Of a stretch of DNA of 64,000 nt, positions 1-64,000 are shown piece by piece. The stretch comes from Candidatus Aenigmatarchaeota archaeon (GTDB taxonomy: Archaea > Aenigmatarchaeota > Aenigmatarchaeia > CG10238-14). The notes below the pieces were generated by a model. That model saw only the letters and a list, made by a program, of their open reading frames with translations, did not search any database and was not told the origin of the DNA. The stretch spans positions 1-64,000 of the forward strand of contig JAWBZR010000003.1 of the NCBI GenBank assembly GCA_044343545.1, in the 5' to 3' direction. The position numbers and the translations under genes were made by a program. How positions within the stretch are numbered: position 1 is the stretch's first letter; the number at the start of each line of letters is the position of its first letter.

Positions 1-251
1 CCACAATTTCTAATTTCATTATAAGTACAATCGCAAGCACCCATTATACTTGTATCATCAGATTCCCACGTTGGTAGTGGGACGTCTCTAAAAGTTTTTG
101 AAATAGCTGGTAAAACTTGCGTTTTCTCTTTTGAAAACAAATTTTTTATTTTTTGAAACAAATCCTCAAAAAAATTTCCTGCACTTGCAATTGGTATGCT
201 AAAAATAAGTAGAATCAATAAAAAAATCCTGATTTTTGAAAATTTTTTCAT
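1..251 (-). CDS. Secreted hypothetical protein, partial (runs off window start)
   Basis: Manual translation MKKFSKIRIFLLILLIFSIPIASAGNFFEDLFQK... shows a signal peptide; frame is open to the window edge; absent from the ORF track. Confidence 0.7.
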   Translation of the reverse strand, partial: MKKFSKIRIFLLILLIFSIPIASAGNFFEDLFQKIKNLFSKEKTQVLPAISKTFRDVPLPTWESDDTSIMGACDCTYNEIRNC

Positions 252-346
252 CACAGCTAATAGTTTGTGTTAGCTTATATTTATATTTTTATATTTGTAT
301 ATTGCAGAATTTTTGATACCCTAGCAATAAATTTTGATTTTAATAT

Positions 347-547
347 TTAATCTACAAACAAAGCATATTTTCCAGGAACATTTATTTCCAATATTCTTGC
401 TATTTCACTATCTTGAGGATCGTTTATTATCACCAAACCTTTCCAACCCAAAGATAAATTTTTGCTTTTACATATAGGGCATTCCTTTTCTGTCGTAAAT
501 CTCTTACAATTTCTGCAAACAGAAACTCTTTTTACCATATTTTTCAC
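347..547 (-). CDS. spt4: Transcription elongation factor Spt4 (RpoE'')
   Basis: CRNC...CPIC zinc ribbon, WKGLVII, PGKYAL; directly downstream of rpoE'. Confidence 0.95.
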   Translation of the reverse strand: MKNMVKRVSVCRNCKRFTTEKECPICKSKNLSLGWKGLVIINDPQDSEIARILEINVPGKYALFVD

Positions 548-1104
548 TTTTTAGATTTACTTGCAGCTTTTTTATCTTGTTCTATCCAATGAAAAGCGCC
601 CAAACCAGGTTGCCTCATCGTTAAACCTATTTTAGTTTCTTTCCCACCACCAAAACTAATGGATATCACTCTTGCTAAAACACTATCGCCATCTTTTAGT
701 GTTTTTTTAGTTTCCTTACCTAAAAACATGGCATTTTTTTCATCATAACTTACAAAATCGTCCAATACCTGAGAAACATGAACCAAACCGTCAAGTGCAC
801 CGATCCTAACAAAAGCGCCAAACTCCGTTATATCTATAACATCTCCTGCAACAACTTCATGCAATTCTGGCTTGAAAACCAACAACTCAAAAGTAACAGG
901 ATAATGTATTGATGGATCTTCGGGTAATATTTTACCTTCTCCGATCTCCTCTATGTTCGTTACCATCAAACCAATTCCAAACCTTCTATCTAACAAACCT
1001 TCATAAGTTTCAGCTAAGCTTTCTTTTACAGCTTGCTTCAACGGCAAGTTAAATTTTGTCGGAGGAACCTTTATTTTTGTTTTGATTTTAACTAACCTAT
1101 ACAT
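544..1104 (-). CDS. rpoE1: DNA-directed RNA polymerase subunit Rpo7 (E')
   Basis: S1 domain FGAFVRIGALDGLVHVSQV; C-terminal IGLTMRQPGLG motif. Confidence 0.97.
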   Translation of the reverse strand: MYRLVKIKTKIKVPPTKFNLPLKQAVKESLAETYEGLLDRRFGIGLMVTNIEEIGEGKILPEDPSIHYPVTFELLVFKPELHEVVAGDVIDITEFGAFVRIGALDGLVHVSQVLDDFVSYDEKNAMFLGKETKKTLKDGDSVLARVISISFGGGKETKIGLTMRQPGLGAFHWIEQDKKAASKSKK

Positions 1105-1109
1105 TACAT

Positions 1110-1607
1110 TTACACCATAGACCTTTTTATAATCTTCTTCGCTTCTTCCACTCCCTTCCAGTCTCTAACTTTTACCCACTTTCCTGGCTCTAATTCTTTA
1201 TAATGCTCAAAAAAGTGTTTTATTTTATTCTTTATCATTTCAGGCAATTCCTTGACATCTTTGTAATTGCCAAAGTAAGGATCAATCTTTGAGGTAGGCA
1301 CGGCTATTATTTTTGTATCTATTCCTTCTTCATCCTCCATCTCCAGTAAACCTATGGGGCGTGACGGTAAGACGACACCAGCTTGCACAGGCATGCTTGA
1401 AATAACTATAGCATCTAAAGGATCTCCATCCTCACCTTTAGTGTTCATAATAAAGCCATAATTAAAGGGGTAGGACATGGAAGTGTAAAGAAATCTGTCT
1501 ACAAAGAGCATGTTTTCTTTAAGTTCATACTTTACTTGTCCGCCTTGAGGTATTTCTATGAATATATTAACTTTTTCATCATCACCTTTAGATGCGTAAG
1601 AACTCAC
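1110..1607 (-). CDS. ppa: Inorganic pyrophosphatase, family I
   Basis: DGDPLD, YPFNYG and [10 protein letters not shown] motifs; likely GTG start at 1607 after a GGGGTGA SD (the track starts at 1628). Confidence 0.95.
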
Positions 1608-1756
1608 TTTTATCACCCCATTGAGCAAAATTTTAATTAAATTTCAACTTAATATAAATATAACCCTATATTTTTATGGTTTTCGAATTATTATCTCATA
1701 AGAATTATAAGATGCTGGTAAAACATTTTTAAATATTTTTCTGTTAAAATAAAATT

Positions 1757-1964
1757 ATGAATTGTCCTATCCATAATTATAGAGAAAAAGACCCTACGTG
1801 TAATTGTTGTCCATCAAGAGGATTTTGTGGAGAGTATAACTATACTTCTAATTTAGATAGAAAATGATAGTATACTCAACTATGTAACTCGATTTTCACC
1901 TTATGCTGATTTACTTAGAACATTAAGAATATATGAGGGTTTGCAAAATTCTGGCCATTGCTAA
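1757..1964 (+). pseudogene. Small Cys-rich ORF, apparently split by a +1 frameshift near 1858
   Basis: MNCPIHNYREKDPTCNCCPSRGFC... stops at about 1867; the +1 frame continues ENDSILNYVTRFSPYADLLRTLRIYEG... to TAA at 1964. Confidence 0.3.
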
Positions 1965-2007
1965 ATTTCATAATTTTAATGCTACATAAATATAATATTC
2001 AATTAGT

Positions 2008-3261
2008 GTGATGAGGTTAAGCATAATAGGTTGTGGTTACGTCGGTTTGACTACAGGTGCTTGTCTTGCCGAAATGGGAAATGAAATAATTTTTATGGAT
2101 AAGGATGTTGAAAAACTTGAAAAGTTGAAAAAATTTGAAGTGCCAATCTACGAGCCTGGTTTAAGGGAGTTGCTTTTAAAAAATAAAAACAAAATATCTT
2201 TTACTTCAGAGCTAGAAAAAGCTATAAGAGATGTGATATTTCTTTGCTTACCAACATATTCCACAATTAGTGGAGAGGCTGATGTAAGTATAATATTTGA
2301 TGTTGCAAAAAATTTGGCAAGGATGGTAGAGGGAGAAAAAATTATTGTGGTGAAATCTACTGTTCCTATAGGTACGTGTGAAAAATTAAAGCATATATTT
2401 GAAAATAAAGCAGAAATAGTTTCAAATCCCGAATTTCTCAGAGAGGGTCAAGCTATCTTTGATTTTATGAATCCTGATAGAATTGTAATTGGCGTTGAAA
2501 GTGAAAAAGCCAAAAAAAATAATGGAAGAAATTTACAGTAAGCTAAAAGATAGAATAATTTTTATGGATTTAAAGAGTGCAGAAATGGTAAAATATGCAT
2601 CGAATGCTTTTTTGGCAATGAAAATTTCCTTTATTAACGAAATTAGCCAATTTATGTGAAAAAACAGGAGCAAATATTGAAAATGTGAAGTTAGATATTG
2701 GTAGTGATAGCAGAATTGGAAAGAGTTTTTTAAACGCAGGTATTGGATGGGGAGGCTCGTGTTTTCCTAAGGATACTCTTGCATTATCAAAAATGGGTGA
2801 AAAGTATGGTGTGGAGATGAAAATCGTCAAGGTTGTAATGGAAGTAAATTCGAAACAAAGGCAACTGTTTGCCGAAAAAATTTCTAATTTTTACGGAAAA
2901 AGTCAAACTTGCTATATTAGGATTAGCATTCAAGCCAAATACTGATGATATGAGAGAGGCGACTTCGATATACATTATAAATTATCTTTTAGATAAGGGG
3001 TTTGAAATATTAGCTTACGATCCAAAAGCTATGGAAAATGCTAGAAAAATTTTTTGGTGAAAAAATAAAATATGCTTGTGACATCTATGATGCTGTGAAT
3101 GGTGCTGATGGTTTAGTTTTATTGACAGAATGGGAAGAATTCAAAGATATTGACTTGGGATAAAGTGAGAAACTTAATCAAAAGAAAGGTTGTTTTTGAT
3201 GGAAGAAATTTTTTAAAATCCTCCAAAAGATTTTCTCTACTTTTGTGTTGGTAAACAATAA
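2008..3261 (+). pseudogene. ugd: UDP-glucose 6-dehydrogenase with six +1 frameshifts
   Basis: [64 protein letters not shown] and FDGRN motifs are spread over successive frames. Confidence 0.9.
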
Positions 3262-3291
3262 ATTTGATTTCTATAGAAATAATTATTTAAC

Positions 3292-3378
3292 GGGCCCGTA
3301 GCTCAACTTGGATAGAGCGCTTGGCTTCGGTGAATAGAAGATACCAAGTGGTTGGGGGTTCAAATCCCTCCGGGCTCA
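3292..3378 (+). tRNA. tRNA-Arg(TCG) with 12-nt intron at 37/38 (3331-3342)
   Basis: Acceptor GGGCCCG/CGGGCTC; anticodon stem CTTGG/CCAAG; T-arm GGGGG-TTCAAAT-CCCTC; CTTC/GAAG central BHB helix. Confidence 0.93.
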
Positions 3379-3934
3379 TTTTGAAGATGCTAATGCTAAC
3401 GCTGCTTCTAGCAAGTTAGGATAACTTTCAAACTCAATTGAACTTCCTATTTTTATTTTTCTCACGTAAGGCGGTAATTTTCTCAAAACATCTTCACTAT
3501 CATCTATCACAATTACTTCCCTACCGTATCTACTTATTTCTCTAACTTTATCTGTATATACATCACACTCTATTTGTATTCCACACGCTTGTATCTTTCT
3601 TTGTTGATATTTCTTGTCACCACTCGTGTAAATTTTTACTTCACCTAGTTTTTTTAGAATTTCTAAAGCTTGAAGTGAATATGGAAAGATGTATCTTCCG
3701 AAATTGAAACTTTCGTCTATCTCTCTCGCCAAATCACCCCATCCACATCTCTTTCTGTTTAATTCTTCGTAAAAACAATCAGGCGAAAAATAGCCTTTTT
3801 CTAATTTTGTTCTTTGATTAAGCTTCTATTACAACACTTCGAAGTATACCATAAGATTCATACGTTGCTATTAGAGCTTCAAACATCGAATCTTTGTCAT
3901 AAATTACTCTGTCAAAATCTACGAGTATAATCAT
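3376..3934 (-). pseudogene. HAD-superfamily hydrolase, +1 frameshift near 3819
   Basis: N-terminal MIILVDFDRVIYD (motif I) stops after 38 aa; removing one base joins it to the 3376-3732 ORF containing YTSGD and VIDDS. Confidence 0.7.
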
Positions 3935-4006
3935 ATAATTCAGAACTGAATTTAAAGAATTTAACCCTTACCAAATTTTTAAACTTTCTCACGTAAAATT
4001 AATTTA

Positions 4007-5350
4007 ATGTCAAACGAATATTCTAAAAACATTCAAGAAATTCTAAAAGAGAATAACATAAAAATAGGCGATAAAGTAAGGGTAATGAAAAATGGGATGG
4101 AGCTAAATGGAATTCTCATGCCCAGAGTCGAAGGGGATAATAGCATACTAATAATAAAGCTAGATAATGGCTATAACATAGGAATAAGATATGAAGAAGG
4201 GATAAAAATTGAAAAAATAGAAGAAAAAGTTGTGATGACGGAAAAGAAAACTTTTGCTTACAAGGAAGATGAAAGCAAGCCAACCATTCTTATATTGCAT
4301 ACAGGGGGTACAATAGCATCTAAAGTAGATTATAGGACTGGTGCTGTTGAAGCTTCCTTCGAGCCCGAAGAGCTTGTGGAAATTTTTTCGGGTATAGATG
4401 AAATTGCGAACATAAAATCAAAACTGATAAGAAAAATGTTTTCGGAAGATATGAGATTCGAACACCATCAACTGATCGCAAGAGAAATAGCGAAAGAGTG
4501 TGAAAAGTTTGATGGAATAATCGTGACTCATGGAACGGATACTTTGCATTATACATCAGCTTCTTTATCTTTTATGTTAGAAAACCTCCCAATACCTGTA
4601 ATTCTGGTCGGCTCTCAAAGATCGAGTGATAGACCTAGTGCAGATTCTGTGATGAATGTCATTTGCGCAGCAAAATTTATAGCAAAAACAGATTTTGCCG
4701 GCGTTGCTATCTGCATGCACGGAACAATTAATGACGATTATTGCTTGATTCACCATCCATGTAAGGTGAGAAAGATGCATACAAGCAGGAGAGATGCGTT
4801 TCAACCTGTGAATGCAAAGCCCTATGCCAAAGTTTGGTTTAAGGAGGATAGAATAGAATTTTTGAGAAATGATTATATGAAAAAAGATAAGAATAGAAAG
4901 GTGATTTTGAGAGATAAAATGGAAGAAAAAGTTGGCTTGGTGAAATTTTATCCTGGTTTTGATGAAAAAATCTTGGAATTTTTTGAAAAAAATGATTACA
5001 AGGGTTTGATTTTAGAAGGTTACGGTTTGGGGCAAATACCGATAAATGAAATAGACGAATTTACCATTCACAACAAGAAAAACTTTGAAATTTTAAAGAG
5101 ATTAAGTGAAAAGGGATGTGTAATAGTAGCTTGCTCACAAACCATCTTTGGCAGGGTTAACTTGAACGTGTATTCTACTGGTAGAGATATGAAATCTATA
5201 GGAATAATAGAGGGTGAAGATATGCATCCTGAAGTTGCCTTAATGAAATTGAGATGGTTGTTGGGAAATTTTAGCGTTGAAGAAGCAAGAATTTTAATGA
5301 AACAAAACCTTAGAGGGGAGATAACAGAAAGAAGTATAGATTTAAGTTGA
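4007..5350 (+). CDS. gatD: Glutamyl-tRNA(Gln) amidotransferase subunit D
   Basis: KLDNGYNIG, HTGGTIAS, HGTDT, GSQRSSDRPS and RKMHTSRRDAF motifs. Confidence 0.97.
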   Translation: MSNEYSKNIQEILKENNIKIGDKVRVMKNGMELNGILMPRVEGDNSILIIKLDNGYNIGIRYEEGIKIEKIEEKVVMTEKKTFAYKEDESKPTILILHTGGTIASKVDYRTGAVEASFEPEELVEIFSGIDEIANIKSKLIRKMFSEDMRFEHHQLIAREIAKECEKFDGIIVTHGTDTLHYTSASLSFMLENLPIPVILVGSQRSSDRPSADSVMNVICAAKFIAKTDFAGVAICMHGTINDDYCLIHHPCKVRKMHTSRRDAFQPVNAKPYAKVWFKEDRIEFLRNDYMKKDKNRKVILRDKMEEKVGLVKFYPGFDEKILEFFEKNDYKGLILEGYGLGQIPINEIDEFTIHNKKNFEILKRLSEKGCVIVACSQTIFGRVNLNVYSTGRDMKSIGIIEGEDMHPEVALMKLRWLLGNFSVEEARILMKQNLRGEITERSIDLS

Positions 5351-5371
5351 AGCAAAATAAAAATAGATTTT

Positions 5372-6814
5372 ATGGCAGAAGATACTTTTACCATCTTTCT
5401 TGCGATTGTTGTTGGCATAATAGTCCTGGTTTTGGCATACAAATTTTTCATCACAATTTCTTATACTTCTTTAAGAAAAACCACTCTAAACGAATTTACA
5501 AAATTTTCTTCATCCATTGATTTTGTTTGCAGTCAAGAAGTCAAGACAACGTACCAAATAAATTTCAACCTTCCGGAGTCTGTAAGAGTTGTTTATGCTT
5601 CATATGATGAAAATATTTTACCTAAAGTGACAGAAAACATAAAAAATGGAAAAATAAGTGTAGGTGATAATGTGTGTTTGCATTTTAAAAACGAGCAAAA
5701 ACCGAGGTGTCAAAAAGTAAAGTGTAAGGTTTTCATTCCCTACATGGGTTCTTTGGAAACATGGAATGACTTGAAACTTTTTGTAAACAAAATATTAAAT
5801 AGGCCGCTAGTAAAAGAATATTCTATAAATATTTCAAAAACAAACTATGGCGTTGATTTAATATATGATAATTATGATTCTTTCAAAGTGCCGGTGTTAG
5901 TTATTGCTTACATTCCATTGAATGATGAAGGAAATGTGGATACGACAAAAACAGGTAATTGGAAAGAGAGTGATAAAGAAAAATTAAAAAACTATTTAAG
6001 TAGCGCAAGTGAAAATTTAACGGAGTTTATTAGCGAAGGTAGTAGATATAAATGGTTCATGAATTCAGATTCTACAAGAGCGGTAAATTATTACATTGCT
6101 GACGTGAAAATAAATTATAAAAGCATGCCAACAAAAGATGGCAATAGTGTTGATGTTAAAAAAATAATGGATGAAATTAATGTTTGTAATTATGTTGATG
6201 CAAGTGGTATTAAAGAATTTTGGATATGGGTGTATGATGATTTAAAACCGATAGAATTTGTAACTGTTTTAGGTAAGCAAGCTAAAGATATATGGAATAT
6301 TGATTACGATGGAGATGGAGAAAAGGATTATGGAGTTATAGGTAATTTATTGTCGCTTCCCACCTGCAAGCATTCTTATACTGTATATAATTTCATAATT
6401 GGATCGTCACCTGGAATCATGTTAAGCAACTATACTCATAGAATAGAAGCAACTTTAAGCTATTTGGATTATGGAATTTGGCTTTCATTTAATGTTAGTT
6501 GTGGTTCACCTGATTGTCCTATAAATGTTTGGCCAAATTGTGATGAAGGATGGAATAGTGAAAAAAAGGTAGAAACCAATTGCTTGAATTGGAGTCCTGC
6601 TGGCGGAGAAACAACAACTATTATAGATTGTCATAGCTGGTATGGATCTAAATGCAAAAAGGATGATGGCTTTGAATATAAGATCTGGTGGATGCAAACA
6701 TTACCAGGAAAAAATAATGGAATAAAAGTATTTGATTATTTCAAAGTAAAAAACTGGTGGAGTTTTATCGGCAATATAGATCAAGCGTCAAAACATAGAT
6801 GGTTGATAGAATGA
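5372..6814 (+). CDS. Membrane-anchored pilin-like protein with C-terminal Trp/Cys-rich extracellular domain
   Basis: N-terminal hydrophobic helix, small Cys-containing domain, then a domain of about 310 aa with EFWIW, WWMQTLPG and KNWWSFI. Confidence 0.6.
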   Translation: MAEDTFTIFLAIVVGIIVLVLAYKFFITISYTSLRKTTLNEFTKFSSSIDFVCSQEVKTTYQINFNLPESVRVVYASYDENILPKVTENIKNGKISVGDNVCLHFKNEQKPRCQKVKCKVFIPYMGSLETWNDLKLFVNKILNRPLVKEYSINISKTNYGVDLIYDNYDSFKVPVLVIAYIPLNDEGNVDTTKTGNWKESDKEKLKNYLSSASENLTEFISEGSRYKWFMNSDSTRAVNYYIADVKINYKSMPTKDGNSVDVKKIMDEINVCNYVDASGIKEFWIWVYDDLKPIEFVTVLGKQAKDIWNIDYDGDGEKDYGVIGNLLSLPTCKHSYTVYNFIIGSSPGIMLSNYTHRIEATLSYLDYGIWLSFNVSCGSPDCPINVWPNCDEGWNSEKKVETNCLNWSPAGGETTTIIDCHSWYGSKCKKDDGFEYKIWWMQTLPGKNNGIKVFDYFKVKNWWSFIGNIDQASKHRWLIE

Positions 6815-8733
6815 GTAAGGCATCTGTATCTGAAATGTTATTAACCATAGGTTTACTTGTTTGCGTCGCTATACTTCTCCTTCAGATAAAGCAGCTAGTG
6901 GCAATAAAATCAAAGTCTGCTTCTAATGAAGCTATCTACAATTTCGGAAGAGATTTGGAAATGCTTTTGGACAAGACAAAGTTTGTAAAACTTGCTGCAT
7001 TTAGTTATTCGCCTAAGATTAAGAATTACAGAATTGATGTCGAAAAAAACAAAATTATTCTTACTGACAAAGTAACCGGAAATAAGTATCAGTTTTATTT
7101 TAATGAGAAAATTCAACCAACACAATTTGAAGAAAGTGAAGATATTTGCATAGTGAAGCAAACTGTAACAATTAACAGTAAACCTAAAATAAATCTAAAT
7201 TGTCCTTTTGCTTTAAGAGGGATGAATTATTTTCCAGGTGAAGAAACTTGGGGAAGAATGTGGATCTATTGGGACGAGATTAAAGACGATGTTGCTCAAG
7301 ATCTAAAAAAAGCAAAAAGCATGGGAATAAACAGTCAAAGGATTTTTGTTGGTCAACCTACAGATGAAAATATTAGAAAACTAAAAGAATTTCTGTCTAT
7401 TTCATTCAACAACAATATACTTACTATCGTAACGCTTGATATTCCAGGATTTCCTTGCTCTTATGATGTTAGTTATATTGATGGTTGGATTGAAAATTTT
7501 AAAAATGACGAAAGAATCTTAGCATGGGATATTGGAAATGAACCAGGTTTGTCAGATTGTAACCCATCAAACGAACTTTCCTCAGAAGAAATAAACGTAA
7601 TCAATCAAGTGGCTAATTATATAAAATCTAAAGATAAAATTCATAAAATTACAGTCGGTTTATTTCAAGGTAATATAAACAAAATTTCACAAATAGTGGA
7701 CAACATAGATATAGTGCAATTTCATTTTTATGATGAACCATCCCCTGCTTCAGCAATCGATGAGGCTTTATCTCTCTCTAAAGGTAAGCCGGTAATAATA
7801 GGGGAATTTGGTTGTATGGCAACAGAATATCAATATTATCCTGGTATAGCTCCACCTGGAAGATTTTGCAACAATGAAAATGGACAAAGAAATTTTTATC
7901 AAATATATCTTAATGAAATTGTGAACAAAAAAATTTCTGGAAGTTTCTTTTGGATTTTTGAAGAATTTCAACAACCAGATAGATATGGAAATCAAAACAC
8001 GCCAACAAAAGATGATGTTTATTTTGGTTTGGTAAAATTAGATGGAAGAGTTACACCGGCAGGGGATTTAGTAAGGGAGTATTATACTCGACCAAATAAT
8101 TGCGTATTTCCTGGCGACCAAAAGATAGAAACTATCGTGAAGATTTTGCCCATTGACTGCAAAGAAATTTCTTTAGAAGAAATTATTCAAGAGCAACCGC
8201 TTCCATCGCCCACGCCTTCCCTTTCTTTGCCTGTTGACAGTGAGAGAATAACGAGCTGTTTTGGATGGAGATATAATGTAGTATATAGAAATGATTGGGA
8301 TTTTCATCAAGGTATAGATATATCTGTACCATACGGAAGTGAAGTGAAAGCAATAGCGGATGGAGAAGTCGTAAAAATATTAAACGGTGATGGATCAGTA
8401 GAGTTAGAAGGTTACGGAAACTATGTGTTGTTAAAGCATAAAATAAATGGAGTGACATATTACAGCCTATACGCACATTTAAAATGTAATGGAGTTGTCG
8501 TAAAAGTTGGTGATGTTGTTAAAAAGGGAGATGTTATAGCATATAGTGGAGGTAACGATAGTTGCAAGGGAACATCAACTGGAAATCATCTTCATTTTGA
8601 AATAAGAAAGAATGTAAATTTATTACAAAATACGTTGAATCCTTGTTTATTTTTAGAAAATTGTAATTGCGATACTACGTGTCAAGAATATAGCCAAAAA
8701 GACGATCCAACTAAATGCCCAAAGGTTTTTTAA
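6811..8733 (+). CDS. Pilin-like protein fused to a GH5-like (clan GH-A) glycoside hydrolase and an M23 metallopeptidase
   Basis: MSKA/SVSE + TM helix; RGMNY, ILAWDIGNEP, QFHFY and KPVIIGEFG (two catalytic Glu); M23 motifs HQGID, YAHL and TGNHLHFEIR; ATGA overlap with upstream stop. Confidence 0.85.
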   Translation: MSKASVSEMLLTIGLLVCVAILLLQIKQLVAIKSKSASNEAIYNFGRDLEMLLDKTKFVKLAAFSYSPKIKNYRIDVEKNKIILTDKVTGNKYQFYFNEKIQPTQFEESEDICIVKQTVTINSKPKINLNCPFALRGMNYFPGEETWGRMWIYWDEIKDDVAQDLKKAKSMGINSQRIFVGQPTDENIRKLKEFLSISFNNNILTIVTLDIPGFPCSYDVSYIDGWIENFKNDERILAWDIGNEPGLSDCNPSNELSSEEINVINQVANYIKSKDKIHKITVGLFQGNINKISQIVDNIDIVQFHFYDEPSPASAIDEALSLSKGKPVIIGEFGCMATEYQYYPGIAPPGRFCNNENGQRNFYQIYLNEIVNKKISGSFFWIFEEFQQPDRYGNQNTPTKDDVYFGLVKLDGRVTPAGDLVREYYTRPNNCVFPGDQKIETIVKILPIDCKEISLEEIIQEQPLPSPTPSLSLPVDSERITSCFGWRYNVVYRNDWDFHQGIDISVPYGSEVKAIADGEVVKILNGDGSVELEGYGNYVLLKHKINGVTYYSLYAHLKCNGVVVKVGDVVKKGDVIAYSGGNDSCKGTSTGNHLHFEIRKNVNLLQNTLNPCLFLENCNCDTTCQEYSQKDDPTKCPKVF

Positions 8734-8763
8734 CTTAGAAAAAGCAAAAGATAATAAAGAGGT

Positions 8764-10236
8764 ATGAAGGGACAAGCAAAATTTTTTATAAAAACGATCC
8801 ATCTTATTCTGATTATAATTATTGTTAACATCTTCTTGTATCAGCACATTTCCTCAGAAAAATTGTCAAAAGAAATTATGCATAAAAATGAAATGAAAAT
8901 GGCTGCTGATAACATCATAAATCAACTCACGCTTTCATCTGAATGCTTGGCATATGAAGAAAATATAATCTTTCAAGATGTTTCTCTAGAAAAAATCACT
9001 CATAGAGTTTTGGATATTAAAAAAATTGAAAATATGGAAAGGGAATTCAAGTTTTATGAGCCAAACTGCACCAAAAGGTACGGATTTGGATATTATTTGG
9101 TTATAGAAAAATTCAATTTAACAAGAAGAGAGGCCGAAAGAAGTGATGTTCCTCCTTTAAGCAACAAGGATGTTGTTATAATTATAGATGCTACGGCAAG
9201 TATGAATGAAGGTGATAAGATAAGTTATGCTAAAAGTGCCACAAAAGGTTTTATAGATTGTGCATCTTCAGATAATAGAGTGGGAATAGTTTTGCTAAAA
9301 GATTGTGGTGATGTGGAAACTTTTATTCATGAGGGAAAGGAATTGTTAGAGTTAACGGAGGAAAATAGAGCTATTTTGAAAAATTATATAGATGGGATAG
9401 GCACATATGGAAACACAGCGATAAAAGATTCTTTGAGAGAGGCTAATAGGATATTGAAAAATTCTGACAGACCTGAAAGATATAAAATGATAGTGCTATT
9501 AACGGATGGATGTGAAAGTTGTGGGGAATGCGAGTGCAAAAAAATAAGGAATGGAAATGGTCAAACCATGTGTCAGTATTACGAGGATTATTGCAACTCT
9601 TGTCCGCAAGGAAAGAATGTTTGTGATTTTGTGAAAGAAAATGTTGATAAAAACATACATCTTTTTACCGTCGGTTTATTCACAGACATCAAATGTCCTA
9701 ATGAAGAAGAAAAGGGAGGTGAGCAGTTGGAATGTGCAGCAAGGTCAAGAAATGGAAAGTATTATTTTGCTGTATCAACACAAAAGTTAGGTTTAATATT
9801 TTGCACTCTTGGTAGAGGTATCGGTGAGGCTCGCGAAGAAAAACAACTATGGGTTATTGGGAACAAATCTCATTCTCTTGATAAAAGTTTAAAAGGAAGT
9901 TTGTTTGTAAGCGTGCCTGTTTCCATAAGATATAATGAAACTTACACTCAATCTGGAAGAGTGACATTATATGTTTTTGATGGAGAACTTGAAGTTTTAT
10001 CAAACATTTTGGATGATGCGTGCGATTATGGCGAAAGTGAAGGTTTTGTTTCTTTATCTTATAAAACCTACCTAAAAAGAGAAAACAATCTTAATAATAT
10101 TTGTATGTTGAACGGAGAAAAGGAATTTTGTAAAAGTATTAGATGTAAAAAAGACGTGGAATTTCCTGTCCTTTTGCCAGGATATTATCATCTTAAAGTT
10201 TCTTCCAATGCTAACGTTGTAAAGGTGGGTGTGTGA
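8764..10236 (+). CDS. Class III signal peptide (pilin-like) protein with von Willebrand A domain
   Basis: MKG/QAKFF + hydrophobic helix; VVIIIDATASM (MIDAS-like), GNTAI and IVLLTDG motifs. Confidence 0.85.
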   Translation: MKGQAKFFIKTIHLILIIIIVNIFLYQHISSEKLSKEIMHKNEMKMAADNIINQLTLSSECLAYEENIIFQDVSLEKITHRVLDIKKIENMEREFKFYEPNCTKRYGFGYYLVIEKFNLTRREAERSDVPPLSNKDVVIIIDATASMNEGDKISYAKSATKGFIDCASSDNRVGIVLLKDCGDVETFIHEGKELLELTEENRAILKNYIDGIGTYGNTAIKDSLREANRILKNSDRPERYKMIVLLTDGCESCGECECKKIRNGNGQTMCQYYEDYCNSCPQGKNVCDFVKENVDKNIHLFTVGLFTDIKCPNEEEKGGEQLECAARSRNGKYYFAVSTQKLGLIFCTLGRGIGEAREEKQLWVIGNKSHSLDKSLKGSLFVSVPVSIRYNETYTQSGRVTLYVFDGELEVLSNILDDACDYGESEGFVSLSYKTYLKRENNLNNICMLNGEKEFCKSIRCKKDVEFPVLLPGYYHLKVSSNANVVKVGV

Positions 10237-10694
10237 AAGGTCAGACGAATGAAATCATAAACTTGGTCATTTTAGTAGTGATTGTGCTTGTTTTGTTTAT
10301 ATTATCATATTTTTTAACATCAAGACCTCAAAGATCCACTGCGCAATTGATTGAAATGCAGTCAAAATATGATGCGGCTAAAAAAGCTGTTTTAGGTTTT
10401 TATTATACAAAAGTAACTGGTGTGGAAGTTAGTTATGTTACTTTATTAGGTTATAGATTGATAAATGGAAATCCTTTTTACTTCGGGGAATATTATCCTT
10501 ATGTTGATTGTGACAAGATGGTGGAGGAATATTTCACCGAACATTTTGCCAATAATTGGGGGTTCGAGCTAAAGGATATATATTTGGGATATAAAAAACC
10601 CTCAAGCAATTATCAAACAATAGAAATTTTAATACCGGTGCCTTCACAAAATAATAGAATAGAAAGAGGATATTTGTATGTCTGGTCAAGCTAG
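10233..10694 (+). CDS. Type IV pilin-like protein (class III signal peptide)
   Basis: MKG/QTNEIINLVILVVIVLVLFILSYF; GTGA overlap with upstream stop. Confidence 0.75.
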   Translation: MKGQTNEIINLVILVVIVLVLFILSYFLTSRPQRSTAQLIEMQSKYDAAKKAVLGFYYTKVTGVEVSYVTLLGYRLINGNPFYFGEYYPYVDCDKMVEEYFTEHFANNWGFELKDIYLGYKKPSSNYQTIEILIPVPSQNNRIERGYLYVWSS

Positions 10695-11904
10695 CATCAT
10701 TATCATAGTAGGCTTGGTGGCAGCTTCTTTGATATTGTGGGTTGTCAACACATACACTCAATATTCAACCAAAACACGAGTTATTACATCCACTGAAGTT
10801 GATAAGATTTCGAGTTATATTGACATTATAAAAAGTTTTAGTAGAAATGCCTTGCAAATTTCCGCGCACAAATCTTTTATGTTTGATGCAAGTAGAGGAA
10901 GAACTTTCTATTGTAATGGCCCTTCTCCACCAAGTATAAGAGTTATATTGCATGATGTTGAAATATTAACTAATAGAACATTCAATGAATATTTAAGCAA
11001 AGTTAGTTTCGATGATCCATTACTTGAATTAAACATAACACCATCTACCTGTATAAGTTTTGACATAAATGAGCAACGTTTAAATTCGCATAATTATGAT
11101 GAAAAATTTAACGCAAGTGAATTTGGAAGTGAAATTAGTATAAAGTATGGCGATAATTTCTTGATAGAAAGTAATGAAATAAAAGATGAAAGTATTGTGA
11201 GGAATAGGTTTTGGCTGATTTACAATGGTTTTAAGAGATGGGCTGAAGAGACACATGCTTTCGATAATATTTGTAATTGCCTTCAAGACCAAAGTATATG
11301 CGGATGTGGAAACATTCCATGTAATGGTGATTGTAAAAGTTGTATGCCCCTATATTATTGCACAAAAGAAAGTATTATAAAAAGTATCGAAGAACTTGAT
11401 GCTATATTTTCAAACGAGTACATAGAATGTAAAGGTGAAATAGAAAATTGTGTTTTAAACGTTGAAGATAGTAGTTGTAGTGATACTGAAAGTTGCGGGG
11501 AATGGGTTAACGATGAATGTTTCTTCTGTGAATATGATGATGAAGAAAGTTTATGCTCAGATAGTTTATCATATGGTCTGGCAAGAGCGCAAGCAACTAC
11601 AACAACTGTGACTCAATGGAGTTGTTTAGTAAGTAAAAAAACTATAAAATACAAGGCAAAAATCAGTTTCGTTTGCATAGATAAAAAATATGCTCTTCCC
11701 GTTGAAGCATCGCCAGAGGAGCAACAATTGAAGTATAAGATTACAGCATATTTTGCTAATGAAGCTTATGGTGTTTGTCCAAGTTATGTAATTACAACAA
11801 ATCCGCCTCCAAATAATTGTGGATGTGCGGCTTCTGTTCCTGGACCTCCTGGACCTGGAGATGTTCCCCCTGGTCAACCCTTACCTCCTCCACCAAAAGG
11901 TTAA
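10678..11904 (+). CDS. Pilin-like Cys-rich protein with Pro-rich C-terminal tail
   Basis: MSG/QASIIIIVGLVAASLILW; more than 20 Cys; ends PGPPGPGDVPPGQPLPPPPKG. Confidence 0.7.
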   Translation: MSGQASIIIIVGLVAASLILWVVNTYTQYSTKTRVITSTEVDKISSYIDIIKSFSRNALQISAHKSFMFDASRGRTFYCNGPSPPSIRVILHDVEILTNRTFNEYLSKVSFDDPLLELNITPSTCISFDINEQRLNSHNYDEKFNASEFGSEISIKYGDNFLIESNEIKDESIVRNRFWLIYNGFKRWAEETHAFDNICNCLQDQSICGCGNIPCNGDCKSCMPLYYCTKESIIKSIEELDAIFSNEYIECKGEIENCVLNVEDSSCSDTESCGEWVNDECFFCEYDDEESLCSDSLSYGLARAQATTTTVTQWSCLVSKKTIKYKAKISFVCIDKKYALPVEASPEEQQLKYKITAYFANEAYGVCPSYVITTNPPPNNCGCAASVPGPPGPGDVPPGQPLPPPPKG

Positions 11905-11933
11905 TCTTTTATTAGGTTATATAAATATTCAAT

Positions 11934-14033
11934 ATGCTAGTAGGCAAAATTATAGGCAAAACCTCTCCAGAAAGCTATAGTTTTGAAGTTACAGGTATAA
12001 TTAGAAAAATGGATTTTGTAGCTACAAGAGACCCAGAAAAAAATTGGGTTTTGGGTAGAATAGATGATATAATACAGCAAGATACGCAAACTATTGCAAC
12101 AGTTTCAGTAATAGGATATGCAGACAAGGATGGAGTAAAGATGCCAAGAATGCCATTCAAGCCTAACACGTATGTTTATAAGGCAGACGACGGTTTGATA
12201 AAAAAAGTGTTAGGCTTAAAAAATTCTGGATTATATGTAGGTCTGCTAGATGGCTCGGAAAAGTTAAAAGTATATCTTGACCCTAAGTTGCTTATGACAA
12301 AACATTTAGCTATATTGGCAAAATCTGGTTTTGGAAAATCTTACCTGGCAGGTATTTTGCTTGAAGAATTCATGGAAAATGAGATTCCTGCAGTGGTTAT
12401 AGATCCTCACGGTGAATATTTAACTTTAAGAAACCCGAACAAAAAACAAGAAGAAATAAAATATATGCCTATGTTTGATGTTGAGCCGAAAGGTTATGCA
12501 AAAAATGTCGAAATATATTGTTTGGATAAAAATTTGACAGAAGGCTCGAGAAGATTGAAACTAAGAGGAAAATTGACGCATCAAGAAATTTTGGACATGC
12601 TTCCATTCAAACTATCTCCTACTCAGCTTAGCATCATTTATACAGCAGTGACGGAATCGGAAAAGCAAGAATATACTATTGATGAGCTTAAAAGGGAAGT
12701 TATGAAAAACAAATCTCCGTCAAAGTGGAGCGTGATTCCTGTATTAGATCTTATAAAATCTACTGGACTTTTTGACATTATTGGTTATGTTACGCCTCAA
12801 GACTTGGTTAAAAAAGGAAAAGTGAGCATAATCAACCTAAAGGGAATAGAGCCGGATATTCAGCAGCTGGTTGTCTACAAGCTTGCTAAGGATTTATTTC
12901 ATGCAAGAAAGATGAATAGAATACCCCCTTTTATGTTTATAATAGAGGAAGCACATAATTTTGCTCCAGAAAGAAGTTTTGGCGAAGCGGTCTCGTCTCG
13001 TATAATAAGAACAATAGCATCTGAAGGTAGAAAGTTTGGTATGGGTCTTTGTGTTATCACCCAAAGACCTGCAAGAATAGATAAAAATGTTTTATCTCAA
13101 TGTACAACGCAAATATTTTTGAGGGTAACAAATCCTAATGATTTAAAATCCATAAGTGATTCTGTGGAAGGAATGACAAAAGGTTTAGAATCGCAAATTA
13201 AAATATTGCCTGTAGGAACTGCATGCATAGTTGGTTTGATAGAGCAACCCTTACTTGTTAATGTAAGAATAAAGAGAAGCGAACATGGTGGTGCTCCTGC
13301 ATCTTTGACAGAAAAATTCAAGGAACAAGAAGAGTCTGGCGATACATTATACTTCTATCCAAAATTTTTCGAAGAGGATGTGAAAAAGATTGTTTCAAAA
13401 GACATTGAAAGGATAAAACTTGTGTATTATCCACTTTATTATCTGAAATGCAAGTTTAGAACAGACGAAGGAGATAAAGTGGACAACATCTTTGTTGACG
13501 GTTTTAGTGGAGAACTGGTTTATTTGAACAAAGGAATTTTGGAAAGAACTGAAGGGTTTAAAAAGCTACTTGATTTGGACACCAAACAGAAAGCTGTTTC
13601 AATATTTTTGACAAGTTATGGAAGCACGGATTTTAATACCATCAGTAAAAGATTGAAAATAAGAGATGAAGAGTTAATGGAAATATTAGGGACGTTAAAG
13701 AAAAAAGGCATAGTATCCATGGACGGCTTGTTGTTTAAAAGCAACATAAGGGTGAATTTTGAAGAAATTATTGAAAAACAAATATCCGAAGCGCCTCTAT
13801 CTTACAAGTATGGTGGCGAGGTTTTGGAACCAAAAATCAAGAAAGATATCATTCCGAAAGTTTTGGATATATTCAATCCTGATGCTGTGGATAAGAAAAC
13901 AGCTTTTTATCCTTTTTGGGTCCTCTCTTTAAGTGACGGGACTATCGAAGTCATAGATGCATTGACTGGAGAAAAAGAAGAATACTTGAAAAGCTTTGGA
14001 ATATTAGAAAACCTAAAATCTATGTTTGATTAA
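11934..14033 (+). CDS. HerA/FtsK-superfamily ATPase (DUF87-type) with HAS-barrel-like N-terminus and long C-terminal extension
   Basis: KHLAILAKSGFGKSY (Walker A), DPHGEY, IIEEAH (Walker B), EGRKFG and TQRP motifs. Confidence 0.9.
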   Translation: MLVGKIIGKTSPESYSFEVTGIIRKMDFVATRDPEKNWVLGRIDDIIQQDTQTIATVSVIGYADKDGVKMPRMPFKPNTYVYKADDGLIKKVLGLKNSGLYVGLLDGSEKLKVYLDPKLLMTKHLAILAKSGFGKSYLAGILLEEFMENEIPAVVIDPHGEYLTLRNPNKKQEEIKYMPMFDVEPKGYAKNVEIYCLDKNLTEGSRRLKLRGKLTHQEILDMLPFKLSPTQLSIIYTAVTESEKQEYTIDELKREVMKNKSPSKWSVIPVLDLIKSTGLFDIIGYVTPQDLVKKGKVSIINLKGIEPDIQQLVVYKLAKDLFHARKMNRIPPFMFIIEEAHNFAPERSFGEAVSSRIIRTIASEGRKFGMGLCVITQRPARIDKNVLSQCTTQIFLRVTNPNDLKSISDSVEGMTKGLESQIKILPVGTACIVGLIEQPLLVNVRIKRSEHGGAPASLTEKFKEQEESGDTLYFYPKFFEEDVKKIVSKDIERIKLVYYPLYYLKCKFRTDEGDKVDNIFVDGFSGELVYLNKGILERTEGFKKLLDLDTKQKAVSIFLTSYGSTDFNTISKRLKIRDEELMEILGTLKKKGIVSMDGLLFKSNIRVNFEEIIEKQISEAPLSYKYGGEVLEPKIKKDIIPKVLDIFNPDAVDKKTAFYPFWVLSLSDGTIEVIDALTGEKEEYLKSFGILENLKSMFD

Positions 14034-14043
14034 ATGGTAAAAT

Positions 14044-14913
14044 ATGAATCATAAAGATATAATCGATTTTTTGATTATAAAAAGCCAGGAGTTTCTCGAA
14101 TACTTCAAAGATATCACCATCATATTGATCTTTCGCTTTATGAAAACTTGACGTGGGAAAATATAATTTATTCTATAGTAAATTGTAGGATGAATGAATG
14201 TATTATATTAACTGAGAGTTGGGGGAGAAAATTATTTGAAGTTGAAGGTTATGACTTAGACCCGAATACACCTTGGCAAACTCATTGGTTATATGCGCCT
14301 GATGTGATGATTAACACGACAAATATTGAGGGTAAGAGAAGGTGTAAATTTTAGATTTGTTGATGGTATTAGAAATGCTAACTGGGACTATAATATTCCT
14401 CATAGAGGTTTTGGGGTAATAGATCCTAGAACACATGTAGAGATACTTTATCCGTTTTTGTATTTAGTAGAAGGATGGAAATTATATGATTTGGCTACGA
14501 AAATGATAAAGATCACTTCAATAGCTGCAGACGTTACCGGCAAAGTGCCCTCTACTTCAGAAATAAAGTATCATACAGTGACTTTAAGAAACATCTCCTC
14601 TGATGTGAGAATCCAAACCTACTCCGATTGCACATGTAACTGGGGTAGATACGGTTTAAGGAGAAGGAGAGAAAGGTATAAAGGTGGTGAAAGATTAATG
14701 TGTAGACACGGTGTTGCGCTTTATCATTATTTGCAAGACAATAAAAAAGTCGATGCTTATTTACCTGTGCCGACAGGCATTCTAAATGTTTGGTTGACGT
14801 TAAAGCAAAGAGTAGTTATAGGCGTGAGTAAAGTGACGAAAACACAGATGAATGCTTTGTTAGGTATGATAATAGCTTACATGGGTGTAGAAAAAGCTTT
14901 TTCTTTGGAATAA
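14044..14913 (+). pseudogene. SWIM zinc-finger protein, probably one disrupted gene (track ORFs 14148-14354 and 14326-14913)
   Basis: DCTCNW...LMCRHGVALY SWIM motif; the two ORFs join with a +1 shift near 14322; the 5' end is also disrupted near 14052-14072. Confidence 0.55.
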
Positions 14914-14990
14914 AAATTCTTTTTGTTTAAACTCTTAAACATCATTAAACTTTTATAAAAACAAAGATACAATTATTTATTCTGAAAGGT

Positions 14991-15587
14991 ATGAGAGTAA
15001 TAGTTGCTGGTTTGAAGGGTTGCGGGAAAACAACAGTTTTAAAGTTTGTTTCACAAAAAAGACCTGACATAAAGATATTGAATGCCGGCGATTTCTTTGC
15101 CCAAGTCTTTCAAAAATATGGACTGAAAAGGGATCAAGGAGATTTGGGTATTCCAAGAGAAAGATATGTGAAGATTCAAAAAGAAATTTTCAAAAACTTG
15201 GCAAGAGAAGCGAAAAAACATAAAAATGTTATAATTGATACTCACATTTTTTTGACAAAAAGAGAAGGTTATTACCCTGGCTTGCCTGAATTTGCAATGA
15301 AAGAACTCGATCCGGATGTTATTGTAGTTTTAGAATACGATCCGAAATTGATATTGAAAAGGAGAGAGAAAGATTTGAAAGAGTTAGGTAGAGAGAGAAG
15401 CGGTGAATTTAGTGTGGAAGGCATAGAATGGGAACAACAAGTACAAAGATATTTCGCTTTCGCTTCTGCCGCTTTCACAGCTTCTACAGTTAAAATAATA
15501 AAAAGATATGAAAGGGAGAAAAGAGAATTTGAGCATGCAGAAAAAAATGCAGAAGAAATATTAAAGTTATTTGATGAAAAAACTTGA
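14991..15587 (+). CDS. adkA: Archaeal-type adenylate kinase
   Basis: GLKGCGKTT P-loop, IIDTH, GYYPGLP and ILKRREKD motifs. Confidence 0.85.
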   Translation: MRVIVAGLKGCGKTTVLKFVSQKRPDIKILNAGDFFAQVFQKYGLKRDQGDLGIPRERYVKIQKEIFKNLAREAKKHKNVIIDTHIFLTKREGYYPGLPEFAMKELDPDVIVVLEYDPKLILKRREKDLKELGRERSGEFSVEGIEWEQQVQRYFAFASAAFTASTVKIIKRYEREKREFEHAEKNAEEILKLFDEKT

Positions 15588-15700
15588 TTGGTTTTAAATT
15601 GTTGATAAAGTTATTTTCCTGAATATTCTAGGAATATAAGGAAGGTTTTTGAAATAAAAAATTTATAGGATTAAAACATTATTTCTGTTAGAGTAATTTT

Positions 15701-15819
15701 GCTGGAGTAGATCAGCGGTTAGATCGCCGCGCTCATAAGCTTTTAAGCTTAATGAGCTATGATATGATGATTAGAAAGGTGAACCGCGGAAGTCGGGAGT
15801 TCGAATCTCCCCTCCAGCA
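15701..15819 (+). tRNA. tRNA-Met(CAT), probably elongator, with 46-nt intron at 38/39 (15739-15784)
   Basis: Acceptor GCTGGAG/CTCCAGC; anticodon stem CCGCG/CGCGG with loop CTCATAA; T-arm GGGAG-TTCGAAT-CTCCC; BHB with TCAT/GTGA helix. Confidence 0.9.
15739..15784 (+). ncRNA. Putative intron-encoded box C/D guide RNA
   Basis: Perfect box C ATGATGA (15764-15770); degenerate D-type boxes ATGA (15759-15762) and GTGA; antisense element ATGAGC complementary to the anticodon loop. Confidence 0.5.
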
Positions 15820-15897
15820 CTTTATAAAACCTGTTGAGAAACATTAATCGATTATGGAAGAAAATTAAAAAATTGATTTTCTAAATTATTTTACAAA

Positions 15898-15970
15898 GCC
15901 TCAGTAGCTCAGTTGGTAGAGTACCTGCATGGTAAGCAGGTGGTCGCGGGTTCGATCCCCGCCTGAGGCT
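15898..15970 (+). tRNA. tRNA-Thr(GGT), no intron
   Basis: GCCTCAG/CTGAGGC acceptor; CCTGC-ATGGTAA-GCAGG anticodon arm; GCGGG-TTCGATC-CCCGC T-arm. Confidence 0.96.
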
Positions 15971-16139
15971 AGTCTTCTACCTTTGCTTGGTTTTGAATCA
16001 AAAAATTTATTAAATCATCATAAGTCTGCAAACCATAAAGATTTCTATATTTATCTAGCAAACTTCTCATTTTTTCAAAAGTTACTTCGCTTATTTCCAA
16101 ACTTATAGTCTTGTTAACAGTTTTAGGTTTCATATACAT
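15969..16139 (-). CDS. Small ribbon-helix-helix / antitoxin-like protein (56 aa)
   Basis: Manual translation MYMKPKTVNKTISLEISEVTFEKMRSLLDKYRNLYGLQTYDDLINFLIQ...; beta-alpha-alpha pattern; below the ORF track cutoff. Confidence 0.55.
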   Translation of the reverse strand: MYMKPKTVNKTISLEISEVTFEKMRSLLDKYRNLYGLQTYDDLINFLIQNQAKVED

Positions 16140-16165
16140 TTAAAATTAAAAAAGAAAATTTAAAA

Positions 16166-18370
16166 TTAGCAACCGTGCGGTCCCATGCATCTTTCAGGTT
16201 TCTTGTTTCTCTTCTTGCCAAGCAAAGCAATTAACAGCAATAAAAGTAGCGGTAACAGCAATAAAAGCCATAATAGATTGAATTTGTTTTCAGCTTTTAC
16301 TCTCATTGTTGAAGTTACCGAATATTTCGGAGACCCTTGAGCAGTAATTGTGAATTTGTATAAACCACTTGCATCGCATGGAACATTGACATCCACATAC
16401 ACCTTTCTGAATTCACCCGCGTCAAGCTCGATTGTGCTTGGGTAATTACTCAACCATTTAGCAGGTTCGCCTTCAAAACTTATTGTAAACATATCTTTTG
16501 CTTCGCCCACATTCTTGACGATAAAGGAGATGTTTGTTTGTTGGCATTGTCTTACAACATATTCACTTTCAGCTCTCACTTGAGGATATCCCATCTTTAT
16601 TGAAAATTCTCTTTCCAACTCATCTGAAGCGTAGGGATTCCAGACGTTTACCTTTACCTTCATTATATCCGTATCTTCCGGAACTCTTATTACGAAGCTT
16701 ACATCTCTCTCTTCGTTAGGTTTGAGCATTATTATGCCACCTGACATTGTTTTATTTAATGCATACAATCTTGTCTCTATATTAGGCTCTATATGCATTC
16801 CACAATTTCTTACTCTTACTTTAAGAGTGGCTGTTTCACCTTCCTTTAACGGTTTTTCTGTCCACAAATCTTTAATTATCAAGCAATGCTCAGGTGTTGT
16901 CTTGAAATAGCTACTTTCATCTATTATAAATCTTCTCATGGAAGTATCGCTTATTCCATCCAACCAAGCTGTTACTTCTATCGTATGCATTCCTTCTCCA
17001 TATTTGTCTGCACTAAAGTAGAATTTGTATTCTTTTGTCTCTATGTGATAAAATCTCAAAGACGATTCTGTTAATACTTTGCCGTCTATCCTTACTTCAA
17101 CATATACATTTTGTGGCAAAGAGGGTGCTTCTTTTAATGTGATAGGTACCTTACCTTCAACGAGATCAGAGGAGCGTGGATTTTCTGGATTTAGCCAGAT
17201 AAATCCTACATCTATATCTTTTGGTTCAAAACATTTTATCACTCTTATAGCAGAATATCTCGTTTCACTATCTTTTGCACCTTCCACTACCACTTTAATG
17301 TCATGAGTTCCATAAGACAAGTCATAAGCATTATATTCATATTCTATTGAAAATGTTTTTCTTTCTCCAACATCTAATACATGAGTATCCTTGCCTATGT
17401 ATATGTATCTCCCATCTTCTTTTATGTAGAATCTTGCCGTAACTTCTGTATCATCCCTACCAGCGACGAGTCTAACTGGGACAGAAATTTCTATGGTCGC
17501 GTCTCTTTCCCTGCATATGGTATATGGTGAAACTTCGATACTTCCCACACTTACATCTTCTGTGTCATAGCAAGATGGGGGGCAAATTGTTGTGGTTGTG
17601 CATGGTGGTTGAGGTACTTGTTTATTTCCAAACTTTACCTCTACTAGCAAGGGTGAATTTATCGTTACATACTGTGGATTTGAAGTAGTTGTTTGCCATC
17701 CATCAGGAACGTTTTCTCTAATGATGTAATAGCCGTAAGGCAAATTTGTCAACAAAGCATAACCGTCTGCATTCGTGTAAACCGTCGTAGTTATGGGGCC
17801 TATCACAGTAAAAGCAAAACCTTGTAAGGGTTGTTCTCCATAATCCCATTGGCCGTTGCCGTTAGAATCGTAAAACTTGAAAATCTTTAAAGAGCCATAT
17901 GGTAGTGTAGTTGTGGGTGGTGGTGTGGGAGTAGGTGGATTGCAATCAGCTGGGCTTTGTCTATCAGAAACCCAGACTATCCAATCTTTAGCTTCTCCTA
18001 CACTATTCACTACATCTATTTGTATAGTTGTGCATGGCTCAACATAGTTGGCAAGCGAAGCTGAAGACAAACCGAATTCGCCATAAATAAAGTTATAGCC
18101 TGGCAAATTTATGCACTCGTAATGAGGAGTGCCAGGTCTCATAGCAATACCTTTGCATTTATACACTGAAACTGTATAGCCTGAAGGTGCATAACAACTT
18201 CCTGAATATACATCACAAGTATTCACGCAATTAGGGTCATTTTCTGTACCTCCACAGACGTTTCTTATCCTTCCACCAAGTATAGGATAGTTTGGATCAT
18301 ATGCCAAGACTAAATTTAATAGTAAGAGCAAAATGCTCAATAGTATTATTACTCTCTTCATAATGTTCAC
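16166..18370 (-). CDS. Large cell-surface protein (SdrD/Cna-B-like and CARDB/Ig-like domains, C-terminal TM)
   Basis: Signal peptide; Cys-rich N-domain; FYDSNGNGQWDYGEQPLQG...YTNADGY (SdrD-B-like); several VKNxG Ig-like repeats; Leu-rich TM plus basic tail. Confidence 0.75.
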   Translation of the reverse strand: MNIMKRVIILLSILLLLLNLVLAYDPNYPILGGRIRNVCGGTENDPNCVNTCDVYSGSCYAPSGYTVSVYKCKGIAMRPGTPHYECINLPGYNFIYGEFGLSSASLANYVEPCTTIQIDVVNSVGEAKDWIVWVSDRQSPADCNPPTPTPPPTTTLPYGSLKIFKFYDSNGNGQWDYGEQPLQGFAFTVIGPITTTVYTNADGYALLTNLPYGYYIIRENVPDGWQTTTSNPQYVTINSPLLVEVKFGNKQVPQPPCTTTTICPPSCYDTEDVSVGSIEVSPYTICRERDATIEISVPVRLVAGRDDTEVTARFYIKEDGRYIYIGKDTHVLDVGERKTFSIEYEYNAYDLSYGTHDIKVVVEGAKDSETRYSAIRVIKCFEPKDIDVGFIWLNPENPRSSDLVEGKVPITLKEAPSLPQNVYVEVRIDGKVLTESSLRFYHIETKEYKFYFSADKYGEGMHTIEVTAWLDGISDTSMRRFIIDESSYFKTTPEHCLIIKDLWTEKPLKEGETATLKVRVRNCGMHIEPNIETRLYALNKTMSGGIIMLKPNEERDVSFVIRVPEDTDIMKVKVNVWNPYASDELEREFSIKMGYPQVRAESEYVVRQCQQTNISFIVKNVGEAKDMFTISFEGEPAKWLSNYPSTIELDAGEFRKVYVDVNVPCDASGLYKFTITAQGSPKYSVTSTMRVKAENKFNLLWLLLLLPLLLLLLIALLGKKRNKKPERCMGPHGC

Positions 18371-18432
18371 TATTAAGTGATGGTAAAACTGATATTTAAA
18401 TATTTCTATTTTATAGTAGTAAAATTAAAAAA

Positions 18433-18666
18433 TCACTTTATATTCAATGCTTCCTTTAGCTTTTTGACATCATATCCTATTATTACCTTCCCGTCCACTA
18501 TTGTTACCGGCACGCCCATTTGGCCCGTTTTCTCTATCATTTCCATAGCCCCTTCTGGATCCTTGTCAACATTCACTTCCCTAAACTTTATGTTATGTTC
18601 TTTTAGAAACTTTTTAGTCATCTGACACCAAGGACACCATTCTGCCGAATACAAAACAACTTCCAT
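18433..18666 (-). CDS. Glutaredoxin-like protein (NrdH/YruB family)
   Basis: CPWC active site; GQMGVPVT...IIGYD motif. Confidence 0.9.
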   Translation of the reverse strand: MEVVLYSAEWCPWCQMTKKFLKEHNIKFREVNVDKDPEGAMEMIEKTGQMGVPVTIVDGKVIIGYDVKKLKEALNIK

Positions 18667-18734
18667 GCCAAATCACCTCATAAATAGTTTACTTTGTAAA
18701 CTATTTAAATCTATCTTTCGAAATTTATATATTT

Positions 18735-19028
18735 ATGGAAAAAATTTGTCCAATAATCGAATCCATAAAAATGATAGGAACTAAGCATAGACTAATAATA
18801 ATAAGAATGTTAAAAGATGGGGAAAAAAGTTTTAACGAAATGAAAAAACTATGCAAAATGAGCTCAAAAACGTTGTCCATCAACTTGAAATATCTAGTTG
18901 AATGCGAAATAGTAAATAAAAGAAGTGAAGGGAACAAAAACATTTATTTTTTAACACAAAAAGGGAAAGAAATCACGCCAATTCTTGAAATGATAGGCGA
19001 ATGGGGAAAAAAGTGGAAAATTTGTTAA
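18735..19028 (+). CDS. HxlR-family winged-helix transcriptional regulator
   Basis: N-terminal CPI, FNEM, SSKTLS..LK.L and YFLTQKG motifs; divergent from the glutaredoxin. Confidence 0.85.
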   Translation: MEKICPIIESIKMIGTKHRLIIIRMLKDGEKSFNEMKKLCKMSSKTLSINLKYLVECEIVNKRSEGNKNIYFLTQKGKEITPILEMIGEWGKKWKIC

Positions 19029-19089
19029 AGTCGACTAAGATTTTAAACAACTCAACACTATTAAAATAATCGGCACGAAGTGAATCTTT

Positions 19090-20220
19090 ATGGAATACTG
19101 CTTTATATTAGGAAAAAATTGGCTTCTCTCTCTTTCAGAAATAAACAATTATCTAAAAAATAGAAATCTCGATTTTGACATATTAGAGTTCAAAAAGGAA
19201 TTTGCAATAATCTCTATTGATAAACTACCAAAAAATATTATCGACGACCTTGGGGGAACAATAAAAATTTGCCAATACTTATCTGATGATTTAAATTTTT
19301 TTGAGAATTTGATTCAAGAAAAAATAAGGATCGGCATAAGCGTTTATCCTAAAAATAGAAAATTTTATGAAAACATAAAGAAGAGAATAAAAAGTTTGTT
19401 AAAGTCTCAAAAAATTAAATATACATTTGTAACGCCAAAATATCGTGGAGAAACAAGCCTGAAACACATAGAAGTATTAAAGAAGTTATTGAAAAGAAAT
19501 GGTAAAGAAATAGTTGTTTTGTTAAATGATAAGCCAAAATTCTTCCTAACTTTAATGGTTCATGACCCCCGTCAATTCATGATAAGAGATGTTTTGAGAC
19601 CAAGACAGAGAGTTACATATTCCATTCCACCACGGCTCGCAAAAATATTGATAAATCTTGTAGCCAAACCAGGTGATGTACTGCTCGATCCTTTTTGTGG
19701 TATTGGGACTATATTACAAGAAGCGTTGTTAATGAAAATAAAACCTATAGGAATTGATAAAGACGATGAATGCATAAAATATGCAAAGGAAAACATAGAA
19801 TGGATAAAGAGAAAATATATGATCGAAGGTGACGTAAAGTTAATAAACGGTGATGCCACTAGACTATCTGAATTTCTAGGCGAAAAAAGTATAGATTGTA
19901 TAGCCACCGAACCATATTTGGGACCGCCATTAAAGAAAAGGCCTACAGTCTTTGAAGCTGAAAAGATTATCAAGGAGCTTGAGGAGCTCTATCTCAATTT
20001 CTTTTATGAAGCAAAGAAGGTTTTAAAACACCAAGGTAAAATGAGTGTTGTTTTTCCTAATTTTTTAACTAACGATGGAAAGGAAATAAAAATAGATATT
20101 GAGGATTTGTGCAAGCAAAGTGGCCTGAAACAAATCGAATTGCTGCGAAATGAAAAAACCATCATAGATGCAGATGAAAAACAAAGGACAAGAAGAGAAG
20201 TAGCGCTTTTTGAAAGGTGA
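19090..20220 (+). CDS. Trm11/TrmG10-like SAM-dependent RNA methyltransferase
   Basis: IPPRLAKILIN, LLDPFCGIGTI, GDAT and ATEPYLG motifs. Confidence 0.8.
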   Translation: MEYCFILGKNWLLSLSEINNYLKNRNLDFDILEFKKEFAIISIDKLPKNIIDDLGGTIKICQYLSDDLNFFENLIQEKIRIGISVYPKNRKFYENIKKRIKSLLKSQKIKYTFVTPKYRGETSLKHIEVLKKLLKRNGKEIVVLLNDKPKFFLTLMVHDPRQFMIRDVLRPRQRVTYSIPPRLAKILINLVAKPGDVLLDPFCGIGTILQEALLMKIKPIGIDKDDECIKYAKENIEWIKRKYMIEGDVKLINGDATRLSEFLGEKSIDCIATEPYLGPPLKKRPTVFEAEKIIKELEELYLNFFYEAKKVLKHQGKMSVVFPNFLTNDGKEIKIDIEDLCKQSGLKQIELLRNEKTIIDADEKQRTRREVALFER

Positions 20221-20224
20221 AAAA

Positions 20225-20872
20225 ATGAGGAATATCGATGAAATCATAAAAATATTGAAAAAAGAGACGAAAAAATATATGAAAACTGCCATGAGTCAAA
20301 TAAAAGAAATAAATGAGAATCCTTATATGATATTGATTTCTTGCATCATAAGTCTTAGAACAAGAGATCCTGTGACTATTGAAGCAAGCAAAAAATTATT
20401 TTCTCTTGCTAAAACTCCGGAAGAAATGATAAAAGTTGATGACAAAGAAATAGAAAATGCGATTAGGCCGGCCAATTATTACAAATCAAAGGCAAAAAGA
20501 ATAAAAGAAATTTCAAGAGTTTTGGTAGAAAAGTATAACGGAAAGGTTCCAAGCGATTTCGATGAATTAATAAAACTAAAAGGTGTTGGTAGAAAAACGG
20601 CAAACATTGTTTTGAGTTATGGTTTTAACAAGCATGCGATAGCCGTTGATACCCATGTTCACAGAATTTCTAATAGGCTTGGTTTGGTCAAGACAAGAAA
20701 GCCAGAAGAAACAGAAAGGGAATTGAAAATGATTTTACCAAAAAAATATTGGAAAATATATAATGCTCTTTTGGTCGTGTGGGGGCAAAATGTATGCAAA
20801 CCAGTAAAACCTATGTGTAAAGATTGTGCCTTGAAAAATTATTGTGAATATTGGAAAATGAACAAAAACTAA
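20225..20872 (+). CDS. nth: Endonuclease III (HhH-GPD, 4Fe-4S)
   Basis: LKGVGRKTAN HhH, AVDTHVHR, and Cx6Cx2Cx5C cluster; ATG after GGTGA. Confidence 0.95.
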   Translation: MRNIDEIIKILKKETKKYMKTAMSQIKEINENPYMILISCIISLRTRDPVTIEASKKLFSLAKTPEEMIKVDDKEIENAIRPANYYKSKAKRIKEISRVLVEKYNGKVPSDFDELIKLKGVGRKTANIVLSYGFNKHAIAVDTHVHRISNRLGLVKTRKPEETERELKMILPKKYWKIYNALLVVWGQNVCKPVKPMCKDCALKNYCEYWKMNKN

Positions 20873-21394
20873 TTAAATACTTGGCTCGAAACCTGACTGT
20901 ATCCAATCTATAATCTTGGGTTTAAAACAATCATCTATTTTTTTTAATATTTCATTTAGAACTTCTATCTTACTTTTTTCAGAAACGTCTACCTCAAAAA
21001 ATGTCTTTTTACTTTCCAAAACCTCGCTGCTAATAATTCCAAGTATTTCAACATCGATGTTTTCTTTAATTTTTGACTGGTTGTTTTTGTATCTTTTTTT
21101 AAGCCTTTCAAGCAATATATCTGGTCTACATCTTAACACTATAACCAAATCTACATCAAAAAAATGCGAATAGTGAGAATCCAACACATAATTACCTTTC
21201 AATTTTTTAACTTCTTTTTTCAATTTTTTCATATCAATAATTTTTGCTTGCAAGACGTCATCGTAACCATCAAAAGCGTTGATTTTTTCTGCCAGTTCAT
21301 TTAGATTTATGTATTTCATCTTTAGTTTCTTGGCAAGCATTCTAGCTATAGTTGTCTTTCCAACGCCTGGCGTGCCAGTAATTGAAATTTTCAT
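20873..21394 (-). CDS. AK6/Fap7-family nucleotide kinase
   Basis: ITGTPGVGKTT, LDSH, VLRCRP.IL.ERL and KIKEN motifs; true start likely MKISIT at 21394. Confidence 0.88.
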   Translation of the reverse strand: MKISITGTPGVGKTTIARMLAKKLKMKYINLNELAEKINAFDGYDDVLQAKIIDMKKLKKEVKKLKGNYVLDSHYSHFFDVDLVIVLRCRPDILLERLKKRYKNNQSKIKENIDVEILGIISSEVLESKKTFFEVDVSEKSKIEVLNEILKKIDDCFKPKIIDWIQSGFEPSI

Positions 21395-21440
21395 CAAAAT
21401 TAATTTTGAATTGTTAAATATTAAAAATTGAAATATAATA

Positions 21441-22397
21441 ATGGTTAGTATGGATGTTGTTTGGACCGAAAAGTATAGACCAAAGAGACTTGATGATATC
21501 ATCAATCAAGCCCACGTTGTAGAGAGATTAAAAGCTTTTGTTAAAAAGAAAAGTTTACCTCATTGTCTCTTTTCAGGTCCACCAGGAACGGGGAAGACCA
21601 CGGCTACTTTTGCCTTGGCACACGATTTATATGGAGAAAACTGGAAACAAAATTTATTGGAACTTAATGCGAGCGATGAAAGAGGAATAGATGTTATAAG
21701 AGGAAAAGTGAAGGATTTCGCAAAAACAAAACCTATAACAGATGTTCCTTTTAAAATAGTCATGCTAGACGAAGCAGATGCCTTAACAGCAGAAGCACAA
21801 CATGCATTGAGAAGAACAATGGAAGCTTATGCTACGACAACAAGATTTGTTTTGCTTTGCAATTATTCTAGTAAAATAATTGAACCGATACAAAGTAGAT
21901 GTGCAGTTTTTAGGTTCAAACCATTGGGTGAGAGTGATGTCAAAACATTTATCCAAAGAATTGTTACAAATGAAAAATTACAAATAACTGAAGATGGGAT
22001 TAATGCGATTATAAATCTTGCTGAAGGTGATTTGAGAAAGGTTGCTAACATACTTCAAGCAGCATCTTCCATAAAAGAAAAAATAACTGAAGATGTTATT
22101 TATGATGTGGTTTCTGAAGCAAAACCAAAAGATGTGAAAGAATTATTAACTTTTGTTTTTAATAGAGATTTCAAAAATTCAAAAAAAATTTTATATAAAC
22201 TTTTGTATTCTCAAGGTTTAGCTGCAGAGGATATAATAAAAGAAATGCATAGACAAATATTTGAGATGGAAATTTCTGAAGAAAAAAAATTAGAATCTAT
22301 AAAACTGTTAGCCGAATATGATTTTAGAATTAGCGAAGGTGGAAACGAACTCATACAATTAGAAGCTTTAATAGCTCAAATGATGTTGATAAAGTGA
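21441..22397 (+). CDS. rfcS: Replication factor C small subunit
   Basis: WTEKYRP, GPPGTGKT, ELNASDERG, LDEAD and QSRC motifs. Confidence 0.97.
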   Translation: MVSMDVVWTEKYRPKRLDDIINQAHVVERLKAFVKKKSLPHCLFSGPPGTGKTTATFALAHDLYGENWKQNLLELNASDERGIDVIRGKVKDFAKTKPITDVPFKIVMLDEADALTAEAQHALRRTMEAYATTTRFVLLCNYSSKIIEPIQSRCAVFRFKPLGESDVKTFIQRIVTNEKLQITEDGINAIINLAEGDLRKVANILQAASSIKEKITEDVIYDVVSEAKPKDVKELLTFVFNRDFKNSKKILYKLLYSQGLAAEDIIKEMHRQIFEMEISEEKKLESIKLLAEYDFRISEGGNELIQLEALIAQMMLIK

Positions 22398-22403
22398 ACG
22401 GTT

Positions 22404-23048
22404 ATGATGTGGCTTTTTGAAATATTAAAGAAACGTTCTTGGAAAGTTTACGCATTTATGTTCGGCGTATTTTTGTTTTTCCTTATATTTTCTTACTTTT
22501 CATCTCAATATTTAATTGAAACTGAACCGGAAAAAGTCAAAGAATTTTTGGATCAAATAAGCTCGTCACCATTGATTGTAAAATTCAAAAATCTTCAAAA
22601 TGAAGGAAAATATGATGAAATAGCTTTGTTGATATTCATACATAACTCTCAAATAGCATTAATTAATTACTTTTTTGGTATAGGTTTTGTTTTTTCTGTA
22701 ATTCTCCAAGCATCGAACGGATTTCTTTTAGGTTTTCTATTAGGAACATACAACTATTTACATTATCATCCTATTCAAATTCTTGAAATTTTTATTGTGA
22801 TGATTCTAGAAGTTACGGCAATAACGGCAATAGCAGTTGAAGGTATGTATTTGACTTATACTTTTATTAGACCGAAAAGAATGTGGAACACGAACAAAAA
22901 AATGAAAGCGATTAAAAAAACGCTCTCGCAATCTTTGAAAATTATTCTTTTATCGATTTTAATCTTATTAATCTCGGCAATAATAGAAACACTTTTTATA
23001 TACTATGAAGCATCAAAAAGTATTGAACCAATAATAATAGGAGTATAG
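22404..23048 (+). CDS. SpoIIM/DUF95-like membrane protein
   Basis: Multi-TM; IFIHN, NGFLLG and ISAIIE motifs. Confidence 0.65.
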   Translation: MMWLFEILKKRSWKVYAFMFGVFLFFLIFSYFSSQYLIETEPEKVKEFLDQISSSPLIVKFKNLQNEGKYDEIALLIFIHNSQIALINYFFGIGFVFSVILQASNGFLLGFLLGTYNYLHYHPIQILEIFIVMILEVTAITAIAVEGMYLTYTFIRPKRMWNTNKKMKAIKKTLSQSLKIILLSILILLISAIIETLFIYYEASKSIEPIIIGV

Positions 23049-23052
23049 ATAT

Positions 23053-24186
23053 ATGTGGGTTCAAAAATATCAACCAAAAAAATTAGATGAAATTGTTGGT
23101 CAAGATCTCGCAAAGGAAAAATTTTTAAAATGGATTGAAAATTGGAAACCTGGAAGTAAGCCTGCCCTTCTATATGGACCTATAGGTGTTGGAAAGACTA
23201 GCATGATTTATGCTTACGCTAAAGAAAAAAACTTGGATGTGATTGAATTAAATGCATCGGATTATAGAACTGCAAAAAAAATTAACGAAGTTATAGGTGC
23301 TTCTTTAAAACAAAAATCTATATTTAAAAAAGGTAAAATATTTTTGATAGATGAAATAGATGGATTAACATTGGAAGATAAAGGTGGAATTAACGAAATT
23401 CTCAAATTAATTAAAGATTCGCAACATCCAATAGTTTTTATAGCAAACGATGTTTGGAATAAAAAAATTTCGAAAATAAAAGAAATTTGCGTTGAAATTC
23501 CTTTTAATTCCATATCTTATTGGGACATATTAAAGATTTTAAGAAAAATATGTGAAAGTGAGAAAATAAAACATGATGAAGAGATACTAAAATATATAGC
23601 AAAAATATCTTCAGGTGATTTGAGGTCAGCTATTAACGATTTGGAAGCCATTTCCTCTGGGAAAAATTCGATAACCATAAAAGATGCTTCCAACATAAGC
23701 TTTAGAGAAAGAGAAACAGAAATTTTTGATGCACTGAAAATTATATTTAAAACTAATAATGTATCGGCTTCGAAAACATCCATACAAAATATTGATAGAG
23801 ATCTTGAAGAAATTTTTTGGTGGATAGAAGAAAATATAGCAAATGAATATGAAAAAATAGAAGAAATCGCCTCAGCATATAATATGCTTTCTATTGCCGA
23901 CATATACCTAAACAGATCAAAAAGTAAAAGAAATTACAAGCTAATGAAATATTTTATCGATTTTATGACTGCAGGTATCTCTCTATCAAAAAAACAACAA
24001 TATAAAAAATTTGTAAAATACCAATATCCTACTATGATAAAATTTTTGAGCTTAACAAAAGATTCAAGAAAGGAAGAAAAGGAAAATATACTTGAATTAT
24101 CTAAAAAATTGCATTGCTCGACAAGAAAAATAAAGACATATTACCTTCCATTTTTAAAATTTTTATCTCGGGACGATAAAGGATGA
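23053..24186 (+). CDS. rfcL: Replication factor C large subunit
   Basis: WVQKYQP, GPIGVGKT, ELNASD, IDEIDG, GDLRSAINDL and WIEEN motifs. Confidence 0.95.
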   Translation: MWVQKYQPKKLDEIVGQDLAKEKFLKWIENWKPGSKPALLYGPIGVGKTSMIYAYAKEKNLDVIELNASDYRTAKKINEVIGASLKQKSIFKKGKIFLIDEIDGLTLEDKGGINEILKLIKDSQHPIVFIANDVWNKKISKIKEICVEIPFNSISYWDILKILRKICESEKIKHDEEILKYIAKISSGDLRSAINDLEAISSGKNSITIKDASNISFRERETEIFDALKIIFKTNNVSASKTSIQNIDRDLEEIFWWIEENIANEYEKIEEIASAYNMLSIADIYLNRSKSKRNYKLMKYFIDFMTAGISLSKKQQYKKFVKYQYPTMIKFLSLTKDSRKEEKENILELSKKLHCSTRKIKTYYLPFLKFLSRDDKG

Positions 24187-24540
24187 TGAAAGACTTACTC
24201 TATGAGAGTATAAAGATATATTAAAACTCACTTCGGTTGTTGTGTTATCATATTCAATGAAAATTATATAACCATTCTCCCTCGCTACTTTTTCCGTATA
24301 ATTTTTGAACTCATATAAATTTCGAATCAAATCGTTTGGATTATTTTGTTGAGTAATTTTTACAGTTTTAATAGCATTTTCTCTTACATTATTAAAGAAA
24401 AATATTTCGGGTAATGAAGCATACTTGGATGTATCAACAAAACTATAAGGGTTAATGTATTTGCCTAATATATAGAAAAGGCCTGCAAGTATTACGGCCA
24501 TTAATATAAAAAACTGTGCTTTATTGGATATATTGGGCAT
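24163..24540 (-). CDS. Small pilin-like protein (class III signal peptide)
   Basis: NKA/QFFILMAVILAGLFY. Confidence 0.6.
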   Translation of the reverse strand: MPNISNKAQFFILMAVILAGLFYILGKYINPYSFVDTSKYASLPEIFFFNNVRENAIKTVKITQQNNPNDLIRNLYEFKNYTEKVARENGYIIFIEYDNTTTEVSFNISLYSHRVSLSSSFIVPR

Positions 24541-24811
24541 GAGGTACACCACTAATTATGATTATGTTTTCTTCTGCAATATATTTTTTCTTTATAGCCA
24601 AAGAAACTATTCTTTCACCAACCAAGTTTCCTATATTTGAATTTTCAAGAAGATTTAAAGCTTCATCTTCATTTATTATTTTTCCTCCATAAAATTTTCT
24701 ACTTATGTGAAACTTTGTATCCTCAAAATCAAGAGTTTTTTCTATTAATTCCTCATCACATATCGCAACAACTATTTGATCTTTTACCTTGTAAACTTTC
24801 GACCAAAACAT
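24521..24811 (-). CDS. DUF424-family protein
   Basis: VVAICDEEL, FYGG, NLVG and GVPHAQ motifs. Confidence 0.85.
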   Translation of the reverse strand: MFWSKVYKVKDQIVVAICDEELIEKTLDFEDTKFHISRKFYGGKIINEDEALNLLENSNIGNLVGERIVSLAIKKKYIAEENIIIISGVPHAQYIQ

Positions 24812-24852
24812 TAAATAAAATTTTGGAAAAAAATATTAAAATTGATTTATGG

Positions 24853-27234
24853 CTATATTGCTGTTACTCGTGTGATTTGACTATATTCATCTTCATCTTT
24901 ATTTCTATGAATCCTATAAATTTCTCCCGTAGCAGCAGCCTCTAAATGAGGATTATGGGTTATTATAAATACTTGACTAACAAATTCTTTTATTCTATCT
25001 CTTAAAGCATCGGCCATTTGTAACACGGATTTTTCATCCAAACTTTCGGTGGGTTCATCAAGTATCAACCAATTAAGATGAGGTACTAACACTATAGAGA
25101 ATGCTATCCTTAGTGCTAAGCAAGCCATTCTGCTTTCTCCGCCAGACAAATTTTCTACATCTACCCATTCTCTTTTCTTATTTAACAATTGTAACATATA
25201 ATTTCCATCTTCGACGGCCATCCTTATATCTACATAATCTCCATAAGGATATAATTCTTGCCATATTTCAGACATCTTGTTGTTGACCGATTCGATAAAT
25301 TCAATCCTTAACTCAGATTGTGTTTTCTGTAAAGCTTCCTCGAAAGCATTTAAATTTTTAATAGCTTTTTCCAGCTTTAGCATATAATTTTTTTGAGAAA
25401 TAACTTTTTCAAATTCAAATTTTAATTTCTCCAAGAGATTTTTTCTATCATTCAAGCTTTTAACTTTCTCTTCATAAAGAGTTTTTTTCTTTATTAGCAT
25501 ATCTCTTGAGTTTTCATACTCTCTTTTCAAATCGTCATAATTTAATTTATTTAGCAAGCTCTCATACTCTATTTTTTTGTTTTCTTCAAAATTTATTTCG
25601 CTCATTATTTTTTCGATATCCGCTTTCAAGTCTTCAAGTTCTTTCGCTTTTTCAATTAAACTTTGAACTTGCAACATTTTAGCTTTTGCCTGATCTATTT
25701 GCTTCTCCAGTCTTTGCAAATTATCTTTGCTCGTCGTTAAATTAGAATCTAATTCCAAAAGTATGTTTTCAAAATTTTTTATCTTGCTTTCATTTTCTTC
25801 ATATTCTTTTAACAACTCTTCTTTTTTATCTAAATATACCTTCGCTTCTTCCATTTTTTTCGCATCAGACTCTATCTTTTCTATCTCCAACTCTAAATTT
25901 TTCTTTTCATTTTTCTTAACTTCCAATTCACTTGATATTTTTTGAATTTCTTCTTTTTTATGAATCAATAACTGATGTTTGTTTTCTTTAGATATTAGCG
26001 AACCACAAACAGGACATTTGTTTTCTGTTTTTTCAAGTTGTGAAAATATGTTATCAACATCTTGTTTTTTATATTCTAAAAAAGAAATTTCTGAGTTTAA
26101 ATCTTCTAACTTTTTTCTTTTTTCTTTAATAATATCTCTCACATTTTCTCCATAAATGGATAAAAGACTGTTAAAAACATTTATATGTTTCTCTATATTT
26201 TTCAATTCTCTCTCAATATCAGCATTTCTATTTTTAAGTATTTTGCAATTGTTTTCGTTTTTGATCTTTTCTGAGAAAATTTTTTCATACATACTTTTTT
26301 CTTCAACAAATTCTTTTTCGTATATTTTCAACTCTTCAAAATATGTTTTATTTTTTTCGTTCATTTTTGCTATATCTTCGTTTTCTAACATTTTCATTAA
26401 TTTCTCTTTCCTTTCAAGTTTTTCACTCAAAATTTTCTTTAAGCCTTTCAATCTCTCCATCAATCTCTCCAACTCAAATTTTTTTTCTTCAACTTCCTTT
26501 AATTTTACCTGTTTTTCTTCAACAATCAATTTCAATTCTTCTATATTTTTTAAAATGTTGTTAATTTCAATTTCATCAGCACTTATTTTTGCAGACAAAT
26601 CATCAATTTCTCTTTTTTTACCCTCTATATCTTCTTCAGACAGGATTCTTTGCAAACTTGACTTTTCAGCCTCCATTTTTGTTCTCAAATTCACCGTAGC
26701 TGATCTTGCTCTCTCAAAATCATCTATTCGAAGCAAATTATCTATTTTTTTAGCTCTCTCACTTGGTGAAAGTCTTATGAAATAATCTATATTATTTTGT
26801 TCAGAATATATTGCCCTGCTAAACAATTCATAATCTACTTTTAATATTTTTTCTATAGCTTCAGTGACCCTCCTAGTATTTGGTCCTTCTATCAACTTAT
26901 ATTCTACATTCTCTCTCTTTCTCAGCTCTGAATATGTCGTGCCTTTATCCCTTTCAATAACTCTATAAACTGAATAGTCTTTACCTTCATAAGAAAATTC
27001 TAGTTCAACCCTAGCTTCATTTAGCTTTATTGGTTTATTAGTAATCATATCCTCCAAATTTTGCTTTCTCGATTGAACTTTCGGTAAAGTTCCGAATAAA
27101 GCAAAAGAAATGGCATCCATAATAGAACTTTTACCTGCACCGTTTATGCCAACAATCACATTAGTTCCGTCACTAAACTCAAGAACATTATCTTTATGCA
27201 TTTTCCAATTAACCAACCTTATTCTCTTTATCAT
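24853..27234 (-). CDS. rad50: DNA double-strand break repair ATPase Rad50
   Basis: GINGAGKSS, Q-loop SEQN, zinc hook CPVCG, LSGGE, ILDEPT and ITH motifs; long coiled coil. Confidence 0.95.
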   Translation of the reverse strand: MIKRIRLVNWKMHKDNVLEFSDGTNVIVGINGAGKSSIMDAISFALFGTLPKVQSRKQNLEDMITNKPIKLNEARVELEFSYEGKDYSVYRVIERDKGTTYSELRKRENVEYKLIEGPNTRRVTEAIEKILKVDYELFSRAIYSEQNNIDYFIRLSPSERAKKIDNLLRIDDFERARSATVNLRTKMEAEKSSLQRILSEEDIEGKKREIDDLSAKISADEIEINNILKNIEELKLIVEEKQVKLKEVEEKKFELERLMERLKGLKKILSEKLERKEKLMKMLENEDIAKMNEKNKTYFEELKIYEKEFVEEKSMYEKIFSEKIKNENNCKILKNRNADIERELKNIEKHINVFNSLLSIYGENVRDIIKEKRKKLEDLNSEISFLEYKKQDVDNIFSQLEKTENKCPVCGSLISKENKHQLLIHKKEEIQKISSELEVKKNEKKNLELEIEKIESDAKKMEEAKVYLDKKEELLKEYEENESKIKNFENILLELDSNLTTSKDNLQRLEKQIDQAKAKMLQVQSLIEKAKELEDLKADIEKIMSEINFEENKKIEYESLLNKLNYDDLKREYENSRDMLIKKKTLYEEKVKSLNDRKNLLEKLKFEFEKVISQKNYMLKLEKAIKNLNAFEEALQKTQSELRIEFIESVNNKMSEIWQELYPYGDYVDIRMAVEDGNYMLQLLNKKREWVDVENLSGGESRMACLALRIAFSIVLVPHLNWLILDEPTESLDEKSVLQMADALRDRIKEFVSQVFIITHNPHLEAAATGEIYRIHRNKDEDEYSQITRVTAI

Positions 27235-27854
27235 ATCTTTACACCCAACTTTTTAAGGTCTAACAATAACTGTTTTGGATTCTTATAAACTATGCCATTT
27301 ATTCCCAACTTGATTGCTGCCTCTACGTTTTTCTTCTTGTCATCTATGAATATGCATTCTTTCGGTTTTGCATTGATTCTTTCAAGCATCATGATGTAAA
27401 TTTCTTTATTAGGTTTAGATATTCCAACATCGCAAGAATTTATAACTACATCAAAATATTTGTAAAAATCATATTTTTTGTTAATCTCTTCGAGCCATGC
27501 ATTATTGTTTGTCAAAAGTCCAAGCTTATAATTTTTTTTAAGATTTTTTATGATGTTTATCACGGGCTCTATAGGCTTGTTTAAGGATATTATTTCTTTT
27601 TTTAATTCAGTTTCATCAAAATCGTAACCCGTTACCTTTTTTATCTTCTTCCAAAACACACTTTCACTTATTTTACCCAAATTAAATTCTTCTACAAGCA
27701 TCCTTATTTTTTTTCTCTTTTTAAAATTAAGCAAAAGTGAAAGGATCTTTATCTTTGAAATTTTTGAATTAAACAAAGCTTCTAACAAAAGTTGATTTGT
27801 TGTGCCGGGATAAAAACAAACACCGCCAAAATCAAATATTATCGCTTTTATCAT
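27231..27854 (-). CDS. HAD-family phosphatase (YihX-like)
   Basis: IIFDFGGV, LTNN, KP and FIDDK..NV motifs. Confidence 0.88.
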   Translation of the reverse strand: MIKAIIFDFGGVCFYPGTTNQLLLEALFNSKISKIKILSLLLNFKKRKKIRMLVEEFNLGKISESVFWKKIKKVTGYDFDETELKKEIISLNKPIEPVINIIKNLKKNYKLGLLTNNNAWLEEINKKYDFYKYFDVVINSCDVGISKPNKEIYIMMLERINAKPKECIFIDDKKKNVEAAIKLGINGIVYKNPKQLLLDLKKLGVKI

Positions 27855-29049
27855 CCACCAATCCCTCCAAAATAAGTTTCTTAGCTTTCTCTAAATCTCC
27901 GCCAGACATGTAACTGTATAATTGCAAAAAATCAATTTTATCATCAAAACCTACTTTTCTTATATTTTCTTCCAAAATTTTTATTCCCAATTCTTCAATT
28001 GAAATTTTAGATTCTCTCGCTTCTCTAAGAATTTGAACCTTTTTTTCTAGAAACTCTCCAGTCAACTCTTTAGAATATTTTATTATAAATTCATTAGAAT
28101 ATTCGTCTATTATATTTTTCATATCCTTATCAACGCTCAAAAGTCTGTTGTATTTAAGTTTTATTTTGAACAGAGGTTTCTTCTGATAGTTTCCTCTATG
28201 CTTTTCTATAACTTCCTTTATTTGCTCTCCTATACTTCTCTCCTCTTTTATTTCAATTTCTTCATATATGAACTTTCTTTGACCCTTTATAGGTTCAAAT
28301 TCCACTTTTTCTTCTGGAAGCAAGAGTTTATAAATGCCCTTTTCAGCCTGCTCCTCTTTTTTAGCTTGCGTGACGATTGTACTACCAGCAAGGATTATTT
28401 TCTTATCACCGATTTTTTCAAACCTCGAAGAATGAATATGACCGTTAATTATGAGATCAAAACCTTCCGGCAAAGAGTCGATTGTGAGAGTGGACGGTTC
28501 TGCAGGCGAATATATAAATGGCACAATGTTTTGATGAAGCAAGAGTATATTATAGCATCCTTCTTTAGGTTGAGGTGACCATTCTTCTAAAATTTGTGAA
28601 GCATATCTTTCTGGCACACCAGACATGCCTTGAATTGCCACTTTTATGCCATTTTTTTCGAAAATCAGACCATTCTTGTGTAAGTGATATAGCAATCCTG
28701 CTGACTCTAGAAGTTGTACAGCATTATATTGTTCCCTTCCGACCCTTTCATGCGTTCCGTGTAGAGCTATGACAGGTATACCTTCGTGTTGTTTGACAAC
28801 ATTCTTTTTAATAGATTCGAACAATCTTGTCTCGGTTTTAACGGTTGATGGTATTGAAAATATTTGAACGGCCCTTGTTAATATATCTGGCTTTGGAAAT
28901 CTGTTATCAAATATATCACCACACACTATTATTAGGTCGCTATCTAGGCTTTGTTCCATTGCTTGTCTTGCCTGCTCAAAACTATCGTTTTCAAGTGGTG
29001 TATTTAGGGCAAAACCCAGATGTAAATCAGAAAATATGGAAATTTTCAT
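27832..29049 (-). CDS. mre11: Mre11 nuclease
   Basis: SDLHLG, GDIFD, HGTHE, LLHQ and GHIH metallophosphoesterase motifs; upstream of rad50. Confidence 0.92.
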   Translation of the reverse strand: MKISIFSDLHLGFALNTPLENDSFEQARQAMEQSLDSDLIIVCGDIFDNRFPKPDILTRAVQIFSIPSTVKTETRLFESIKKNVVKQHEGIPVIALHGTHERVGREQYNAVQLLESAGLLYHLHKNGLIFEKNGIKVAIQGMSGVPERYASQILEEWSPQPKEGCYNILLLHQNIVPFIYSPAEPSTLTIDSLPEGFDLIINGHIHSSRFEKIGDKKIILAGSTIVTQAKKEEQAEKGIYKLLLPEEKVEFEPIKGQRKFIYEEIEIKEERSIGEQIKEVIEKHRGNYQKKPLFKIKLKYNRLLSVDKDMKNIIDEYSNEFIIKYSKELTGEFLEKKVQILREARESKISIEELGIKILEENIRKVGFDDKIDFLQLYSYMSGGDLEKAKKLILEGLVDDKSDNI

Positions 29050-29124
29050 GATTAATTTGTATCAAAATAAAAAGATTAATTTTTGCACTTATTGCTTTTA
29101 AAAACAAAAAACCATATATTGTTT

Positions 29125-30039
29125 ATGTTAAAAGATTTCTTAAGTATAAATGACATAAAAAGGGAAGAAATTTTGGATTTGTTCAAATTAACAGACAAGG
29201 TGAAAAAACATCCATACTCTGACGTGCTGAAAAATAAAATTTTTTGCTTATATTTTGAAAAACCTTCAATCAAAACAAAAATATCTTTTGAATCTGGAAT
29301 AAAACAGTTGGGTGGCGAAGTTGTTTTTATCGAGAAAAATCAAATGCTGAAAGAATTACTTGAAGATTTAATAAGAACTTTGGAAAGATATGTTCATGTA
29401 ATAGTTGCAAAGGATTTTTCTCAAAAAGATTTGGAATTAATGTCCAAGATGTCAAAAATAAACATTATTAATGCCTCATCTGACTTGGAAGACCCCTGTC
29501 AAGCTTTAGCAGATATTTATACAATAAGAGAAAAATTCGGTACATTTAAAGATATAAAATTAGCTTTTTTAGGTAATGGATGTGATAATGTCTTACATTC
29601 GCTTCTCTTAGCTGCGACAAAACTTGGTATACATGTAAATATAGCTTGTCCTGAAGGATTTGAACCTAATAAGGAAGTGTTAGAAAGAGCACAAACTCAA
29701 GCAAAAATAAGTGGAAGTAAGGTTTCGGTGGTGAGAGATCCTCAAAAAGCTGTGAAAGATGCTCACGTAATTTATACTAGTAACCAAGAAGGAAAAACTA
29801 CAAAAAAACTCTTACCGAAATATCGCATTACACAAAAACTTTTGGATAAAGTTGGAAGTGCTCTTTTCATGCACTCTTTACCTGCTTATAGAGGGGAAGA
29901 AGTTGATGAAAAAGTTATAGATGATATTAGGTCGATAGTTTTTGAGCAAGCAGAAAATAGATTGCATGTACAAAAAGCATTGATTCTTAAGATATTGGGT
30001 TTGGATAAAATTTATAATTTAAAATTTTTGATGGATTGA
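29125..30039 (+). CDS. Ornithine carbamoyltransferase homologue with degenerate active-site motifs
   Basis: FEKPSIKT, DPCQALAD, MHSLPAYRGEEV and FEQAENRLHVQKA show the OTC fold, but key residues are substituted. Confidence 0.85.
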   Translation: MLKDFLSINDIKREEILDLFKLTDKVKKHPYSDVLKNKIFCLYFEKPSIKTKISFESGIKQLGGEVVFIEKNQMLKELLEDLIRTLERYVHVIVAKDFSQKDLELMSKMSKINIINASSDLEDPCQALADIYTIREKFGTFKDIKLAFLGNGCDNVLHSLLLAATKLGIHVNIACPEGFEPNKEVLERAQTQAKISGSKVSVVRDPQKAVKDAHVIYTSNQEGKTTKKLLPKYRITQKLLDKVGSALFMHSLPAYRGEEVDEKVIDDIRSIVFEQAENRLHVQKALILKILGLDKIYNLKFLMD

Positions 30040-31044
30040 AATTGGTGTAGCTAGAGTTTCTTCATCCACGTAAAGTTTTTCATCCATCACAACCTCGCCT
30101 TCTACTATTGGCTTGGGTTCTTTCACAGCCTCTATTCTCAAAAAACTTGAACAGTACCAATCTTTTCCACTCTCAAACTGGATATGTTTAAATAAAGGTG
30201 TAATTTCTATTGGATACATTTCATCTGAGGGATAAATGCTAAACCTTCTCTTTATGTCTGTGATGACGAAACCCATTTCCAGGAGCATTTTTTCAACCTC
30301 ATACCACTTTTTTCTTGATGCTTCAAGAGTTGTCAAGCCAAAATAACCAGAGGCTCCTATACCATTTAAAGCTGAGACTCCACGAGACAAGAAAAGTTTC
30401 AATCCTTCCAATGCTTCTACAGGGTCTGTAATAAAAACATCAAATTTTCTTTTAAATTCTTTAGGTAATTCTTTTTGAACGTCATAAACAAAAGCTTCCA
30501 AATTTAGAGATAGTTTTTTTGAAACCTGGTTTATAAAATCTATAATTCTTTTATCAACATCTACAACGACTATTTTTTGAGGCAAACCTGTTAATGAAAG
30601 AGCTATACTGAGCAGATCATCATCGCCTATTATAAATATATTTCCGTGAATATCACCTCTTTGGCTAATAAACTCTACTCTCCTTATCACATCCTCAACT
30701 CTCATAGGGTCTTGATCATACTCTTCTTTTCCATTTGGTCTACCTTTTACTATCTTTTTAAATTTTTGAAAAATTTTCTTATAAACACCTCTAATAGCTA
30801 TTCCGCTTACACAATTCTTACAATCTACACTTGTTTTCAAAAAATTTTTTGCAATTTCTCTACCTTTTTTTGTCAAAGAAACCGTGTTTCTATTTATGTC
30901 TACAATCCCTTTAGTTTTCATCTCTTCCATTTTTTCGATAAATTCTTTTATGGAAGCATCCTGCTTACTTAGAATTGAAAAATAATCAGTTTCTCCCAAT
31001 AAGATATTCTGTATTATTTGTGCTTCTATTCTATCCATTATCAT
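30019..31044 (-). CDS. bpsA: Branched-chain polyamine synthase (N4-bis(aminopropyl)spermidine synthase)
   Basis: EYDQ, IGDDDLLSIA, FDVFITDP.E and LFLSRG motifs. Confidence 0.88.
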   Translation of the reverse strand: MIMDRIEAQIIQNILLGETDYFSILSKQDASIKEFIEKMEEMKTKGIVDINRNTVSLTKKGREIAKNFLKTSVDCKNCVSGIAIRGVYKKIFQKFKKIVKGRPNGKEEYDQDPMRVEDVIRRVEFISQRGDIHGNIFIIGDDDLLSIALSLTGLPQKIVVVDVDKRIIDFINQVSKKLSLNLEAFVYDVQKELPKEFKRKFDVFITDPVEALEGLKLFLSRGVSALNGIGASGYFGLTTLEASRKKWYEVEKMLLEMGFVITDIKRRFSIYPSDEMYPIEITPLFKHIQFESGKDWYCSSFLRIEAVKEPKPIVEGEVVMDEKLYVDEETLATPISIHQKF

Positions 31045-31385
31045 CCCCTGTCAAGTATATAATGTCGATAAGATTTTGGTTTGAATTTTTTCAAAAACAA
31101 TTTAAATGCCCTCTCTGCCTTTTTTTCATCTCCACAGGTGAAAATATCTACATTTACTAATTCATACTCAGGCCATGTATGAATAGATATATGGCTTTCT
31201 GCTATTAAAACAATCCCTGTAACACCTTGTTTGTCAAATTGTTTGAAAATTGCACCGACCTTATTTAATTTTGCAGAATTAACAACATCTTCGATAATCT
31301 TTCTAACTTGGGCTTCCTTGGAAATGATCCCCGGATCCACTCCATAGAGCTCTGCAATTATATGCTTTCCTACTATCATCTTCAT
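31041..31385 (-). CDS. speD: Pyruvoyl-dependent S-adenosylmethionine decarboxylase proenzyme
   Basis: GKHIIAEL, AESHISIHTWPE and DIFTCG motifs; overlaps the bpsA start. Confidence 0.9.
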   Translation of the reverse strand: MKMIVGKHIIAELYGVDPGIISKEAQVRKIIEDVVNSAKLNKVGAIFKQFDKQGVTGIVLIAESHISIHTWPEYELVNVDIFTCGDEKKAERAFKLFLKKFKPKSYRHYILDRG

Positions 31386-31518
31386 CTTGCATCTAAAAAT
31401 CACTTTAATTTTATCATGAAAAATTTTAATAAAAATTTTAATTACATATTTTTAAAATTATCTTTTTCAAAATATTAGTTAGACAATATAAAGTATTAAA
31501 TTTTTATATTGAAAAAGG

Positions 31519-32565
31519 GTGAGCCTCATAAGGCTTTTGATTGTGGGTTTTGATCCTGGCGAAAAGGCTGGGTTAGCTTTAATAGATACGTTTGGAAGAT
31601 TGATTCTCTTGACAAGTAAAAGTTCTGCAAGCCTATCTCATTTTTCTCAGATAATATTAAAATATGGTAAACCGATAATAGTGGCTACGGATAGAAAACC
31701 AACACCTAAATCAGTTGAAAAGCTGGCAAAATCCTTGGGTGCAAAAATCTACACGCCTTCGGAAACATTAACTGTAAAAGAAAAAAATGATATGGTAAAA
31801 AGATATGAAATAAACGTAAAAAATGATCATGAAAGAGATGCTGTTACCGCTGCATTAAAAGCTTACAAGCATTATGTGTCATTGTTTAAAAAAGTAAATA
31901 TATCTCTTCATTCGTTGGGATTGAATAATATATATAGCAATGTAGTCGAAAGTCTCGTGTTCGGCAAAGCAGAAAATTTGGATGAAGCAATTAATAAGGC
32001 TTTAAGTTTTAATAAGGAAGAAGTTAAAGTCGTAAAGCATTCTAGCAAAACCGAAAAGAAGGTTGATGTGGGCAGACTTGAAAAAGATTTGGAAATTTTG
32101 AGAAAGTATAATGAAAGGTTGAAAGAAGAAATAAAAAGGTTGAAAATGAAACCTAAGATAAAAGTTGTTATTCCAAAAAAAGAATTAGATGAAATGAATA
32201 AAACTTTGGAATTTATAAAGGCTTTGAGAAGACTAGAATTGCAAGGTTTCATACCAATAATAGAAGTAAATTTCGAAAATGCAGAAGATATTGATAAGAA
32301 AATAGATTTGATGGGTAGGGTTGTACATTGCGAGGAAAATAACTTGGAGTTTCTCAATAAATATCAAGTAAAAGCCTTGATAAGTTTCAAAGAAATTTCT
32401 ATAGGAAAGTTGGACTATCCTGTCATTGTTTTAGATGAAAAAGAACTGAAAGAAAAGGATGGAATAAAGTATATAGAGAAAGAAATTTTGGAAGAAAAAT
32501 TAAAAGAAGCGAGGAAAAAAGGGCTGATTGAATGGATAAAAGATTACAAAAAGAGAAGAATTTAA
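31519..32565 (+). CDS. DUF460-family protein (RNase H-like N-domain plus coiled coil)
   Basis: IVGFDPG, GKPIIVATD and NDHERDA motifs. Confidence 0.8.
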   Translation: MSLIRLLIVGFDPGEKAGLALIDTFGRLILLTSKSSASLSHFSQIILKYGKPIIVATDRKPTPKSVEKLAKSLGAKIYTPSETLTVKEKNDMVKRYEINVKNDHERDAVTAALKAYKHYVSLFKKVNISLHSLGLNNIYSNVVESLVFGKAENLDEAINKALSFNKEEVKVVKHSSKTEKKVDVGRLEKDLEILRKYNERLKEEIKRLKMKPKIKVVIPKKELDEMNKTLEFIKALRRLELQGFIPIIEVNFENAEDIDKKIDLMGRVVHCEENNLEFLNKYQVKALISFKEISIGKLDYPVIVLDEKELKEKDGIKYIEKEILEEKLKEARKKGLIEWIKDYKKRRI

Positions 32566-33050
32566 AGAACGTTTTATGGTTTTTTTTAAAGTTGAATCTT
32601 TTCTTAATACCGTTTTATCTTGTTATATATTTTGATGTAAAATATGAACCCCTACAAATTTTGTTCGCAAGTGCAATAAAAAAGTTCTTGAGTGTTTTTG
32701 GTTTTGAAATATTACAAGACAGTTTTATTCTCTATCTTGGCCCTGAGAGGTATGCTGTAGACATATCTTTCGATTGTATAGGATGGAAATCTGCTTACTC
32801 ACTCTTCGCCTTGGTAATTTCTTCGCCGGGTTTGTGGAAAGAGAAATTTGCCTTTTTATCTAAATGGTTGCCGTTAACATTTTTAATAAATTTTCTTAGA
32901 GTCATATTTGCATTGATCGTTGGTTTTGTCTTTGGGTTTAGAATAATGGCTCCCTTACATGATTACGTACTTCAACCCTTTATGATTGTGTTGGTTTTGT
33001 CTTTGTGGATGCTCTATATGAATAGGAGAAGATTTATAGAGAAGAAATGA
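32532..33050 (+). CDS. Archaeosortase/exosortase-family membrane protein
   Basis: Multi-TM; ISFDCIGWKS (catalytic Cys), INFLRV (Arg) and LHD (His). Confidence 0.75.
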   Translation: MDKRLQKEKNLKNVLWFFLKLNLFLIPFYLVIYFDVKYEPLQILFASAIKKFLSVFGFEILQDSFILYLGPERYAVDISFDCIGWKSAYSLFALVISSPGLWKEKFAFLSKWLPLTFLINFLRVIFALIVGFVFGFRIMAPLHDYVLQPFMIVLVLSLWMLYMNRRRFIEKK

Positions 33051-34258
33051 TAATTAATATTAAGATGTCTGCGTCTAGAGAAGAAACAAAAACGAAAATA
33101 TTGGAATTTGAGAGACGCATAGCTGAGTTAGGTTTAGAAATAGAAAAAATAAAAAAAGATTTTAATGATGTTTGGGGCATAGTACCATATGTAAAAGGAA
33201 GGGTAGAAGACTTGGAGATAAATGTAGATGTAATTATATTGGGCCTCAGCGACTTGAAAGACCAAATATCATCGATCTCGGGAGAACTAAATTCTTTCAA
33301 AAAGACTTTTTTCGAAAATGTAGAAGAATATAACAATCGATTACAAGCTCTCAAAATGGATTTAAATCGAATTGTGGCGACGATTGAAAATAACAAGCTA
33401 AGCAATGAAAGTAATTTAAAAGCGATGAATGAAGATTTCCAGAAAAGGATAGATGTCTTAAAAGAAGTCATAGATAAATGTTTGGCACAAATAGATTTGA
33501 TGCAAAAAAACATTGATTCAATTAATGGTAACGTTAAAGCGTTGCAAAAAGTTATTGAAATGACGGATAATTCTGCTTTGGTAAAACAAATAGATGTTCT
33601 AAATAGCAAAATAGTGAATTTAAACGTAGCTTTAGAACAAGTAAAAAATTCTATACCTGACAATAGTGGCTTGGCTAGGGATATAAGCATCTTAAATAGC
33701 AAGATACAAACCGTTCAAATGAACTTGATGGATGTTAAAAATGATCTTGCAGAGAAAGAAAAAAGAATAGCTCTAAATGAAATCGAGATTGAAAAGATAA
33801 AAGGTTCCACTAAAACTTCCATCGAGGAAATTAATGAAAAAATTAAAGAACAGGATGAAAAATTCATAAAGGCAAAAAATTTGGATGTTTTAGCTACCTT
33901 CGGTCTTGAAGCAAAAAAAAGAATTAATGAGATGGAAAAGATGAAAATGGATACAGAGGTAATGTATAAATCAATGCAAAAAATGAGTTATGAGATGAAT
34001 AAGAGAATGTATGATTTTGCTTTGTTAAAAAACGAATTCGAAAAGATTAAAAAAGATGTTGAAAATTTGAGAGTTTTAATAGAAAAGCCAAAAGTTGAGC
34101 AATATGATATGGGTAAATTTTTGGAAGAACTGAAAAACAAAATAGCAGTTCCTGATAAAACTTTATTGGAAATAATTGAAAAAATGAAAAAGTTGGAAGA
34201 AAGGTTAGCTTTACTTGAAATTTCGAGAAAGACAGAAATACCTGCTATTCTTGAATAA
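33047..34258 (+). CDS. Long coiled-coil protein
   Basis: Heptad-rich E/K/L/I composition throughout; no catalytic motifs. Confidence 0.65.
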   Translation: MIINIKMSASREETKTKILEFERRIAELGLEIEKIKKDFNDVWGIVPYVKGRVEDLEINVDVIILGLSDLKDQISSISGELNSFKKTFFENVEEYNNRLQALKMDLNRIVATIENNKLSNESNLKAMNEDFQKRIDVLKEVIDKCLAQIDLMQKNIDSINGNVKALQKVIEMTDNSALVKQIDVLNSKIVNLNVALEQVKNSIPDNSGLARDISILNSKIQTVQMNLMDVKNDLAEKEKRIALNEIEIEKIKGSTKTSIEEINEKIKEQDEKFIKAKNLDVLATFGLEAKKRINEMEKMKMDTEVMYKSMQKMSYEMNKRMYDFALLKNEFEKIKKDVENLRVLIEKPKVEQYDMGKFLEELKNKIAVPDKTLLEIIEKMKKLEERLALLEISRKTEIPAILE

Positions 34259-34269
34259 AGTTAAAAATT

Positions 34270-34701
34270 TTAAAATTTAATTTTTTCCCAATCCTCAATG
34301 CCACCATCAACCACATTGAAAAGAGGTGAAGGTTCTATTTCCTCGTTCATTATTTCTTTAAATTTTTTCTTATCTCTTCTTTCAAGTTTTTTCAACAAAT
34401 ATCGAAATTCATACTTCAATTGGCCCCTCTTGACATCTATAACACCTTTCAAATGTGTAATCTGTATTTTTGACCTGTCAAACTTGTAACCTCTTCTTTC
34501 AGCTTCTTCTAAAGTATATGTTAAAAAAGAATTTATAGCCTTTATCGGCTCAGGGTAAAGTTTGAATCTTTGAAGCTGAGGATGATTTTTATAACCTTTC
34601 GTTTTCCCTTCTAAAACTTTCTTTGCTAACAATCCTTCTCTCCATTGAGCTACTAATCCTTTTGAATCAAGATACTTTGGGTGCAAACTCCATAAACGCA
34701 T
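34270..34701 (-). CDS. Pyrimidine dimer DNA glycosylase / T4 endonuclease V-like protein
   Basis: MRLWSLHPKYLD.KGLVAQWREGLLA and GYKNHPQL.RF motifs. Confidence 0.88.
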   Translation of the reverse strand: MRLWSLHPKYLDSKGLVAQWREGLLAKKVLEGKTKGYKNHPQLQRFKLYPEPIKAINSFLTYTLEEAERRGYKFDRSKIQITHLKGVIDVKRGQLKYEFRYLLKKLERRDKKKFKEIMNEEIEPSPLFNVVDGGIEDWEKIKF

Positions 34702-34757
34702 ATTAAGTATTTTTAAAAAAATGTTTTATAAGTTTGAAACTTTTACGTGGGAGCTAT

Positions 34758-35834
34758 TTACGTAGGAATAACAGCCATATTATCAAAATCTTCCCAACGA
34801 GGTATATTGAACAAAGTATATACTCCACTTATAGGATCATTTACTATAAATGCTCTTTGTCCATATCTATAAGTCACGCCAGTAACAACCACTGCGTGTT
34901 CGCCATATATTAGCTTGAAAGTTTGACCTGTTTCTGGATCAGTTTCGGTTTCTACCGGGTTTGTGCGTCTGGATAACCAAACTATTACTGGCTTTCCTTG
35001 CATTATTGCATCTTCTAACATATCATAGTTTGCACTAACAGCTATTGAAGGAATACCATTATTGGTTAATAATTCGGCTATAGGCTCATTATATACCCCG
35101 TATCCTACAGGATTATTATATCCAGGTGGTGGGTTGCAATACGTAGATACATAACCATTTATTTCGCCTCTAAAGCCTCTGTGTGGATTGCAATGTTTGG
35201 GAATTTCTCTAACAAATTTTTCTTCCCAATAATCTGTTGATCCTTTTTTATAATAGGAAGCTATCATTGCAGCTGATGATAACTCGCAACTTAATTTATA
35301 ATTTTGGCGATCCAGGGGTACGTTTAATATTTTTTCCAAAAAAGTTGTTGTTGTTTGGCGAGTTGTTGTTGTTCTTGTGGTTGTTGTTGTTTGGCGAGTT
35401 GTTGTTGTTCTTGTGGTTGTTGTTTGGCGAGTTGTTGTTGTTCTTGTGGTTGTTGTTTGGCGAGTTGTTGTTGTTCTTGTGGTTGTTGTTGTTTGGCGAG
35501 TTGTTGTTGTTCTTGTGGTTGTTGGAGTAGAAGTAATTTGCGGACAATTAACTGTTCTGCAACAATATTCGTTTGGTTTGCATTGATATCTACCTAAACT
35601 TCCTATTCTACCTGCGACACAACAATCTGATCTACAAGAAGCATAACCAGAACCGTCAAGAAATGTATTACACGGTGGGTCTGTTGTAGCAGAACTATAA
35701 CGTATTGCTCCAAAATATTTTTTGAAAAAATCTAACACAGCATTTAAAAATTTTCCTTGAATATTATATTGAACTATAGCCGCAAATATTATTAACAAAA
35801 CCAAAATTGAAACAAAAATTAAAATTTTTTCCAT
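34758..35834 (-). CDS. Membrane-anchored C39-like cysteine peptidase on a Thr-rich stalk
   Basis: N-terminal TM, Cys-rich minidomain, TTRQTTTT repeats; Q..LSCE, EHAVVVTG and VNDP catalytic motifs. Confidence 0.8.
   Translation of the reverse strand: MEKILIFVSILVLLIIFAAIVQYNIQGKFLNAVLDFFKKYFGAIRYSSATTDPPCNTFLDGSGYASCRSDCCVAGRIGSLGRYQCKPNEYCCRTVNCPQITSTPTTTRTTTTRQTTTTTRTTTTRQTTTTRTTTTRQTTTTRTTTTRQTTTTTRTTTTRQTTTTFLEKILNVPLDRQNYKLSCELSSAAMIASYYKKGSTDYWEEKFVREIPKHCNPHRGFRGEINGYVSTYCNPPPGYNNPVGYGVYNEPIAELLTNNGIPSIAVSANYDMLEDAIMQGKPVIVWLSRRTNPVETETDPETGQTFKLIYGEHAVVVTGVTYRYGQRAFIVNDPISGVYTLFNIPRWEDFDNMAVIPT
35344..35523. repeat. Coding tandem repeat, about 5 x 33-36 bp (Thr-rich stalk)
   Basis: Unit gttgttgtt(gtt)tggcgagttgttgttgttcttgtg repeated. 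Confidence 0.9.
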
Positions 35835-35921
35835 AAACAATTAATTTTGATTTCTTAAATATAAATATTTTTTTCGGCTAAATAGCTTACACATTTAAAC
35901 TAATTTTCTAAAATTAAAGTA

Positions 35922-37964
35922 ATGCAAAGCTTTATTGTTCTTTTAGCAGAAAAACCTCAAGCAGCATTGAAAATAGCACAAGCATTAGCTGAAGGAGAAA
36001 TTAACAAGAAAAGCGCAAACAACGCTTATTGGTTTGAATTCTATAGAAATGGAGTAAAGCATGTCTGCTTACCTGCAGCAGGTCACTTGTTCGTATTGGA
36101 TTCCAAAAATAAAAAATGGGATTATCCCATTTTTGAAATGGAGTGGGTTCCACCTCACAAAAAAAAGGTTAAATTTTCCTTAGCATATTACAAGAATCTA
36201 AAAAAATTTGAAAACGCAAAGAATGTCATTATCTGTTGCGATTACGATGTAGAAGGAGAAGTTATAGGATATAATATTTTAAGATTTATTTTTGGCAAAG
36301 AAGATGCGAAAAGGATGAAGTTTTCTACCCTCACAAAAACTGAGCTAATTGAAGCATATGAGAATGCTATGGATCATTTGGATTTTGGCCAAGTCAAAGC
36401 AGGTCTAACGAGACATTACTTGGATTTTTTATGGGGAATAAACACAACAAGAGCCCTCACCATTTCAATGAAAAAAGCTATGGGTGGCTTTTCCATAGTT
36501 TCAACTGGAAGAGTTCAAGGACCTACTCTCTATTTGCTCACGAAAAGAGAAAGAGAAATAGCTAATTTTGTACCAAAACCATATTGGGAATTGGAATTGG
36601 TTGTATTAAAAAATGACAAAGAGATAATAGCAACATACGAAAAAGGAAAGTTATGGTCGAAAGAAGAAGCTGAAAAAATACTGAATGATTGCAAAGATAA
36701 AGATGTTATCGTCGTTGAAGTTAAAAAAAAGGAAAGTAAATTGATGCCTCCCACACCTTTCGACACGACAAGTTTGCAGACAGAAGCCTATAGATGTTTC
36801 GGTTTTTCACCAACACAAACCTTAAACATAGCAGAATCTCTTTATACTTCAGGTTTTATTTCTTATCCGCGAACTAGCAGTCAAAAGTTACCTGAAAAGA
36901 TAGGATATAAAAGCATATTTCAAGCATTAAAAAATATTAAAGAATTTTCGCTTTATGCGGAAGAAATTTTAAGTAAAAATGTTCTCAAGCCAAGAGAAGG
37001 CAAGAAAGATGATCCTGCTCATCCCGCTATATATCCCACCTCGCAAACACCAAAATTGAATGATCTGAATCAACAAGAAAGAAAGCTTTACGAGCTAATT
37101 GTAAGAAGATTTTTTGCTGTTTTTGCAGATGAAGCCATAAGAAAATTGTTAAAAATAGTTATGGACATAAACGGATACAAATTCGTTGCGAGAGGTTATG
37201 AAACTTTAAGTTTGGGATGGATGAAATATTATCCTTTTGTTGAAGCAAAAAAAGTTGAGTTGCCTGAAGTGAAAAAAGGTGAATTGTTGAAGCAAAAAAA
37301 GTTGAGCTTGTTAGAAAAACAAACAAAACCGCCAGAGAGATATACTCAAGCTTCGATTTTAAAAGAAATGGAAAAGAATAATTTGGGTACGAAAGCAACG
37401 AGAGCCCAAATATTACAAACTTTATATGACAGAGGTTATATAGAAGGGAAAAGTATCAAAGTTACTAGTTTTGGAATGGCAGTAATAGAAGCATTGGAAA
37501 AATATTGTCCAGAAATCATAGATGTAAATCTAACCGCAAAATTCGAAAAGGAAATGGAGCTAATAAGAGAAAAAAAGAAGGAAATGGAAGACGTGATAGA
37601 AGAAGCGAAAAATGTTTTGCAAGTAATATTGAAAGAATTTAAAGAAAATGAAAGAGACATAGGTGGATTTTTGGCAAAAAAATACAATATCATGAGGAAA
37701 GAAAAAAATGTTTTAGGCAAATGTCCCTATTGTGGAAGTGATATATTAGTTATAACATCAAAATCTTCTGGTAAAAGATTTGCCGGATGCTCTAACCATA
37801 AAAATGGCTGTAATTTTTCTTTATCTTTACCCCAGAAAGGTGAGATTTACCATACACAAAAAAAATGTGAAAAATGTGGGATGCCGATGATAACGATAAA
37901 ATATAAAGGTAAAAAACCTTTTTCTACGTGCATGAATTATCAATGTAGAAAAAAATCAGCATGA
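35922..37964 (+). CDS. topA: DNA topoisomerase IA with C-terminal zinc ribbons
   Basis: AEKP, DYDVEGE, STGRVQGP, ISYPRT (catalytic Tyr), AHPAIYPT and LGTKATR motifs. Confidence 0.96.
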   Translation: MQSFIVLLAEKPQAALKIAQALAEGEINKKSANNAYWFEFYRNGVKHVCLPAAGHLFVLDSKNKKWDYPIFEMEWVPPHKKKVKFSLAYYKNLKKFENAKNVIICCDYDVEGEVIGYNILRFIFGKEDAKRMKFSTLTKTELIEAYENAMDHLDFGQVKAGLTRHYLDFLWGINTTRALTISMKKAMGGFSIVSTGRVQGPTLYLLTKREREIANFVPKPYWELELVVLKNDKEIIATYEKGKLWSKEEAEKILNDCKDKDVIVVEVKKKESKLMPPTPFDTTSLQTEAYRCFGFSPTQTLNIAESLYTSGFISYPRTSSQKLPEKIGYKSIFQALKNIKEFSLYAEEILSKNVLKPREGKKDDPAHPAIYPTSQTPKLNDLNQQERKLYELIVRRFFAVFADEAIRKLLKIVMDINGYKFVARGYETLSLGWMKYYPFVEAKKVELPEVKKGELLKQKKLSLLEKQTKPPERYTQASILKEMEKNNLGTKATRAQILQTLYDRGYIEGKSIKVTSFGMAVIEALEKYCPEIIDVNLTAKFEKEMELIREKKKEMEDVIEEAKNVLQVILKEFKENERDIGGFLAKKYNIMRKEKNVLGKCPYCGSDILVITSKSSGKRFAGCSNHKNGCNFSLSLPQKGEIYHTQKKCEKCGMPMITIKYKGKKPFSTCMNYQCRKKSA

Positions 37965-38576
37965 GTATTCAATTGCGCCACTGAATGTTGTATTGAAGCA
38001 AGTAATGTCATTATTTGAAAAGATGTAATAAGTTTTTGATGTGTTGGTGTTTTTAAATTTCAAGCAACAAAAACCACCGACATAATCGTTTATGTAGTTT
38101 AACTTTAATTGCTCAAAACTTGACTGCAAATTGTTTTTATCTCTCTCAGAATTTCGCAAATCATCTTTACACTCGTCATAATCATCCTTAAGTTGACTGT
38201 ATTTTATTTTTAATTCATCATAATTATCTTCACATTTTGTCAAATCCTTCGTGCAAATTGTTAATTTATCATTCAAGTTGTTCCTTTCAGTTTGGCAAGA
38301 AGTAAGAGAGGATATTTTTCCTTGCAAGTTTAAGCTACAAGTTTCCAGATCTGCATTGGATTGCTCCTGGGCTGTTAAGCAATTAGATAATTCTGACTTT
38401 AATGTCGTTACATTTGATTCCAAGATTTTAACATACTTTCCTGTTTTGATGGAAACACCCGTCAAGCCAACGACTAGAAGAATTAAAACGGTAACGAGAA
38501 CCCAAATGTTTATAAGTGGATTTTGTGTATTGTAGCTTCTCCAGTAATTTTTCCATTGACAAATCATCATAATCAC
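37956..38576 (-). CDS. Membrane-anchored coiled-coil protein with heptad-spaced cysteines
   Basis: Single TM, then a coiled coil with Cys at 14/14/14/7/21 spacing and a small Cys C-domain; start uncertain. Confidence 0.65.
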   Translation of the reverse strand: MIMMICQWKNYWRSYNTQNPLINIWVLVTVLILLVVGLTGVSIKTGKYVKILESNVTTLKSELSNCLTAQEQSNADLETCSLNLQGKISSLTSCQTERNNLNDKLTICTKDLTKCEDNYDELKIKYSQLKDDYDECKDDLRNSERDKNNLQSSFEQLKLNYINDYVGGFCCLKFKNTNTSKTYYIFSNNDITCFNTTFSGAIEYSC

Positions 38577-38595
38577 TTTGGTTTTTCTTGTTTAT

Positions 38596-38922
38596 TTATT
38601 TTTCTGTCTTGAAACTAAGTTTCAATTCTGGTATTTTTGGTGGTGTATTCATTATATCCATCGCTGCTTCTATCGCTTTCAAACCTCTTAAAGTGAGGAC
38701 GTAGGAATTACCTTTTTTCGTGATAAAACCATTTTCAAGCAGACAGTTTAGATGCTTGTAGACTTCGCTGCTTCCTATCGGTATTCCCATTCTTTCGAAC
38801 CACTTTGTAATCATTGTATAGCCCATCGGCTCGCTCTGTAATATGAAGAGCAATAACAGCCTTTTTCCTGAAGCAAATGTTTGACTTATATCAAAAATAT
38901 CCTGTATTGTTTTTTCGTTCAT
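38596..38922 (-). CDS. ArsR-like winged-helix protein
   Basis: KRLLLLFIL, EVYKHLNCL..NGFI and YVLTLRG motifs. Confidence 0.7.
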   Translation of the reverse strand: MNEKTIQDIFDISQTFASGKRLLLLFILQSEPMGYTMITKWFERMGIPIGSSEVYKHLNCLLENGFITKKGNSYVLTLRGLKAIEAAMDIMNTPPKIPELKLSFKTEK

Positions 38923-38994
38923 ATAATTACCTTAAAGTAAGTAAAATTTATAACCTTTTAATGAAAAAGAATTTAAAGTTTATTGAAATTTTGG

Positions 38995-39666
38995 CTAAAT
39001 AGGAACTCCTCTTGAACAACGATAACAATCAAAATTGTTTCCACATGGTTCTCGTACACAAATACCAAACCCACAGCTTTTAGAACATTCACCTAATGTT
39101 TGAAGACCACAAAAGCTACAAGGTACTATAGTTGGAGGTGTCGGTGTTGTAGATGTGATTATAGTAGGTCTAGTGGTTGTTGGTTGAGTTGTTGTGGGTA
39201 GGGTGGTTGTTGGTTGAGTTGTTGTGGGTAGGGTGGTTGTTGGTTGAGTTGTTGTGGGTAGGGTGGTTGTCGGAAGTGTAGTAACTGTATAAGCAACATA
39301 AGGAGAATAGTAAAACGTGAGTGTTTGAGAATAACCTTTGTTAAAAACCATTAATTTATGCATACCTTCACTTAAACTCCAACTTGCTATAACTCTACCA
39401 ACATTGTTTGGTTGAATACTTCCACCATCAATACTAAAACTTACTTGTGTGCCGTCTACAACAATCTTTAAATTATTCGCTAAAATAGGTTCGGTTCCCA
39501 AGTTAGAAATAACTATTATATTTCCAGATACTTCCAATATTTGAAATGCATTTTGTGTTTGCCTTTGTGCTATGTTGTTGATAAAAAAATATGCGCTCCC
39601 AGCTAAACCTATGGTTATAACTACGAGTAAAAGTGTGGCTATGACGCTTGAAATACCTTTTTTCAT
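38995..39666 (-). CDS. Archaeal type IV pilin with Thr/Pro-rich linker and Cys-rich tip
   Basis: MKKG/ISSVIATLLLVVITIGLAGSAY class III signal; ISNLG motif. Confidence 0.88.
   Translation of the reverse strand: MKKGISSVIATLLLVVITIGLAGSAYFFINNIAQRQTQNAFQILEVSGNIIVISNLGTEPILANNLKIVVDGTQVSFSIDGGSIQPNNVGRVIASWSLSEGMHKLMVFNKGYSQTLTFYYSPYVAYTVTTLPTTTLPTTTQPTTTLPTTTQPTTTLPTTTQPTTTRPTIITSTTPTPPTIVPCSFCGLQTLGECSKSCGFGICVREPCGNNFDCYRCSRGVPI
39173..39270. repeat. Coding tandem repeat, about 3.3 x 30 bp (TTLPTTTQPT)
   Basis: gtggttgttggttgagttgttgtgggtagg repeated identically. Confidence 0.9.
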
Positions 39667-39790
39667 GGTTATTTAATTTTTAATATTATCTTAGTAATAT
39701 TTAAAAACAACACACAAAAAATAATGCAACTTTATGGTGATAATTATTTAAAATTAATGTTTAAATATTTGTCAGAAATTAAGTGATTTT

Positions 39791-40876
39791 ATGGCCATAA
39801 AAACAGATTCGAAACAAAGTAGAACCAAAAAAATAGACGAAGAGTTGAAACAGCTTCTTGAGTCAAAATTCAACAAAATAAAAATAATAGGTTGCGGCGG
39901 GGCAGGAAATAATACGATCACTCGACTTATGGATGCTGGAATAGATGGTGCGGAAACTATCGCTATAAATACTGATGCGCAAGATTTAATTTACTCTGAA
40001 GCTCACACAAAAATATTGATAGGGAAGACTCTCACTAAGGGTTTGGGTGCTGGTGGGGATCCTCAAGTAGGAATGGAAGCAGCTAAAGAAAGCAAAGAAG
40101 AAATAAAAAAAGCTATAGAAGGAAGTGATATGATTTTCATTACTTGTGGCTTGGGTGGAGGAACCGGTACTGGTTCGGCACCAATAGTAGCTGAGATTGC
40201 AAAATCGATGAATATATTGACTGTTGCCGTGGTTACTTTACCCTTTAGCATGGAAGGTCAAGTGAGAATGAGAAATGCATTGCAAGGATTAAAACAATTG
40301 AGAAATAATGTGGACACGATTGTTATCATACCTAATGACAAGCTATTAGATGTTTTGCCAGATGTTTCCCTACATAAAGCTTTTAGGGCGTTGGATGAAA
40401 TATTGGTAAATGCTGTTAAAGGTTCTGTTGAGCTCATAACCACACCCGGATTGGTAAACTTGGATTTCGCTGATGTAAAAGCTGTTATGAAAGAAGGGGG
40501 ATTAGCGATGATTGGCTTAGGCGAAAGCAACTCGGAATCGAGAGCAATAGAAGCGATAAGCAAAGCAGTCAATTCACCTTTTTTGCCTGTTGATATAGAG
40601 GGTGCTAGTGGAGCGCTGATAAGCATAACTGGCGGATCTAATATGACTTTGGGTGAAGCAAACGAAATGGTAAAGTTTATTGCTGAAAAATTGGATGAAG
40701 ATGCTAAGATAATTTGGGGTGCGAAAATTGATGATTCTTTGAAAGATAAAATAAGAGCGATGGTTATAGTTACTGGAGTAAAAGAAAAAGAAGTTTATGG
40801 TCAAGTCAACATGATTCAAACTTTGAAAAAGAGTAATAGACTTGAAGAAATTTTGGGAATAAAGTTTGTAGGGTAA
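39791..40876 (+). CDS. ftsZ: Cell division protein FtsZ
   Basis: [25 protein letters not shown] tubulin signature and NLDFAD motifs. Confidence 0.98.
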
Positions 40877-40880
40877 AATT

Positions 40881-41439
40881 ATGACAGAATTAGATTTTGA
40901 CAAGTTAGAGGCATTTTTAATAGCTACTACACGTAGATTTTTAGATTATTTAGAAGAAGATCCTTCAATTAAAAGAATTAGTACACCCTACAGATCACAG
41001 AAGAAAAAAAGAGAAGGAGAGAAATTGCAAGAGAAAATTTAGAAAAATTTTTAAACTCTCCTCACGAAGAGCTTAATAGAATAAAACATTCAAATTTAGG
41101 TGTTAATATATTGTATCCATCACCAAATATAAAAAGAAGTCCCTCTTCATCTTCTAAGCTTAGGGATGGGAATGGTGGCTACAGCTATCTCCGGAAATCC
41201 TTTATATCTGCTTTCCCCTTTACCGTTTTTATTAATGAGTTATTTTTTTCCCCTACTCTCGTAGTGTACCTGAAGGTTATGAGATAGATGATGATATGGG
41301 CAATCATAAAATTCCATCAGGTATGAGATTGGTGTTTGGAAGGGAAAAACCTTGGTTAACAGGTTATCTCACCCAAATGGCTTTAAACCATTATCTAACT
41401 CGTGAAAATCCATACTATGAAATTCTTACACGCCTTTAA
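40881..41439 (+). pseudogene. Frameshifted hypothetical membrane protein
   Basis: Protein-like segments in successive frames (MTELDFDKLEAF..., EIARENLEKF..., EVPLHLLSLGMGMVATAISGNPLYLL..., YSRSVPEGYEID...) fill the gap after ftsZ; breaks occur at homopolymers. Confidence 0.5.
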
Positions 41440-43757
41440 ATATTTTTAAATCTAGAATGTCTCCAACCTTTACCTACTATATAGCCACTTTTTTTCAGTC
41501 GTGGATAATAAAACCATAATAATATTGCTAAAAATATCAAGGCCAATGCTATGGCCGTCCATTTGAAAAATGTAGCTACTGTTAAACCTGTAATTTCTCT
41601 CTTTTCTTGCAGTGTTGTCGTAGTAGAAACAGGTGTTGTTGTTATACTCTCCTTGACTTGCAAATACATCGTTTTGGCATAAGTTCTCGTGCCATATTCA
41701 GATTTTGAAGGAAATCTAAAGAAAATTTTGTAAGTGTAAATCTTTGCATTTTCAGGTATATGAATTTGCATCCTCATAATCTTTTCTTGTTTTGGCTGCA
41801 AAACATCGATTTCCTTTGGCTCGAACGCATACCATCTAACATCGAAGCCTTCACTATCAACTAAAGGATAGATATCATAAATTGGATAATCTAATGGATT
41901 GTAGAATTTTATTTCGATTGAAACTTTTTCGCCTTGTAAGAGCTCCACTTTGCTTGGCAGAGTGATGTTAATATCACCTTGCTCTCTAAAAATTAATGTG
42001 GTTGTCGTTCCTTCGCCAACCCTCCCTCTCGAATATTCGTAAGCTAGCTCGTAAGAAATCACATACGATTTCGATAACTGATTATTATTTTCATTCCTTT
42101 CAAACACACTATTTTGTTGATCGACTATTGCTTTGATTTCATGATGTCCTTTGGGTAAATTTTGAATCTCTAAATTTACTACATATTGCTGGTTTGCATC
42201 GAGAGATGGAATGTTTTTACTCTCAAGCAGCGTTGAATCAAACAAAACAACAAGATTAAAGTTTCTTGCAATGCCACTTCCTATGTTTTTGGCCGTGATC
42301 CTTACGTTTAGTTTTCCTCCTTCAGTTGGCTCATCCAAAAAATTTATTGATTCTATTGTTAAATCTGGCAAACCTATCAAAAAACCTCTATCATATATAT
42401 AATCATAATTACCATCTGCGTCTATGTCTATAGCATACACCCCATATTCTTTCATAAACACATTAGTTATCATTCCTCTACTAGGATCCCAATATTTTTC
42501 ATAAATTCCATCCTTACCCAAATCTACCAAAAATTGTCTTGAATTATCGCCATACACGTTTATTGGCAACAAATTATAATCTCCGATGAATGGTTGTGTG
42601 GGGAGGATGTACTCGTTATTTAATAACCAATTTACGGAATTCTTGAACATCAACTCAACATCGTCTGTCCAATAGATCGGCTCCGCTATGCCAAAAAAAA
42701 CTATCCTTGCTGAAGTGATATTATTATTTAACAACAAAGTTCCTGGCTCTGCGTAAGCTATAACAGCATAGTTGCTTGAGCTGGTTAAAGAAGCTGCGAC
42801 AGATAAAGGTGAGCGAAACAGCTCCACGTTTAAAACTGGTTGATTGTTAATTATATGCGCTCTTACCCTTGCATTTAATTGATAACCGTGAAGCATTGTT
42901 GAATTATCCACTATAGTTATGTAAGTGGGGTTGCTCGAAAAAACACTACCAATAGCTCCTGGATGGACCCAACCAAAATCATCTGGATACACAGAATCTA
43001 TGACCAAAGTGGGTTTACTATTAACAGGCAAAGAAGCGACAAAACTGTCCAGATGCTCGCTTGCATACACATTCGAAGGTCTTCCTGCTATTATTATTGC
43101 TGAAAAAGAATTAAAGTCATAATTTTTATAATTAGAGTTGTCTATTAGCATTACATCATGATGCATGTCTTTCAATATTCTATGAATTCTGTATTCGTGC
43201 ACATAATCTAAATCGGTTGAGTTTTTCACTATTAAAGCAATGTTTGCTGCTTGAGTTAGAGGTAAAAACATCAAAAGAAGCATCAAAATCTTACCTTTTT
43301 TTGTACGCATAAACATCAAGATGGCTAAAAGGATCAAGGGCAATAAAAGAAAGTAGTAAGGTGGATTGCTTGATTTTTTTTCACCTGAAGCTATTATTAT
43401 TATTTCTGACTGCAAGGCAACCGGAATTTCACCTTCTTTTGTGTAGGTGACTACCACGCCTCCCTCGTATATTCCAGGTTTATCAACAATTAAAGTAAAG
43501 TTTTCTTGTCTCAATTCTCCCGGTTTTAATTCAATCTTTTTCGAAATGCGAATTTTGTCTGTAATATTTCCTATGGGAGTAAAGCTCACGTTGACGGTTT
43601 CGTTGTTATTATTTTTCACTTCTATGAAACCATGCCAACTGTTGGTTTGCGTTAAATTTATTCTTGCAATCATCCTTGGCGGTCTTACATAAACTTCTAA
43701 AGCGTAAACAAAAGATATGCTTAAAAGTAGTAATAGGAGGATTAATTTCCATCTCAT
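41436..43757 (-). CDS. Surface protein: PapD-like Ig domain + TM + internal second signal peptide + GATase-like domain + CARDB + C-terminal TM
   Basis: MRWKLILLLLLLSISFVYA signal; LPDLTI...VDQQNSVFERNENNN CARDB motif; start reassigned to ATG at 43757. Confidence 0.75.
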   Translation of the reverse strand: MRWKLILLLLLLSISFVYALEVYVRPPRMIARINLTQTNSWHGFIEVKNNNNETVNVSFTPIGNITDKIRISKKIELKPGELRQENFTLIVDKPGIYEGGVVVTYTKEGEIPVALQSEIIIIASGEKKSSNPPYYFLLLPLILLAILMFMRTKKGKILMLLLMFLPLTQAANIALIVKNSTDLDYVHEYRIHRILKDMHHDVMLIDNSNYKNYDFNSFSAIIIAGRPSNVYASEHLDSFVASLPVNSKPTLVIDSVYPDDFGWVHPGAIGSVFSSNPTYITIVDNSTMLHGYQLNARVRAHIINNQPVLNVELFRSPLSVAASLTSSSNYAVIAYAEPGTLLLNNNITSARIVFFGIAEPIYWTDDVELMFKNSVNWLLNNEYILPTQPFIGDYNLLPINVYGDNSRQFLVDLGKDGIYEKYWDPSRGMITNVFMKEYGVYAIDIDADGNYDYIYDRGFLIGLPDLTIESINFLDEPTEGGKLNVRITAKNIGSGIARNFNLVVLFDSTLLESKNIPSLDANQQYVVNLEIQNLPKGHHEIKAIVDQQNSVFERNENNNQLSKSYVISYELAYEYSRGRVGEGTTTTLIFREQGDINITLPSKVELLQGEKVSIEIKFYNPLDYPIYDIYPLVDSEGFDVRWYAFEPKEIDVLQPKQEKIMRMQIHIPENAKIYTYKIFFRFPSKSEYGTRTYAKTMYLQVKESITTTPVSTTTTLQEKREITGLTVATFFKWTAIALALIFLAILLWFYYPRLKKSGYIVGKGWRHSRFKNI

Positions 43758-43859
43758 ATTCTTCACAACTGATGTATAGTAAAAAATTAAAGTATTTAAA
43801 ATTTGATTTAACGCTATTCGATAGAAAAATTTTTTCATTAACATTTGCATATTTCATAC

Positions 43860-44321
43860 ATGGACGTGTTTTTAAGATTGTTAGATGTCTTGCTGGAAGC
43901 AAAAGTAGAATTTACTATAATGTCTCATGAACCTGTAACTACTTCAGAAGAAGCTGCAAAAGTGAGAGGAACTACTCTTGAAAGTGGTGCTAAAGCAATA
44001 ATAGCAAAGACAGACAGATTTTTTATGCTTGTCTTGCCTTCCAACTTGAAAGTGGATTCAAAGAAAATTAAAAAGATTTTTGAAACCAAGAATTTTAGAT
44101 TTGCCACGGAAGAAGAATTATATAAGCTGACATCATGCAAAAAAGGCGCTGTTCCTCCGTTTGGTTTTCTTTTTGGTTTGGACACTATTGTTGATGAAGA
44201 ATTGTTGAAACAAAAGGAAATAAATTTTAATGCTGGAAGAAATGACAAATCAATTAACATGAAACTAGAAGATTATCTGAAAATTGTAAAACCAAAAATA
44301 GAAAAATTCAGCCAAGATTAA
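43860..44321 (+). CDS. YbaK/ProX-family aminoacyl-tRNA deacylase
   Basis: HEPVTTSEEAA, GAKAII, GAVPPFG and FNAG motifs. Confidence 0.88.
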   Translation: MDVFLRLLDVLLEAKVEFTIMSHEPVTTSEEAAKVRGTTLESGAKAIIAKTDRFFMLVLPSNLKVDSKKIKKIFETKNFRFATEEELYKLTSCKKGAVPPFGFLFGLDTIVDEELLKQKEINFNAGRNDKSINMKLEDYLKIVKPKIEKFSQD

Positions 44322-45784
44322 CGTTTTTTATTGCTCATTGCCCTTTCTCTTATTTCCTTTATGACTTTCTTTCTTATTTTTTCGTCTATGTCTCTTTTCG
44401 GCTTCACAGGCAGCTCGACTTGCTTTTCATCTTCTGGTTCTTTAATTTTTATCTCGACGAAATCTTCCGCATAATCTTTTTCTTCTTCAGGAAATGCGTA
44501 TACCGAGCCTTTTGATTTTTTCTTTTCGCTTATTAGAGGTAAAGCTGCAAGTGATACTAGCAACACTATAGGTATCGCAGCAAGATACCAATAATTGCTT
44601 GCAAGTTGCCCTGCTCTTGCAAAGAATCCTGTAGATTCTTGTTTTTGTTGAATAGTTGTAGTTGTTGTTGCTAAAGTTGTTATGACTTTTTCTGTTACAG
44701 CCAAAGTCATTGATTTTTCATAATTCACTCCAGTTTTTGCAACTAGCTTGAATACATATGATTCTGGTTTAGTGTTTTCTGGAACTTTAATAGTAACTGT
44801 AAGGTTTACAGTTTCGCCTTTTCTTATTGTTTGCACGGATGATGGTGTTATGGTAAACCAATTTACATCCAATCCGGCAACTTGAAAATCGACATTATTC
44901 AAATCTTTAGCTGCATAAAAACTTCCCTTGATGGTTTTTTCTCCTCCTGTTTGGACTTGAATGAACGATGGAAAATCATAAAAACCTGTAGACTTTCCTG
45001 AGCTACTGCTACTGCTACTAGACCATCCACTGCCACTACTGCTACTGCTCGAACCTGAAGTACCGCTTGAAGGTGTATTTTGAATAATTTCCACGGTTGT
45101 TGTAGTTGTTGTTAACACTAAGGTTGTTGTAGTTGTAGTTGCTACAGTCCTGCAATAACCTGTAGTTGGTGAACCAACCCATTCACAACCAGGTATTAAA
45201 TTACATGTGGCAAAACTCCTTCCATTACAATTGGAAGTTTGCTGGAGAGTTGTGGTGGTTGTTAATTGAGTTGTTGTAGGAGATGTTGAAACATATGTAG
45301 TTGAAGTAGTTGTCGTAGGAGATGAAGACGAGCCCGTACAGTAGCCTGATATGCCTATGGATATCCAAATACAACCGGCTGCTCTACAGGCTGAAGAAGT
45401 TGTATAACTTGAGCAATCTCCTCCCTGCTGAAGAGTGGTGGTAGTGGTTGTGCTATAAGATCCTGAAGTTGCATAAACATAACATTGCAAGCTTGCAGAA
45501 ATATTTGTTACAGCATCTGCATAGGTGACAAGCACTTGCGCCGCCATATTTGATGGCGCTCTAAATTCTACAAGTTGAGACGCACCGGGAGCTAATTGAA
45601 AATTATTTGGAGAAGCTGAAATAGGCGTTCCTAAAGTGTTTATAAAAACTCTTACTGGCACGAAATCTCTGTTGTAAAACCTGTAGTTGCCGGGAGATTC
45701 TGGAGTACCGCAAGATACAGTAACTGCTAAAACTGGATGTAGCATTGCCAAAATCACGAAAATTAATGAAAAATACTTTTTCAT
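44318..45784 (-). CDS. Surface protein with PapD-like Ig domain, Cys-rich repeats, Thr/Ser linkers and C-terminal TM
   Basis: Signal peptide; AVTVSCG..; SPNNFQLAPGASQLVEF; two C-x7/8-C-x4/5-C-x-W...G-Y-C modules; paralogue of 49065-49916. Confidence 0.7.
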   Translation of the reverse strand: MKKYFSLIFVILAMLHPVLAVTVSCGTPESPGNYRFYNRDFVPVRVFINTLGTPISASPNNFQLAPGASQLVEFRAPSNMAAQVLVTYADAVTNISASLQCYVYATSGSYSTTTTTTLQQGGDCSSYTTSSACRAAGCIWISIGISGYCTGSSSSPTTTTSTTYVSTSPTTTQLTTTTTLQQTSNCNGRSFATCNLIPGCEWVGSPTTGYCRTVATTTTTTLVLTTTTTTVEIIQNTPSSGTSGSSSSSSGSGWSSSSSSSSGKSTGFYDFPSFIQVQTGGEKTIKGSFYAAKDLNNVDFQVAGLDVNWFTITPSSVQTIRKGETVNLTVTIKVPENTKPESYVFKLVAKTGVNYEKSMTLAVTEKVITTLATTTTTIQQKQESTGFFARAGQLASNYWYLAAIPIVLLVSLAALPLISEKKKSKGSVYAFPEEEKDYAEDFVEIKIKEPEDEKQVELPVKPKRDIDEKIRKKVIKEIRERAMSNKKR

Positions 45785-45860
45785 TTTCTCACCACTGATT
45801 TATCACTTTAAAGAAATAAGGATTTATATTTTATTTGAAAATTTTATAGAAATTTTTTTT

Positions 45861-46313
45861 CTATTTTAACCAACAATACCAATCTGCCTGCTTAAAGTCT
45901 TTCGGCCTATCGAACCCTTTTATGTAAGGTTTTATATCTATGACAGGTGTTTTGTCTATTGCATCCAGACCTTTAACATACAATACATTTTTTTGCACTT
46001 TTTGCAGCCTTACCAATCTTAGCCCAATCTTATTTGGCCTATATTGACTTCTTGAAGCAAATACACCTACTTTTGGTAGCTCTTTTACTGTTATTGGTCC
46101 GGGATATGTTTCTATTTCTATTTTTTTGGCTTTGTGAAGATAATATATTACAAATATATGAGAAAATTTTTCTATACCTTTCAGGCCCGATTCATATTTT
46201 TTGTTAATCACTATCTTTGATATGGTTTTTGTTGCCAACCCTTTTTCGCAAGCTTCCCATGCTTGCTGAGGTGTTTTATAGCTTGAAGAAACGTAACCTA
46301 TTGGAGTTTTCAT
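45861..46313 (-). CDS. trmO: tRNA m6t6A37 methyltransferase TrmO/TsaA family
   Basis: PIGYV, GVFASRSQYRPNKIG and GLDAIDKTPVIDIKPY motifs. Confidence 0.88.
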   Translation of the reverse strand: MKTPIGYVSSSYKTPQQAWEACEKGLATKTISKIVINKKYESGLKGIEKFSHIFVIYYLHKAKKIEIETYPGPITVKELPKVGVFASRSQYRPNKIGLRLVRLQKVQKNVLYVKGLDAIDKTPVIDIKPYIKGFDRPKDFKQADWYCWLK

Positions 46314-46380
46314 AAAAACAATATTTTAGTAAAAAATAAAAAAATAAAAAGGCCAAGAGAGTTACAAAGTTCTAGCAACT

Positions 46381-47427
46381 TTAGATTGCTTTACCAAATA
46401 CCATTATTTGGCCCTGTGTGAAGGTACCAATGCATGGCATTGGATACGTTAACTTGAATTCTACTTCTGCCAATCCACCGTTTGTTAATATGTTATCTGC
46501 TGGTGATGGTGATAATCCATTGCCTCTGAATGTCAATGGACTACCTCCATAGCATGTGTTTTCAGTCCAGCTAATTACACATTGTGCGTTTTGATTGTAT
46601 TCTGTCATTTGTCTCCAGCCATCTTCTCCTTGCCATTGAGAGCCAGACCAACCTCTGTATTTCATGTATGTCTCAACATCTATCTTGTTTGTATCTGGAC
46701 ATTTTGATGCACCGTTCGGATCATACAAATCTGTAGCGGCTATATACATCCACATGTTAACGCCGCCTTCTGCTGTGTTTCTTACTTGTAGTCTATTCAA
46801 AGAGTGCACTGTTCTTTCTTCTGGTGTATCAGCTCCATATGGTAGAGGTTCAAATCTTATTGGTTGTCCGTCATTTGTGGACACAGATAGAGACAATACT
46901 GGATTGAAATACCATGTCTCTACGTGTGTTCCGTCTGTTGGCACATTAGCAGAGTTGTAGGCTGTTAGCTTGACTTCGGTATAGCCATACCATTGTGGCT
47001 CTACCGTTATCAAGCATTCAAATGCTTTATCTGTTTCAAGATTTACCTCGCCCATGCCGTTGCATGTCATGTTTTTTGGCAAGCTAACTGGGTTGCACAC
47101 TACTTCTGGGTTACCTCCAACTCTTGCCTTTAGCCAACCAATATCCAATGCACCATTAGGATCCCTTACTATGGCAAAAAGTTGAATTTGCTCGCCTGTA
47201 AAGGCATAAGAGCTTACTCTGTAGTCAAATGGGTTTATGCTTGCACCGGATCCTAAAGATGCATTTGCTCCTATTGTTATATTTCTGTCATATACGCAGA
47301 TTCTTGGTGTTTGGTCGCCAGGGCCTGCGCTTGCTCCCACGCCGCCGACTGCTACATCAGCAGCTACTAGGGAAACTACCATAGTTGCTAGAACCAAAGA
47401 TACTACCAATGCTGCTAAATATTTCAT
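46381..47427 (-). CDS. Secreted beta-rich protein, putative fibre subunit (paralogue B)
   Basis: Signal peptide, no TM anchor; shares YAFTGEQI, VRDPNG, QPIRF, NTAE.GVN.W and YP.PCIGTF with 50040-51065; strong SD. Confidence 0.7.
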   Translation of the reverse strand: MKYLAALVVSLVLATMVVSLVAADVAVGGVGASAGPGDQTPRICVYDRNITIGANASLGSGASINPFDYRVSSYAFTGEQIQLFAIVRDPNGALDIGWLKARVGGNPEVVCNPVSLPKNMTCNGMGEVNLETDKAFECLITVEPQWYGYTEVKLTAYNSANVPTDGTHVETWYFNPVLSLSVSTNDGQPIRFEPLPYGADTPEERTVHSLNRLQVRNTAEGGVNMWMYIAATDLYDPNGASKCPDTNKIDVETYMKYRGWSGSQWQGEDGWRQMTEYNQNAQCVISWTENTCYGGSPLTFRGNGLSPSPADNILTNGGLAEVEFKLTYPMPCIGTFTQGQIMVFGKAI

Positions 47428-47640
47428 CTTTGGTTCACCCCTAATAAGAAATAGATGAGATATTAATTATTTAAACTTAATTCGACATAAAATTTAAGAT
47501 TTTAGCTTATAAATAATAAAAAACTCATTTCTTAAACAAATAAGCATTTTTAACACTTTTTATTAAATTTATTTCTATTTTTTTTGAGTTTTTTTATATT
47601 ATATATGAAAAATCTGTAACCACTTTACAGTTGCTATTAA

Positions 47641-48297
47641 TTATTGACATTTCGATACAAACGTGGAAAATATGCAAAATCCTAGTATTGATCTGCCTAG
47701 GCACTTTCTCTCACATACATTGCTGCAACATTCGCTGTTACTTTGACAAAATTGTCCTTTTATTAAACAAGATTGAATTTGTTGTGTGGTTGTTGTTACA
47801 GTCGTTAAAGTTGTTTGTGCCATATAATCCTTGTTAACACATCTTCCCATTACCATATCGCCTATCCATTTACAGTCATGGCTGGAGACGCATAGAGAAA
47901 AAGATCTTTTATTGCAAGAAGATATCGTGGTTGTAGAAAACTGGGTAGTTTCGGTTGTTGTAAATACAGTTGTTTGAGTTGCAATCTCTTCTGACTCATT
48001 TGTTATTTTATAGGCTCTAAACAAACTTGCACCAAATACAATATCTCCAGGTAAAACCCTAAAACCAAATGAGCTACCAACATCGTTTGCATACTTACAT
48101 ACCCCAGGAGTACAAGTCATTACCAAACGAGGTGGTGTTATATTTCTACTCATAGAGTCTACTTCTTCATATAGCTCACATCTTTCAGCATCATTAGGGC
48201 AAACAAAGTATGGATGAGATGTGTAAGCTGAATATATTTCTGTCTTTTTTGCAAACACTAGTGGTATTAGCAATATTAAAATCAATAATTTTTTCAT
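47641..48297 (-). CDS. Secreted Cys-rich protein with Thr-rich linkers and knottin-like C-terminus
   Basis: Signal peptide; CNKRSFSLC..CKWIG..GRC module; CLIKGQFCQSNSECCSNVC. Confidence 0.7.
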   Translation of the reverse strand: MKKLLILILLIPLVFAKKTEIYSAYTSHPYFVCPNDAERCELYEEVDSMSRNITPPRLVMTCTPGVCKYANDVGSSFGFRVLPGDIVFGASLFRAYKITNESEEIATQTTVFTTTETTQFSTTTISSCNKRSFSLCVSSHDCKWIGDMVMGRCVNKDYMAQTTLTTVTTTTQQIQSCLIKGQFCQSNSECCSNVCERKCLGRSILGFCIFSTFVSKCQ

Positions 48298-48352
48298 AGT
48301 CTTTTATTGGATGATGAGATTTTTAATGAGATAAGGAATTAAAATAGAAAAT

Positions 48353-48748
48353 TCAGATATTTTTGTTTACAAATTTTTTTGCTTCTTTTATAAAATACTC
48401 TGCCTCCTTGATCAAAAGCTCTACTTCATCCTTCTCTATTACAACATTTAGATAATAGTCAGCACTTTCTCTTAATTCAAAAGATTTTCTTAATATTTTA
48501 CCCATTTTTTTATCTGCTTTTTTTTCTTTAACTATTTTTGAGCCAAACTCGGAAATTAACCCTGCGTGTGTTTTGGCATCATATCCGATTGCATTGAGCA
48601 TAGCTTTGGCAGCATAAAACAAAGAGTAATATATTCTATTTGCAGCATCCTCTATTAAATCTTTGCTTAAGAGCAATTTCGCAGCTGACAGCCTTTTTTC
48701 TGCCTTCTCAATTTCTCCTTTTATTATATCTTTTGTAATTTCATTCAT
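48353..48748 (-). CDS. HEPN-domain protein
   Basis: AANRIYYSLFYAAKA, KTHAG and LRESADY motifs. Confidence 0.88.
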   Translation of the reverse strand: MNEITKDIIKGEIEKAEKRLSAAKLLLSKDLIEDAANRIYYSLFYAAKAMLNAIGYDAKTHAGLISEFGSKIVKEKKADKKMGKILRKSFELRESADYYLNVVIEKDEVELLIKEAEYFIKEAKKFVNKNI

Positions 48749-49040
48749 TGTAAATCACCCTGCCTTTGATTATTTCAAGCACAAAAGGATCTTTTTTATT
48801 TATCTTTTTGTAAAAATCATCTTTGGTAAAAAATTTTAGAGAAACAACTTTACCATACTTGAATAATATCTTATCAGCAATTTTTTCAGCCTTTTGCTTA
48901 ATTTTTTTATTATTAGAAATTATTGCTAAATCTATATCCGAATCAAGCCTATAGTTGCCCCTGGCAACAGAACCGAACAATATTATAGTTGCCTTTAATC
49001 CTTCAAACTCTTTTATTATGTTTTTATGATATTTTAGCAT
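48741..49040 (-). CDS. Minimal nucleotidyltransferase (MNT) antitoxin
   Basis: ILFGSVARG....SDIDL; overlaps the HEPN gene. Confidence 0.9.
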   Translation of the reverse strand: MLKYHKNIIKEFEGLKATIILFGSVARGNYRLDSDIDLAIISNNKKIKQKAEKIADKILFKYGKVVSLKFFTKDDFYKKINKKDPFVLEIIKGRVIYNE

Positions 49041-49064
49041 AATTATATTTTTTTACTTTAATAA

Positions 49065-49916
49065 TTAAAAAACACATATCGTCTTCCATTCCAAGCAAAC
49101 AAGTCTTAACCATCTATTACAAACAGTAGAGCAAATTGTTGTGGTTGTTGTTGGGGTTGTAACAGTTGTGGTTGAAGTGGTTGTGGTTGTGTTTTGAGTT
49201 GTAACAGTTGTGCTTGAAGTTGAAATGCATTTACCAAATCTTATATCACCTGTCCATCTACAATTTGAATTTAACTGACATTGCCAAAAATTCAAAGACT
49301 GACAAATATTTGTTGGTGTAGTGATTGTTGTTGGCGTTATATTTGTGTTTTGAGTTGTTGACGTCATTGTTGTTGTCGTGGTTGTTGTCTGTGAATTTTC
49401 TGGAACCGTAGTTGTTGTTCCATAAATACTTGCACAATAACCTGTAAACATATTGCCTATCCATTTGCAACCTGGCAAAGTGGCACAGTTATAAAATGAT
49501 CTTCCGTTGCAATCATATACCACTTGAGGTGTCGTTGTTGTGGTTGTAGTAGTTGTCATCACTGGAGTAAAACTTCCTTCTGGCAAAGCATAATATTTGC
49601 ATTCTAAAGAAGAAGAAAAACCATTTCTTGTATCTGTCACAAAAACAAACAAAGTAGCAACCGTTCCAGAATATGATCTAAAAGATATTACTTTGCTTTC
49701 ATTCGGCTCTAAATAAAAAAGATTTGTTGGATATATGTTGATCAAAGAAAATTTATTATCGATATAAACCTTAACAGTAAAATTTTCTGGATTAGTAAAA
49801 ATATAATCACCTGTAAAAACATTATTTGGCATATATGGTCTGCCGCATGAAACAGTAACTGCAAAAACATCTTTGATTAAAAAAAGCATAAAAATAATTA
49901 TCAGAATTTTTTTCAT
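49065..49916 (-). CDS. Secreted protein with PapD-like Ig domain and Cys-rich repeats
   Basis: AVTVSCG; IYPTNLFYLEPNESKVISF; two CxWxG..GxC modules; paralogue of 44318-45784. Confidence 0.7.
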   Translation of the reverse strand: MKKILIIIFMLFLIKDVFAVTVSCGRPYMPNNVFTGDYIFTNPENFTVKVYIDNKFSLINIYPTNLFYLEPNESKVISFRSYSGTVATLFVFVTDTRNGFSSSLECKYYALPEGSFTPVMTTTTTTTTTPQVVYDCNGRSFYNCATLPGCKWIGNMFTGYCASIYGTTTTVPENSQTTTTTTTMTSTTQNTNITPTTITTPTNICQSLNFWQCQLNSNCRWTGDIRFGKCISTSSTTVTTQNTTTTTSTTTVTTPTTTTTICSTVCNRWLRLVCLEWKTICVF

Positions 49917-50039
49917 TTAACACACCTCTTAATGTATTTTAAAATAAAATTAAACTATTTAAACAGAGATAATGTTACCCAAAAGTGGATTTGATTTAAG
50001 CTATAAAAAATAAAAAAAATGGAAAAAAAATAGCAAAAC

Positions 50040-51065
50040 TTAAACTGGTCTTGCTATTATTAAAATACTGCCTTGATCAAATGTTCCTATGCATGGACTT
50101 GGATAATGTATCTTGAAGTAAATGTTTGCTGTTCCTTGGTTTGTCAAAATGTTTTGCATTGGTGCATCTGTTGGTACAGGCATGCCATCAAAGCAGTTGA
50201 ACAAGCTGCAGCCTTTATTTGGATCATATTTTCTCATCCAAAGCCATGGTGTTTGTAAAGTTCCTGAAACAGCTCTATATGCTATACCTGTATCAGGATC
50301 TTCATCTTCGACTTGAGTATTTCCTATCGGTTCAACATCTCTATGCCATTCTAAAACATTTGTTGTTGGGCAAATGCTTACACTGCCGGTTGATGTCAAC
50401 CCTGGACCTTCACCTGCTATCCATACCCACAAGTTAACACCTGCTTCTGCTGTATTTTTCAAAATGATATAGTTCTCGCTATCTGCCCAATCTCCTGGAT
50501 TAGCTGGTTTGAATCTTATTGGTTGATTGTCGCTTGTTGTCAATCTCATAGATATTTGAGGATTGAAATCCCAAACTTCCTCATGCGTGCTGTTAACAAA
50601 AGACATTCCTGAAACATCTAGAACAGATATCTTCACTTTGCTATTCAAATACCAAGATGGTTGTACTGTTAAAATGCATTGATAAGATCTATCTGTAGCT
50701 GGATTAAAGTTACCTAAACCGTCACAGTTAGGTATATTTGTGATTTGAGTGCAAATAACACCTGTTGGGTCTGGCCCAAAAACTTTAACACTACCGATGT
50801 TTATCCATCCATTTGGATCTCTGACTGTTACATTGAATTTAATTTGCTCCCCTGTAAATGCATATTGGCCTGTTCTTAGATTTAAAATATTTATTCCGTC
50901 AACTACCACTTCTCTATTTTTCACGCATATTTGTTTCGGTGCAATAGCTGGACCTGCTGTAATGTTCACTGAACTTAGAACTGTTTGATAGTTTTGTGCA
51001 TGCAAAAGTGGCAATAGTAGCTCTACTGCTACTAATAATAAAATTATTTTATATGATTTTTTCAA
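50040..51065 (-). CDS. Secreted beta-rich protein, putative fibre subunit (paralogue A)
   Basis: Signal peptide; colinear similarity to 46381-47427; TTG start after GGGGTGA. Confidence 0.7.
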   Translation of the reverse strand: MKKSYKIILLLVAVELLLPLLHAQNYQTVLSSVNITAGPAIAPKQICVKNREVVVDGINILNLRTGQYAFTGEQIKFNVTVRDPNGWINIGSVKVFGPDPTGVICTQITNIPNCDGLGNFNPATDRSYQCILTVQPSWYLNSKVKISVLDVSGMSFVNSTHEEVWDFNPQISMRLTTSDNQPIRFKPANPGDWADSENYIILKNTAEAGVNLWVWIAGEGPGLTSTGSVSICPTTNVLEWHRDVEPIGNTQVEDEDPDTGIAYRAVSGTLQTPWLWMRKYDPNKGCSLFNCFDGMPVPTDAPMQNILTNQGTANIYFKIHYPSPCIGTFDQGSILIIARPV

Positions 51066-51233
51066 TTTATCACCCCGCAATATGAATTCAAGTAATTTAT
51101 TTTAGAAAAAAGATTTTTATTTTAGTATAATGCCACAATGAAGTAAATCTAATATAAAATAGAAAATTAACTTATTAAAAAGGAAAAATTATTTTCTAAA
51201 ATCTATTAATTGTGAATTTTTTGAAAAAAAAAA

Positions 51234-51350
51234 TTAAATTCGTTTATTTTCTCTTAGTTTCATTGCATTGATTAAAATTTCCAGGTCGATCTCTTCCTTA
51301 CATTTAGGACAAGTCACTTTCCAAAAAACATCTAATTGTTTGTTATGCAT
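51234..51350 (-). CDS. Possible 38-aa CPxC microprotein
   Basis: MHNKQLDVFWKVTCPKCKEEIDLEILINAMKLRENKRI in an otherwise AT-rich gap. Confidence 0.3.
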   Translation of the reverse strand: MHNKQLDVFWKVTCPKCKEEIDLEILINAMKLRENKRI

Positions 51351-51454
51351 ACAAATTATCTTTACTTTTTATTTAAGAAAAATTTTTGTATTTTATACAA
51401 TATATTATAATTTTTACTATGAAATGGTTTTTAGCTTTTATAAGAAATAGAAAA

Positions 51455-53434
51455 TTAAATTCTATTTTGAACCAACCAATTTACCAACTTATTAAAAAGC
51501 AAGTTGCCTGCATCGTTCAAATCTTTTGGTGTGCTTGAAGCGAACCAACCAACATACGCATAATTGTTTGCGACGAACAAAGTGGATGATTGATGATTTC
51601 CAGAGTCGGCCAAGTCGGTGACGGAGGAAGCTAAATTGTAATCTTGTACGACATTGAATTTTGGTTTATTCATGATATTTACAAATCCAGATAAACCTTG
51701 AGTTATTTGGTGAGTTTTAGTTATGTATAAAGATTCGGATCTGACAAATCCCACATATCCTTTCGTATATCCAAATCTCCAACCTGCATTAACATAAGGT
51801 TGATCTGCTATTTCCAAGAATGGAATGCCCGACTTGTGTGCAGAAAATGCTGGATGAGATCCATCTATCTTGCAAGCTCTTAGCTCATCGCTGCAAGCTA
51901 TGAGTTTGTAATTTCTTATTTCGCTTCCCCAAGACCAATAACCTTTAGCGTCAACAGTCCAACCTCTCTCTTCAAGCCACCTTATCGTATCTTTTTCTAT
52001 TCCGTGATTGCATTCGTCTGTTCTGCAAATGAATGCTATATCTCTATAAACAGGTAAATCTATTTTGAAAAACCACGATACCTCAGGTAATTCGTTTCCA
52101 TTTAGATCTTTACACCTTGCATAAACTACATAAGTATTGTTGGGTAATTCGAAATCAATTTGGTATTCATGCAATGGAAGATTGTATGGGAATTCGAAAT
52201 CCATTGACTCGTAAGGTTTTCTGACATTCAAGGAAAATTTGCACACCGTCTTTTCATCAGTTAATATTCTTATCAAAGGTTTTCTTGTATTCACGTTACC
52301 TATAGGAGAATATTCTAAGATTTTTGGTAATTTAACTTCACTCTCTATTGATTCTGAAGTTAACCATTCCAATATTCTATTAAATATTGTCGCACCACTA
52401 TCTGTCAAACCTTCGCTTCCTATTTCGTTAAACCAACCAACATACGCATAATTGTTTGCGACGAACAAAGTGGATGATTGATGATTTCCAGAGTCGGCCA
52501 AGTCGGTGACGGAGGAAGATAATAAATCATCCGGAATTACATTGAACTTGCTTCCTATCAACACGTCCACGGAACCTGAAAATCCACTGGTTATTTGATG
52601 ATTTTTAGTTATGTAGAGTTCTTCATTGTTTGTCAATCCCACATATCCTTTCGTATATCCAAATCTCCAACCTGCATTAACATAAGGTTGATCTGCTATT
52701 TCCAAGAATGGAATGCCCGACTTGTGTGCAGAAAATGCTGGATGAGATCCATCTATCTTGCAAGCTCTTAGCTCATCGCTGCAAGCTATGAGTTTGTAAT
52801 TTCTTATTTCGCTTCCCCAAGACCAATAACCTTTAGCGTCAACAGTCCAACCATTCTCTGCCAAGAATGATATCATAGATTTTTCTATTCCGTGATTGCA
52901 TTCGTCTGTTCTGCAAATGAATGCTACCTTACCTAATTTTTCTCTAATTTTAAAAGTTGTGTTAGCATAATATCCCTTGTTTTCAGAAAACAAAATTACT
53001 CTTGCTTCATAGTTGCCAAATTGCAAATCTTCAAAGGACCATAATATTTCCAATTCAACATGTTTAGTGATATCGTATCCGTAATATCCATAACCGTATC
53101 CGTAATCTAAATTTTCACGCTTCAATTCCACTGAAACAAATCTTTTATCTTGCTGCGAACATTCACTATGAAATCCTTCATCTAAACTTGAAAGAATGCA
53201 CAAACTAGTTATATTATTGTGCTCTTCTAAACCTCTTATTTCAATCGAGATATTTTCTATTAAATTCCATTCGTCTATGTTTTCTATTTTCACGTTGAGC
53301 TTGACTAAACTACCCTTGAAGTAAGTTTTCTTATCAGTAAAAATTTGAATGTTAAAGGCCGTTGTGCTTTCTGAGAATATTATAAGTAGAATTAAAATCG
53401 AAGTTGAAAGAATAGGTAAAAATTTTTCATTCAA
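51455..53434 (-). CDS. Secreted protein with Ig-like domains and two duplicated GATase-like (flavodoxin-fold) domains
   Basis: Signal peptide; TDKKTY..G; YGYGYGYYGY motif; repeat AFICRTDEC...YVGWF...WL present twice. Confidence 0.7.
   Translation of the reverse strand: MNEKFLPILSTSILILLIIFSESTTAFNIQIFTDKKTYFKGSLVKLNVKIENIDEWNLIENISIEIRGLEEHNNITSLCILSSLDEGFHSECSQQDKRFVSVELKRENLDYGYGYGYYGYDITKHVELEILWSFEDLQFGNYEARVILFSENKGYYANTTFKIREKLGKVAFICRTDECNHGIEKSMISFLAENGWTVDAKGYWSWGSEIRNYKLIACSDELRACKIDGSHPAFSAHKSGIPFLEIADQPYVNAGWRFGYTKGYVGLTNNEELYITKNHQITSGFSGSVDVLIGSKFNVIPDDLLSSSVTDLADSGNHQSSTLFVANNYAYVGWFNEIGSEGLTDSGATIFNRILEWLTSESIESEVKLPKILEYSPIGNVNTRKPLIRILTDEKTVCKFSLNVRKPYESMDFEFPYNLPLHEYQIDFELPNNTYVVYARCKDLNGNELPEVSWFFKIDLPVYRDIAFICRTDECNHGIEKDTIRWLEERGWTVDAKGYWSWGSEIRNYKLIACSDELRACKIDGSHPAFSAHKSGIPFLEIADQPYVNAGWRFGYTKGYVGFVRSESLYITKTHQITQGLSGFVNIMNKPKFNVVQDYNLASSVTDLADSGNHQSSTLFVANNYAYVGWFASSTPKDLNDAGNLLFNKLVNWLVQNRI
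51543..52926. repeat. Intragenic direct repeat, offset 888 bp, with identical blocks
   Basis: 51543-51630=52431-52518; 51747-51964=52635-52852; about 51993-52038=52881-52926. Confidence 0.92.
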
Positions 53435-53633
53435 ACGATCATCACCTCTATTTTAATAATGAAAAATTATTAAAATAAATATGATTATAAAACTACTGAA
53501 AAATGAGAATTTTAAACTAAATAAAAATATAAAAATTTTTTCTACAAAAAATAAGTTTTTGCCATTCGAAAAATATCATTCGCTTCGTTTTTTTGCAAAA
53601 AATCTCGTAATTTTTTCAATAATCATTTAAGTG

Positions 53634-54935
53634 TCAACTGAATGAATATACATAAATGTTCTCGTGTACTTGACTTAACGTGCAATTACCTCTCGTGTAA
53701 ACTATAGTTATGTTGTTTTGTTTCAAAAAGTTTATGTTGGTACAATTTTTATTTATAAAATCTTCTGCTTTTCTTACTTTATCTAGTTCCGACTCTACAG
53801 GACCGAAAGGCATAACTGCATACACAGGTTTTTCAGCAACAAAAGCAAATGCTCTTGCCTTCCATGGATCTAATATTGCTTTCCCTTGTAGATTATATCT
53901 TATCCACAAAAAACTCTCGTAATCGTGATCATCAATTATCTTGTAATGTTGCTGCTTCGATATTGCATTAACAGATAAAACTAAAATAATTGCTAATAAC
54001 ATAGTCATTAATTTTTTTCCAAACTTTGCTATACTGTAAGAAGCTACTATATTCATGAAAAGTATGAGGGGTATGTATATTCTTATGTATGGAATTAGCA
54101 ATGTTTGACCAAACCTTGCATGTAAAACTATCAAAAATATTAAAAACATACTTGTGTACGCGATATCTTTATGCTTTGTTTTAAGAATAAAATAGAAACC
54201 TATAACAAAAAACACTGTTTGTATATAACCATATATTTGTGGAAGTTGTCTTAAACTTATCCAAAAATCGAACTTTATTGCATTTATACCTTTATTTAAT
54301 TCATTGTAATAGTTTGGTAAAGATAGCAATATTGCTAAAACTACAAAAAGTATGAGTTGTTTGTTTTTTGCCATCAAAAAATTGAAAAACAGATAAATCA
54401 TCAAAACCATAGCTGATGGTGGATGAGCTAAAAGGAGGAAAAGAAGCGAAGAAAACAGTATTGTCATTTTACCTTCTTTTGTTGCTCTTATTGATAGAGG
54501 AATGAATATTAAACTCAAATTAACAGGCATAAGATAAACTGGTCCTCCCATAGTAGCGTTGCTCGGAATCAAAGCTGTTAAAACACTTGCTATTAATGCC
54601 TCCTTTTTTCCGAACAATCTTGTAGTGCATGCATAAACAGATAAAACTGAGATCGCATGAAAAATGGCTGGTAATATTATCCATTGTGTGGCTTCTAAAT
54701 TTAATGCTTGAAAAGAAGCTAAAAGATAATGCCAAACAGGCTCCATACTCAGCTTGAAAGGTTTGTTATCAAACCAATTTATTGGTGAAAAATACAAAAT
54801 CATCTTTGCTTCTGCTATGTGAAACCATTCATCAACATGAAAAGGATAGGGGTAATTTATATGCGGATAGTAAGTAAGTGAAAAAGCTAATAGAATTGAA
54901 AAAAACAAAATAACACTTTCTTTTGATGATTTCAT
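53634..54935 (-). CDS. Multi-TM GT-C-like glycosyltransferase
   Basis: YPFHVDEWFH acidic motif after TM1; about 10 TMs; soluble C-domain (YESFLWIR). Confidence 0.6.
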   Translation of the reverse strand: MKSSKESVILFFSILLAFSLTYYPHINYPYPFHVDEWFHIAEAKMILYFSPINWFDNKPFKLSMEPVWHYLLASFQALNLEATQWIILPAIFHAISVLSVYACTTRLFGKKEALIASVLTALIPSNATMGGPVYLMPVNLSLIFIPLSIRATKEGKMTILFSSLLFLLLAHPPSAMVLMIYLFFNFLMAKNKQLILFVVLAILLSLPNYYNELNKGINAIKFDFWISLRQLPQIYGYIQTVFFVIGFYFILKTKHKDIAYTSMFLIFLIVLHARFGQTLLIPYIRIYIPLILFMNIVASYSIAKFGKKLMTMLLAIILVLSVNAISKQQHYKIIDDHDYESFLWIRYNLQGKAILDPWKARAFAFVAEKPVYAVMPFGPVESELDKVRKAEDFINKNCTNINFLKQNNITIVYTRGNCTLSQVHENIYVYSFS

Positions 54936-54984
54936 AAAGTCTGATTATGTATTTAATGAAAAGTTTTATAAAATTTTGTTAAAA

Positions 54985-55191
54985 TCATATGACATATACC
55001 AATTCGGGTTTTATTCTACTTAAGATGTAAAAAGCATAGAAAGCTATTGTGGTTACAATTGGATTTTTAGTTATATAAATTGTTTGAGTTGAATAACCAT
55101 AACGAGTTATACCTAAAACTTTCCTTCCATATAGTTCTCCAAGAGATATTTCATTGGGACCTATAAACATAAACTGCGGAAAATTTACCAT
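54985..55191 (-). CDS. Small hypothetical protein
   Basis: 68-aa ORF filling the gap downstream of 55225-56538. Confidence 0.4.
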   Translation of the reverse strand: MVNFPQFMFIGPNEISLGELYGRKVLGITRYGYSTQTIYITKNPIVTTIAFYAFYILSRIKPELVYVI

Positions 55192-55224
55192 ATTTTTTAA
55201 TATAAAATTTAATATATTTAATTT

Positions 55225-56538
55225 TTAAGGGTTAATTTGAAAAAGATACAGAGGAACTCCTCTCCTCGCATGCTCAATTGAAAAAGGAGTTCCTAACATC
55301 ATAGCTTCTTCAGGAGTTAATCTTCGTACCGAAACACTGTAACCACCAATCTTTCTTATAGCTGTAGGTAATTCACATTCAAAAAGAATTATACTAAAAT
55401 TTTTATAATCAGGATAATTTATGAGCAAACCGTTTAATGGCAGACCTCTTGCAGTTATTCCCAGAACAGCATCAGTAGCTTCTATTGCATCATTAACATA
55501 GTCAGGTAATATTCCTGCAGCATAACCTCCAAGTACGGAACTAGTATTAAGTACATATACCTTTGAATAATCTGCTGCTACAACACGTTCAGACAATAAA
55601 CTTGATAAACCACTTCCGCTGGGATTTACTGAGAATAATAGTATATTTCTTGGGAGCACTTCACCATTATGAAAAGGTCGTCTTAATAATACATAATTAC
55701 CTTCACCGTATATTGCCGCCGCATGAGGTTGTTGTCTTAACATTCTTAACACATCTGGGTTGGGTTCCAAACCATAATAGAATAATTTTGGTGGTTTTTT
55801 AATTCCTGCCAACTCAAATAATGGTCCTACTTTCATTGAATATCCTGGGCCTACATTCACTATAACATCAGAACCATCAAGTGCTGTTAATAATAATCTT
55901 TCAACCTCATCTATCTCTACCTGACTTATTTCTAAATGACTATATCTATATAAATATCTTCCACTTGAAAAGAATACATCATCACCTAATCGAAGTATAC
56001 CTTTTCCTCTTGCTACAGCATTTAATATATCTGTAGGGTCTGGATACATTGTTGCTAGACTGATGCCTATAAAAACTCCATCAAAAATTGTCACAGGTCT
56101 TCCTGATGATGTTGTTCCAACGAAAGCGTTTCTTAAATCTAATAATGGCACAGGTAAAAGTCCGTAAAGAAATTCACACAATTTTATTTCATCTTCTTCA
56201 ATTTCTCGTAGATATCTACTTTTTAAATCACCAACAAAACAACCTCTTCCTTCCATCTCTTGAAGTATTCTATATGTTTCTGTTGAAGTTAAGAGTGATT
56301 CCCGTAAAGTTTCAAGACCTTTTGGGCTGCAACCGTTACTAATAACTGAAAAATTATACATTCCCATTAAATGAGCAGCATCAAGAGGATATTGTTGCTC
56401 AAATTGTGCGGCCAATCTTTCACATACTGTTGCTTGTGGAGGTAATGGCGTTGGTGGCGGTGTTGGTGTTTCTGCACAAGCAATCCCTGCTGCAACTAAA
56501 GATGCTAATGAAAACATTATTATCCCTCTGTTTCTCAT
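55225..56538 (-). CDS. Secreted hypothetical protein with possible PT-TG-like segment and Rossmann/MTase-like C-domain
   Basis: Signal peptide + Pro linker; GLLPVPLLDLRNAFVGTTSSGRPV; IVNVGPG...YYGLEPN. Confidence 0.5.
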   Translation of the reverse strand: MRNRGIIMFSLASLVAAGIACAETPTPPPTPLPPQATVCERLAAQFEQQYPLDAAHLMGMYNFSVISNGCSPKGLETLRESLLTSTETYRILQEMEGRGCFVGDLKSRYLREIEEDEIKLCEFLYGLLPVPLLDLRNAFVGTTSSGRPVTIFDGVFIGISLATMYPDPTDILNAVARGKGILRLGDDVFFSSGRYLYRYSHLEISQVEIDEVERLLLTALDGSDVIVNVGPGYSMKVGPLFELAGIKKPPKLFYYGLEPNPDVLRMLRQQPHAAAIYGEGNYVLLRRPFHNGEVLPRNILLFSVNPSGSGLSSLLSERVVAADYSKVYVLNTSSVLGGYAAGILPDYVNDAIEATDAVLGITARGLPLNGLLINYPDYKNFSIILFECELPTAIRKIGGYSVSVRRLTPEEAMMLGTPFSIEHARRGVPLYLFQINP

Positions 56539-56605
56539 AGCTTTTATAAAAAAAATAAAATTTTTTAAACTTTTCGTTTATTTTTAATTAGATAATTCAA
56601 ACTAG

Positions 56606-56959
56606 TTACTCTTTGGAATTTTTACTTTCTCTTATGTATTCTACACTTAAACACGTTACACCTACAACAAAAAGCCAATAAACATATATAGCTAGCTGAT
56701 TGGCTAGAGATTCATTTTTTAAAAAAACCAAAACTATCGAGGCTATTATGAGCATTAACAAAGCATATCCTATAGGTATTCTGCCGTCCCATTTAAAATA
56801 AATAAATATTGGGATAAGTACTACAAAAGATAAAAACGTTTTTAAGTCTTCGCCTTTGAAGACAAAGTGAGACAAAAAGATAGAAATTATAACAAGCAAG
56901 TAGGGTATATTTAACAATATGTGATGTTTTATATCCTTTTTTCCATACTTGTATGACAT
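56606..56959 (-). CDS. Small integral membrane protein
   Basis: Four hydrophobic segments; ANQLAIYVYWLFVVGV. Confidence 0.65.
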   Translation of the reverse strand: MSYKYGKKDIKHHILLNIPYLLVIISIFLSHFVFKGEDLKTFLSFVVLIPIFIYFKWDGRIPIGYALLMLIIASIVLVFLKNESLANQLAIYVYWLFVVGVTCLSVEYIRESKNSKE

Positions 56960-57215
56960 TTTATCTACAATACTTTAAGAAGTTGATACAGTTATTTATA
57001 GTTGATTGATTAATGAGTTCTAGTCTTCATATTATAGATGTATAATCATCTCTTCATCATTAACATATCTAATTTTAACAAATCTAAAATGTTGTATTGG
57101 AAGATTATATTTTCCCATCAACTCTTAAAGACACTGTCTTCCTCTTCGAATATAGTTATACTGAGGATTTGTATGAAAAAATTAATATTTAAAAACATTA
57201 TAGAATAAGATAATT

Positions 57216-58112
57216 ATGAAAAGCAAAATAATTTTGTTCCTTTTTTTGCTTTTTACTTTGAAAATTGCTTATGCGGCTGACAAGAATGTTTATACTAGCA
57301 TTTATTTACTTAATCTTGGAAAGTTTGATATATCAACAGGCTCATTCACTGCTGACTTTTATCTCAATTTTGATTGTGAAAACGAATGCCCGCAAATAGA
57401 TTTTGAATTTATGAATGGCAGAGCAAACAGTTTAGATAAATTAATTGACACGCCAAAATCAAAAACATACAGAATACAAGCTAATCTTGTTAGCCATATA
57501 GATTTGAAAAAATTTCCGTTTGATAATCAAACATTAAAGATAATAATAGAGGATAAAACCAAAACTATAGATGAACTTGTATTTGTGGCAAAAAATGAAT
57601 ATAGTGGTATTGATCCTTCCATTGTTTTCATAGGTTGGGAAATGGGTCAATGGAAAGCTTATTCAACAGAGCATTATTATGATGTGTATAACGAAACTTA
57701 TTCGCAATATGTATTTGAAATACCTATTTACAGAATAACAATAAATGCTGTTTTCAAAACATTTTTGCCAATAATATTCATTATATTGATAATGCTTTCC
57801 AGTTTTGTATTAGACCCGGATAAGATAACTACAAGATTGGGAATGGTCGGCTCTGCTTTAGTTGCATCTGTAATGTATCATGTCTCTATAGCAAATCAAA
57901 TACCACCTGTAAGCTATTTAACATTTGTGGACAAATTCATGATTTTGACTTATTTTATAACACTATTGAGTTTTGGATTTAACGTGTTTTTGCTCGAGCT
58001 AAATGAAGAAAAAAAGAAAAAGCTTGTAAATAAATTGCACAAATATACAGAATTTACTATGTTTATAGTTGTTCCGATTCTTTATGTTTTGTTATTCCTG
58101 CTGTTTTTGTGA
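57216..58112 (+). CDS. Pentameric ligand-gated ion channel (GLIC/ELIC-like)
   Basis: Signal peptide; FTADFYL; DLKKFPFDNQTL Pro-loop; pre-M1 R; LP in M1; M2-M3 IPPVSYLTFVD; four TMs. Confidence 0.9.
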   Translation: MKSKIILFLFLLFTLKIAYAADKNVYTSIYLLNLGKFDISTGSFTADFYLNFDCENECPQIDFEFMNGRANSLDKLIDTPKSKTYRIQANLVSHIDLKKFPFDNQTLKIIIEDKTKTIDELVFVAKNEYSGIDPSIVFIGWEMGQWKAYSTEHYYDVYNETYSQYVFEIPIYRITINAVFKTFLPIIFIILIMLSSFVLDPDKITTRLGMVGSALVASVMYHVSIANQIPPVSYLTFVDKFMILTYFITLLSFGFNVFLLELNEEKKKKLVNKLHKYTEFTMFIVVPILYVLLFLLFL

Positions 58113-58135
58113 AAATTAAATGAAACAACAAAATT

Positions 58136-58714
58136 TTAATCATCCAAATTAAATGTTTTTAGAAATCTTTTCTTCACAAATTTTGGATATTTTTTTATGT
58201 ATTCTTTCATTCTTTTCTTGTCAATTTTTAGTTTAGAAATTATTTTCTTATCAAGTGGTTGCTTGAAATAAATTAAATCTATTAGTGTTTTTTCTTTGTC
58301 TGAAACTGGAATAAGAAAATTGTCGTAGTTGATTAGCTCGTATCCGAAAAAATATTTTTTGTTTATTCTTCTCACTATGACATTTGTGCCAAAAACCTCT
58401 CTCTTCCCACTTCTTATTTTTTTAGGTGTTACTATTATTGTGTTTGTTTCTTGCTCCCAAAGATTATGTATGCTTAAAGCAGCTTGCAAACCTATATAAG
58501 ATGGTCTTATGGCAAACACAATTAATGTAGGATCATCGTATAAAGTGTAAAATCCTTTTTCAATTCTTTTGATTTTGTCTTTTTTCAACAAATAATTTAA
58601 CAAGACATTTGCATAATTTTCGTTTCTTGTCAAGAGTATTATATCTCTAGTACTCACCACAGGATTTTTCTTGAATAAATCCATTATTCGTGACAAATAT
58701 TTTATTTTGCCCAT
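58136..58714 (-). CDS. AbiEi-like type IV TA antitoxin / transcriptional regulator
   Basis: wHTH IKRIEKGFY, SYIGLQAALSIHNL and SDKEKTLID motifs. Confidence 0.85.
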   Translation of the reverse strand: MGKIKYLSRIMDLFKKNPVVSTRDIILLTRNENYANVLLNYLLKKDKIKRIEKGFYTLYDDPTLIVFAIRPSYIGLQAALSIHNLWEQETNTIIVTPKKIRSGKREVFGTNVIVRRINKKYFFGYELINYDNFLIPVSDKEKTLIDLIYFKQPLDKKIISKLKIDKKRMKEYIKKYPKFVKKRFLKTFNLDD

Positions 58715-59358
58715 ATTTCTATCGCCTTTATTAAATCTTCCAGCTTTGGAACGGCACCTGAAATTATCAAAGTAGGTAAATTCTTTTCGTCTAACGGTGG
58801 TTTGAAATTTTTTAAAAGGTTGTTTATCAATTTTGAAATTTCTTTTTTTTCTTTTACGTAATTTAGCAAAAAGTATATATCGTAAAGATCTCTTACTTTT
58901 TGTCTTTTTTCATATGCCTTTATTTTTTCCTTAATTATTTCTTCTGGAGTTAAAGTGTAAACAATAATAAATGTTCCGTCAGATAATTCAAACTCTTTTG
59001 AAACATAGTTTTTTATGTTTTCAAAAACAACTTCGAATCTAATTATTGCATTGTTGTAGGCAAATGCTGAATATATGGAATTTTCTGTTTCTTTGAATTT
59101 TTGCGTTTGGAAGCCAATCTTTTCTAGATTTTCCCTGAATTTTTTTAATTGAGTTGAATTTTTTAGTTTTTTCGGTAAATATACATCTATATCTTCTGAA
59201 AATCTATTGCCAGAATAACACCTCCATATTGCTGTGCCGCCGTGTATGATAGGAGTAGTTAATGTTTTGTACATCTCAATTACCAATAAATCTTGGGCTA
59301 AAGCTATGTCTTTATGATGCTTTTTTTTGAGTTTTTTTTCTATTGGAAGTATGACCAT
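58702..59358 (-). CDS. AbiEii-family nucleotidyltransferase toxin
   Basis: HGGTAI, RFSEDID, EKI.A and RDLYD motifs. Confidence 0.9.
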   Translation of the reverse strand: MVILPIEKKLKKKHHKDIALAQDLLVIEMYKTLTTPIIHGGTAIWRCYSGNRFSEDIDVYLPKKLKNSTQLKKFRENLEKIGFQTQKFKETENSIYSAFAYNNAIIRFEVVFENIKNYVSKEFELSDGTFIIVYTLTPEEIIKEKIKAYEKRQKVRDLYDIYFLLNYVKEKKEISKLINNLLKNFKPPLDEKNLPTLIISGAVPKLEDLIKAIEIWAK

Positions 59359-59782
59359 AAATATAAATTAACCATACTTATATATAAATATAATTTTGGT
59401 TGATTTAATCTAAAATTTTATAAAATAATTTTAGAGTTTTTGGACTCCAAAACCTTAAATTAAAATACAGTTAAATTTTAATCATACCAAAATTAAATTG
59501 TTTTATTAGATTTTAATTTTTTGAATGTTTTTACATTTCATTTTTTTGGCTTGTAAGTGTATTTCTGCTTTTTTATTTTAACTTTTACTTGGTAGAATTT
59601 GTCGTTGAAGAAACATATTAAAAAATTTTATAATTTTTTAAGAATTTCCAACATTCCTTTATATCTTTTTATTATTCTAGAAATTTCCTTATCTATTTCA
59701 TTTAAAGGCACTTTCATCGTATCTATTCTATCATCAGGATATATTATTTATAATGGTACCTCTATTACAGATTCTAACTATT

Positions 59783-60838
59783 TTATAATGCTTTCTGTTT
59801 TTTATAAAATTCATGTTTTTTATATGAAATAAATTTTTTAAAATTATGAATGCCGTCATCATTACTTGTAATATTTTTAGATTTAAAAAATTTCATAGTT
59901 TTTCTTAATTTTGTTAACTCAAATAATTTAATAAATCCACCTTTTTTAAGAGATTGGTACCAAATTTTAACTTTAAAATTTGTATCATAAAACATCCAAA
60001 ATTGTAATAAAAAATTATATATTATATAATCAAATATCCACATCAACTTATCTTTTATTAATAAATTTTTATTACAAAAAATTTTTTTTGCTATATAAAT
60101 ATTCGATAAAAAACTGATAATAAAAGTGAAAAATATCATACCAAGTTTTTTATCAAGTTTTGAACAAAATTTGAAAAAAATCCTAAACATTTTTACATGT
60201 TTTTCAGAAAAATATAAAGGATTACCATCTATTTTATATACTTTATTGCCATAATTTAAAATTAATAGTAATTTGTAACCAAACTGATAAGAATCTATAA
60301 ATGTTTGATTAATTACATTTTTTAATCTTTTTTTAAGATAATAATTTGAATTATGAAATATAATAACTTTATTTAAGTGCTGCGGTTTTTCTTTAGTAAA
60401 GTAATGCCAATGTATTATACCTATTGGAGTTACATAATTTTTATTGAAAAATCTTATTAATATAGATTGAAATCTTTTTGACGGATAATCTTCTTTTCTT
60501 ACTATTGTAAATACATTAGATTTAAATGATTTATTTTTGCTTAAATTGTATAAACTTTTATCATTTATATTTTCATCATCTTCTATAATAAATATCCATC
60601 TATATTTACATAAAGAAAATCCTATATAATAAAAAAATACAGACGTCCCTAAAGGAGGAAAATTAAATATTCTTATTTTATTTTCTTTTTCTAAATGTTT
60701 TTTTATTTCATAATAAAATTCTAATTTGCTATTATCTAAAATTATTATTTCATCAAAATATTTTTTTAATTTTTTAGCTAATTTTATTACATTTTCCGGT
60801 TTATTCATCGAAATAATAATTGCAGATACTTTATTCAT
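59783..60838 (-). CDS. GT2-family glycosyltransferase
   Basis: VSAIIISMN, EIIILDNS, WIFIIEDDE and IIHW motifs; start reassigned to MNKVSA. Confidence 0.7.
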   Translation of the reverse strand: MNKVSAIIISMNKPENVIKLAKKLKKYFDEIIILDNSKLEFYYEIKKHLEKENKIRIFNFPPLGTSVFFYYIGFSLCKYRWIFIIEDDENINDKSLYNLSKNKSFKSNVFTIVRKEDYPSKRFQSILIRFFNKNYVTPIGIIHWHYFTKEKPQHLNKVIIFHNSNYYLKKRLKNVINQTFIDSYQFGYKLLLILNYGNKVYKIDGNPLYFSEKHVKMFRIFFKFCSKLDKKLGMIFFTFIISFLSNIYIAKKIFCNKNLLIKDKLMWIFDYIIYNFLLQFWMFYDTNFKVKIWYQSLKKGGFIKLFELTKLRKTMKFFKSKNITSNDDGIHNFKKFISYKKHEFYKKQKAL

Positions 60839-63197
60839 AAAGATACCTCGATATACTTTCATTATATAAACTTTTAACTTCATCTGATGACAAACTTTTA
60901 TTATAAATTCTAATTTCACCGACAATTATTTTTCCAAAATAACCAACCGGCTCTTTTGCAATAGTAATAGGATCTTTAAGATTTATTACATCATAAAAAT
61001 ACATATATTCATTATTTAATTCACCATCAACATAAATTTTTAAAAATGTTTTATTTTTAGAAATAGTAAACATATGCCAAGAATTTTCAATTCTAGAAGG
61101 TGAAGTATTAAAATCAAAAATATGCCAAACATAACTTGAATTTTGCAAATGAAAACTTATTCTAGTATAATTATTATTAATTTGTAAACTCCATTCTCTA
61201 TCTTTTCTTATTATGTTTTGAATTTTGTTATGTGTTGTACCATTGAGTTTTAGCCAAATAGATATTGTAAATGTTTCACCTGTTTCTAAAGAATCAGAAT
61301 GTGGAATATATATATATGAATTATTGCCGTTTAAATATAAAATGCAACTATTAAGTTTTGTTTTTAACCACACGCCATTATTTATTTTTCCATTATTTCC
61401 ATAACCCGAATAATCATAAATCATATCACCGGAACATTCGTCTATTTTCCAAAAACCTAATAAGTTGTCATGATTTTCAGTATATAGATTTACTTTGTAT
61501 ATAGTAATATTTTCTAATTTTAAAACCGGTGTGAAATATTTAAAAGATGTATTAATATATGTTTTTATTGTGTCATAATAAAATTGATTAACCAAAATAT
61601 AATTATTTTCAAATATTATAAAGCTAATATTGTTTTTTTCAAAAATTTCTCTTGGAAAATTTTGATTATTAAGATTTTCAAGAATTTTATGATATACATC
61701 CGATTTTGGAATATTAATTTTAGTATCATATAAATTGGAAATATAAAGAGGAATGTTGCTCATAAATGATTGTCGCCAATCAACAATACCATAAACTGGA
61801 ATCCAAATATAATTTTGATTTGGATTTTGCTTTATAAATTCAAAAACACTATCATAATATTGTGGTATACTCACTGGATTTAAAAGCTTAGAATATATTT
61901 TTGTTTGAACATAGAAATAGTAACAAACTGGCGGTAATATAATTACTAATGATAAAATGAGTATAAAAATAGGATATTTTTTTGTATAATAAATTAATAA
62001 TATGGAAACTAAAATAAAACCAAAAGAAAAAACTATATTTAAATTAGCAAGAGCATTTATAAATGGGGAAAAGATAATATTAGGTAAGATTTTAGAAATA
62101 TTTAATAATATTTTAGAAATAAAATTAGAATTATGAAACCCGTTCATAAAAAACATAAAAATAATTATCGTCAAAAAAATACCTAAAGAAATTTCATACA
62201 ACCAATTATTGTTTTTATTTAAAAAAATAATAGTTGACCAAAATACAAATGCAAATGGAAGGTAAACTAAAAAATTTGAAGGAAAAACAATTTGTTCTTT
62301 GTATATTATACTATATTTTGTATTTATTTCTTCTTCTTTAAATGAGAATGTTAATATGTTGATAAAAGGCTGGCCCCAATAATCAATTTTAGATTTTGTA
62401 AATTTTATCATTTCTTGAGTTGGATTAATATAAGTAAAGTATATAATATCAAAAAAAATATAACAACTAGATATAATAATTGGGAGGAAGAACAATAAAA
62501 AATATTTAAAATTTTTTTTGTAAATAACTATATTTAAATAGAGAAAAAATACGAAAGTATATGCCAGAATAAAAAATGGTGGATTTGCTACCAAAAAAAA
62601 TCCCACAAAGCCAAGTAAAATATTTTCGAAAATCAATTTTTTTATGTCAAAATTATTAATAAGTTTAAAATAAATATTGATCATAAGAGAAAAAAATATC
62701 GGCGCAAAAATATACGGTATTTGAAATTGAGGCAAAAAATAATTCTTAATAAGACCTGCATTTGTATATATATTAAAAGCGTAAAACAAAGAAAGTAGAT
62801 ATATTATTATATTAACAAAATTAGATTTATTTTTTGAAAATATCAAATTACTTATTTTATTTAAAGACAATATGGAAGAGCAAAAAGATAAATAATGATA
62901 AATTATAATTGATAGTTTCCATGATAAAATTTTATTTCTTAAAAAAAGAAATATTATTTCAACAATAATATAAGATGGGAAGAACCAAAAACCAAAAGGT
63001 GATTTAGACATTCTTAAAAATTCAGAAAAAGAGATAGCTGCCGATCCATTATCTACAAAACCGCTATATCCTTCTTTTAATAAGTATCTACATATTAATA
63101 AAGAAAATAAAATTGGAATGAAAAAATAAAACAATAATGTTTTTAAAATTTTTTTAAAATTTAACTTTTTACAATTTGTTTCCATTGGAATTGTCAC
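60831..63197 (-). CDS. Multi-TM (GT-C-like) membrane protein with C-terminal LamG/ConA-like domain
   Basis: About 12 TMs; SIPQYY; GFWKIDE.SG...DYSGYGNNG, FTISIW and IYVDGEL motifs. Confidence 0.7.
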   Translation of the reverse strand: MTIPMETNCKKLNFKKILKTLLFYFFIPILFSLLICRYLLKEGYSGFVDNGSAAISFSEFLRMSKSPFGFWFFPSYIIVEIIFLFLRNKILSWKLSIIIYHYLSFCSSILSLNKISNLIFSKNKSNFVNIIIYLLSLFYAFNIYTNAGLIKNYFLPQFQIPYIFAPIFFSLMINIYFKLINNFDIKKLIFENILLGFVGFFLVANPPFFILAYTFVFFLYLNIVIYKKNFKYFLLFFLPIIISSCYIFFDIIYFTYINPTQEMIKFTKSKIDYWGQPFINILTFSFKEEEINTKYSIIYKEQIVFPSNFLVYLPFAFVFWSTIIFLNKNNNWLYEISLGIFLTIIIFMFFMNGFHNSNFISKILLNISKILPNIIFSPFINALANLNIVFSFGFILVSILLIYYTKKYPIFILILSLVIILPPVCYYFYVQTKIYSKLLNPVSIPQYYDSVFEFIKQNPNQNYIWIPVYGIVDWRQSFMSNIPLYISNLYDTKINIPKSDVYHKILENLNNQNFPREIFEKNNISFIIFENNYILVNQFYYDTIKTYINTSFKYFTPVLKLENITIYKVNLYTENHDNLLGFWKIDECSGDMIYDYSGYGNNGKINNGVWLKTKLNSCILYLNGNNSYIYIPHSDSLETGETFTISIWLKLNGTTHNKIQNIIRKDREWSLQINNNYTRISFHLQNSSYVWHIFDFNTSPSRIENSWHMFTISKNKTFLKIYVDGELNNEYMYFYDVINLKDPITIAKEPVGYFGKIIVGEIRIYNKSLSSDEVKSLYNESISRYLYE

Positions 63198-64000
63198 CTT
63201 TTTTAATTTTTAAAAGTAAATTAAATGCATCTATAGTTCCAGAAAAATATGCTTTTATTAATATCAACTTTTTTTTTAAACTAAAATCAGATTTAAGTAA
63301 AATATTTATAATATAGAATAACAAAATTATCCAATTAAAAATTGAAACAAAAATAATAAATTCGTATAAATTCGAATATTTAAAATGAAAAATTATTCTG
63401 TTTCTAGCAGTAAAATATGTTCTACTATATGTTTCAAAACCTGTAAATTTTGTTCTTTTAGCATTATGCCAAATTTTAGCGTCTGTATTACAAAAAATTC
63501 TAAATTTTGATTGTTTAACTCTTTGACAAAAATCTGCTTCATCATAATGGATAGGGAATTCTTTATGATTTAATAATCCAACTTTATAAAAAACTTTCCT
63601 TCTTACCATAAAAGCATTTGGAAAATCGTCAGATGGTATTAATTTTTTTATTTTACCATTATCTATTTTATCTTTGTAGATAAAAAGTGTTGAAGATGTT
63701 ACCATATTTCTTCTTATACCAGCACACCAAATTCTTTTTGGATCAGAAAGATAATACATAGTTGGCCCTAATACTCCTATCATATTATCTTTTTCCATTG
63801 TTTTAACAAGTTCAAAAATACAATTCTTATCTATTACATTATCATCATCTATTAAAAAAACATAATCACCTACTGAATTTTTAATACCAATATTTCTAGA
63901 ATTTGCCAAAAGAAGATTTTTTTTATTTCTAATAATTTTTACAGATGGATACTTTTTTCTTATTAAATCATATGTTCCATCAGTAGAGGCATCATCTATG
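63169..64000 (-). CDS. GT2-family glycosyltransferase, partial (5' end beyond window)
   Basis: Frame open to the edge: IDDASTDGT...SRNIG, FLIDDDN and YDEADFC motifs. Confidence 0.9.
   Translation of the reverse strand, partial: IDDASTDGTYDLIRKKYPSVKIIRNKKNLLLANSRNIGIKNSVGDYVFLIDDDNVIDKNCIFELVKTMEKDNMIGVLGPTMYYLSDPKRIWCAGIRRNMVTSSTLFIYKDKIDNGKIKKLIPSDDFPNAFMVRRKVFYKVGLLNHKEFPIHYDEADFCQRVKQSKFRIFCNTDAKIWHNAKRTKFTGFETYSRTYFTARNRIIFHFKYSNLYEFIIFVSIFNWIILLFYIINILLKSDFSLKKKLILIKAYFSGTIDAFNLLLKIKKGDNSNGNKL

Follow-up and report, generated by a model that had tools for sequence, protein, structure and literature searches.

Pilins adopt a lollipop fold, an α1 helix of ~50 residues packed on a β-sheet head, and minor pilins form tip or priming complexes, among them GspH-I-J-K of type II secretion, FimU-PilVWX with PilY1, and TadE/F/G. 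The passages of Makarova 2016 used here include a vWA-bearing TadG, and PilY1 is mentioned among minor-pilin tip parts in the text of a survey of modular pilins (PMC8179133). Modular pilins are exemplified in that text by Streptococcus sanguinis, in which PilB carries a vWA adhesin and PilC a lectin (Raynaud et al. 2021, PMC8179133); the survey used the bacterial IPR012902 motif, recovered 264 architectures, including predicted S74 and M26 peptidase modules, and proposed tip exposure, and its main text never mentions archaea. Among archaea, the main text on Epd-type (system 1) pili describes substrate binders with class III signals and filament genes that are scattered in DPANN genomes, and makes no mention of hydrolases, proteases, enzymes, Aenigmatarchaeota, HerA, vWA, or M23 (PMC13705601). 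Giant stand-alone extracellular proteins with murein lytic transglycosylase domains, up to 3,000 aa in length, are encoded by Woese-/Pacearchaeota, and the main texts that report them interpret DPANN murein-degrading domains as serving attachment to or attack on bacteria and never mention pili or a pilus (PMC8204110; PMC9723730).

We analysed a window of 64,000 nucleotides from the 651-kb genome of a tiny hot-spring archaeon of the Aenigmatarchaeota (DPANN), available as a 90%-complete assembly in which we counted 709 ORFs. Five of its proteins, O1 to O5, are probably modular type-IV-pilin-like proteins that together serve a type IV filament of the Aenigmatarchaeota as its minor-pilin or tip-type set; from gene order, motifs, domains, synteny and fold architecture, which are established, we infer cleavage, incorporation into a filament, a position at its tip, and a target. 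The cassette can be read as the archaeal counterpart of modular minor pilins that are equipped with wall hydrolases, with a putative function. Like the bacterial modular pilins of the surveyed text, it joins small pilin modules to grafted functional modules, a vWA domain among them; unlike those pilins, it comprises five different pilin-like scaffolds in a fixed-order cassette with cargo swapped at set positions, and its enzymes are murein-type hydrolases (M23, SLT, M14) and C1/C25 proteases. The likeness demonstrated here is one of architecture. Four to five low-abundance pilin-like proteins encoded together also characterize GspHIJK-type complexes, and other minor-pilin complexes likewise have one large subunit with an inserted domain, one vWA-bearing member, and pairwise binding along α1 and heads, here predicted for O4-O5; sequence similarity is nil, however, and the cassette differs in having its Glu at +4, not +5, one leaderless member, and enzymes fused straight to a subunit. 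Archaeal class III signals and functional proteins on a type IV filament base recall Epd-type pili and the bindosome as presented in the main text of PMC13705601, whereas the two-gene platform of system 1 contrasts with the cassette platform, a single double-T2SSF protein of ~700 aa with no ATPase gene beside it. Murein-degrading domains are common to the Woese-/Pacearchaeota proteins, so far as their main texts describe them, and the cassette; in place of stand-alone giants, the Aenigmatarchaeota enzymes form part of a pilin-like subunit encoded in a filament operon.

The preliminary description listed six co-oriented ORFs at 5372-14033, all of which are present (Table 1).

Table 1. Features of the pilin-like cassette and its borders
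Feature	Position	Strand	Description
gatD	4007..5350	+	NCBIfam GatD, 513.5 bits; borders the cassette on the left in its derived position
O1	5372..6814	+	480 aa; pilin-like module without leader, Trp/Cys-rich C-domain
O2	6811..8733 (first Met 6799)	+	Pilin-like module of ~135 aa, GH5-like and M23 cargo
O3	8764..10236	+	490 aa; MKG/Q N-terminus; vWA inserted into pilin-like module
O4	10233..10694	+	153 aa; pilin-like, without cargo; MKG/QTNE
O5	10678..11904	+	408 aa; Cys-rich pilin-like, MSG/QAS, Pro-rich tail; signature member of the cassette
O5-herA spacer	11905..11933	+	29 nt; contains the ATCTTTTATT element
HerA-like ATPase	11934..14033	+	699 aa, C-terminal extension; neighbor judged not to be a cassette member

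O1 and O2 share ATGA, provided that O2 starts at its second Met, and O3 and O4 share GTGA; O4 and O5 overlap by 17 nt, and 30 nt separate O2 from O3. These overlaps would be compatible with coupled translation. Contigs from four other hot-spring runs (two studies) span both the gatD-O1 and the O5-herA junctions with 0 differences, and the arrangement is therefore not an assembly artefact; none of the RNA runs contains the cassette region.

The N-termini quoted earlier, MSKA/SVSE (O2), MKG/QAK (O3), MKG/QTNE (O4), and MSG/QAS (O5), were confirmed, and motifs of the [KR][GAS]/Q type are kept family-wide; because each family shows them in 16-24 orthologues, they are not due to chance. The O2 N-module is kept in 16 loci with the motif K[GA]xx[ST]E, M1, K2, Q4, and E7 of O4 are invariant in 18 sequences, and both families conserve a Glu four residues past the K[GAS]Q site. 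Gln at +1 is a trait shared with EppA substrates. A class III signal, i.e., a short, polar or basic leader that ends in G/A/S, with ~20 hydrophobic residues after it at the extreme N-terminus, is clear in O2, O4, and O5, the last of which begins MSG here, without a basic residue. In O3, two Lys break the hydrophobic stretch and there are two possible cleavage sites, the second of which reads KT, not KG, here; O1 starts without a leader, and remote members of its family begin MKG or MRG. A crude class-III-like rule flags 54 of 709 ORFs genome-wide and catches only O2 and O4 of the cassette, so it is not discriminating. Curated pilin models in Pfam and NCBIfam (e.g., PF07790 Pilin_N and PF04021) gave no match to O1-O5 at E ≤ 0.1, and O1, O4, and O5 lack any Pfam family. 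Elsewhere in the window, by contrast, positions 38995-39666 do match Pilin_N. The genome has two Peptidase_A24 genes, at C18:15280-15621 and C16:73804-74127, the latter on the contig of the cassette, 9.8 kb past the window.

The architectures predicted by AF2 for the O1 N-module and O5, a long N-terminal helix followed by a sheet or an α/β head, are compatible with the pilin lollipop. The O1 N-module (aa 1-165; pLDDT 83) has a helix at 2-53 and a six-stranded β-sheet; its family, in which four Cys are invariant, occurs in 55 of 301 genomes of the phylum, mostly as a stand-alone protein of ~170 aa. Its PDB fold searches peaked at a Foldseek E of 0.25 and a VIA Z of 3.8, with pilins at Z 3.2-3.3, level with coiled coils. 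O5, which has 22 Cys, is found in 29 of the 301 genomes, with a single match in each, and among 1.84 billion proteins its family yields just 194 representative clusters. The O5 model (pLDDT 74.7) has a helix at 4-72 and an α/β head; the best Foldseek E against the PDB was 0.038, and GspK (3ci0_K) ranked third at Z 5.5 (rmsd 2.6 over 95 residues), tied with unrelated rows in the noise range. The Atlas neighbors of O4 are DPANN hypothetical proteins, with pilin-like DUF7287/DUF7262 merely weak leads. A complex of O4 with O5 was predicted with a score of 0.77, as against 0.00 for the best of three controls; of 157 solved complexes, 116 attain the mark for this score, as do 2 of 215 mismatched pairs, counts that hold only roughly given that our own alignments were used. 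Contacts agreed between runs to at least 92%, the partner pLDDT was at least 82, and the interface follows the α1 helices and the heads, supporting in silico, for O4-O5 only, subunit binding of the pilin type.

Could the five proteins instead be signal-anchored ecto-enzymes and adhesins, held by uncleaved helices, with no filament at all and with a pilin neighborhood that reflects a shared surface function? We consider this improbable. It would accommodate the missing pilin Pfam matches, fold searches without a clear pilin match for the O1 N-module and O5, the leaderless O1, and the scatter of cassette parts in this genus, yet it has to contend with a K[GAS]Q that is (near-)invariant at the extreme N-terminus together with the Glu four residues later in O2 and O4, with α1 helices of 50-70 residues, far exceeding the length of a membrane anchor, with the predicted O4-O5 interface, and with a conserved gene order beside a T2SSF-like platform.

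The cargo domains named in the preliminary description are borne out by Pfam: Cellulase/GH5 and Peptidase_M23 in O2, which NCBIfam models match too, VWA_2 in O3, and DUF87 in the HerA-like protein. M23 membership of O2 is well marked (83.9 bits against a cut-off of 28.7), with intact zinc motifs (HQGID at 503, HLH at 597) and PDB sequence matches to LytM, lysostaphin, and ShyA. The GH5 match is weak (Cellulase PF00150, 28.4 bits against 23.5) and places the domain in GH5/clan GH-A; it contains NEP at 247 and GEFG at 335, which we take to provide the acid/base and, through the Glu of GEFG, the nucleophile. A Pfam hydrolase was found on 9 of 17 O2 family members, with 7 of 17 lacking a recognizable enzyme, and GH5+M23 of this genome is replaced in relatives by SLT+M23, SLT+M14, SLT+M12-like, C25, or C1. 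O3 bears a vWA domain (VWA_2, 44.9 bits against 27; VWA also matched) with a MIDAS-type motif, DATAS (Thr replacing the first Ser)...GNT...LLTDG; in tblastn comparisons with relatives, aa 1-115 and 352-490 match and flank a variable insert, and 11 of the 25 proteins in the family include vWA. A propeller-like domain is carried by 7 of 12 long O4 family members, and LysM by two O1 family members in relatives. The C-domain of O1 here (aa 166-480; 15 Trp, 8 Cys) is present on other proteins as well, and its structural neighbors in the Atlas are bacterial hypothetical proteins, with TM up to 0.83. Cargo is thus exchanged at fixed positions: hydrolases on O2, vWA on O3, the propeller on O4, and LysM on O1.

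The scaffold itself is conserved. Families O1-O5 occur in identical order in 14 of 26 relatives' loci (11 with all five labelled in order, three completed by further searches), and these loci span at least four GTDB families. Upstream of O1-O5, 14 of the 26 cassette loci encode an orthologue of a ~700-aa TadC/T2SSF-like platform, followed by three to five small class-III pilins (starting MKGIALS.. or MKKGLTALE..) and then the cassette. The platform profile aligns with the canonical T2SSF of the genome at 96.8% probability (hhalign, E 2.3e-10, 251 columns), and one orthologue scores 24.6 bits with PF00482, just under the cut-off of 25.2; in relatives, the cassette is tied to type IV filament genes by this T2SSF platform. 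The window contains no platform, and the claim that it lacks PilB/TadC genes was correct, with no T2SSE or T2SSF match on the entire contig. In this genome the platform gene lies on contig C1, which breaks off one pilin further on, and the 90%-complete assembly yielded none of the small pilins pilC, pilD, and pilE. No homologue of the genome's 746-aa PilB-type ATPase is present in any of the 26 loci; elsewhere, the genome has five T2SSE matches over the Pfam cut-off. In relatives, non-pilin secreted proteins are encoded within the operon, and the gene 3' of O5 is usually Alba. Parts of the cassette are scattered within this genus, with O3-O5 located elsewhere in three same-genus genomes.

The same assembly might form only a short, bindosome-like or pseudopilus display at the cell's own surface that digests free wall debris and proteins to feed a nutrient-poor DPANN cell, without breaching a living partner. 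We regard this as somewhat unlikely. Archaeal proteins with class III signals that are functional binders, not filament builders, are known from the bindosome described in the main text of PMC13705601, and the cargo includes general proteases (C1, C25, M14) besides murein enzymes, with secreted non-pilin proteins within the operon of relatives; but vWA, LysM, and the β-propeller resemble surface-binding parts rather than binders of soluble substrates, and there are no transporter genes among the labelled ORFs of the 26 cassette loci.

The preliminary description further raised a possible coupling of the pilin set to the HerA-like ATPase, in a single Ced-like or translocase-coupled appendage with HerA powering transfer. 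In this locus the genes are co-oriented, and the close spacing of O5 and herA invites such a model; O4-(O5)-HerA adjacency also appears in close relatives, with NCBI accessions two apart (MCS7135224/226, MEM5799735/737, MEM5777898/900), a pilin cluster of O1-, O2-, and O3-like genes lies 1-2 kb from a divergently oriented HerA-like gene in one other DPANN lineage (L035-L037 and L039, close relatives of each other), and another locus (L032) has two pilin-like genes ~3 kb from its HerA-like gene. The wider comparison speaks against it. In 3 of 3 same-genus genomes, gatD adjoins herA with no cassette between; HerA matches were found in 0 of 26 cassette loci, and O2-O5 in 0 of 80 HerA loci. Of 19 genomes with both O5 and HerA-like matches, 18 have the two on separate contigs, and the remaining one has them 270 kb apart. 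Only 2 of 80 HerA loci have at least three class-III-like ORFs in the 6 kb around them, and HerA flanks are not enriched in such ORFs (42 of 771 ORFs versus 54 of 709 genome-wide in this genome). The spacer between gatD and herA measures ~75-80 nt in L015 and L142-L144, and relatives without the cassette have ATCTTTATT ~30 nt upstream of herA, resembling, by sequence comparison, ATCTTTTATT here, which may be herA's own promoter. Known type IV filaments, moreover, are driven by PilB-family ATPases, not HerA, in the passages of Makarova 2016 that bear on them. Since the HerA gene proves unlinked in relatives, which is the HerA part of what the preliminary description had named as refuting its model, a HerA-powered appendage is extremely improbable. 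The cassette here occupies a derived position within the gatD-herA spacer, and the HerA-like gene looks like an unrelated conserved neighbor placed beside it by chance. What survives of the appendage first proposed is the modular pilin-like set, its variable adhesin and hydrolase cargo, and a link to filament genes in relatives; the conserved scaffold does not extend to HerA.

The HerA-like protein (DUF87, 102.3 bits; HAS-barrel and HerA_C matches; 55-88% identity in its top matches, including Aenigmatarchaeota-named ones) is assignable by its sequence to the HerA/DUF87 superfamily only. A Ced/Ted-type DNA transfer ATPase was rejected (NCBIfam CedD, 78.8 bits against a cut-off of 600; linkage to pilin parts missing in relatives), as was the HerA of HerA-NurA resection (best HerA model, 163.9 bits against 970). 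NurA is encoded on contig C17, and Rad50- and Mre11-like genes lie 13 kb from the HerA-like gene on the opposite strand.

We posit that each of O1-O5 inserts into the membrane through its N-terminal hydrophobic helix and that one of the two A24 prepilin peptidases would trim O2-O5 after [KR/S][GA]; O1, which already begins at the mature end, would not require this step. With their long α1 helices and heads packed together, the five proteins would then form a priming or capping complex for a filament assembled on the conserved double-T2SSF platform, with a PilB-type ATPase acting in trans. Such a complex would display the wall hydrolases of O2, here a GH5-like glycosidase and an M23 endopeptidase, elsewhere lytic transglycosylase (SLT) with M23, M14, or M12-like domains, or C1 or C25 proteases, along with the vWA adhesin of O3, to which relatives add LysM on O1 and a β-propeller on O4. 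Its likely job would be to bind the wall of another cell, most plausibly a murein-containing one, and to cut it locally; host attack is what this cargo would suggest.

We know of no host of any Aenigmatarchaeota. A bolder scenario, which we think unlikely, places the cassette at the end of a type IV filament that can extend and serves as a contact-dependent wall drill, and makes Aenigmatarchaeota cross-domain episymbionts or predators of murein-walled bacteria. If it holds, vWA, LysM, and propeller domains would grip bacteria and pilin-borne SLT, M23, M14, or GH5 would open the sacculus, while host range would be set and shifted by cargo swaps on O2-O4 combined with very rapid sequence drift, in the manner of phage tail-fibre cassettes.

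The analysis disposes of a HerA motor working with pili, an attractive idea that proved false, and a minor-pilin set of the kind favored here extends modular pilins, surveyed in bacteria in the text of PMC8179133, to archaea and to enzymatic cargo. It also implies that, among the DPANN filament genes described as scattered, at least one group of ~15 forms a well-ordered operon. Fixed-order pilin-like carriers offer experimental handles: in several lineages the O2 position has murein-specific SLT, M23, or M14, here it has GH5 with M23, and the wall specificity of its enzymes could point to the type of host. The finding bears on the means by which DPANN cells attach to their partners and breach them.

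The six open reading frames at 5372-14033 share one orientation; O1 and O2 have an ATGA in common if O2 starts at its second Met, O3 and O4 have a GTGA in common, and O4 and O5 overlap by 17 nt. The domain content assigned to them in the preliminary description was recovered unchanged (GH5 and M23 in O2, vWA in O3, DUF87 in the HerA-like protein); O2 carries the catalytic or metal motifs NEP, GEFG, HQGID and HLH, O3 the set DATAS...GNT...LLTDG, and O1, O4 and O5 are without a Pfam family. The source genome (651 kb in 22 contigs, 90% complete) places the region at C16:1-64000, and public hot-spring metagenome runs also contain it; no RNA run with the region is listed. Contigs from four other runs, belonging to two studies, span both borders of the O1-O5 cassette with 0 differences, and the arrangement is thus not an assembly artefact; a direct gatD-herA join is not seen on these contigs, which are short and have no bearing on the absence of such a variant. 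Downstream of herA, a SWIM-zinc-finger-like gene is split by a frameshift, real or a sequencing error: its intact homologue in a relative aligns to frame 2 at 14067-14327 and to frame 3 at 14326-14883.

Features of the window, with cargo and N-termini of the families in relatives; L numbers denote loci of relatives, C1 and C12 other contigs of the source genome
Feature	Position (strand)	Length	Content here	Cargo in family	N-terminal pattern
gatD, left neighbour of O1	4007-5350 (+)
O1 to O5 together	5372-11904 (+)
O1		480 aa		LysM, two members
O1 C-domain, aa 166-480	5867-6811		Trp/Cys-rich
O2	from 6799; second Met, 6811	644 aa; 640 aa from second Met	Cellulase/GH5 28.4 bits (cut-off 23.5); Peptidase_M23 83.9 bits (Pfam)	GH5-like+M23 (window); SLT+M23 (L130); SLT+M14 (L129, L131); SLT+M12-like (L150); C25 (L145, L146); C1 (L132, L153); weak reprolysin match, one member (L133)	K[GA]xx[ST]E then ILTxGxLIA
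O3		490 aa	VWA_2 44.9 bits (Pfam)	vWA in 11/25 members	K[GAS]QxSF(L/F)xK[GST]
O4		153 aa		beta-propeller-like domain in 7/12 members >200 aa	MK[GA]Q[TS]xE; M1, K2, Q4, E7 invariant in 18 sequences
O5		408 aa			K[SAG]Q[SA]SL
herA	11934-14033 (+)	699 aa	DUF87 102.3 bits; HAS-barrel, HerA_C weak
SWIM-zinc-finger-like gene	14067-14913 (+)		split over two frames
CARDB/SdrD-like surface protein	16166-18370 (-)	734 aa	C-terminal hydrophobic segment and basic tail; PACE-CTERM match weak
Rad50-like gene	24853-27234 (-)		SMC_N/AAA_23
Mre11-like gene	27832-29049 (-)		Metallophos
Exosortase/archaeosortase-like gene	32532-33050 (+)		14 kb from CARDB/SdrD-like gene
Low-G+C stretch	58000-64000		G+C drops from about 0.32 to 0.20-0.25
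AbiEii-like gene, in low-G+C stretch	58702-59358
LamG-domain protein, in low-G+C stretch	60831-63197	788 aa
First pilin gene	C1:44-553
Platform gene	C1:541-2634
Second O1-like gene and ~180-aa secreted protein	C12:17-1680
Secreted protein between O2 and O3 of a relative	L132:12034-12897	~200 aa	DUF333
Intact SWIM-zinc-finger-like homologue	L144:12183-13061	292 aa

The cassette recurs across the phylum. When 301 genomes of the phylum were searched in six frames, 55 proved to encode the O1 N-module (aa 1-165), mostly as a stand-alone protein of ~170 aa, with the O1 C-domain occurring on other proteins too, and 29 to encode O5, with one match per genome. O5 belongs to a small family, with 194 profile matches at E <= 0.001 among 1.84 billion representative proteins; querying a word index with the O1 N-module gave 30 candidate homologues, none at E <= 0.001. 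We fetched 26 cassette loci around O1 N-module or O5 matches and labelled their families by phmmer, which revealed a canonical order: a platform gene (encoding a TadC/T2SSF-like protein of ~700 aa), four or five small pilins, in some cases large secreted proteins, O1, O2, a secreted protein of ~200 aa, O3, O4, O5 and Alba. In 11 loci the labels cover the full set of five in this order; further homology searches complete the set in L130, L131 and L155, an unlabelled ORF takes the O4 position in L153, and the rest are cut at contig ends, hold O3-O5 only (the window's genus) or are rearranged. The ~200-aa secreted protein that most relatives encode between O2 and O3 is missing from the window's cassette.

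What the families carry varies with position (table). Cargo was counted from Pfam scans of family members longer than 200 aa and of four loci scanned whole, and as several loci come from close relatives the counts do not represent independent events. Hydrolases are found in 9 of 17 O2 members, and 7 of the 17 have no Pfam match; O4 is cargo-less (~155 aa) in the window and several other loci, and no Pfam domain was found in 25 O5 members.

The preliminary description had joined the five pilin-like proteins and the HerA/FtsK-type ATPase into one candidate attack or attachment appendage. The synteny survey removes the ATPase from this assembly: a HerA match is present in none of the 26 cassette loci, where Alba is the usual gene after O5, and no O2, O3, O4 or O5 turned up when the window's ten local proteins were compared by tblastn with 80 loci around relatives of the HerA-like protein. 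The best named homologues of the HerA-like protein are from Aenigmatarchaeota, and in the closest HerA locus (84% identity) gatD lies immediately upstream of herA. The three representative genomes of the window's genus (G006, G010 and G078) likewise pair gatD with herA, all with ~75-80 nt between the two, and carry O3-O4-O5 on other contigs. Nineteen of the 28 other O5-bearing genomes also have a HerA-like match (E <= 1e-40), on a contig separate from that of O5 in 18 of the 19; in G084, a HerA-like paralogue with 36% identity lies 270 kb from the O5 match.

A link between the cassette and the ATPase could still be argued from neighbourhoods in which the two kinds of gene approach each other. 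In three assemblies the NCBI accession of the O4 homologue is two away from that of the HerA homologue, so that the adjacency is kept in close relatives, as expected from recent common descent. In four mutually close loci from non-Aenigmatarchaeota DPANN (L035, L036, L037 and L039), a divergent cluster of O1-, O2- and O3-like pilin genes lies 1-2 kb from a HerA-like gene, and in L032 two pilin-like genes lie ~3 kb from one. The four-locus cluster, which also holds a zinc-ribbon protein, is the sole recurrence outside the window's clade. Pilin clusters are, however, common in these genomes: a crude rule for class III signals (the archaeal type IV pilin type), too loose, missing O3 and O5 and used solely for rate comparison, flags 54 of 709 ORFs in the source genome and 42 of 771 ORFs flanking the 80 HerA genes, with at least three flagged ORFs within 6 kb in only two of the 80 loci. 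HerA genes are thus not enriched for pilin-like neighbours; we judge the four-locus cluster a chance neighbourhood and conclude that the HerA link does not hold. The 29-nt spacer between O5 and herA contains a ATCTTTTATT element resembling ATCTTTATT ~30 nt upstream of herA in cassette-less relatives, which would fit a separate promoter for herA. Archaeal herA usually clusters with mre11, rad50 and nurA; here this cluster is dispersed, since the Rad50- and Mre11-like genes lie 13 kb from herA on the opposite strand, NurA is encoded on contig C17 and a second HerA paralogue (496 aa) on C20.

How the cassette came to lie between gatD and herA is addressed by its O5, which is only ~30% identical to the O5 of genus-mates and whose branch in the O5 tree is very long (2.79) and lies outside the starred clade that its three genus-mates form. 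We do not claim a horizontal origin, as the AU test is compatible with a single genus clade for O5 (p 0.376); rather, we claim fast divergence and relocation.

Of the 26 cassette loci, 14 carry a platform orthologue and none a PilB-type ATPase. The platform profile matches the source genome's canonical T2SSF proteins with 96.8% probability (E 2.3e-10, 251 columns); because a paralogue is near-universal, the ~700-aa family being found in 255 of 301 phylum genomes (E <= 1e-60), its phylum-wide presence is uninformative. The source genome encodes two A24 peptidases and has five matches to T2SSE ATPases that exceed the Pfam cut-off. Its contig C1 is broken at the start, where the platform gene and first pilin lie, and its contig C12 starts with a second O1-like gene and a secreted protein, next to a glycoside-hydrolase-like gene that also neighbours the stand-alone O1 in the genus-mate G010. 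The filament operon is scattered in the window's genus.

The N-termini of O2-O5 follow patterns conserved family by family, and O1 in the window and near lineages starts with M[AP][DE], roughly at the predicted cut point of distant members starting with MKG/MRG; four Cys are invariant in the O1 family. AlphaFold models built on family alignments place a helix (2-53) before six strands in the O1 N-module (pLDDT 83.2, pTM 0.69) and a helix (4-72) before an alpha/beta head in O5 (pLDDT 74.7, pTM 0.66), with four O5 segments, among them a Pro-rich tail, under pLDDT 50. Neither model has a Foldseek match in the PDB at E <= 0.001. In the VIA-wide comparison, the O1 N-module reaches type IV pilins at Z 3.2-3.3, tied with coiled coils, and O5 reaches GspK (3ci0_K) at Z 5.5 (95 residues aligned, rmsd 2.6), a value inside what the tool gives as its noise range; with scores this low and tied, we neither claim nor exclude a fold family. 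O4 falls among unnamed DPANN proteins in the ESM Atlas, pilin-like DUF families being weak leads only. The O1 C-domain has no PDB sequence match at E <= 1 and no Pfam family; its Atlas structural neighbours are a 1,899-member cluster of Chloroflexota hypothetical proteins (TM 0.83) and a phage cluster (TM 0.70). As to the co-assembly envisaged for the pilin-like proteins, the one pair run, O4-O5, is predicted to bind, with a score of 0.77 against 0.00 for the best of three controls, the score being the model's own confidence and not a measurement. Of 157 solved complexes, 116 attain the mark for this score, as do 2 of 215 mismatched pairs; these counts are a rough guide here because our own alignments were used. 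Contacts, which agree between runs to at least 92% with partner pLDDT of at least 82, extend over the two long helices as well as the two heads, and the prediction supports O4-O5 binding.

Among known systems, the nearest are the modular pilins of bacteria, some of which have vWA or predicted peptidase modules (PMC8179133), the tip complexes of minor pilins together with TadG (PMC4858521), and archaeal binding proteins with class III signals (PMC13705601); murein lytic transglycosylases of other DPANN are described as giant stand-alone proteins (PMC8204110, PMC9723730). The literature searches and article passages covered gave no account of the cassette or of archaeal pilin-fused wall hydrolases; the supplementary tables of PMC13705601 and PMC4858521 may list such genes. 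Cleavage, filament incorporation, a tip position and a target wall are what we infer. The best-supported reading is that the cassette encodes a complex of minor-pilin or tip type, belonging to a type IV filament and presenting wall hydrolases and adhesin modules, with the filament ATPase presumably acting in trans.

Follow-up and report, generated by a model that had tools for sequence, protein, structure and literature searches.

A pilin-like protein of a DPANN archaeon carries a GH-A glycosidase domain and a predicted M23 peptidase on a conserved carrier module with interchangeable cargo

What use could an archaeon have for a protein that joins a glycosidase and an M23 peptidase to a pilin-like N-terminus, and on which cell would these enzymes act? 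The question is raised by a gene in the first 64,000 nt of contig JAWBZR010000003.1 of a Candidatus Aenigmatarchaeota archaeon, the stretch referred to here as the window; all features of the locus given below lie on the + strand. The open reading frame (6799-8733) is intact and comprises 644 aa. Translation probably begins with the ATG at 6811, because this codon overlaps the upstream stop as ATGA and corresponds to the first residue of the homologous proteins P0003 and P0004; a preliminary description of the locus had chosen the same start. The protein is composed of a pilin-like N-terminus, a GH-A (GH5-like) barrel, a proline linker, an M23 peptidase and a Cys-rich tail, in this order. This is the architecture that had been described, with both enzymes intact, and the approximate coordinates proposed for the two domains agree with the Pfam ranges and motif positions. 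Profile and structure searches confirmed the M23 and GH-A assignments, with Pfam E-values far beyond chance. The linker (8095..8232) contains the expected Pro-rich stretch, PLPSPTPS at residues 467-474 (8197-8220), and pLDDT is low from model residue 310 onward; the relative P0004 stops in this region and has no M23 domain. At E <= 0.01, Pfam detected no LysM, PG_binding, SH3 or similar wall-binding domain in the 6811-8733 protein, which thus possesses only the catalytic half of what defines a modular peptidoglycan hydrolase (catalytic plus wall-binding domain; PMC12352652). A scan for sigma-70 promoters and terminators, a model not applicable to archaea, gave 47 sites where 50.9 were expected and 5 where 4.8 were expected.

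The contig is confirmed as archaeal. A GatD equivalog (513.5 bits) lies directly upstream, and the contig also carries Rpb7-like, RFC small and large subunit, Rad50/Mre11-like and BpsA genes as well as a 119-nt intron-bearing tRNA, with an even GC content of 0.32-0.35 over 1-16 kb. The source genome is that of a DPANN-type hot-spring archaeon (651 kb, 90% complete), in which no Mur ligase was matched. That assembly or binning might have joined bacterial hydrolase DNA to an archaeal contig, a caveat already raised in the preliminary description, could be argued from the typically bacterial nature of the M23 family and from the nearest Atlas look-alikes of the GH domain, which are all bacterial. 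However, archaeal genes flank the locus on both sides, the metagenome contig L092 keeps the same gene order even though its protein ends after the GH domain without M23, and a further contig, L093, contains the full fusion at 59% identity. Moreover, contig pieces from three runs (X2, X5 and X7, from 2 studies) span 7938-8339, that is the GH-linker-M23 junction, with 0 differences. Four runs were compared, and parts of 6472-6839 are without cover in them, a gap that proves nothing. The GH-M23 fusion is not an assembly chimera, and we give an artefact practically no chance.

The GH domain (7207..8094, residues 137-432) matches Pfam Cellulase/GH5 (PF00150) over residues 166-343 with an E-value of 1.5e-6 (28.4 bits for a cut-off of 23.5; profile positions 24-242 of 272), and Glyco_hydro_2_C also matches the protein (E 2.4e-5). 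Both catalytic motifs noticed earlier are in place: WDIGNEP at residues 243-249 (from nt 7525) provides the acid/base E248 (nt 7540-7542), and IIGEFG at residues 333-338 (from nt 7795) the nucleophile E336 (nt 7804-7806). These two residues, together with R181, N247, H309, Y311 and W385, are invariant across 18 aligned GH homologues. In the structural model (pLDDT 90.5), N247/E248 are found at the end of strand 4 and E336 in strand 7 of a (beta/alpha)8 barrel, as is characteristic of clan GH-A. A Foldseek search with this model returned at least 500 matches at E <= 0.001, the top ones all from GH-A families, with the GH5 mannosidase 4lyq as the best (E 3.7e-14), followed by GH2, GH164, GH158 and GH5_18. 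Its structural neighbours come from GH5, GH2, GH164 and GH158 and share 12-20% identity with it. By sequence, the PDB entries matched are a GH158 enzyme (E 1.2e-4) and a GH5 mannanase (E 6.8e-4), and the Atlas look-alikes are labelled Cellulase/GH5_mannosidase. As modelled, the domain belongs to clan GH-A and can be called 'GH5-like', while these matches single out no GH family or sugar. Searches of the genome contigs using the GH alignment A4 and, separately, P0001 as queries found no relative.

For the M23 zinc metallopeptidase domain (8233..8637, residues 479-613) the evidence is more straightforward. Peptidase_M23 (PF01551) matches residues 502-606 with an E-value of 9e-24 (83.9 bits, cut-off 28.7), and in a six-frame search this was the sole M23 match in the genome (88.5 bits). 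The zinc ligands are complete, as had been noted, with HQGID starting at residue 503 (H503, D507) and HLH at 597 (H597, H599); a further catalytic histidine, H560, aligns to the YAHL of solved M23 enzymes. All five His/Asp residues are present in the alignment to 3slu, 6muk and 5j1l, and the PDB sequence matches of the domain include the phage proteins 9m7n_A and 9k2v_E. We claim no orthology to a characterised enzyme because the NCBIfam equivalogs of named murein endopeptidases all score far below their cut-offs, the best being MepM with 60.2 versus 341. By its sequence the domain is predicted to be a peptidase of the wall-cutting type. It is followed by a Cys-rich C-terminal tail with 5 Cys and the stop codon (8638..8733), and this tail is common to a lineage-specific M23 subgroup (P0003, P0006, P0008, P0009, P0014, P0018 and P0019). 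Since M23 and the Cys tail occur together on several carriers across the relatives, at 54-68% identity, we consider the domain resident in the lineage and have dropped the idea of a recent bacterial import.

The first ~130 residues constitute a conserved carrier module without annotation (the N-module; 6811..7200, residues 5-134), with a short leader ending in Lys-Ala, a hydrophobic helix and a small beta-sheet head. Of 370 genomes from the phylum, 74 matched profile A2 at E <= 1e-5 and 45 matched profile A1, mostly with one copy per genome. A word-based homologue search on residues 5-135 retrieved only the protein itself. The protein begins with Met-Ser-Lys-Ala before the hydrophobic stretch; the leader Lys is invariant in the 8-row alignment A1 and followed by Ala or Gly, which is also the next residue in most A2 rows. 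This is the pattern of a class III signal peptide, in which a short hydrophilic leader with Gly/Ala behind a basic residue at its end precedes about 20 hydrophobic residues at the very N-terminus (rule for positions -2, -1 and +1 as worded in the available text of PMC3387779). Type IV pilins have a lollipop fold, with a long N-terminal helix packed on an antiparallel sheet; the model of the module (pLDDT 82.1) has a helix of 56 residues (3-58) and 7 strands. In a wide fold search against 48,161 chains the top two were the type IV pilins PilA5 (Z 5.3, 92 residues) and PilA4 (Z 4.8), both with Z below the tool's reliability level, and next, at about Z 4, came the PAO1 pilin, TTHA1222 and FimU; Foldseek gave no PDB match at E <= 0.001. 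No Pfam family matches the carrier module itself, and among the 37 carrier members scanned at E <= 1 neither Pilin_N (PF07790) nor Class_IIIsignal (PF04021) was matched, with marginal matches to DUF7266 and Flp1_like in 3 members each. Archaeal pilins are known to escape profiles (PMC6393860). The earlier term 'pilin-like' is thus supported by the leader and hydrophobic helix and falls short of proof, given that curated pilin profiles go unmatched and the fold match to pilins is weak.

What follows the carrier varies. Cargo-less forms of about 150 aa exist, and a scan covering 37 of the relatives' 38 ORFs revealed SLT in 7, reprolysin-like domains in 3, papain (C1) in 3, C25 in 2, M14 in 2 and M23 in 1, with no family assigned in 21; an HExxH motif is found in 12 of 22 unassigned cargos. 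The commonest cargo of the family is accordingly a protease and not a murein hydrolase. Members from metagenomes carry amidase_2 (P0113) or M23 alone (P0008). In the organism itself, a second carrier (C1:3531-5501) bears an SLT-like module, whereas in the genomes G001 and G003 it is the second carrier that ends in M23 and the N-module that bears SLT. One SLT-like and one M23 module are kept in each of G000, G001 and G003, and the two modules have traded places between two carriers within the genus. This is a carrier family with interchangeable cargo.

The carrier gene is one of five pilin-like genes that form a conserved row with translational coupling; both the row and the conserved module had been missed in the preliminary description. 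Immediately upstream, the 'up' gene (5372..6814, 480 aa), whose stop forms the ATGA overlap, encodes an N-terminal carrier module of ~165 aa with 4 invariant Cys, followed by a 305-aa C-terminal part. The latter has neither a Pfam match nor a PDB sequence match; searched as a whole, the 480-aa protein hit nothing in the PDB at E <= 1. Of the 39 N-module sources, 30 have an ORF of this family near the N-module gene, in most of them directly upstream, and one member has LysM. The complex predicted for the 'up' module and the N-module (score 0.01, mark 0.32) bears on their pairing in neither direction. Downstream are a pilin-like protein with a von Willebrand A domain (8764..10236; VWA_2, E 2e-11) and a small pilin-like protein of 153 aa (10233..10694) that overlaps its upstream neighbour by 4 nt, both with a Lys-Gly-Gln start, and then a Cys-rich pilin-like protein of 408 aa with a Pro-rich end (10678..11904), which matches no Pfam family. 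These three families are present in 32, 28 and 26 of the 39 sources, respectively. A HerA/DUF87-type ATPase gene (11934..14033; DUF87, E 5.3e-29) comes directly after the row. In L092, a syntenic relative, it is found at the equivalent place, and in no other locus does it adjoin the row, so that its membership in the system is uncertain; three loci of the same genus (L058, L064 and L074) have a 426-aa HerA-like homologue nearby on the opposite strand.

Genes for filament machinery are available. A PilC-like gene (T2SSF, 24.6 bits for a cut-off of 25.2) adjoins the row in 14 loci of relatives. In the organism studied here the row is not beside PilB/PilC genes, being flanked by GatD and the HerA-like ATPase, and the genome encodes five T2SSE ATPases above cut-off, two A24 prepilin peptidases and a PilC-like orthologue (55% identical).

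Taking these observations together, we slightly favour the view that the protein is a modular minor-pilin-like surface protein by which wall-degrading enzymes would be displayed towards another, probably bacterial, cell. The short leader and the hydrophobic helix would carry it through the membrane, and we infer that one of the two prepilin peptidases cuts the leader. The pilin-like head would be joined by the linker to a tandem of a retaining GH-A glycosidase and an M23 zinc endopeptidase, the latter probably stabilised by its disulfide-rich tail. The products of the row might assemble into a type IV filament's tip or priming complex, or else into a short pseudopilus, and such a structure could hold the enzymes against another cell and open its envelope locally. 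The most likely targets would be the sugar layer and the peptidoglycan cross-links of a bacterium. The outward-directed, wall-degrading module that had been postulated gains from the SLT, second M23, M14 and amidase_2 modules found on the same carrier in relatives, from the LysM on an 'up' protein and from the absence of Mur ligase matches noted above, and it loses from the prevalence of proteases. The same applies to the bacterial host or prey: the murein-specific enzyme types on relatives' carriers speak for it, but because proteases are the family's most frequent cargo it can be called likely and no more. On their sequences, the protease-rich cargos point to protein envelopes such as S-layers rather than murein.

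How far do other explanations account for the same data? The N-module could be a signal-anchor and stalk that keeps the enzymes near the surface of an auxotrophic cell, where they would digest free wall debris and glycans without any filament or attack on living cells. A 651-kb genome fits a need for external building blocks and a broad range of proteases and glycosidases fits nutrient release, just as the missing match to a curated pilin family, the weak fold matches and the detachment of the row from PilB/PilC would suit a simple anchor. However, such scavenging leaves unexplained why the place of the gene is strictly conserved, with four or five neighbours whose proteins have prepilin-like starts (a VWA adhesion protein among them), why 14 loci have a PilC-like gene next to the row and why cargo-less carriers of pilin size exist, and we regard it as unlikely. 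The target might also be an archaeal host, with the GH domain trimming S-layer or N-glycans or pseudomurein and M23 cutting a host surface peptide. To our knowledge, the hosts of cultivated DPANN archaea are archaea; proteases dominate the cargo, and the GH neighbours include the beta-1,3-glucanase GH158 as well as GH5_18 and BlMan5B enzymes solved with GlcNAc or Man-beta-1,4-GlcNAc ligands. Against this, M23, SLT, amidase_2, M14 and LysM together make up a murein-directed set, and the SLT-like plus M23 modules of G000, G001 and G003 correspond to the usual glycan-plus-peptide pairing of murein lysins. SLT and amidase_2 need MurNAc, which is absent from pseudomurein, so that the pseudomurein target considered in the preliminary description finds no support and was dropped. 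Overall an archaeal target seems to us quite improbable.

Bacterial secretion machines have associated lytic enzymes, specialised lytic transglycosylases among them, and the place of the gene in a filament gene row is reminiscent of these. The protein might then open the organism's own envelope for passage of the filament. We know of no murein in archaea of this kind, though, the 90%-complete genome matched no Mur ligase, and a cargo range that includes papain, C25, zincin and GH-A modules is too wide for one housekeeping role; self-remodelling is therefore very improbable. The reading as a presenter of wall-degrading enzymes to another cell can, more tentatively, be carried further. In many members of this DPANN phylum the tip complex of a filament might act as an enzymatic drill, in which a conserved row of minor-pilin-like proteins, among them a VWA adhesin and the carrier with its cargo, would present interchangeable hydrolases suited to the partner cell's envelope. 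The version in the window, with GH-A plus M23 and with SLT on the second carrier, would then belong to a cross-domain attacker or parasite of bacteria. We know of no clan GH-A enzyme that cuts murein glycan, and under this doubtful extension the GH-A domain may be the first one to act on a bacterial wall glycan.

Phage tails offer a parallel, where two-enzyme murein lysins combine a glycosidase and M23 in one polypeptide, mounted on a structure in contact with the target cell. In the present case the glycosidase is of clan GH-A instead of a lysozyme or transglycosylase fold, and the mount is pilin-like and not part of a virion. Peptidoglycan hydrolases of archaea have been published before, and so have modular pilins of bacteria. 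In Streptococcus sanguinis, the modular type IV pilins PilB (with vWA) and PilC (with a lectin) are encoded among minor pilins and predicted to be tip-exposed, and a vWA-bearing pilin is common to that set and the row in the window (Raynaud et al. 2021, PMC8179133; review by Pelicic 2023, PMC10191384). The survey of modular pilins in these papers lists predicted peptidase modules (S74, M26), was keyed on the bacterial IPR012902 motif and, in its available text, does not use the word 'archaea'. The protein in the window differs by its archaeal carrier without annotation and by a cargo of wall- and protein-degrading enzymes, here two in tandem, that is swapped between relatives.

As for archaeal hydrolases, the M23 enzyme Woldo/Danwoldo of Halogranum salarium has been read as an anti-bacterial weapon, in a study that also found homologues of M23 in four genomes of Nanoarchaeia, noted how prominent such hydrolases are in Nanoarchaeota and described domain shuffling (PMC12352652). 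The proteins assembled there were required to have a wall-binding domain (two PG_binding_1 in Woldo), of which the present protein has none; conversely, it possesses a GH-A domain and a pilin-like carrier, and 'pilin' occurs 0 times in the accessible text of that study. Woesearchaeota with genes for lytic murein transglycosylases have been interpreted as DPANN predators of bacteria (Vigneron et al. 2022, PMC9723730). Their enzyme is a GH23 and, as far as the accessible text goes, is associated with no pilin carrier or gene row, 'pili' and 'pilin' occurring 0 times. In the Kil Tad pilus of Myxococcus xanthus, minor-pilin complexes expose variable tip domains for contact-dependent killing of prey; this is a bacterial Tad system in which killing also needs a T3SS-like complex, and the abstract does not call the variable domains hydrolases (PMC12075869). 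We found no published description of the archaeal carrier family or of pilin-mounted archaeal hydrolases in the texts covered; related proteins may be listed in the supplements of PMC12352652 (S2 Table) and PMC13705601 (S9/S10 figures, tables).

The locus bears on the question of how ultra-small DPANN archaea breach the envelopes of the cells on which they depend, and also on whether bacteria, instead of archaea, are what some of them live on. It would represent a concrete device, consisting of a conserved carrier, conserved pilin-like partners and a cargo from which the target envelope may be read off: some genomes have murein enzymes there, others proteases. Hydrolases of this kind would be missed by screens demanding a wall-binding domain, and coming from a hot-spring organism they are candidates for thermostable wall-lytic enzymes. 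The idea of the modular pilin would thereby be extended from bacterial adhesins to archaeal enzymes.

The reading frame of the main gene (6799-8733, + strand) has 644 open codons, and its start is likely the ATG at 6811, since start and preceding stop overlap in the sequence ATGA and the close homologues P0003 and P0004 start at the equivalent position. The preliminary description had assigned to the product an intact M23 peptidase with complete zinc ligands and an intact GH-A glycosidase, and both claims are borne out. Residues 502-606 match Pfam Peptidase_M23 with 83.9 bits (cut-off 28.7; E 9e-24), and H503, D507, H560, H597 and H599, all five His/Asp residues, align with solved M23 enzymes. 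With NCBIfam the protein matched solely murein endopeptidase models, all far under the equivalog cut-offs, and our claim is accordingly membership of family M23 and does not extend to orthology with any named enzyme. The domain ends in a Cys-rich tail common to a small lineage-specific M23 subgroup and is the single M23 domain found in a search of the whole genome from which the window comes (G000).

The Pfam match of the glycosidase (Cellulase/GH5, residues 166-343) is weak but above threshold, with 28.4 bits against 23.5. In an alignment of 18 homologues R181, N247, E248, H309, Y311, E336 and W385 are invariant, and these seven make up the classical clan GH-A set. AlphaFold folds residues 128-468 into a (beta/alpha)8 barrel (pLDDT 90.5) in which strand 4 ends with N247-E248 and strand 7 contains E336. 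Foldseek matched it at 12-20% identity to GH5 mannosidases (4lyq, E 3.7e-14), GH2 glucuronidases, GH164, GH158 (6pal) and GH5_18, while the best solved relatives by sequence are a GH158 enzyme (E 1.2e-4) and a GH5 mannanase (E 6.8e-4). The assignment is therefore firm at the level of the clan, and not at that of a family or a sugar. Both domains look active.

A chimeric or bacterial contig would have undone this description, and several observations speak against it. A GatD equivalog (513.5 bits, NCBIfam) lies directly upstream of the pair formed by the main gene and its upstream neighbour, here called 'up'. The window also encodes Rpb7-like, RFC small and large subunit, Rad50/Mre11-like, BpsA, FtsZ and Pilin_N proteins, and a tRNA at 15701-15819 (+) whose length of 119 nt implies an intron. 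GC is even (0.32-0.35) across the first 16 kb. The genome, 90% complete, has 22 contigs with 651,488 bases in total. A metagenome contig (L092) repeats the order GatD, 'up', main gene, VWA gene, two pilin-like genes and HerA-like ATPase, and another locus (L093) carries a complete three-part protein with 59% identity to that of the window. The junction of glycosidase, linker and M23 (7938-8339) is spanned with 0 differences by contig pieces from three other runs, belonging to two studies labelled hot springs metagenome. Because these runs possibly sampled the same population, they exclude an assembly chimera but not a peculiarity of the strain. We conclude that this is an archaeal contig and a genuine fusion. 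A second tRNA (3292-3378) is odd in that ARAGORN could not resolve its anticodon.

When the whole protein was searched against 41 related genomes, matches were mostly confined to residues 5-135, in ORFs of 336-849 aa with C-termini unrelated to one another; the first 130 residues evidently form a conserved carrier. It was described beforehand as pilin-like, which is supported in part. In favour are an extreme N-terminus with an invariant Lys, then Ala/Gly and a hydrophobic stretch (carrier alignment A1, and most rows of alignment A2), a model (pLDDT 82.1) combining a helix of 56 residues and a sheet of seven strands, and the gene context. Type IV pilins took the first two places in a fold search over 48,161 chains, with scores below the tool's reliability level: Thermus PilA5 at Z 5.3 (92 residues aligned) and PilA4 at Z 4.8. 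The PAO1 pilin, TTHA1222 and FimU, a minor pilin, score near Z 4 and are likewise below it. Against it, curated pilin profiles matched none of 37 carrier members, and Foldseek returned no PDB match for the model at E <= 0.001. The Atlas places the carrier nearest to archaeal proteins without a name, which come most often from Candidatus Aenigmatarchaeota, and to a papain cluster from Nanobdellota; these are usable as leads only. In our view the gene context decides more here than the fold.

This context is a tightly packed row: 'up' (5372-6814), the main gene, VWA (8764-10236), p153 (10233-10694) and p408 (10678-11904) overlap by 4, 4 and 17 nt or leave gaps of 30 nt and, before the next gene, 29 nt. 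Among 39 sources (38 loci and the window), an 'up' family gene precedes the carrier gene in 30, and VWA, p153 and p408 family genes follow in 32, 28 and 26. A prepilin-like start is common to all these families and reads Lys-Gly-Gln in the window. Fourteen loci have a same-strand PilC-like gene of ~700 aa (T2SSF, 24.6 bits against 25.2) together with four or five small pilin-sized genes, and G000 has a 55% identical PilC-like gene, five T2SSE ATPases and two A24 prepilin peptidases on contigs other than the window's. The 'up' family has cargo in some genomes, including LysM in one member. In the window the C-terminal 305 residues of 'up' (5897-6811, +), conserved in L092, matched neither Pfam (E <= 0.1) nor PDB sequences; as relatives have a LysM or GH-A-like domain at this position, this part may represent one more enzyme or binding module that has escaped recognition. 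The gene after the 29-nt gap encodes a HerA/DUF87-type ATPase of 699 aa (11934-14033, +), with weak NCBIfam matches to HerA and the DNA-translocating ATPase CedD. It adjoins the row in L092 and in no further locus; three same-genus loci have a 426-aa homologue near the row on the opposite strand. Three same-genus genomes (G004:C11, G001:C4 and G003:C11; L097-L099) have a ~275-aa version of the VWA protein without the VWA domain, only its two ends matching, and there the carrier gene lies apart and adjoins FtsZ.

Carrier profiles matched 45 of the 370 genomes of the class (A1) or, with the wider A2, 74 of 370 and 30 of the 98 high-quality ones; the phylum set consists of these same 370. A single copy per genome is usual, and some copies are cargo-less ORFs of ~150 aa. 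Thirty-eight loci were fetched and 37 of their carrier ORFs scanned (L059 left out; E <= 0.001), yielding SLT (7), papain C1 (3), reprolysin-like (3), C25 (2), M14 (2) and M23 (1) cargo and no family in 21. An HExxH motif within a Cys-rich domain occurs in 12 of 22 unassigned cargos, seven of these 12 with sub-threshold met-zincin matches. Metagenome members add an amidase_2 (P0113) and M23 alone (P0008). The combination of carrier, glycosidase and M23 occurs in no other protein among 1.84 billion representatives; in P0009 the same M23 type is fused to a different GH-A domain, and in P0054 a weak M23 to a related glycosidase. Between carrier and cargo, many relatives (including L053, L055, L052 and L054) have a short Cys-rich insert whose six cysteines have a knottin-like spacing, and which is absent from the window's protein.

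Cargo also moves within the genus. The L092 orthologue (55% identity) ends after the glycosidase, from which it follows that M23 has recently been gained or lost. On another contig G000 encodes a second carrier (G000:C1:3531-5501; loci L021 and L094) with a multi-pass N-terminus, a beta-rich middle, a Cys-rich linker and an SLT-like end. It lies directly beside a pilin-like gene and ~0.9 kb from a PilC-like gene (541-2634), one ORF between. With P0015 of G001 it shares 41% identity across 363 residues; that protein's C-terminus is instead an M23 57% identical to the window's, and the second carrier ends in M23 in G003 too. Its SLT-like module is 38% identical to the SLT cargo on the first carrier type in G004. 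These identities therefore give G000, G001 and G003 one SLT-like module, predicted to cut glycan, and one M23 each, with the carriers swapped. That the main protein remodels the cell's own wall is unlikely, because no Mur ligase was found in G000 (90% complete).

Other surface genes lie further along the window. An exosortase/archaeosortase-like membrane protein (32532-33050, +) and, near it, a secreted Peptidase_C39_2-like protein (34758-35840, -) are further surface-processing genes. At 58000-64000, where GC falls to 0.20-0.25, lie glycosyltransferase family 2 genes and a gene for a Laminin_G_3 protein of 788 aa; this region may be an island for surface glycans with a different origin.

Earlier reports describe bacterial modular pilins, a few with predicted peptidase modules (PMC8179133, PMC10191384), peptidoglycan hydrolases of archaea, among them M23 in four genomes of Nanoarchaeia (PMC12352652), transglycosylases of Woesearchaeota (PMC9723730), the divergent pilins termed 'dark matter' in type IV pilus islands of DPANN archaea (PMC6393860) and, in Myxococcus, interchangeable minor-pilin tips used in killing (PMC12075869). 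In a survey of archaeal type 4 filaments from 2026 (PMC13705601), a term search returned none of the words hydrolase, modular, vWA and peptidoglycan. Our literature search, at the level of main texts, found no paper uniting modular pilins with wall hydrolases for archaea.

The explanation with most support is that the main protein is a modular minor-pilin-like protein that would present two hydrolases on the outside of the cell within a pilin-like complex including a VWA adhesin, and that the displayed enzymes would open the envelope of another cell. Leader processing, incorporation into a filament, substrate and target are what we infer. The preliminary description had proposed, among other options, degradation of walls and a bacterial target, and this is retained in part: murein-specific cargo in relatives (SLT, amidase_2, M14, M23, LysM) favours bacterial targets for the window's member; the protease cargo in most relatives suggests that other members of the family face protein envelopes.
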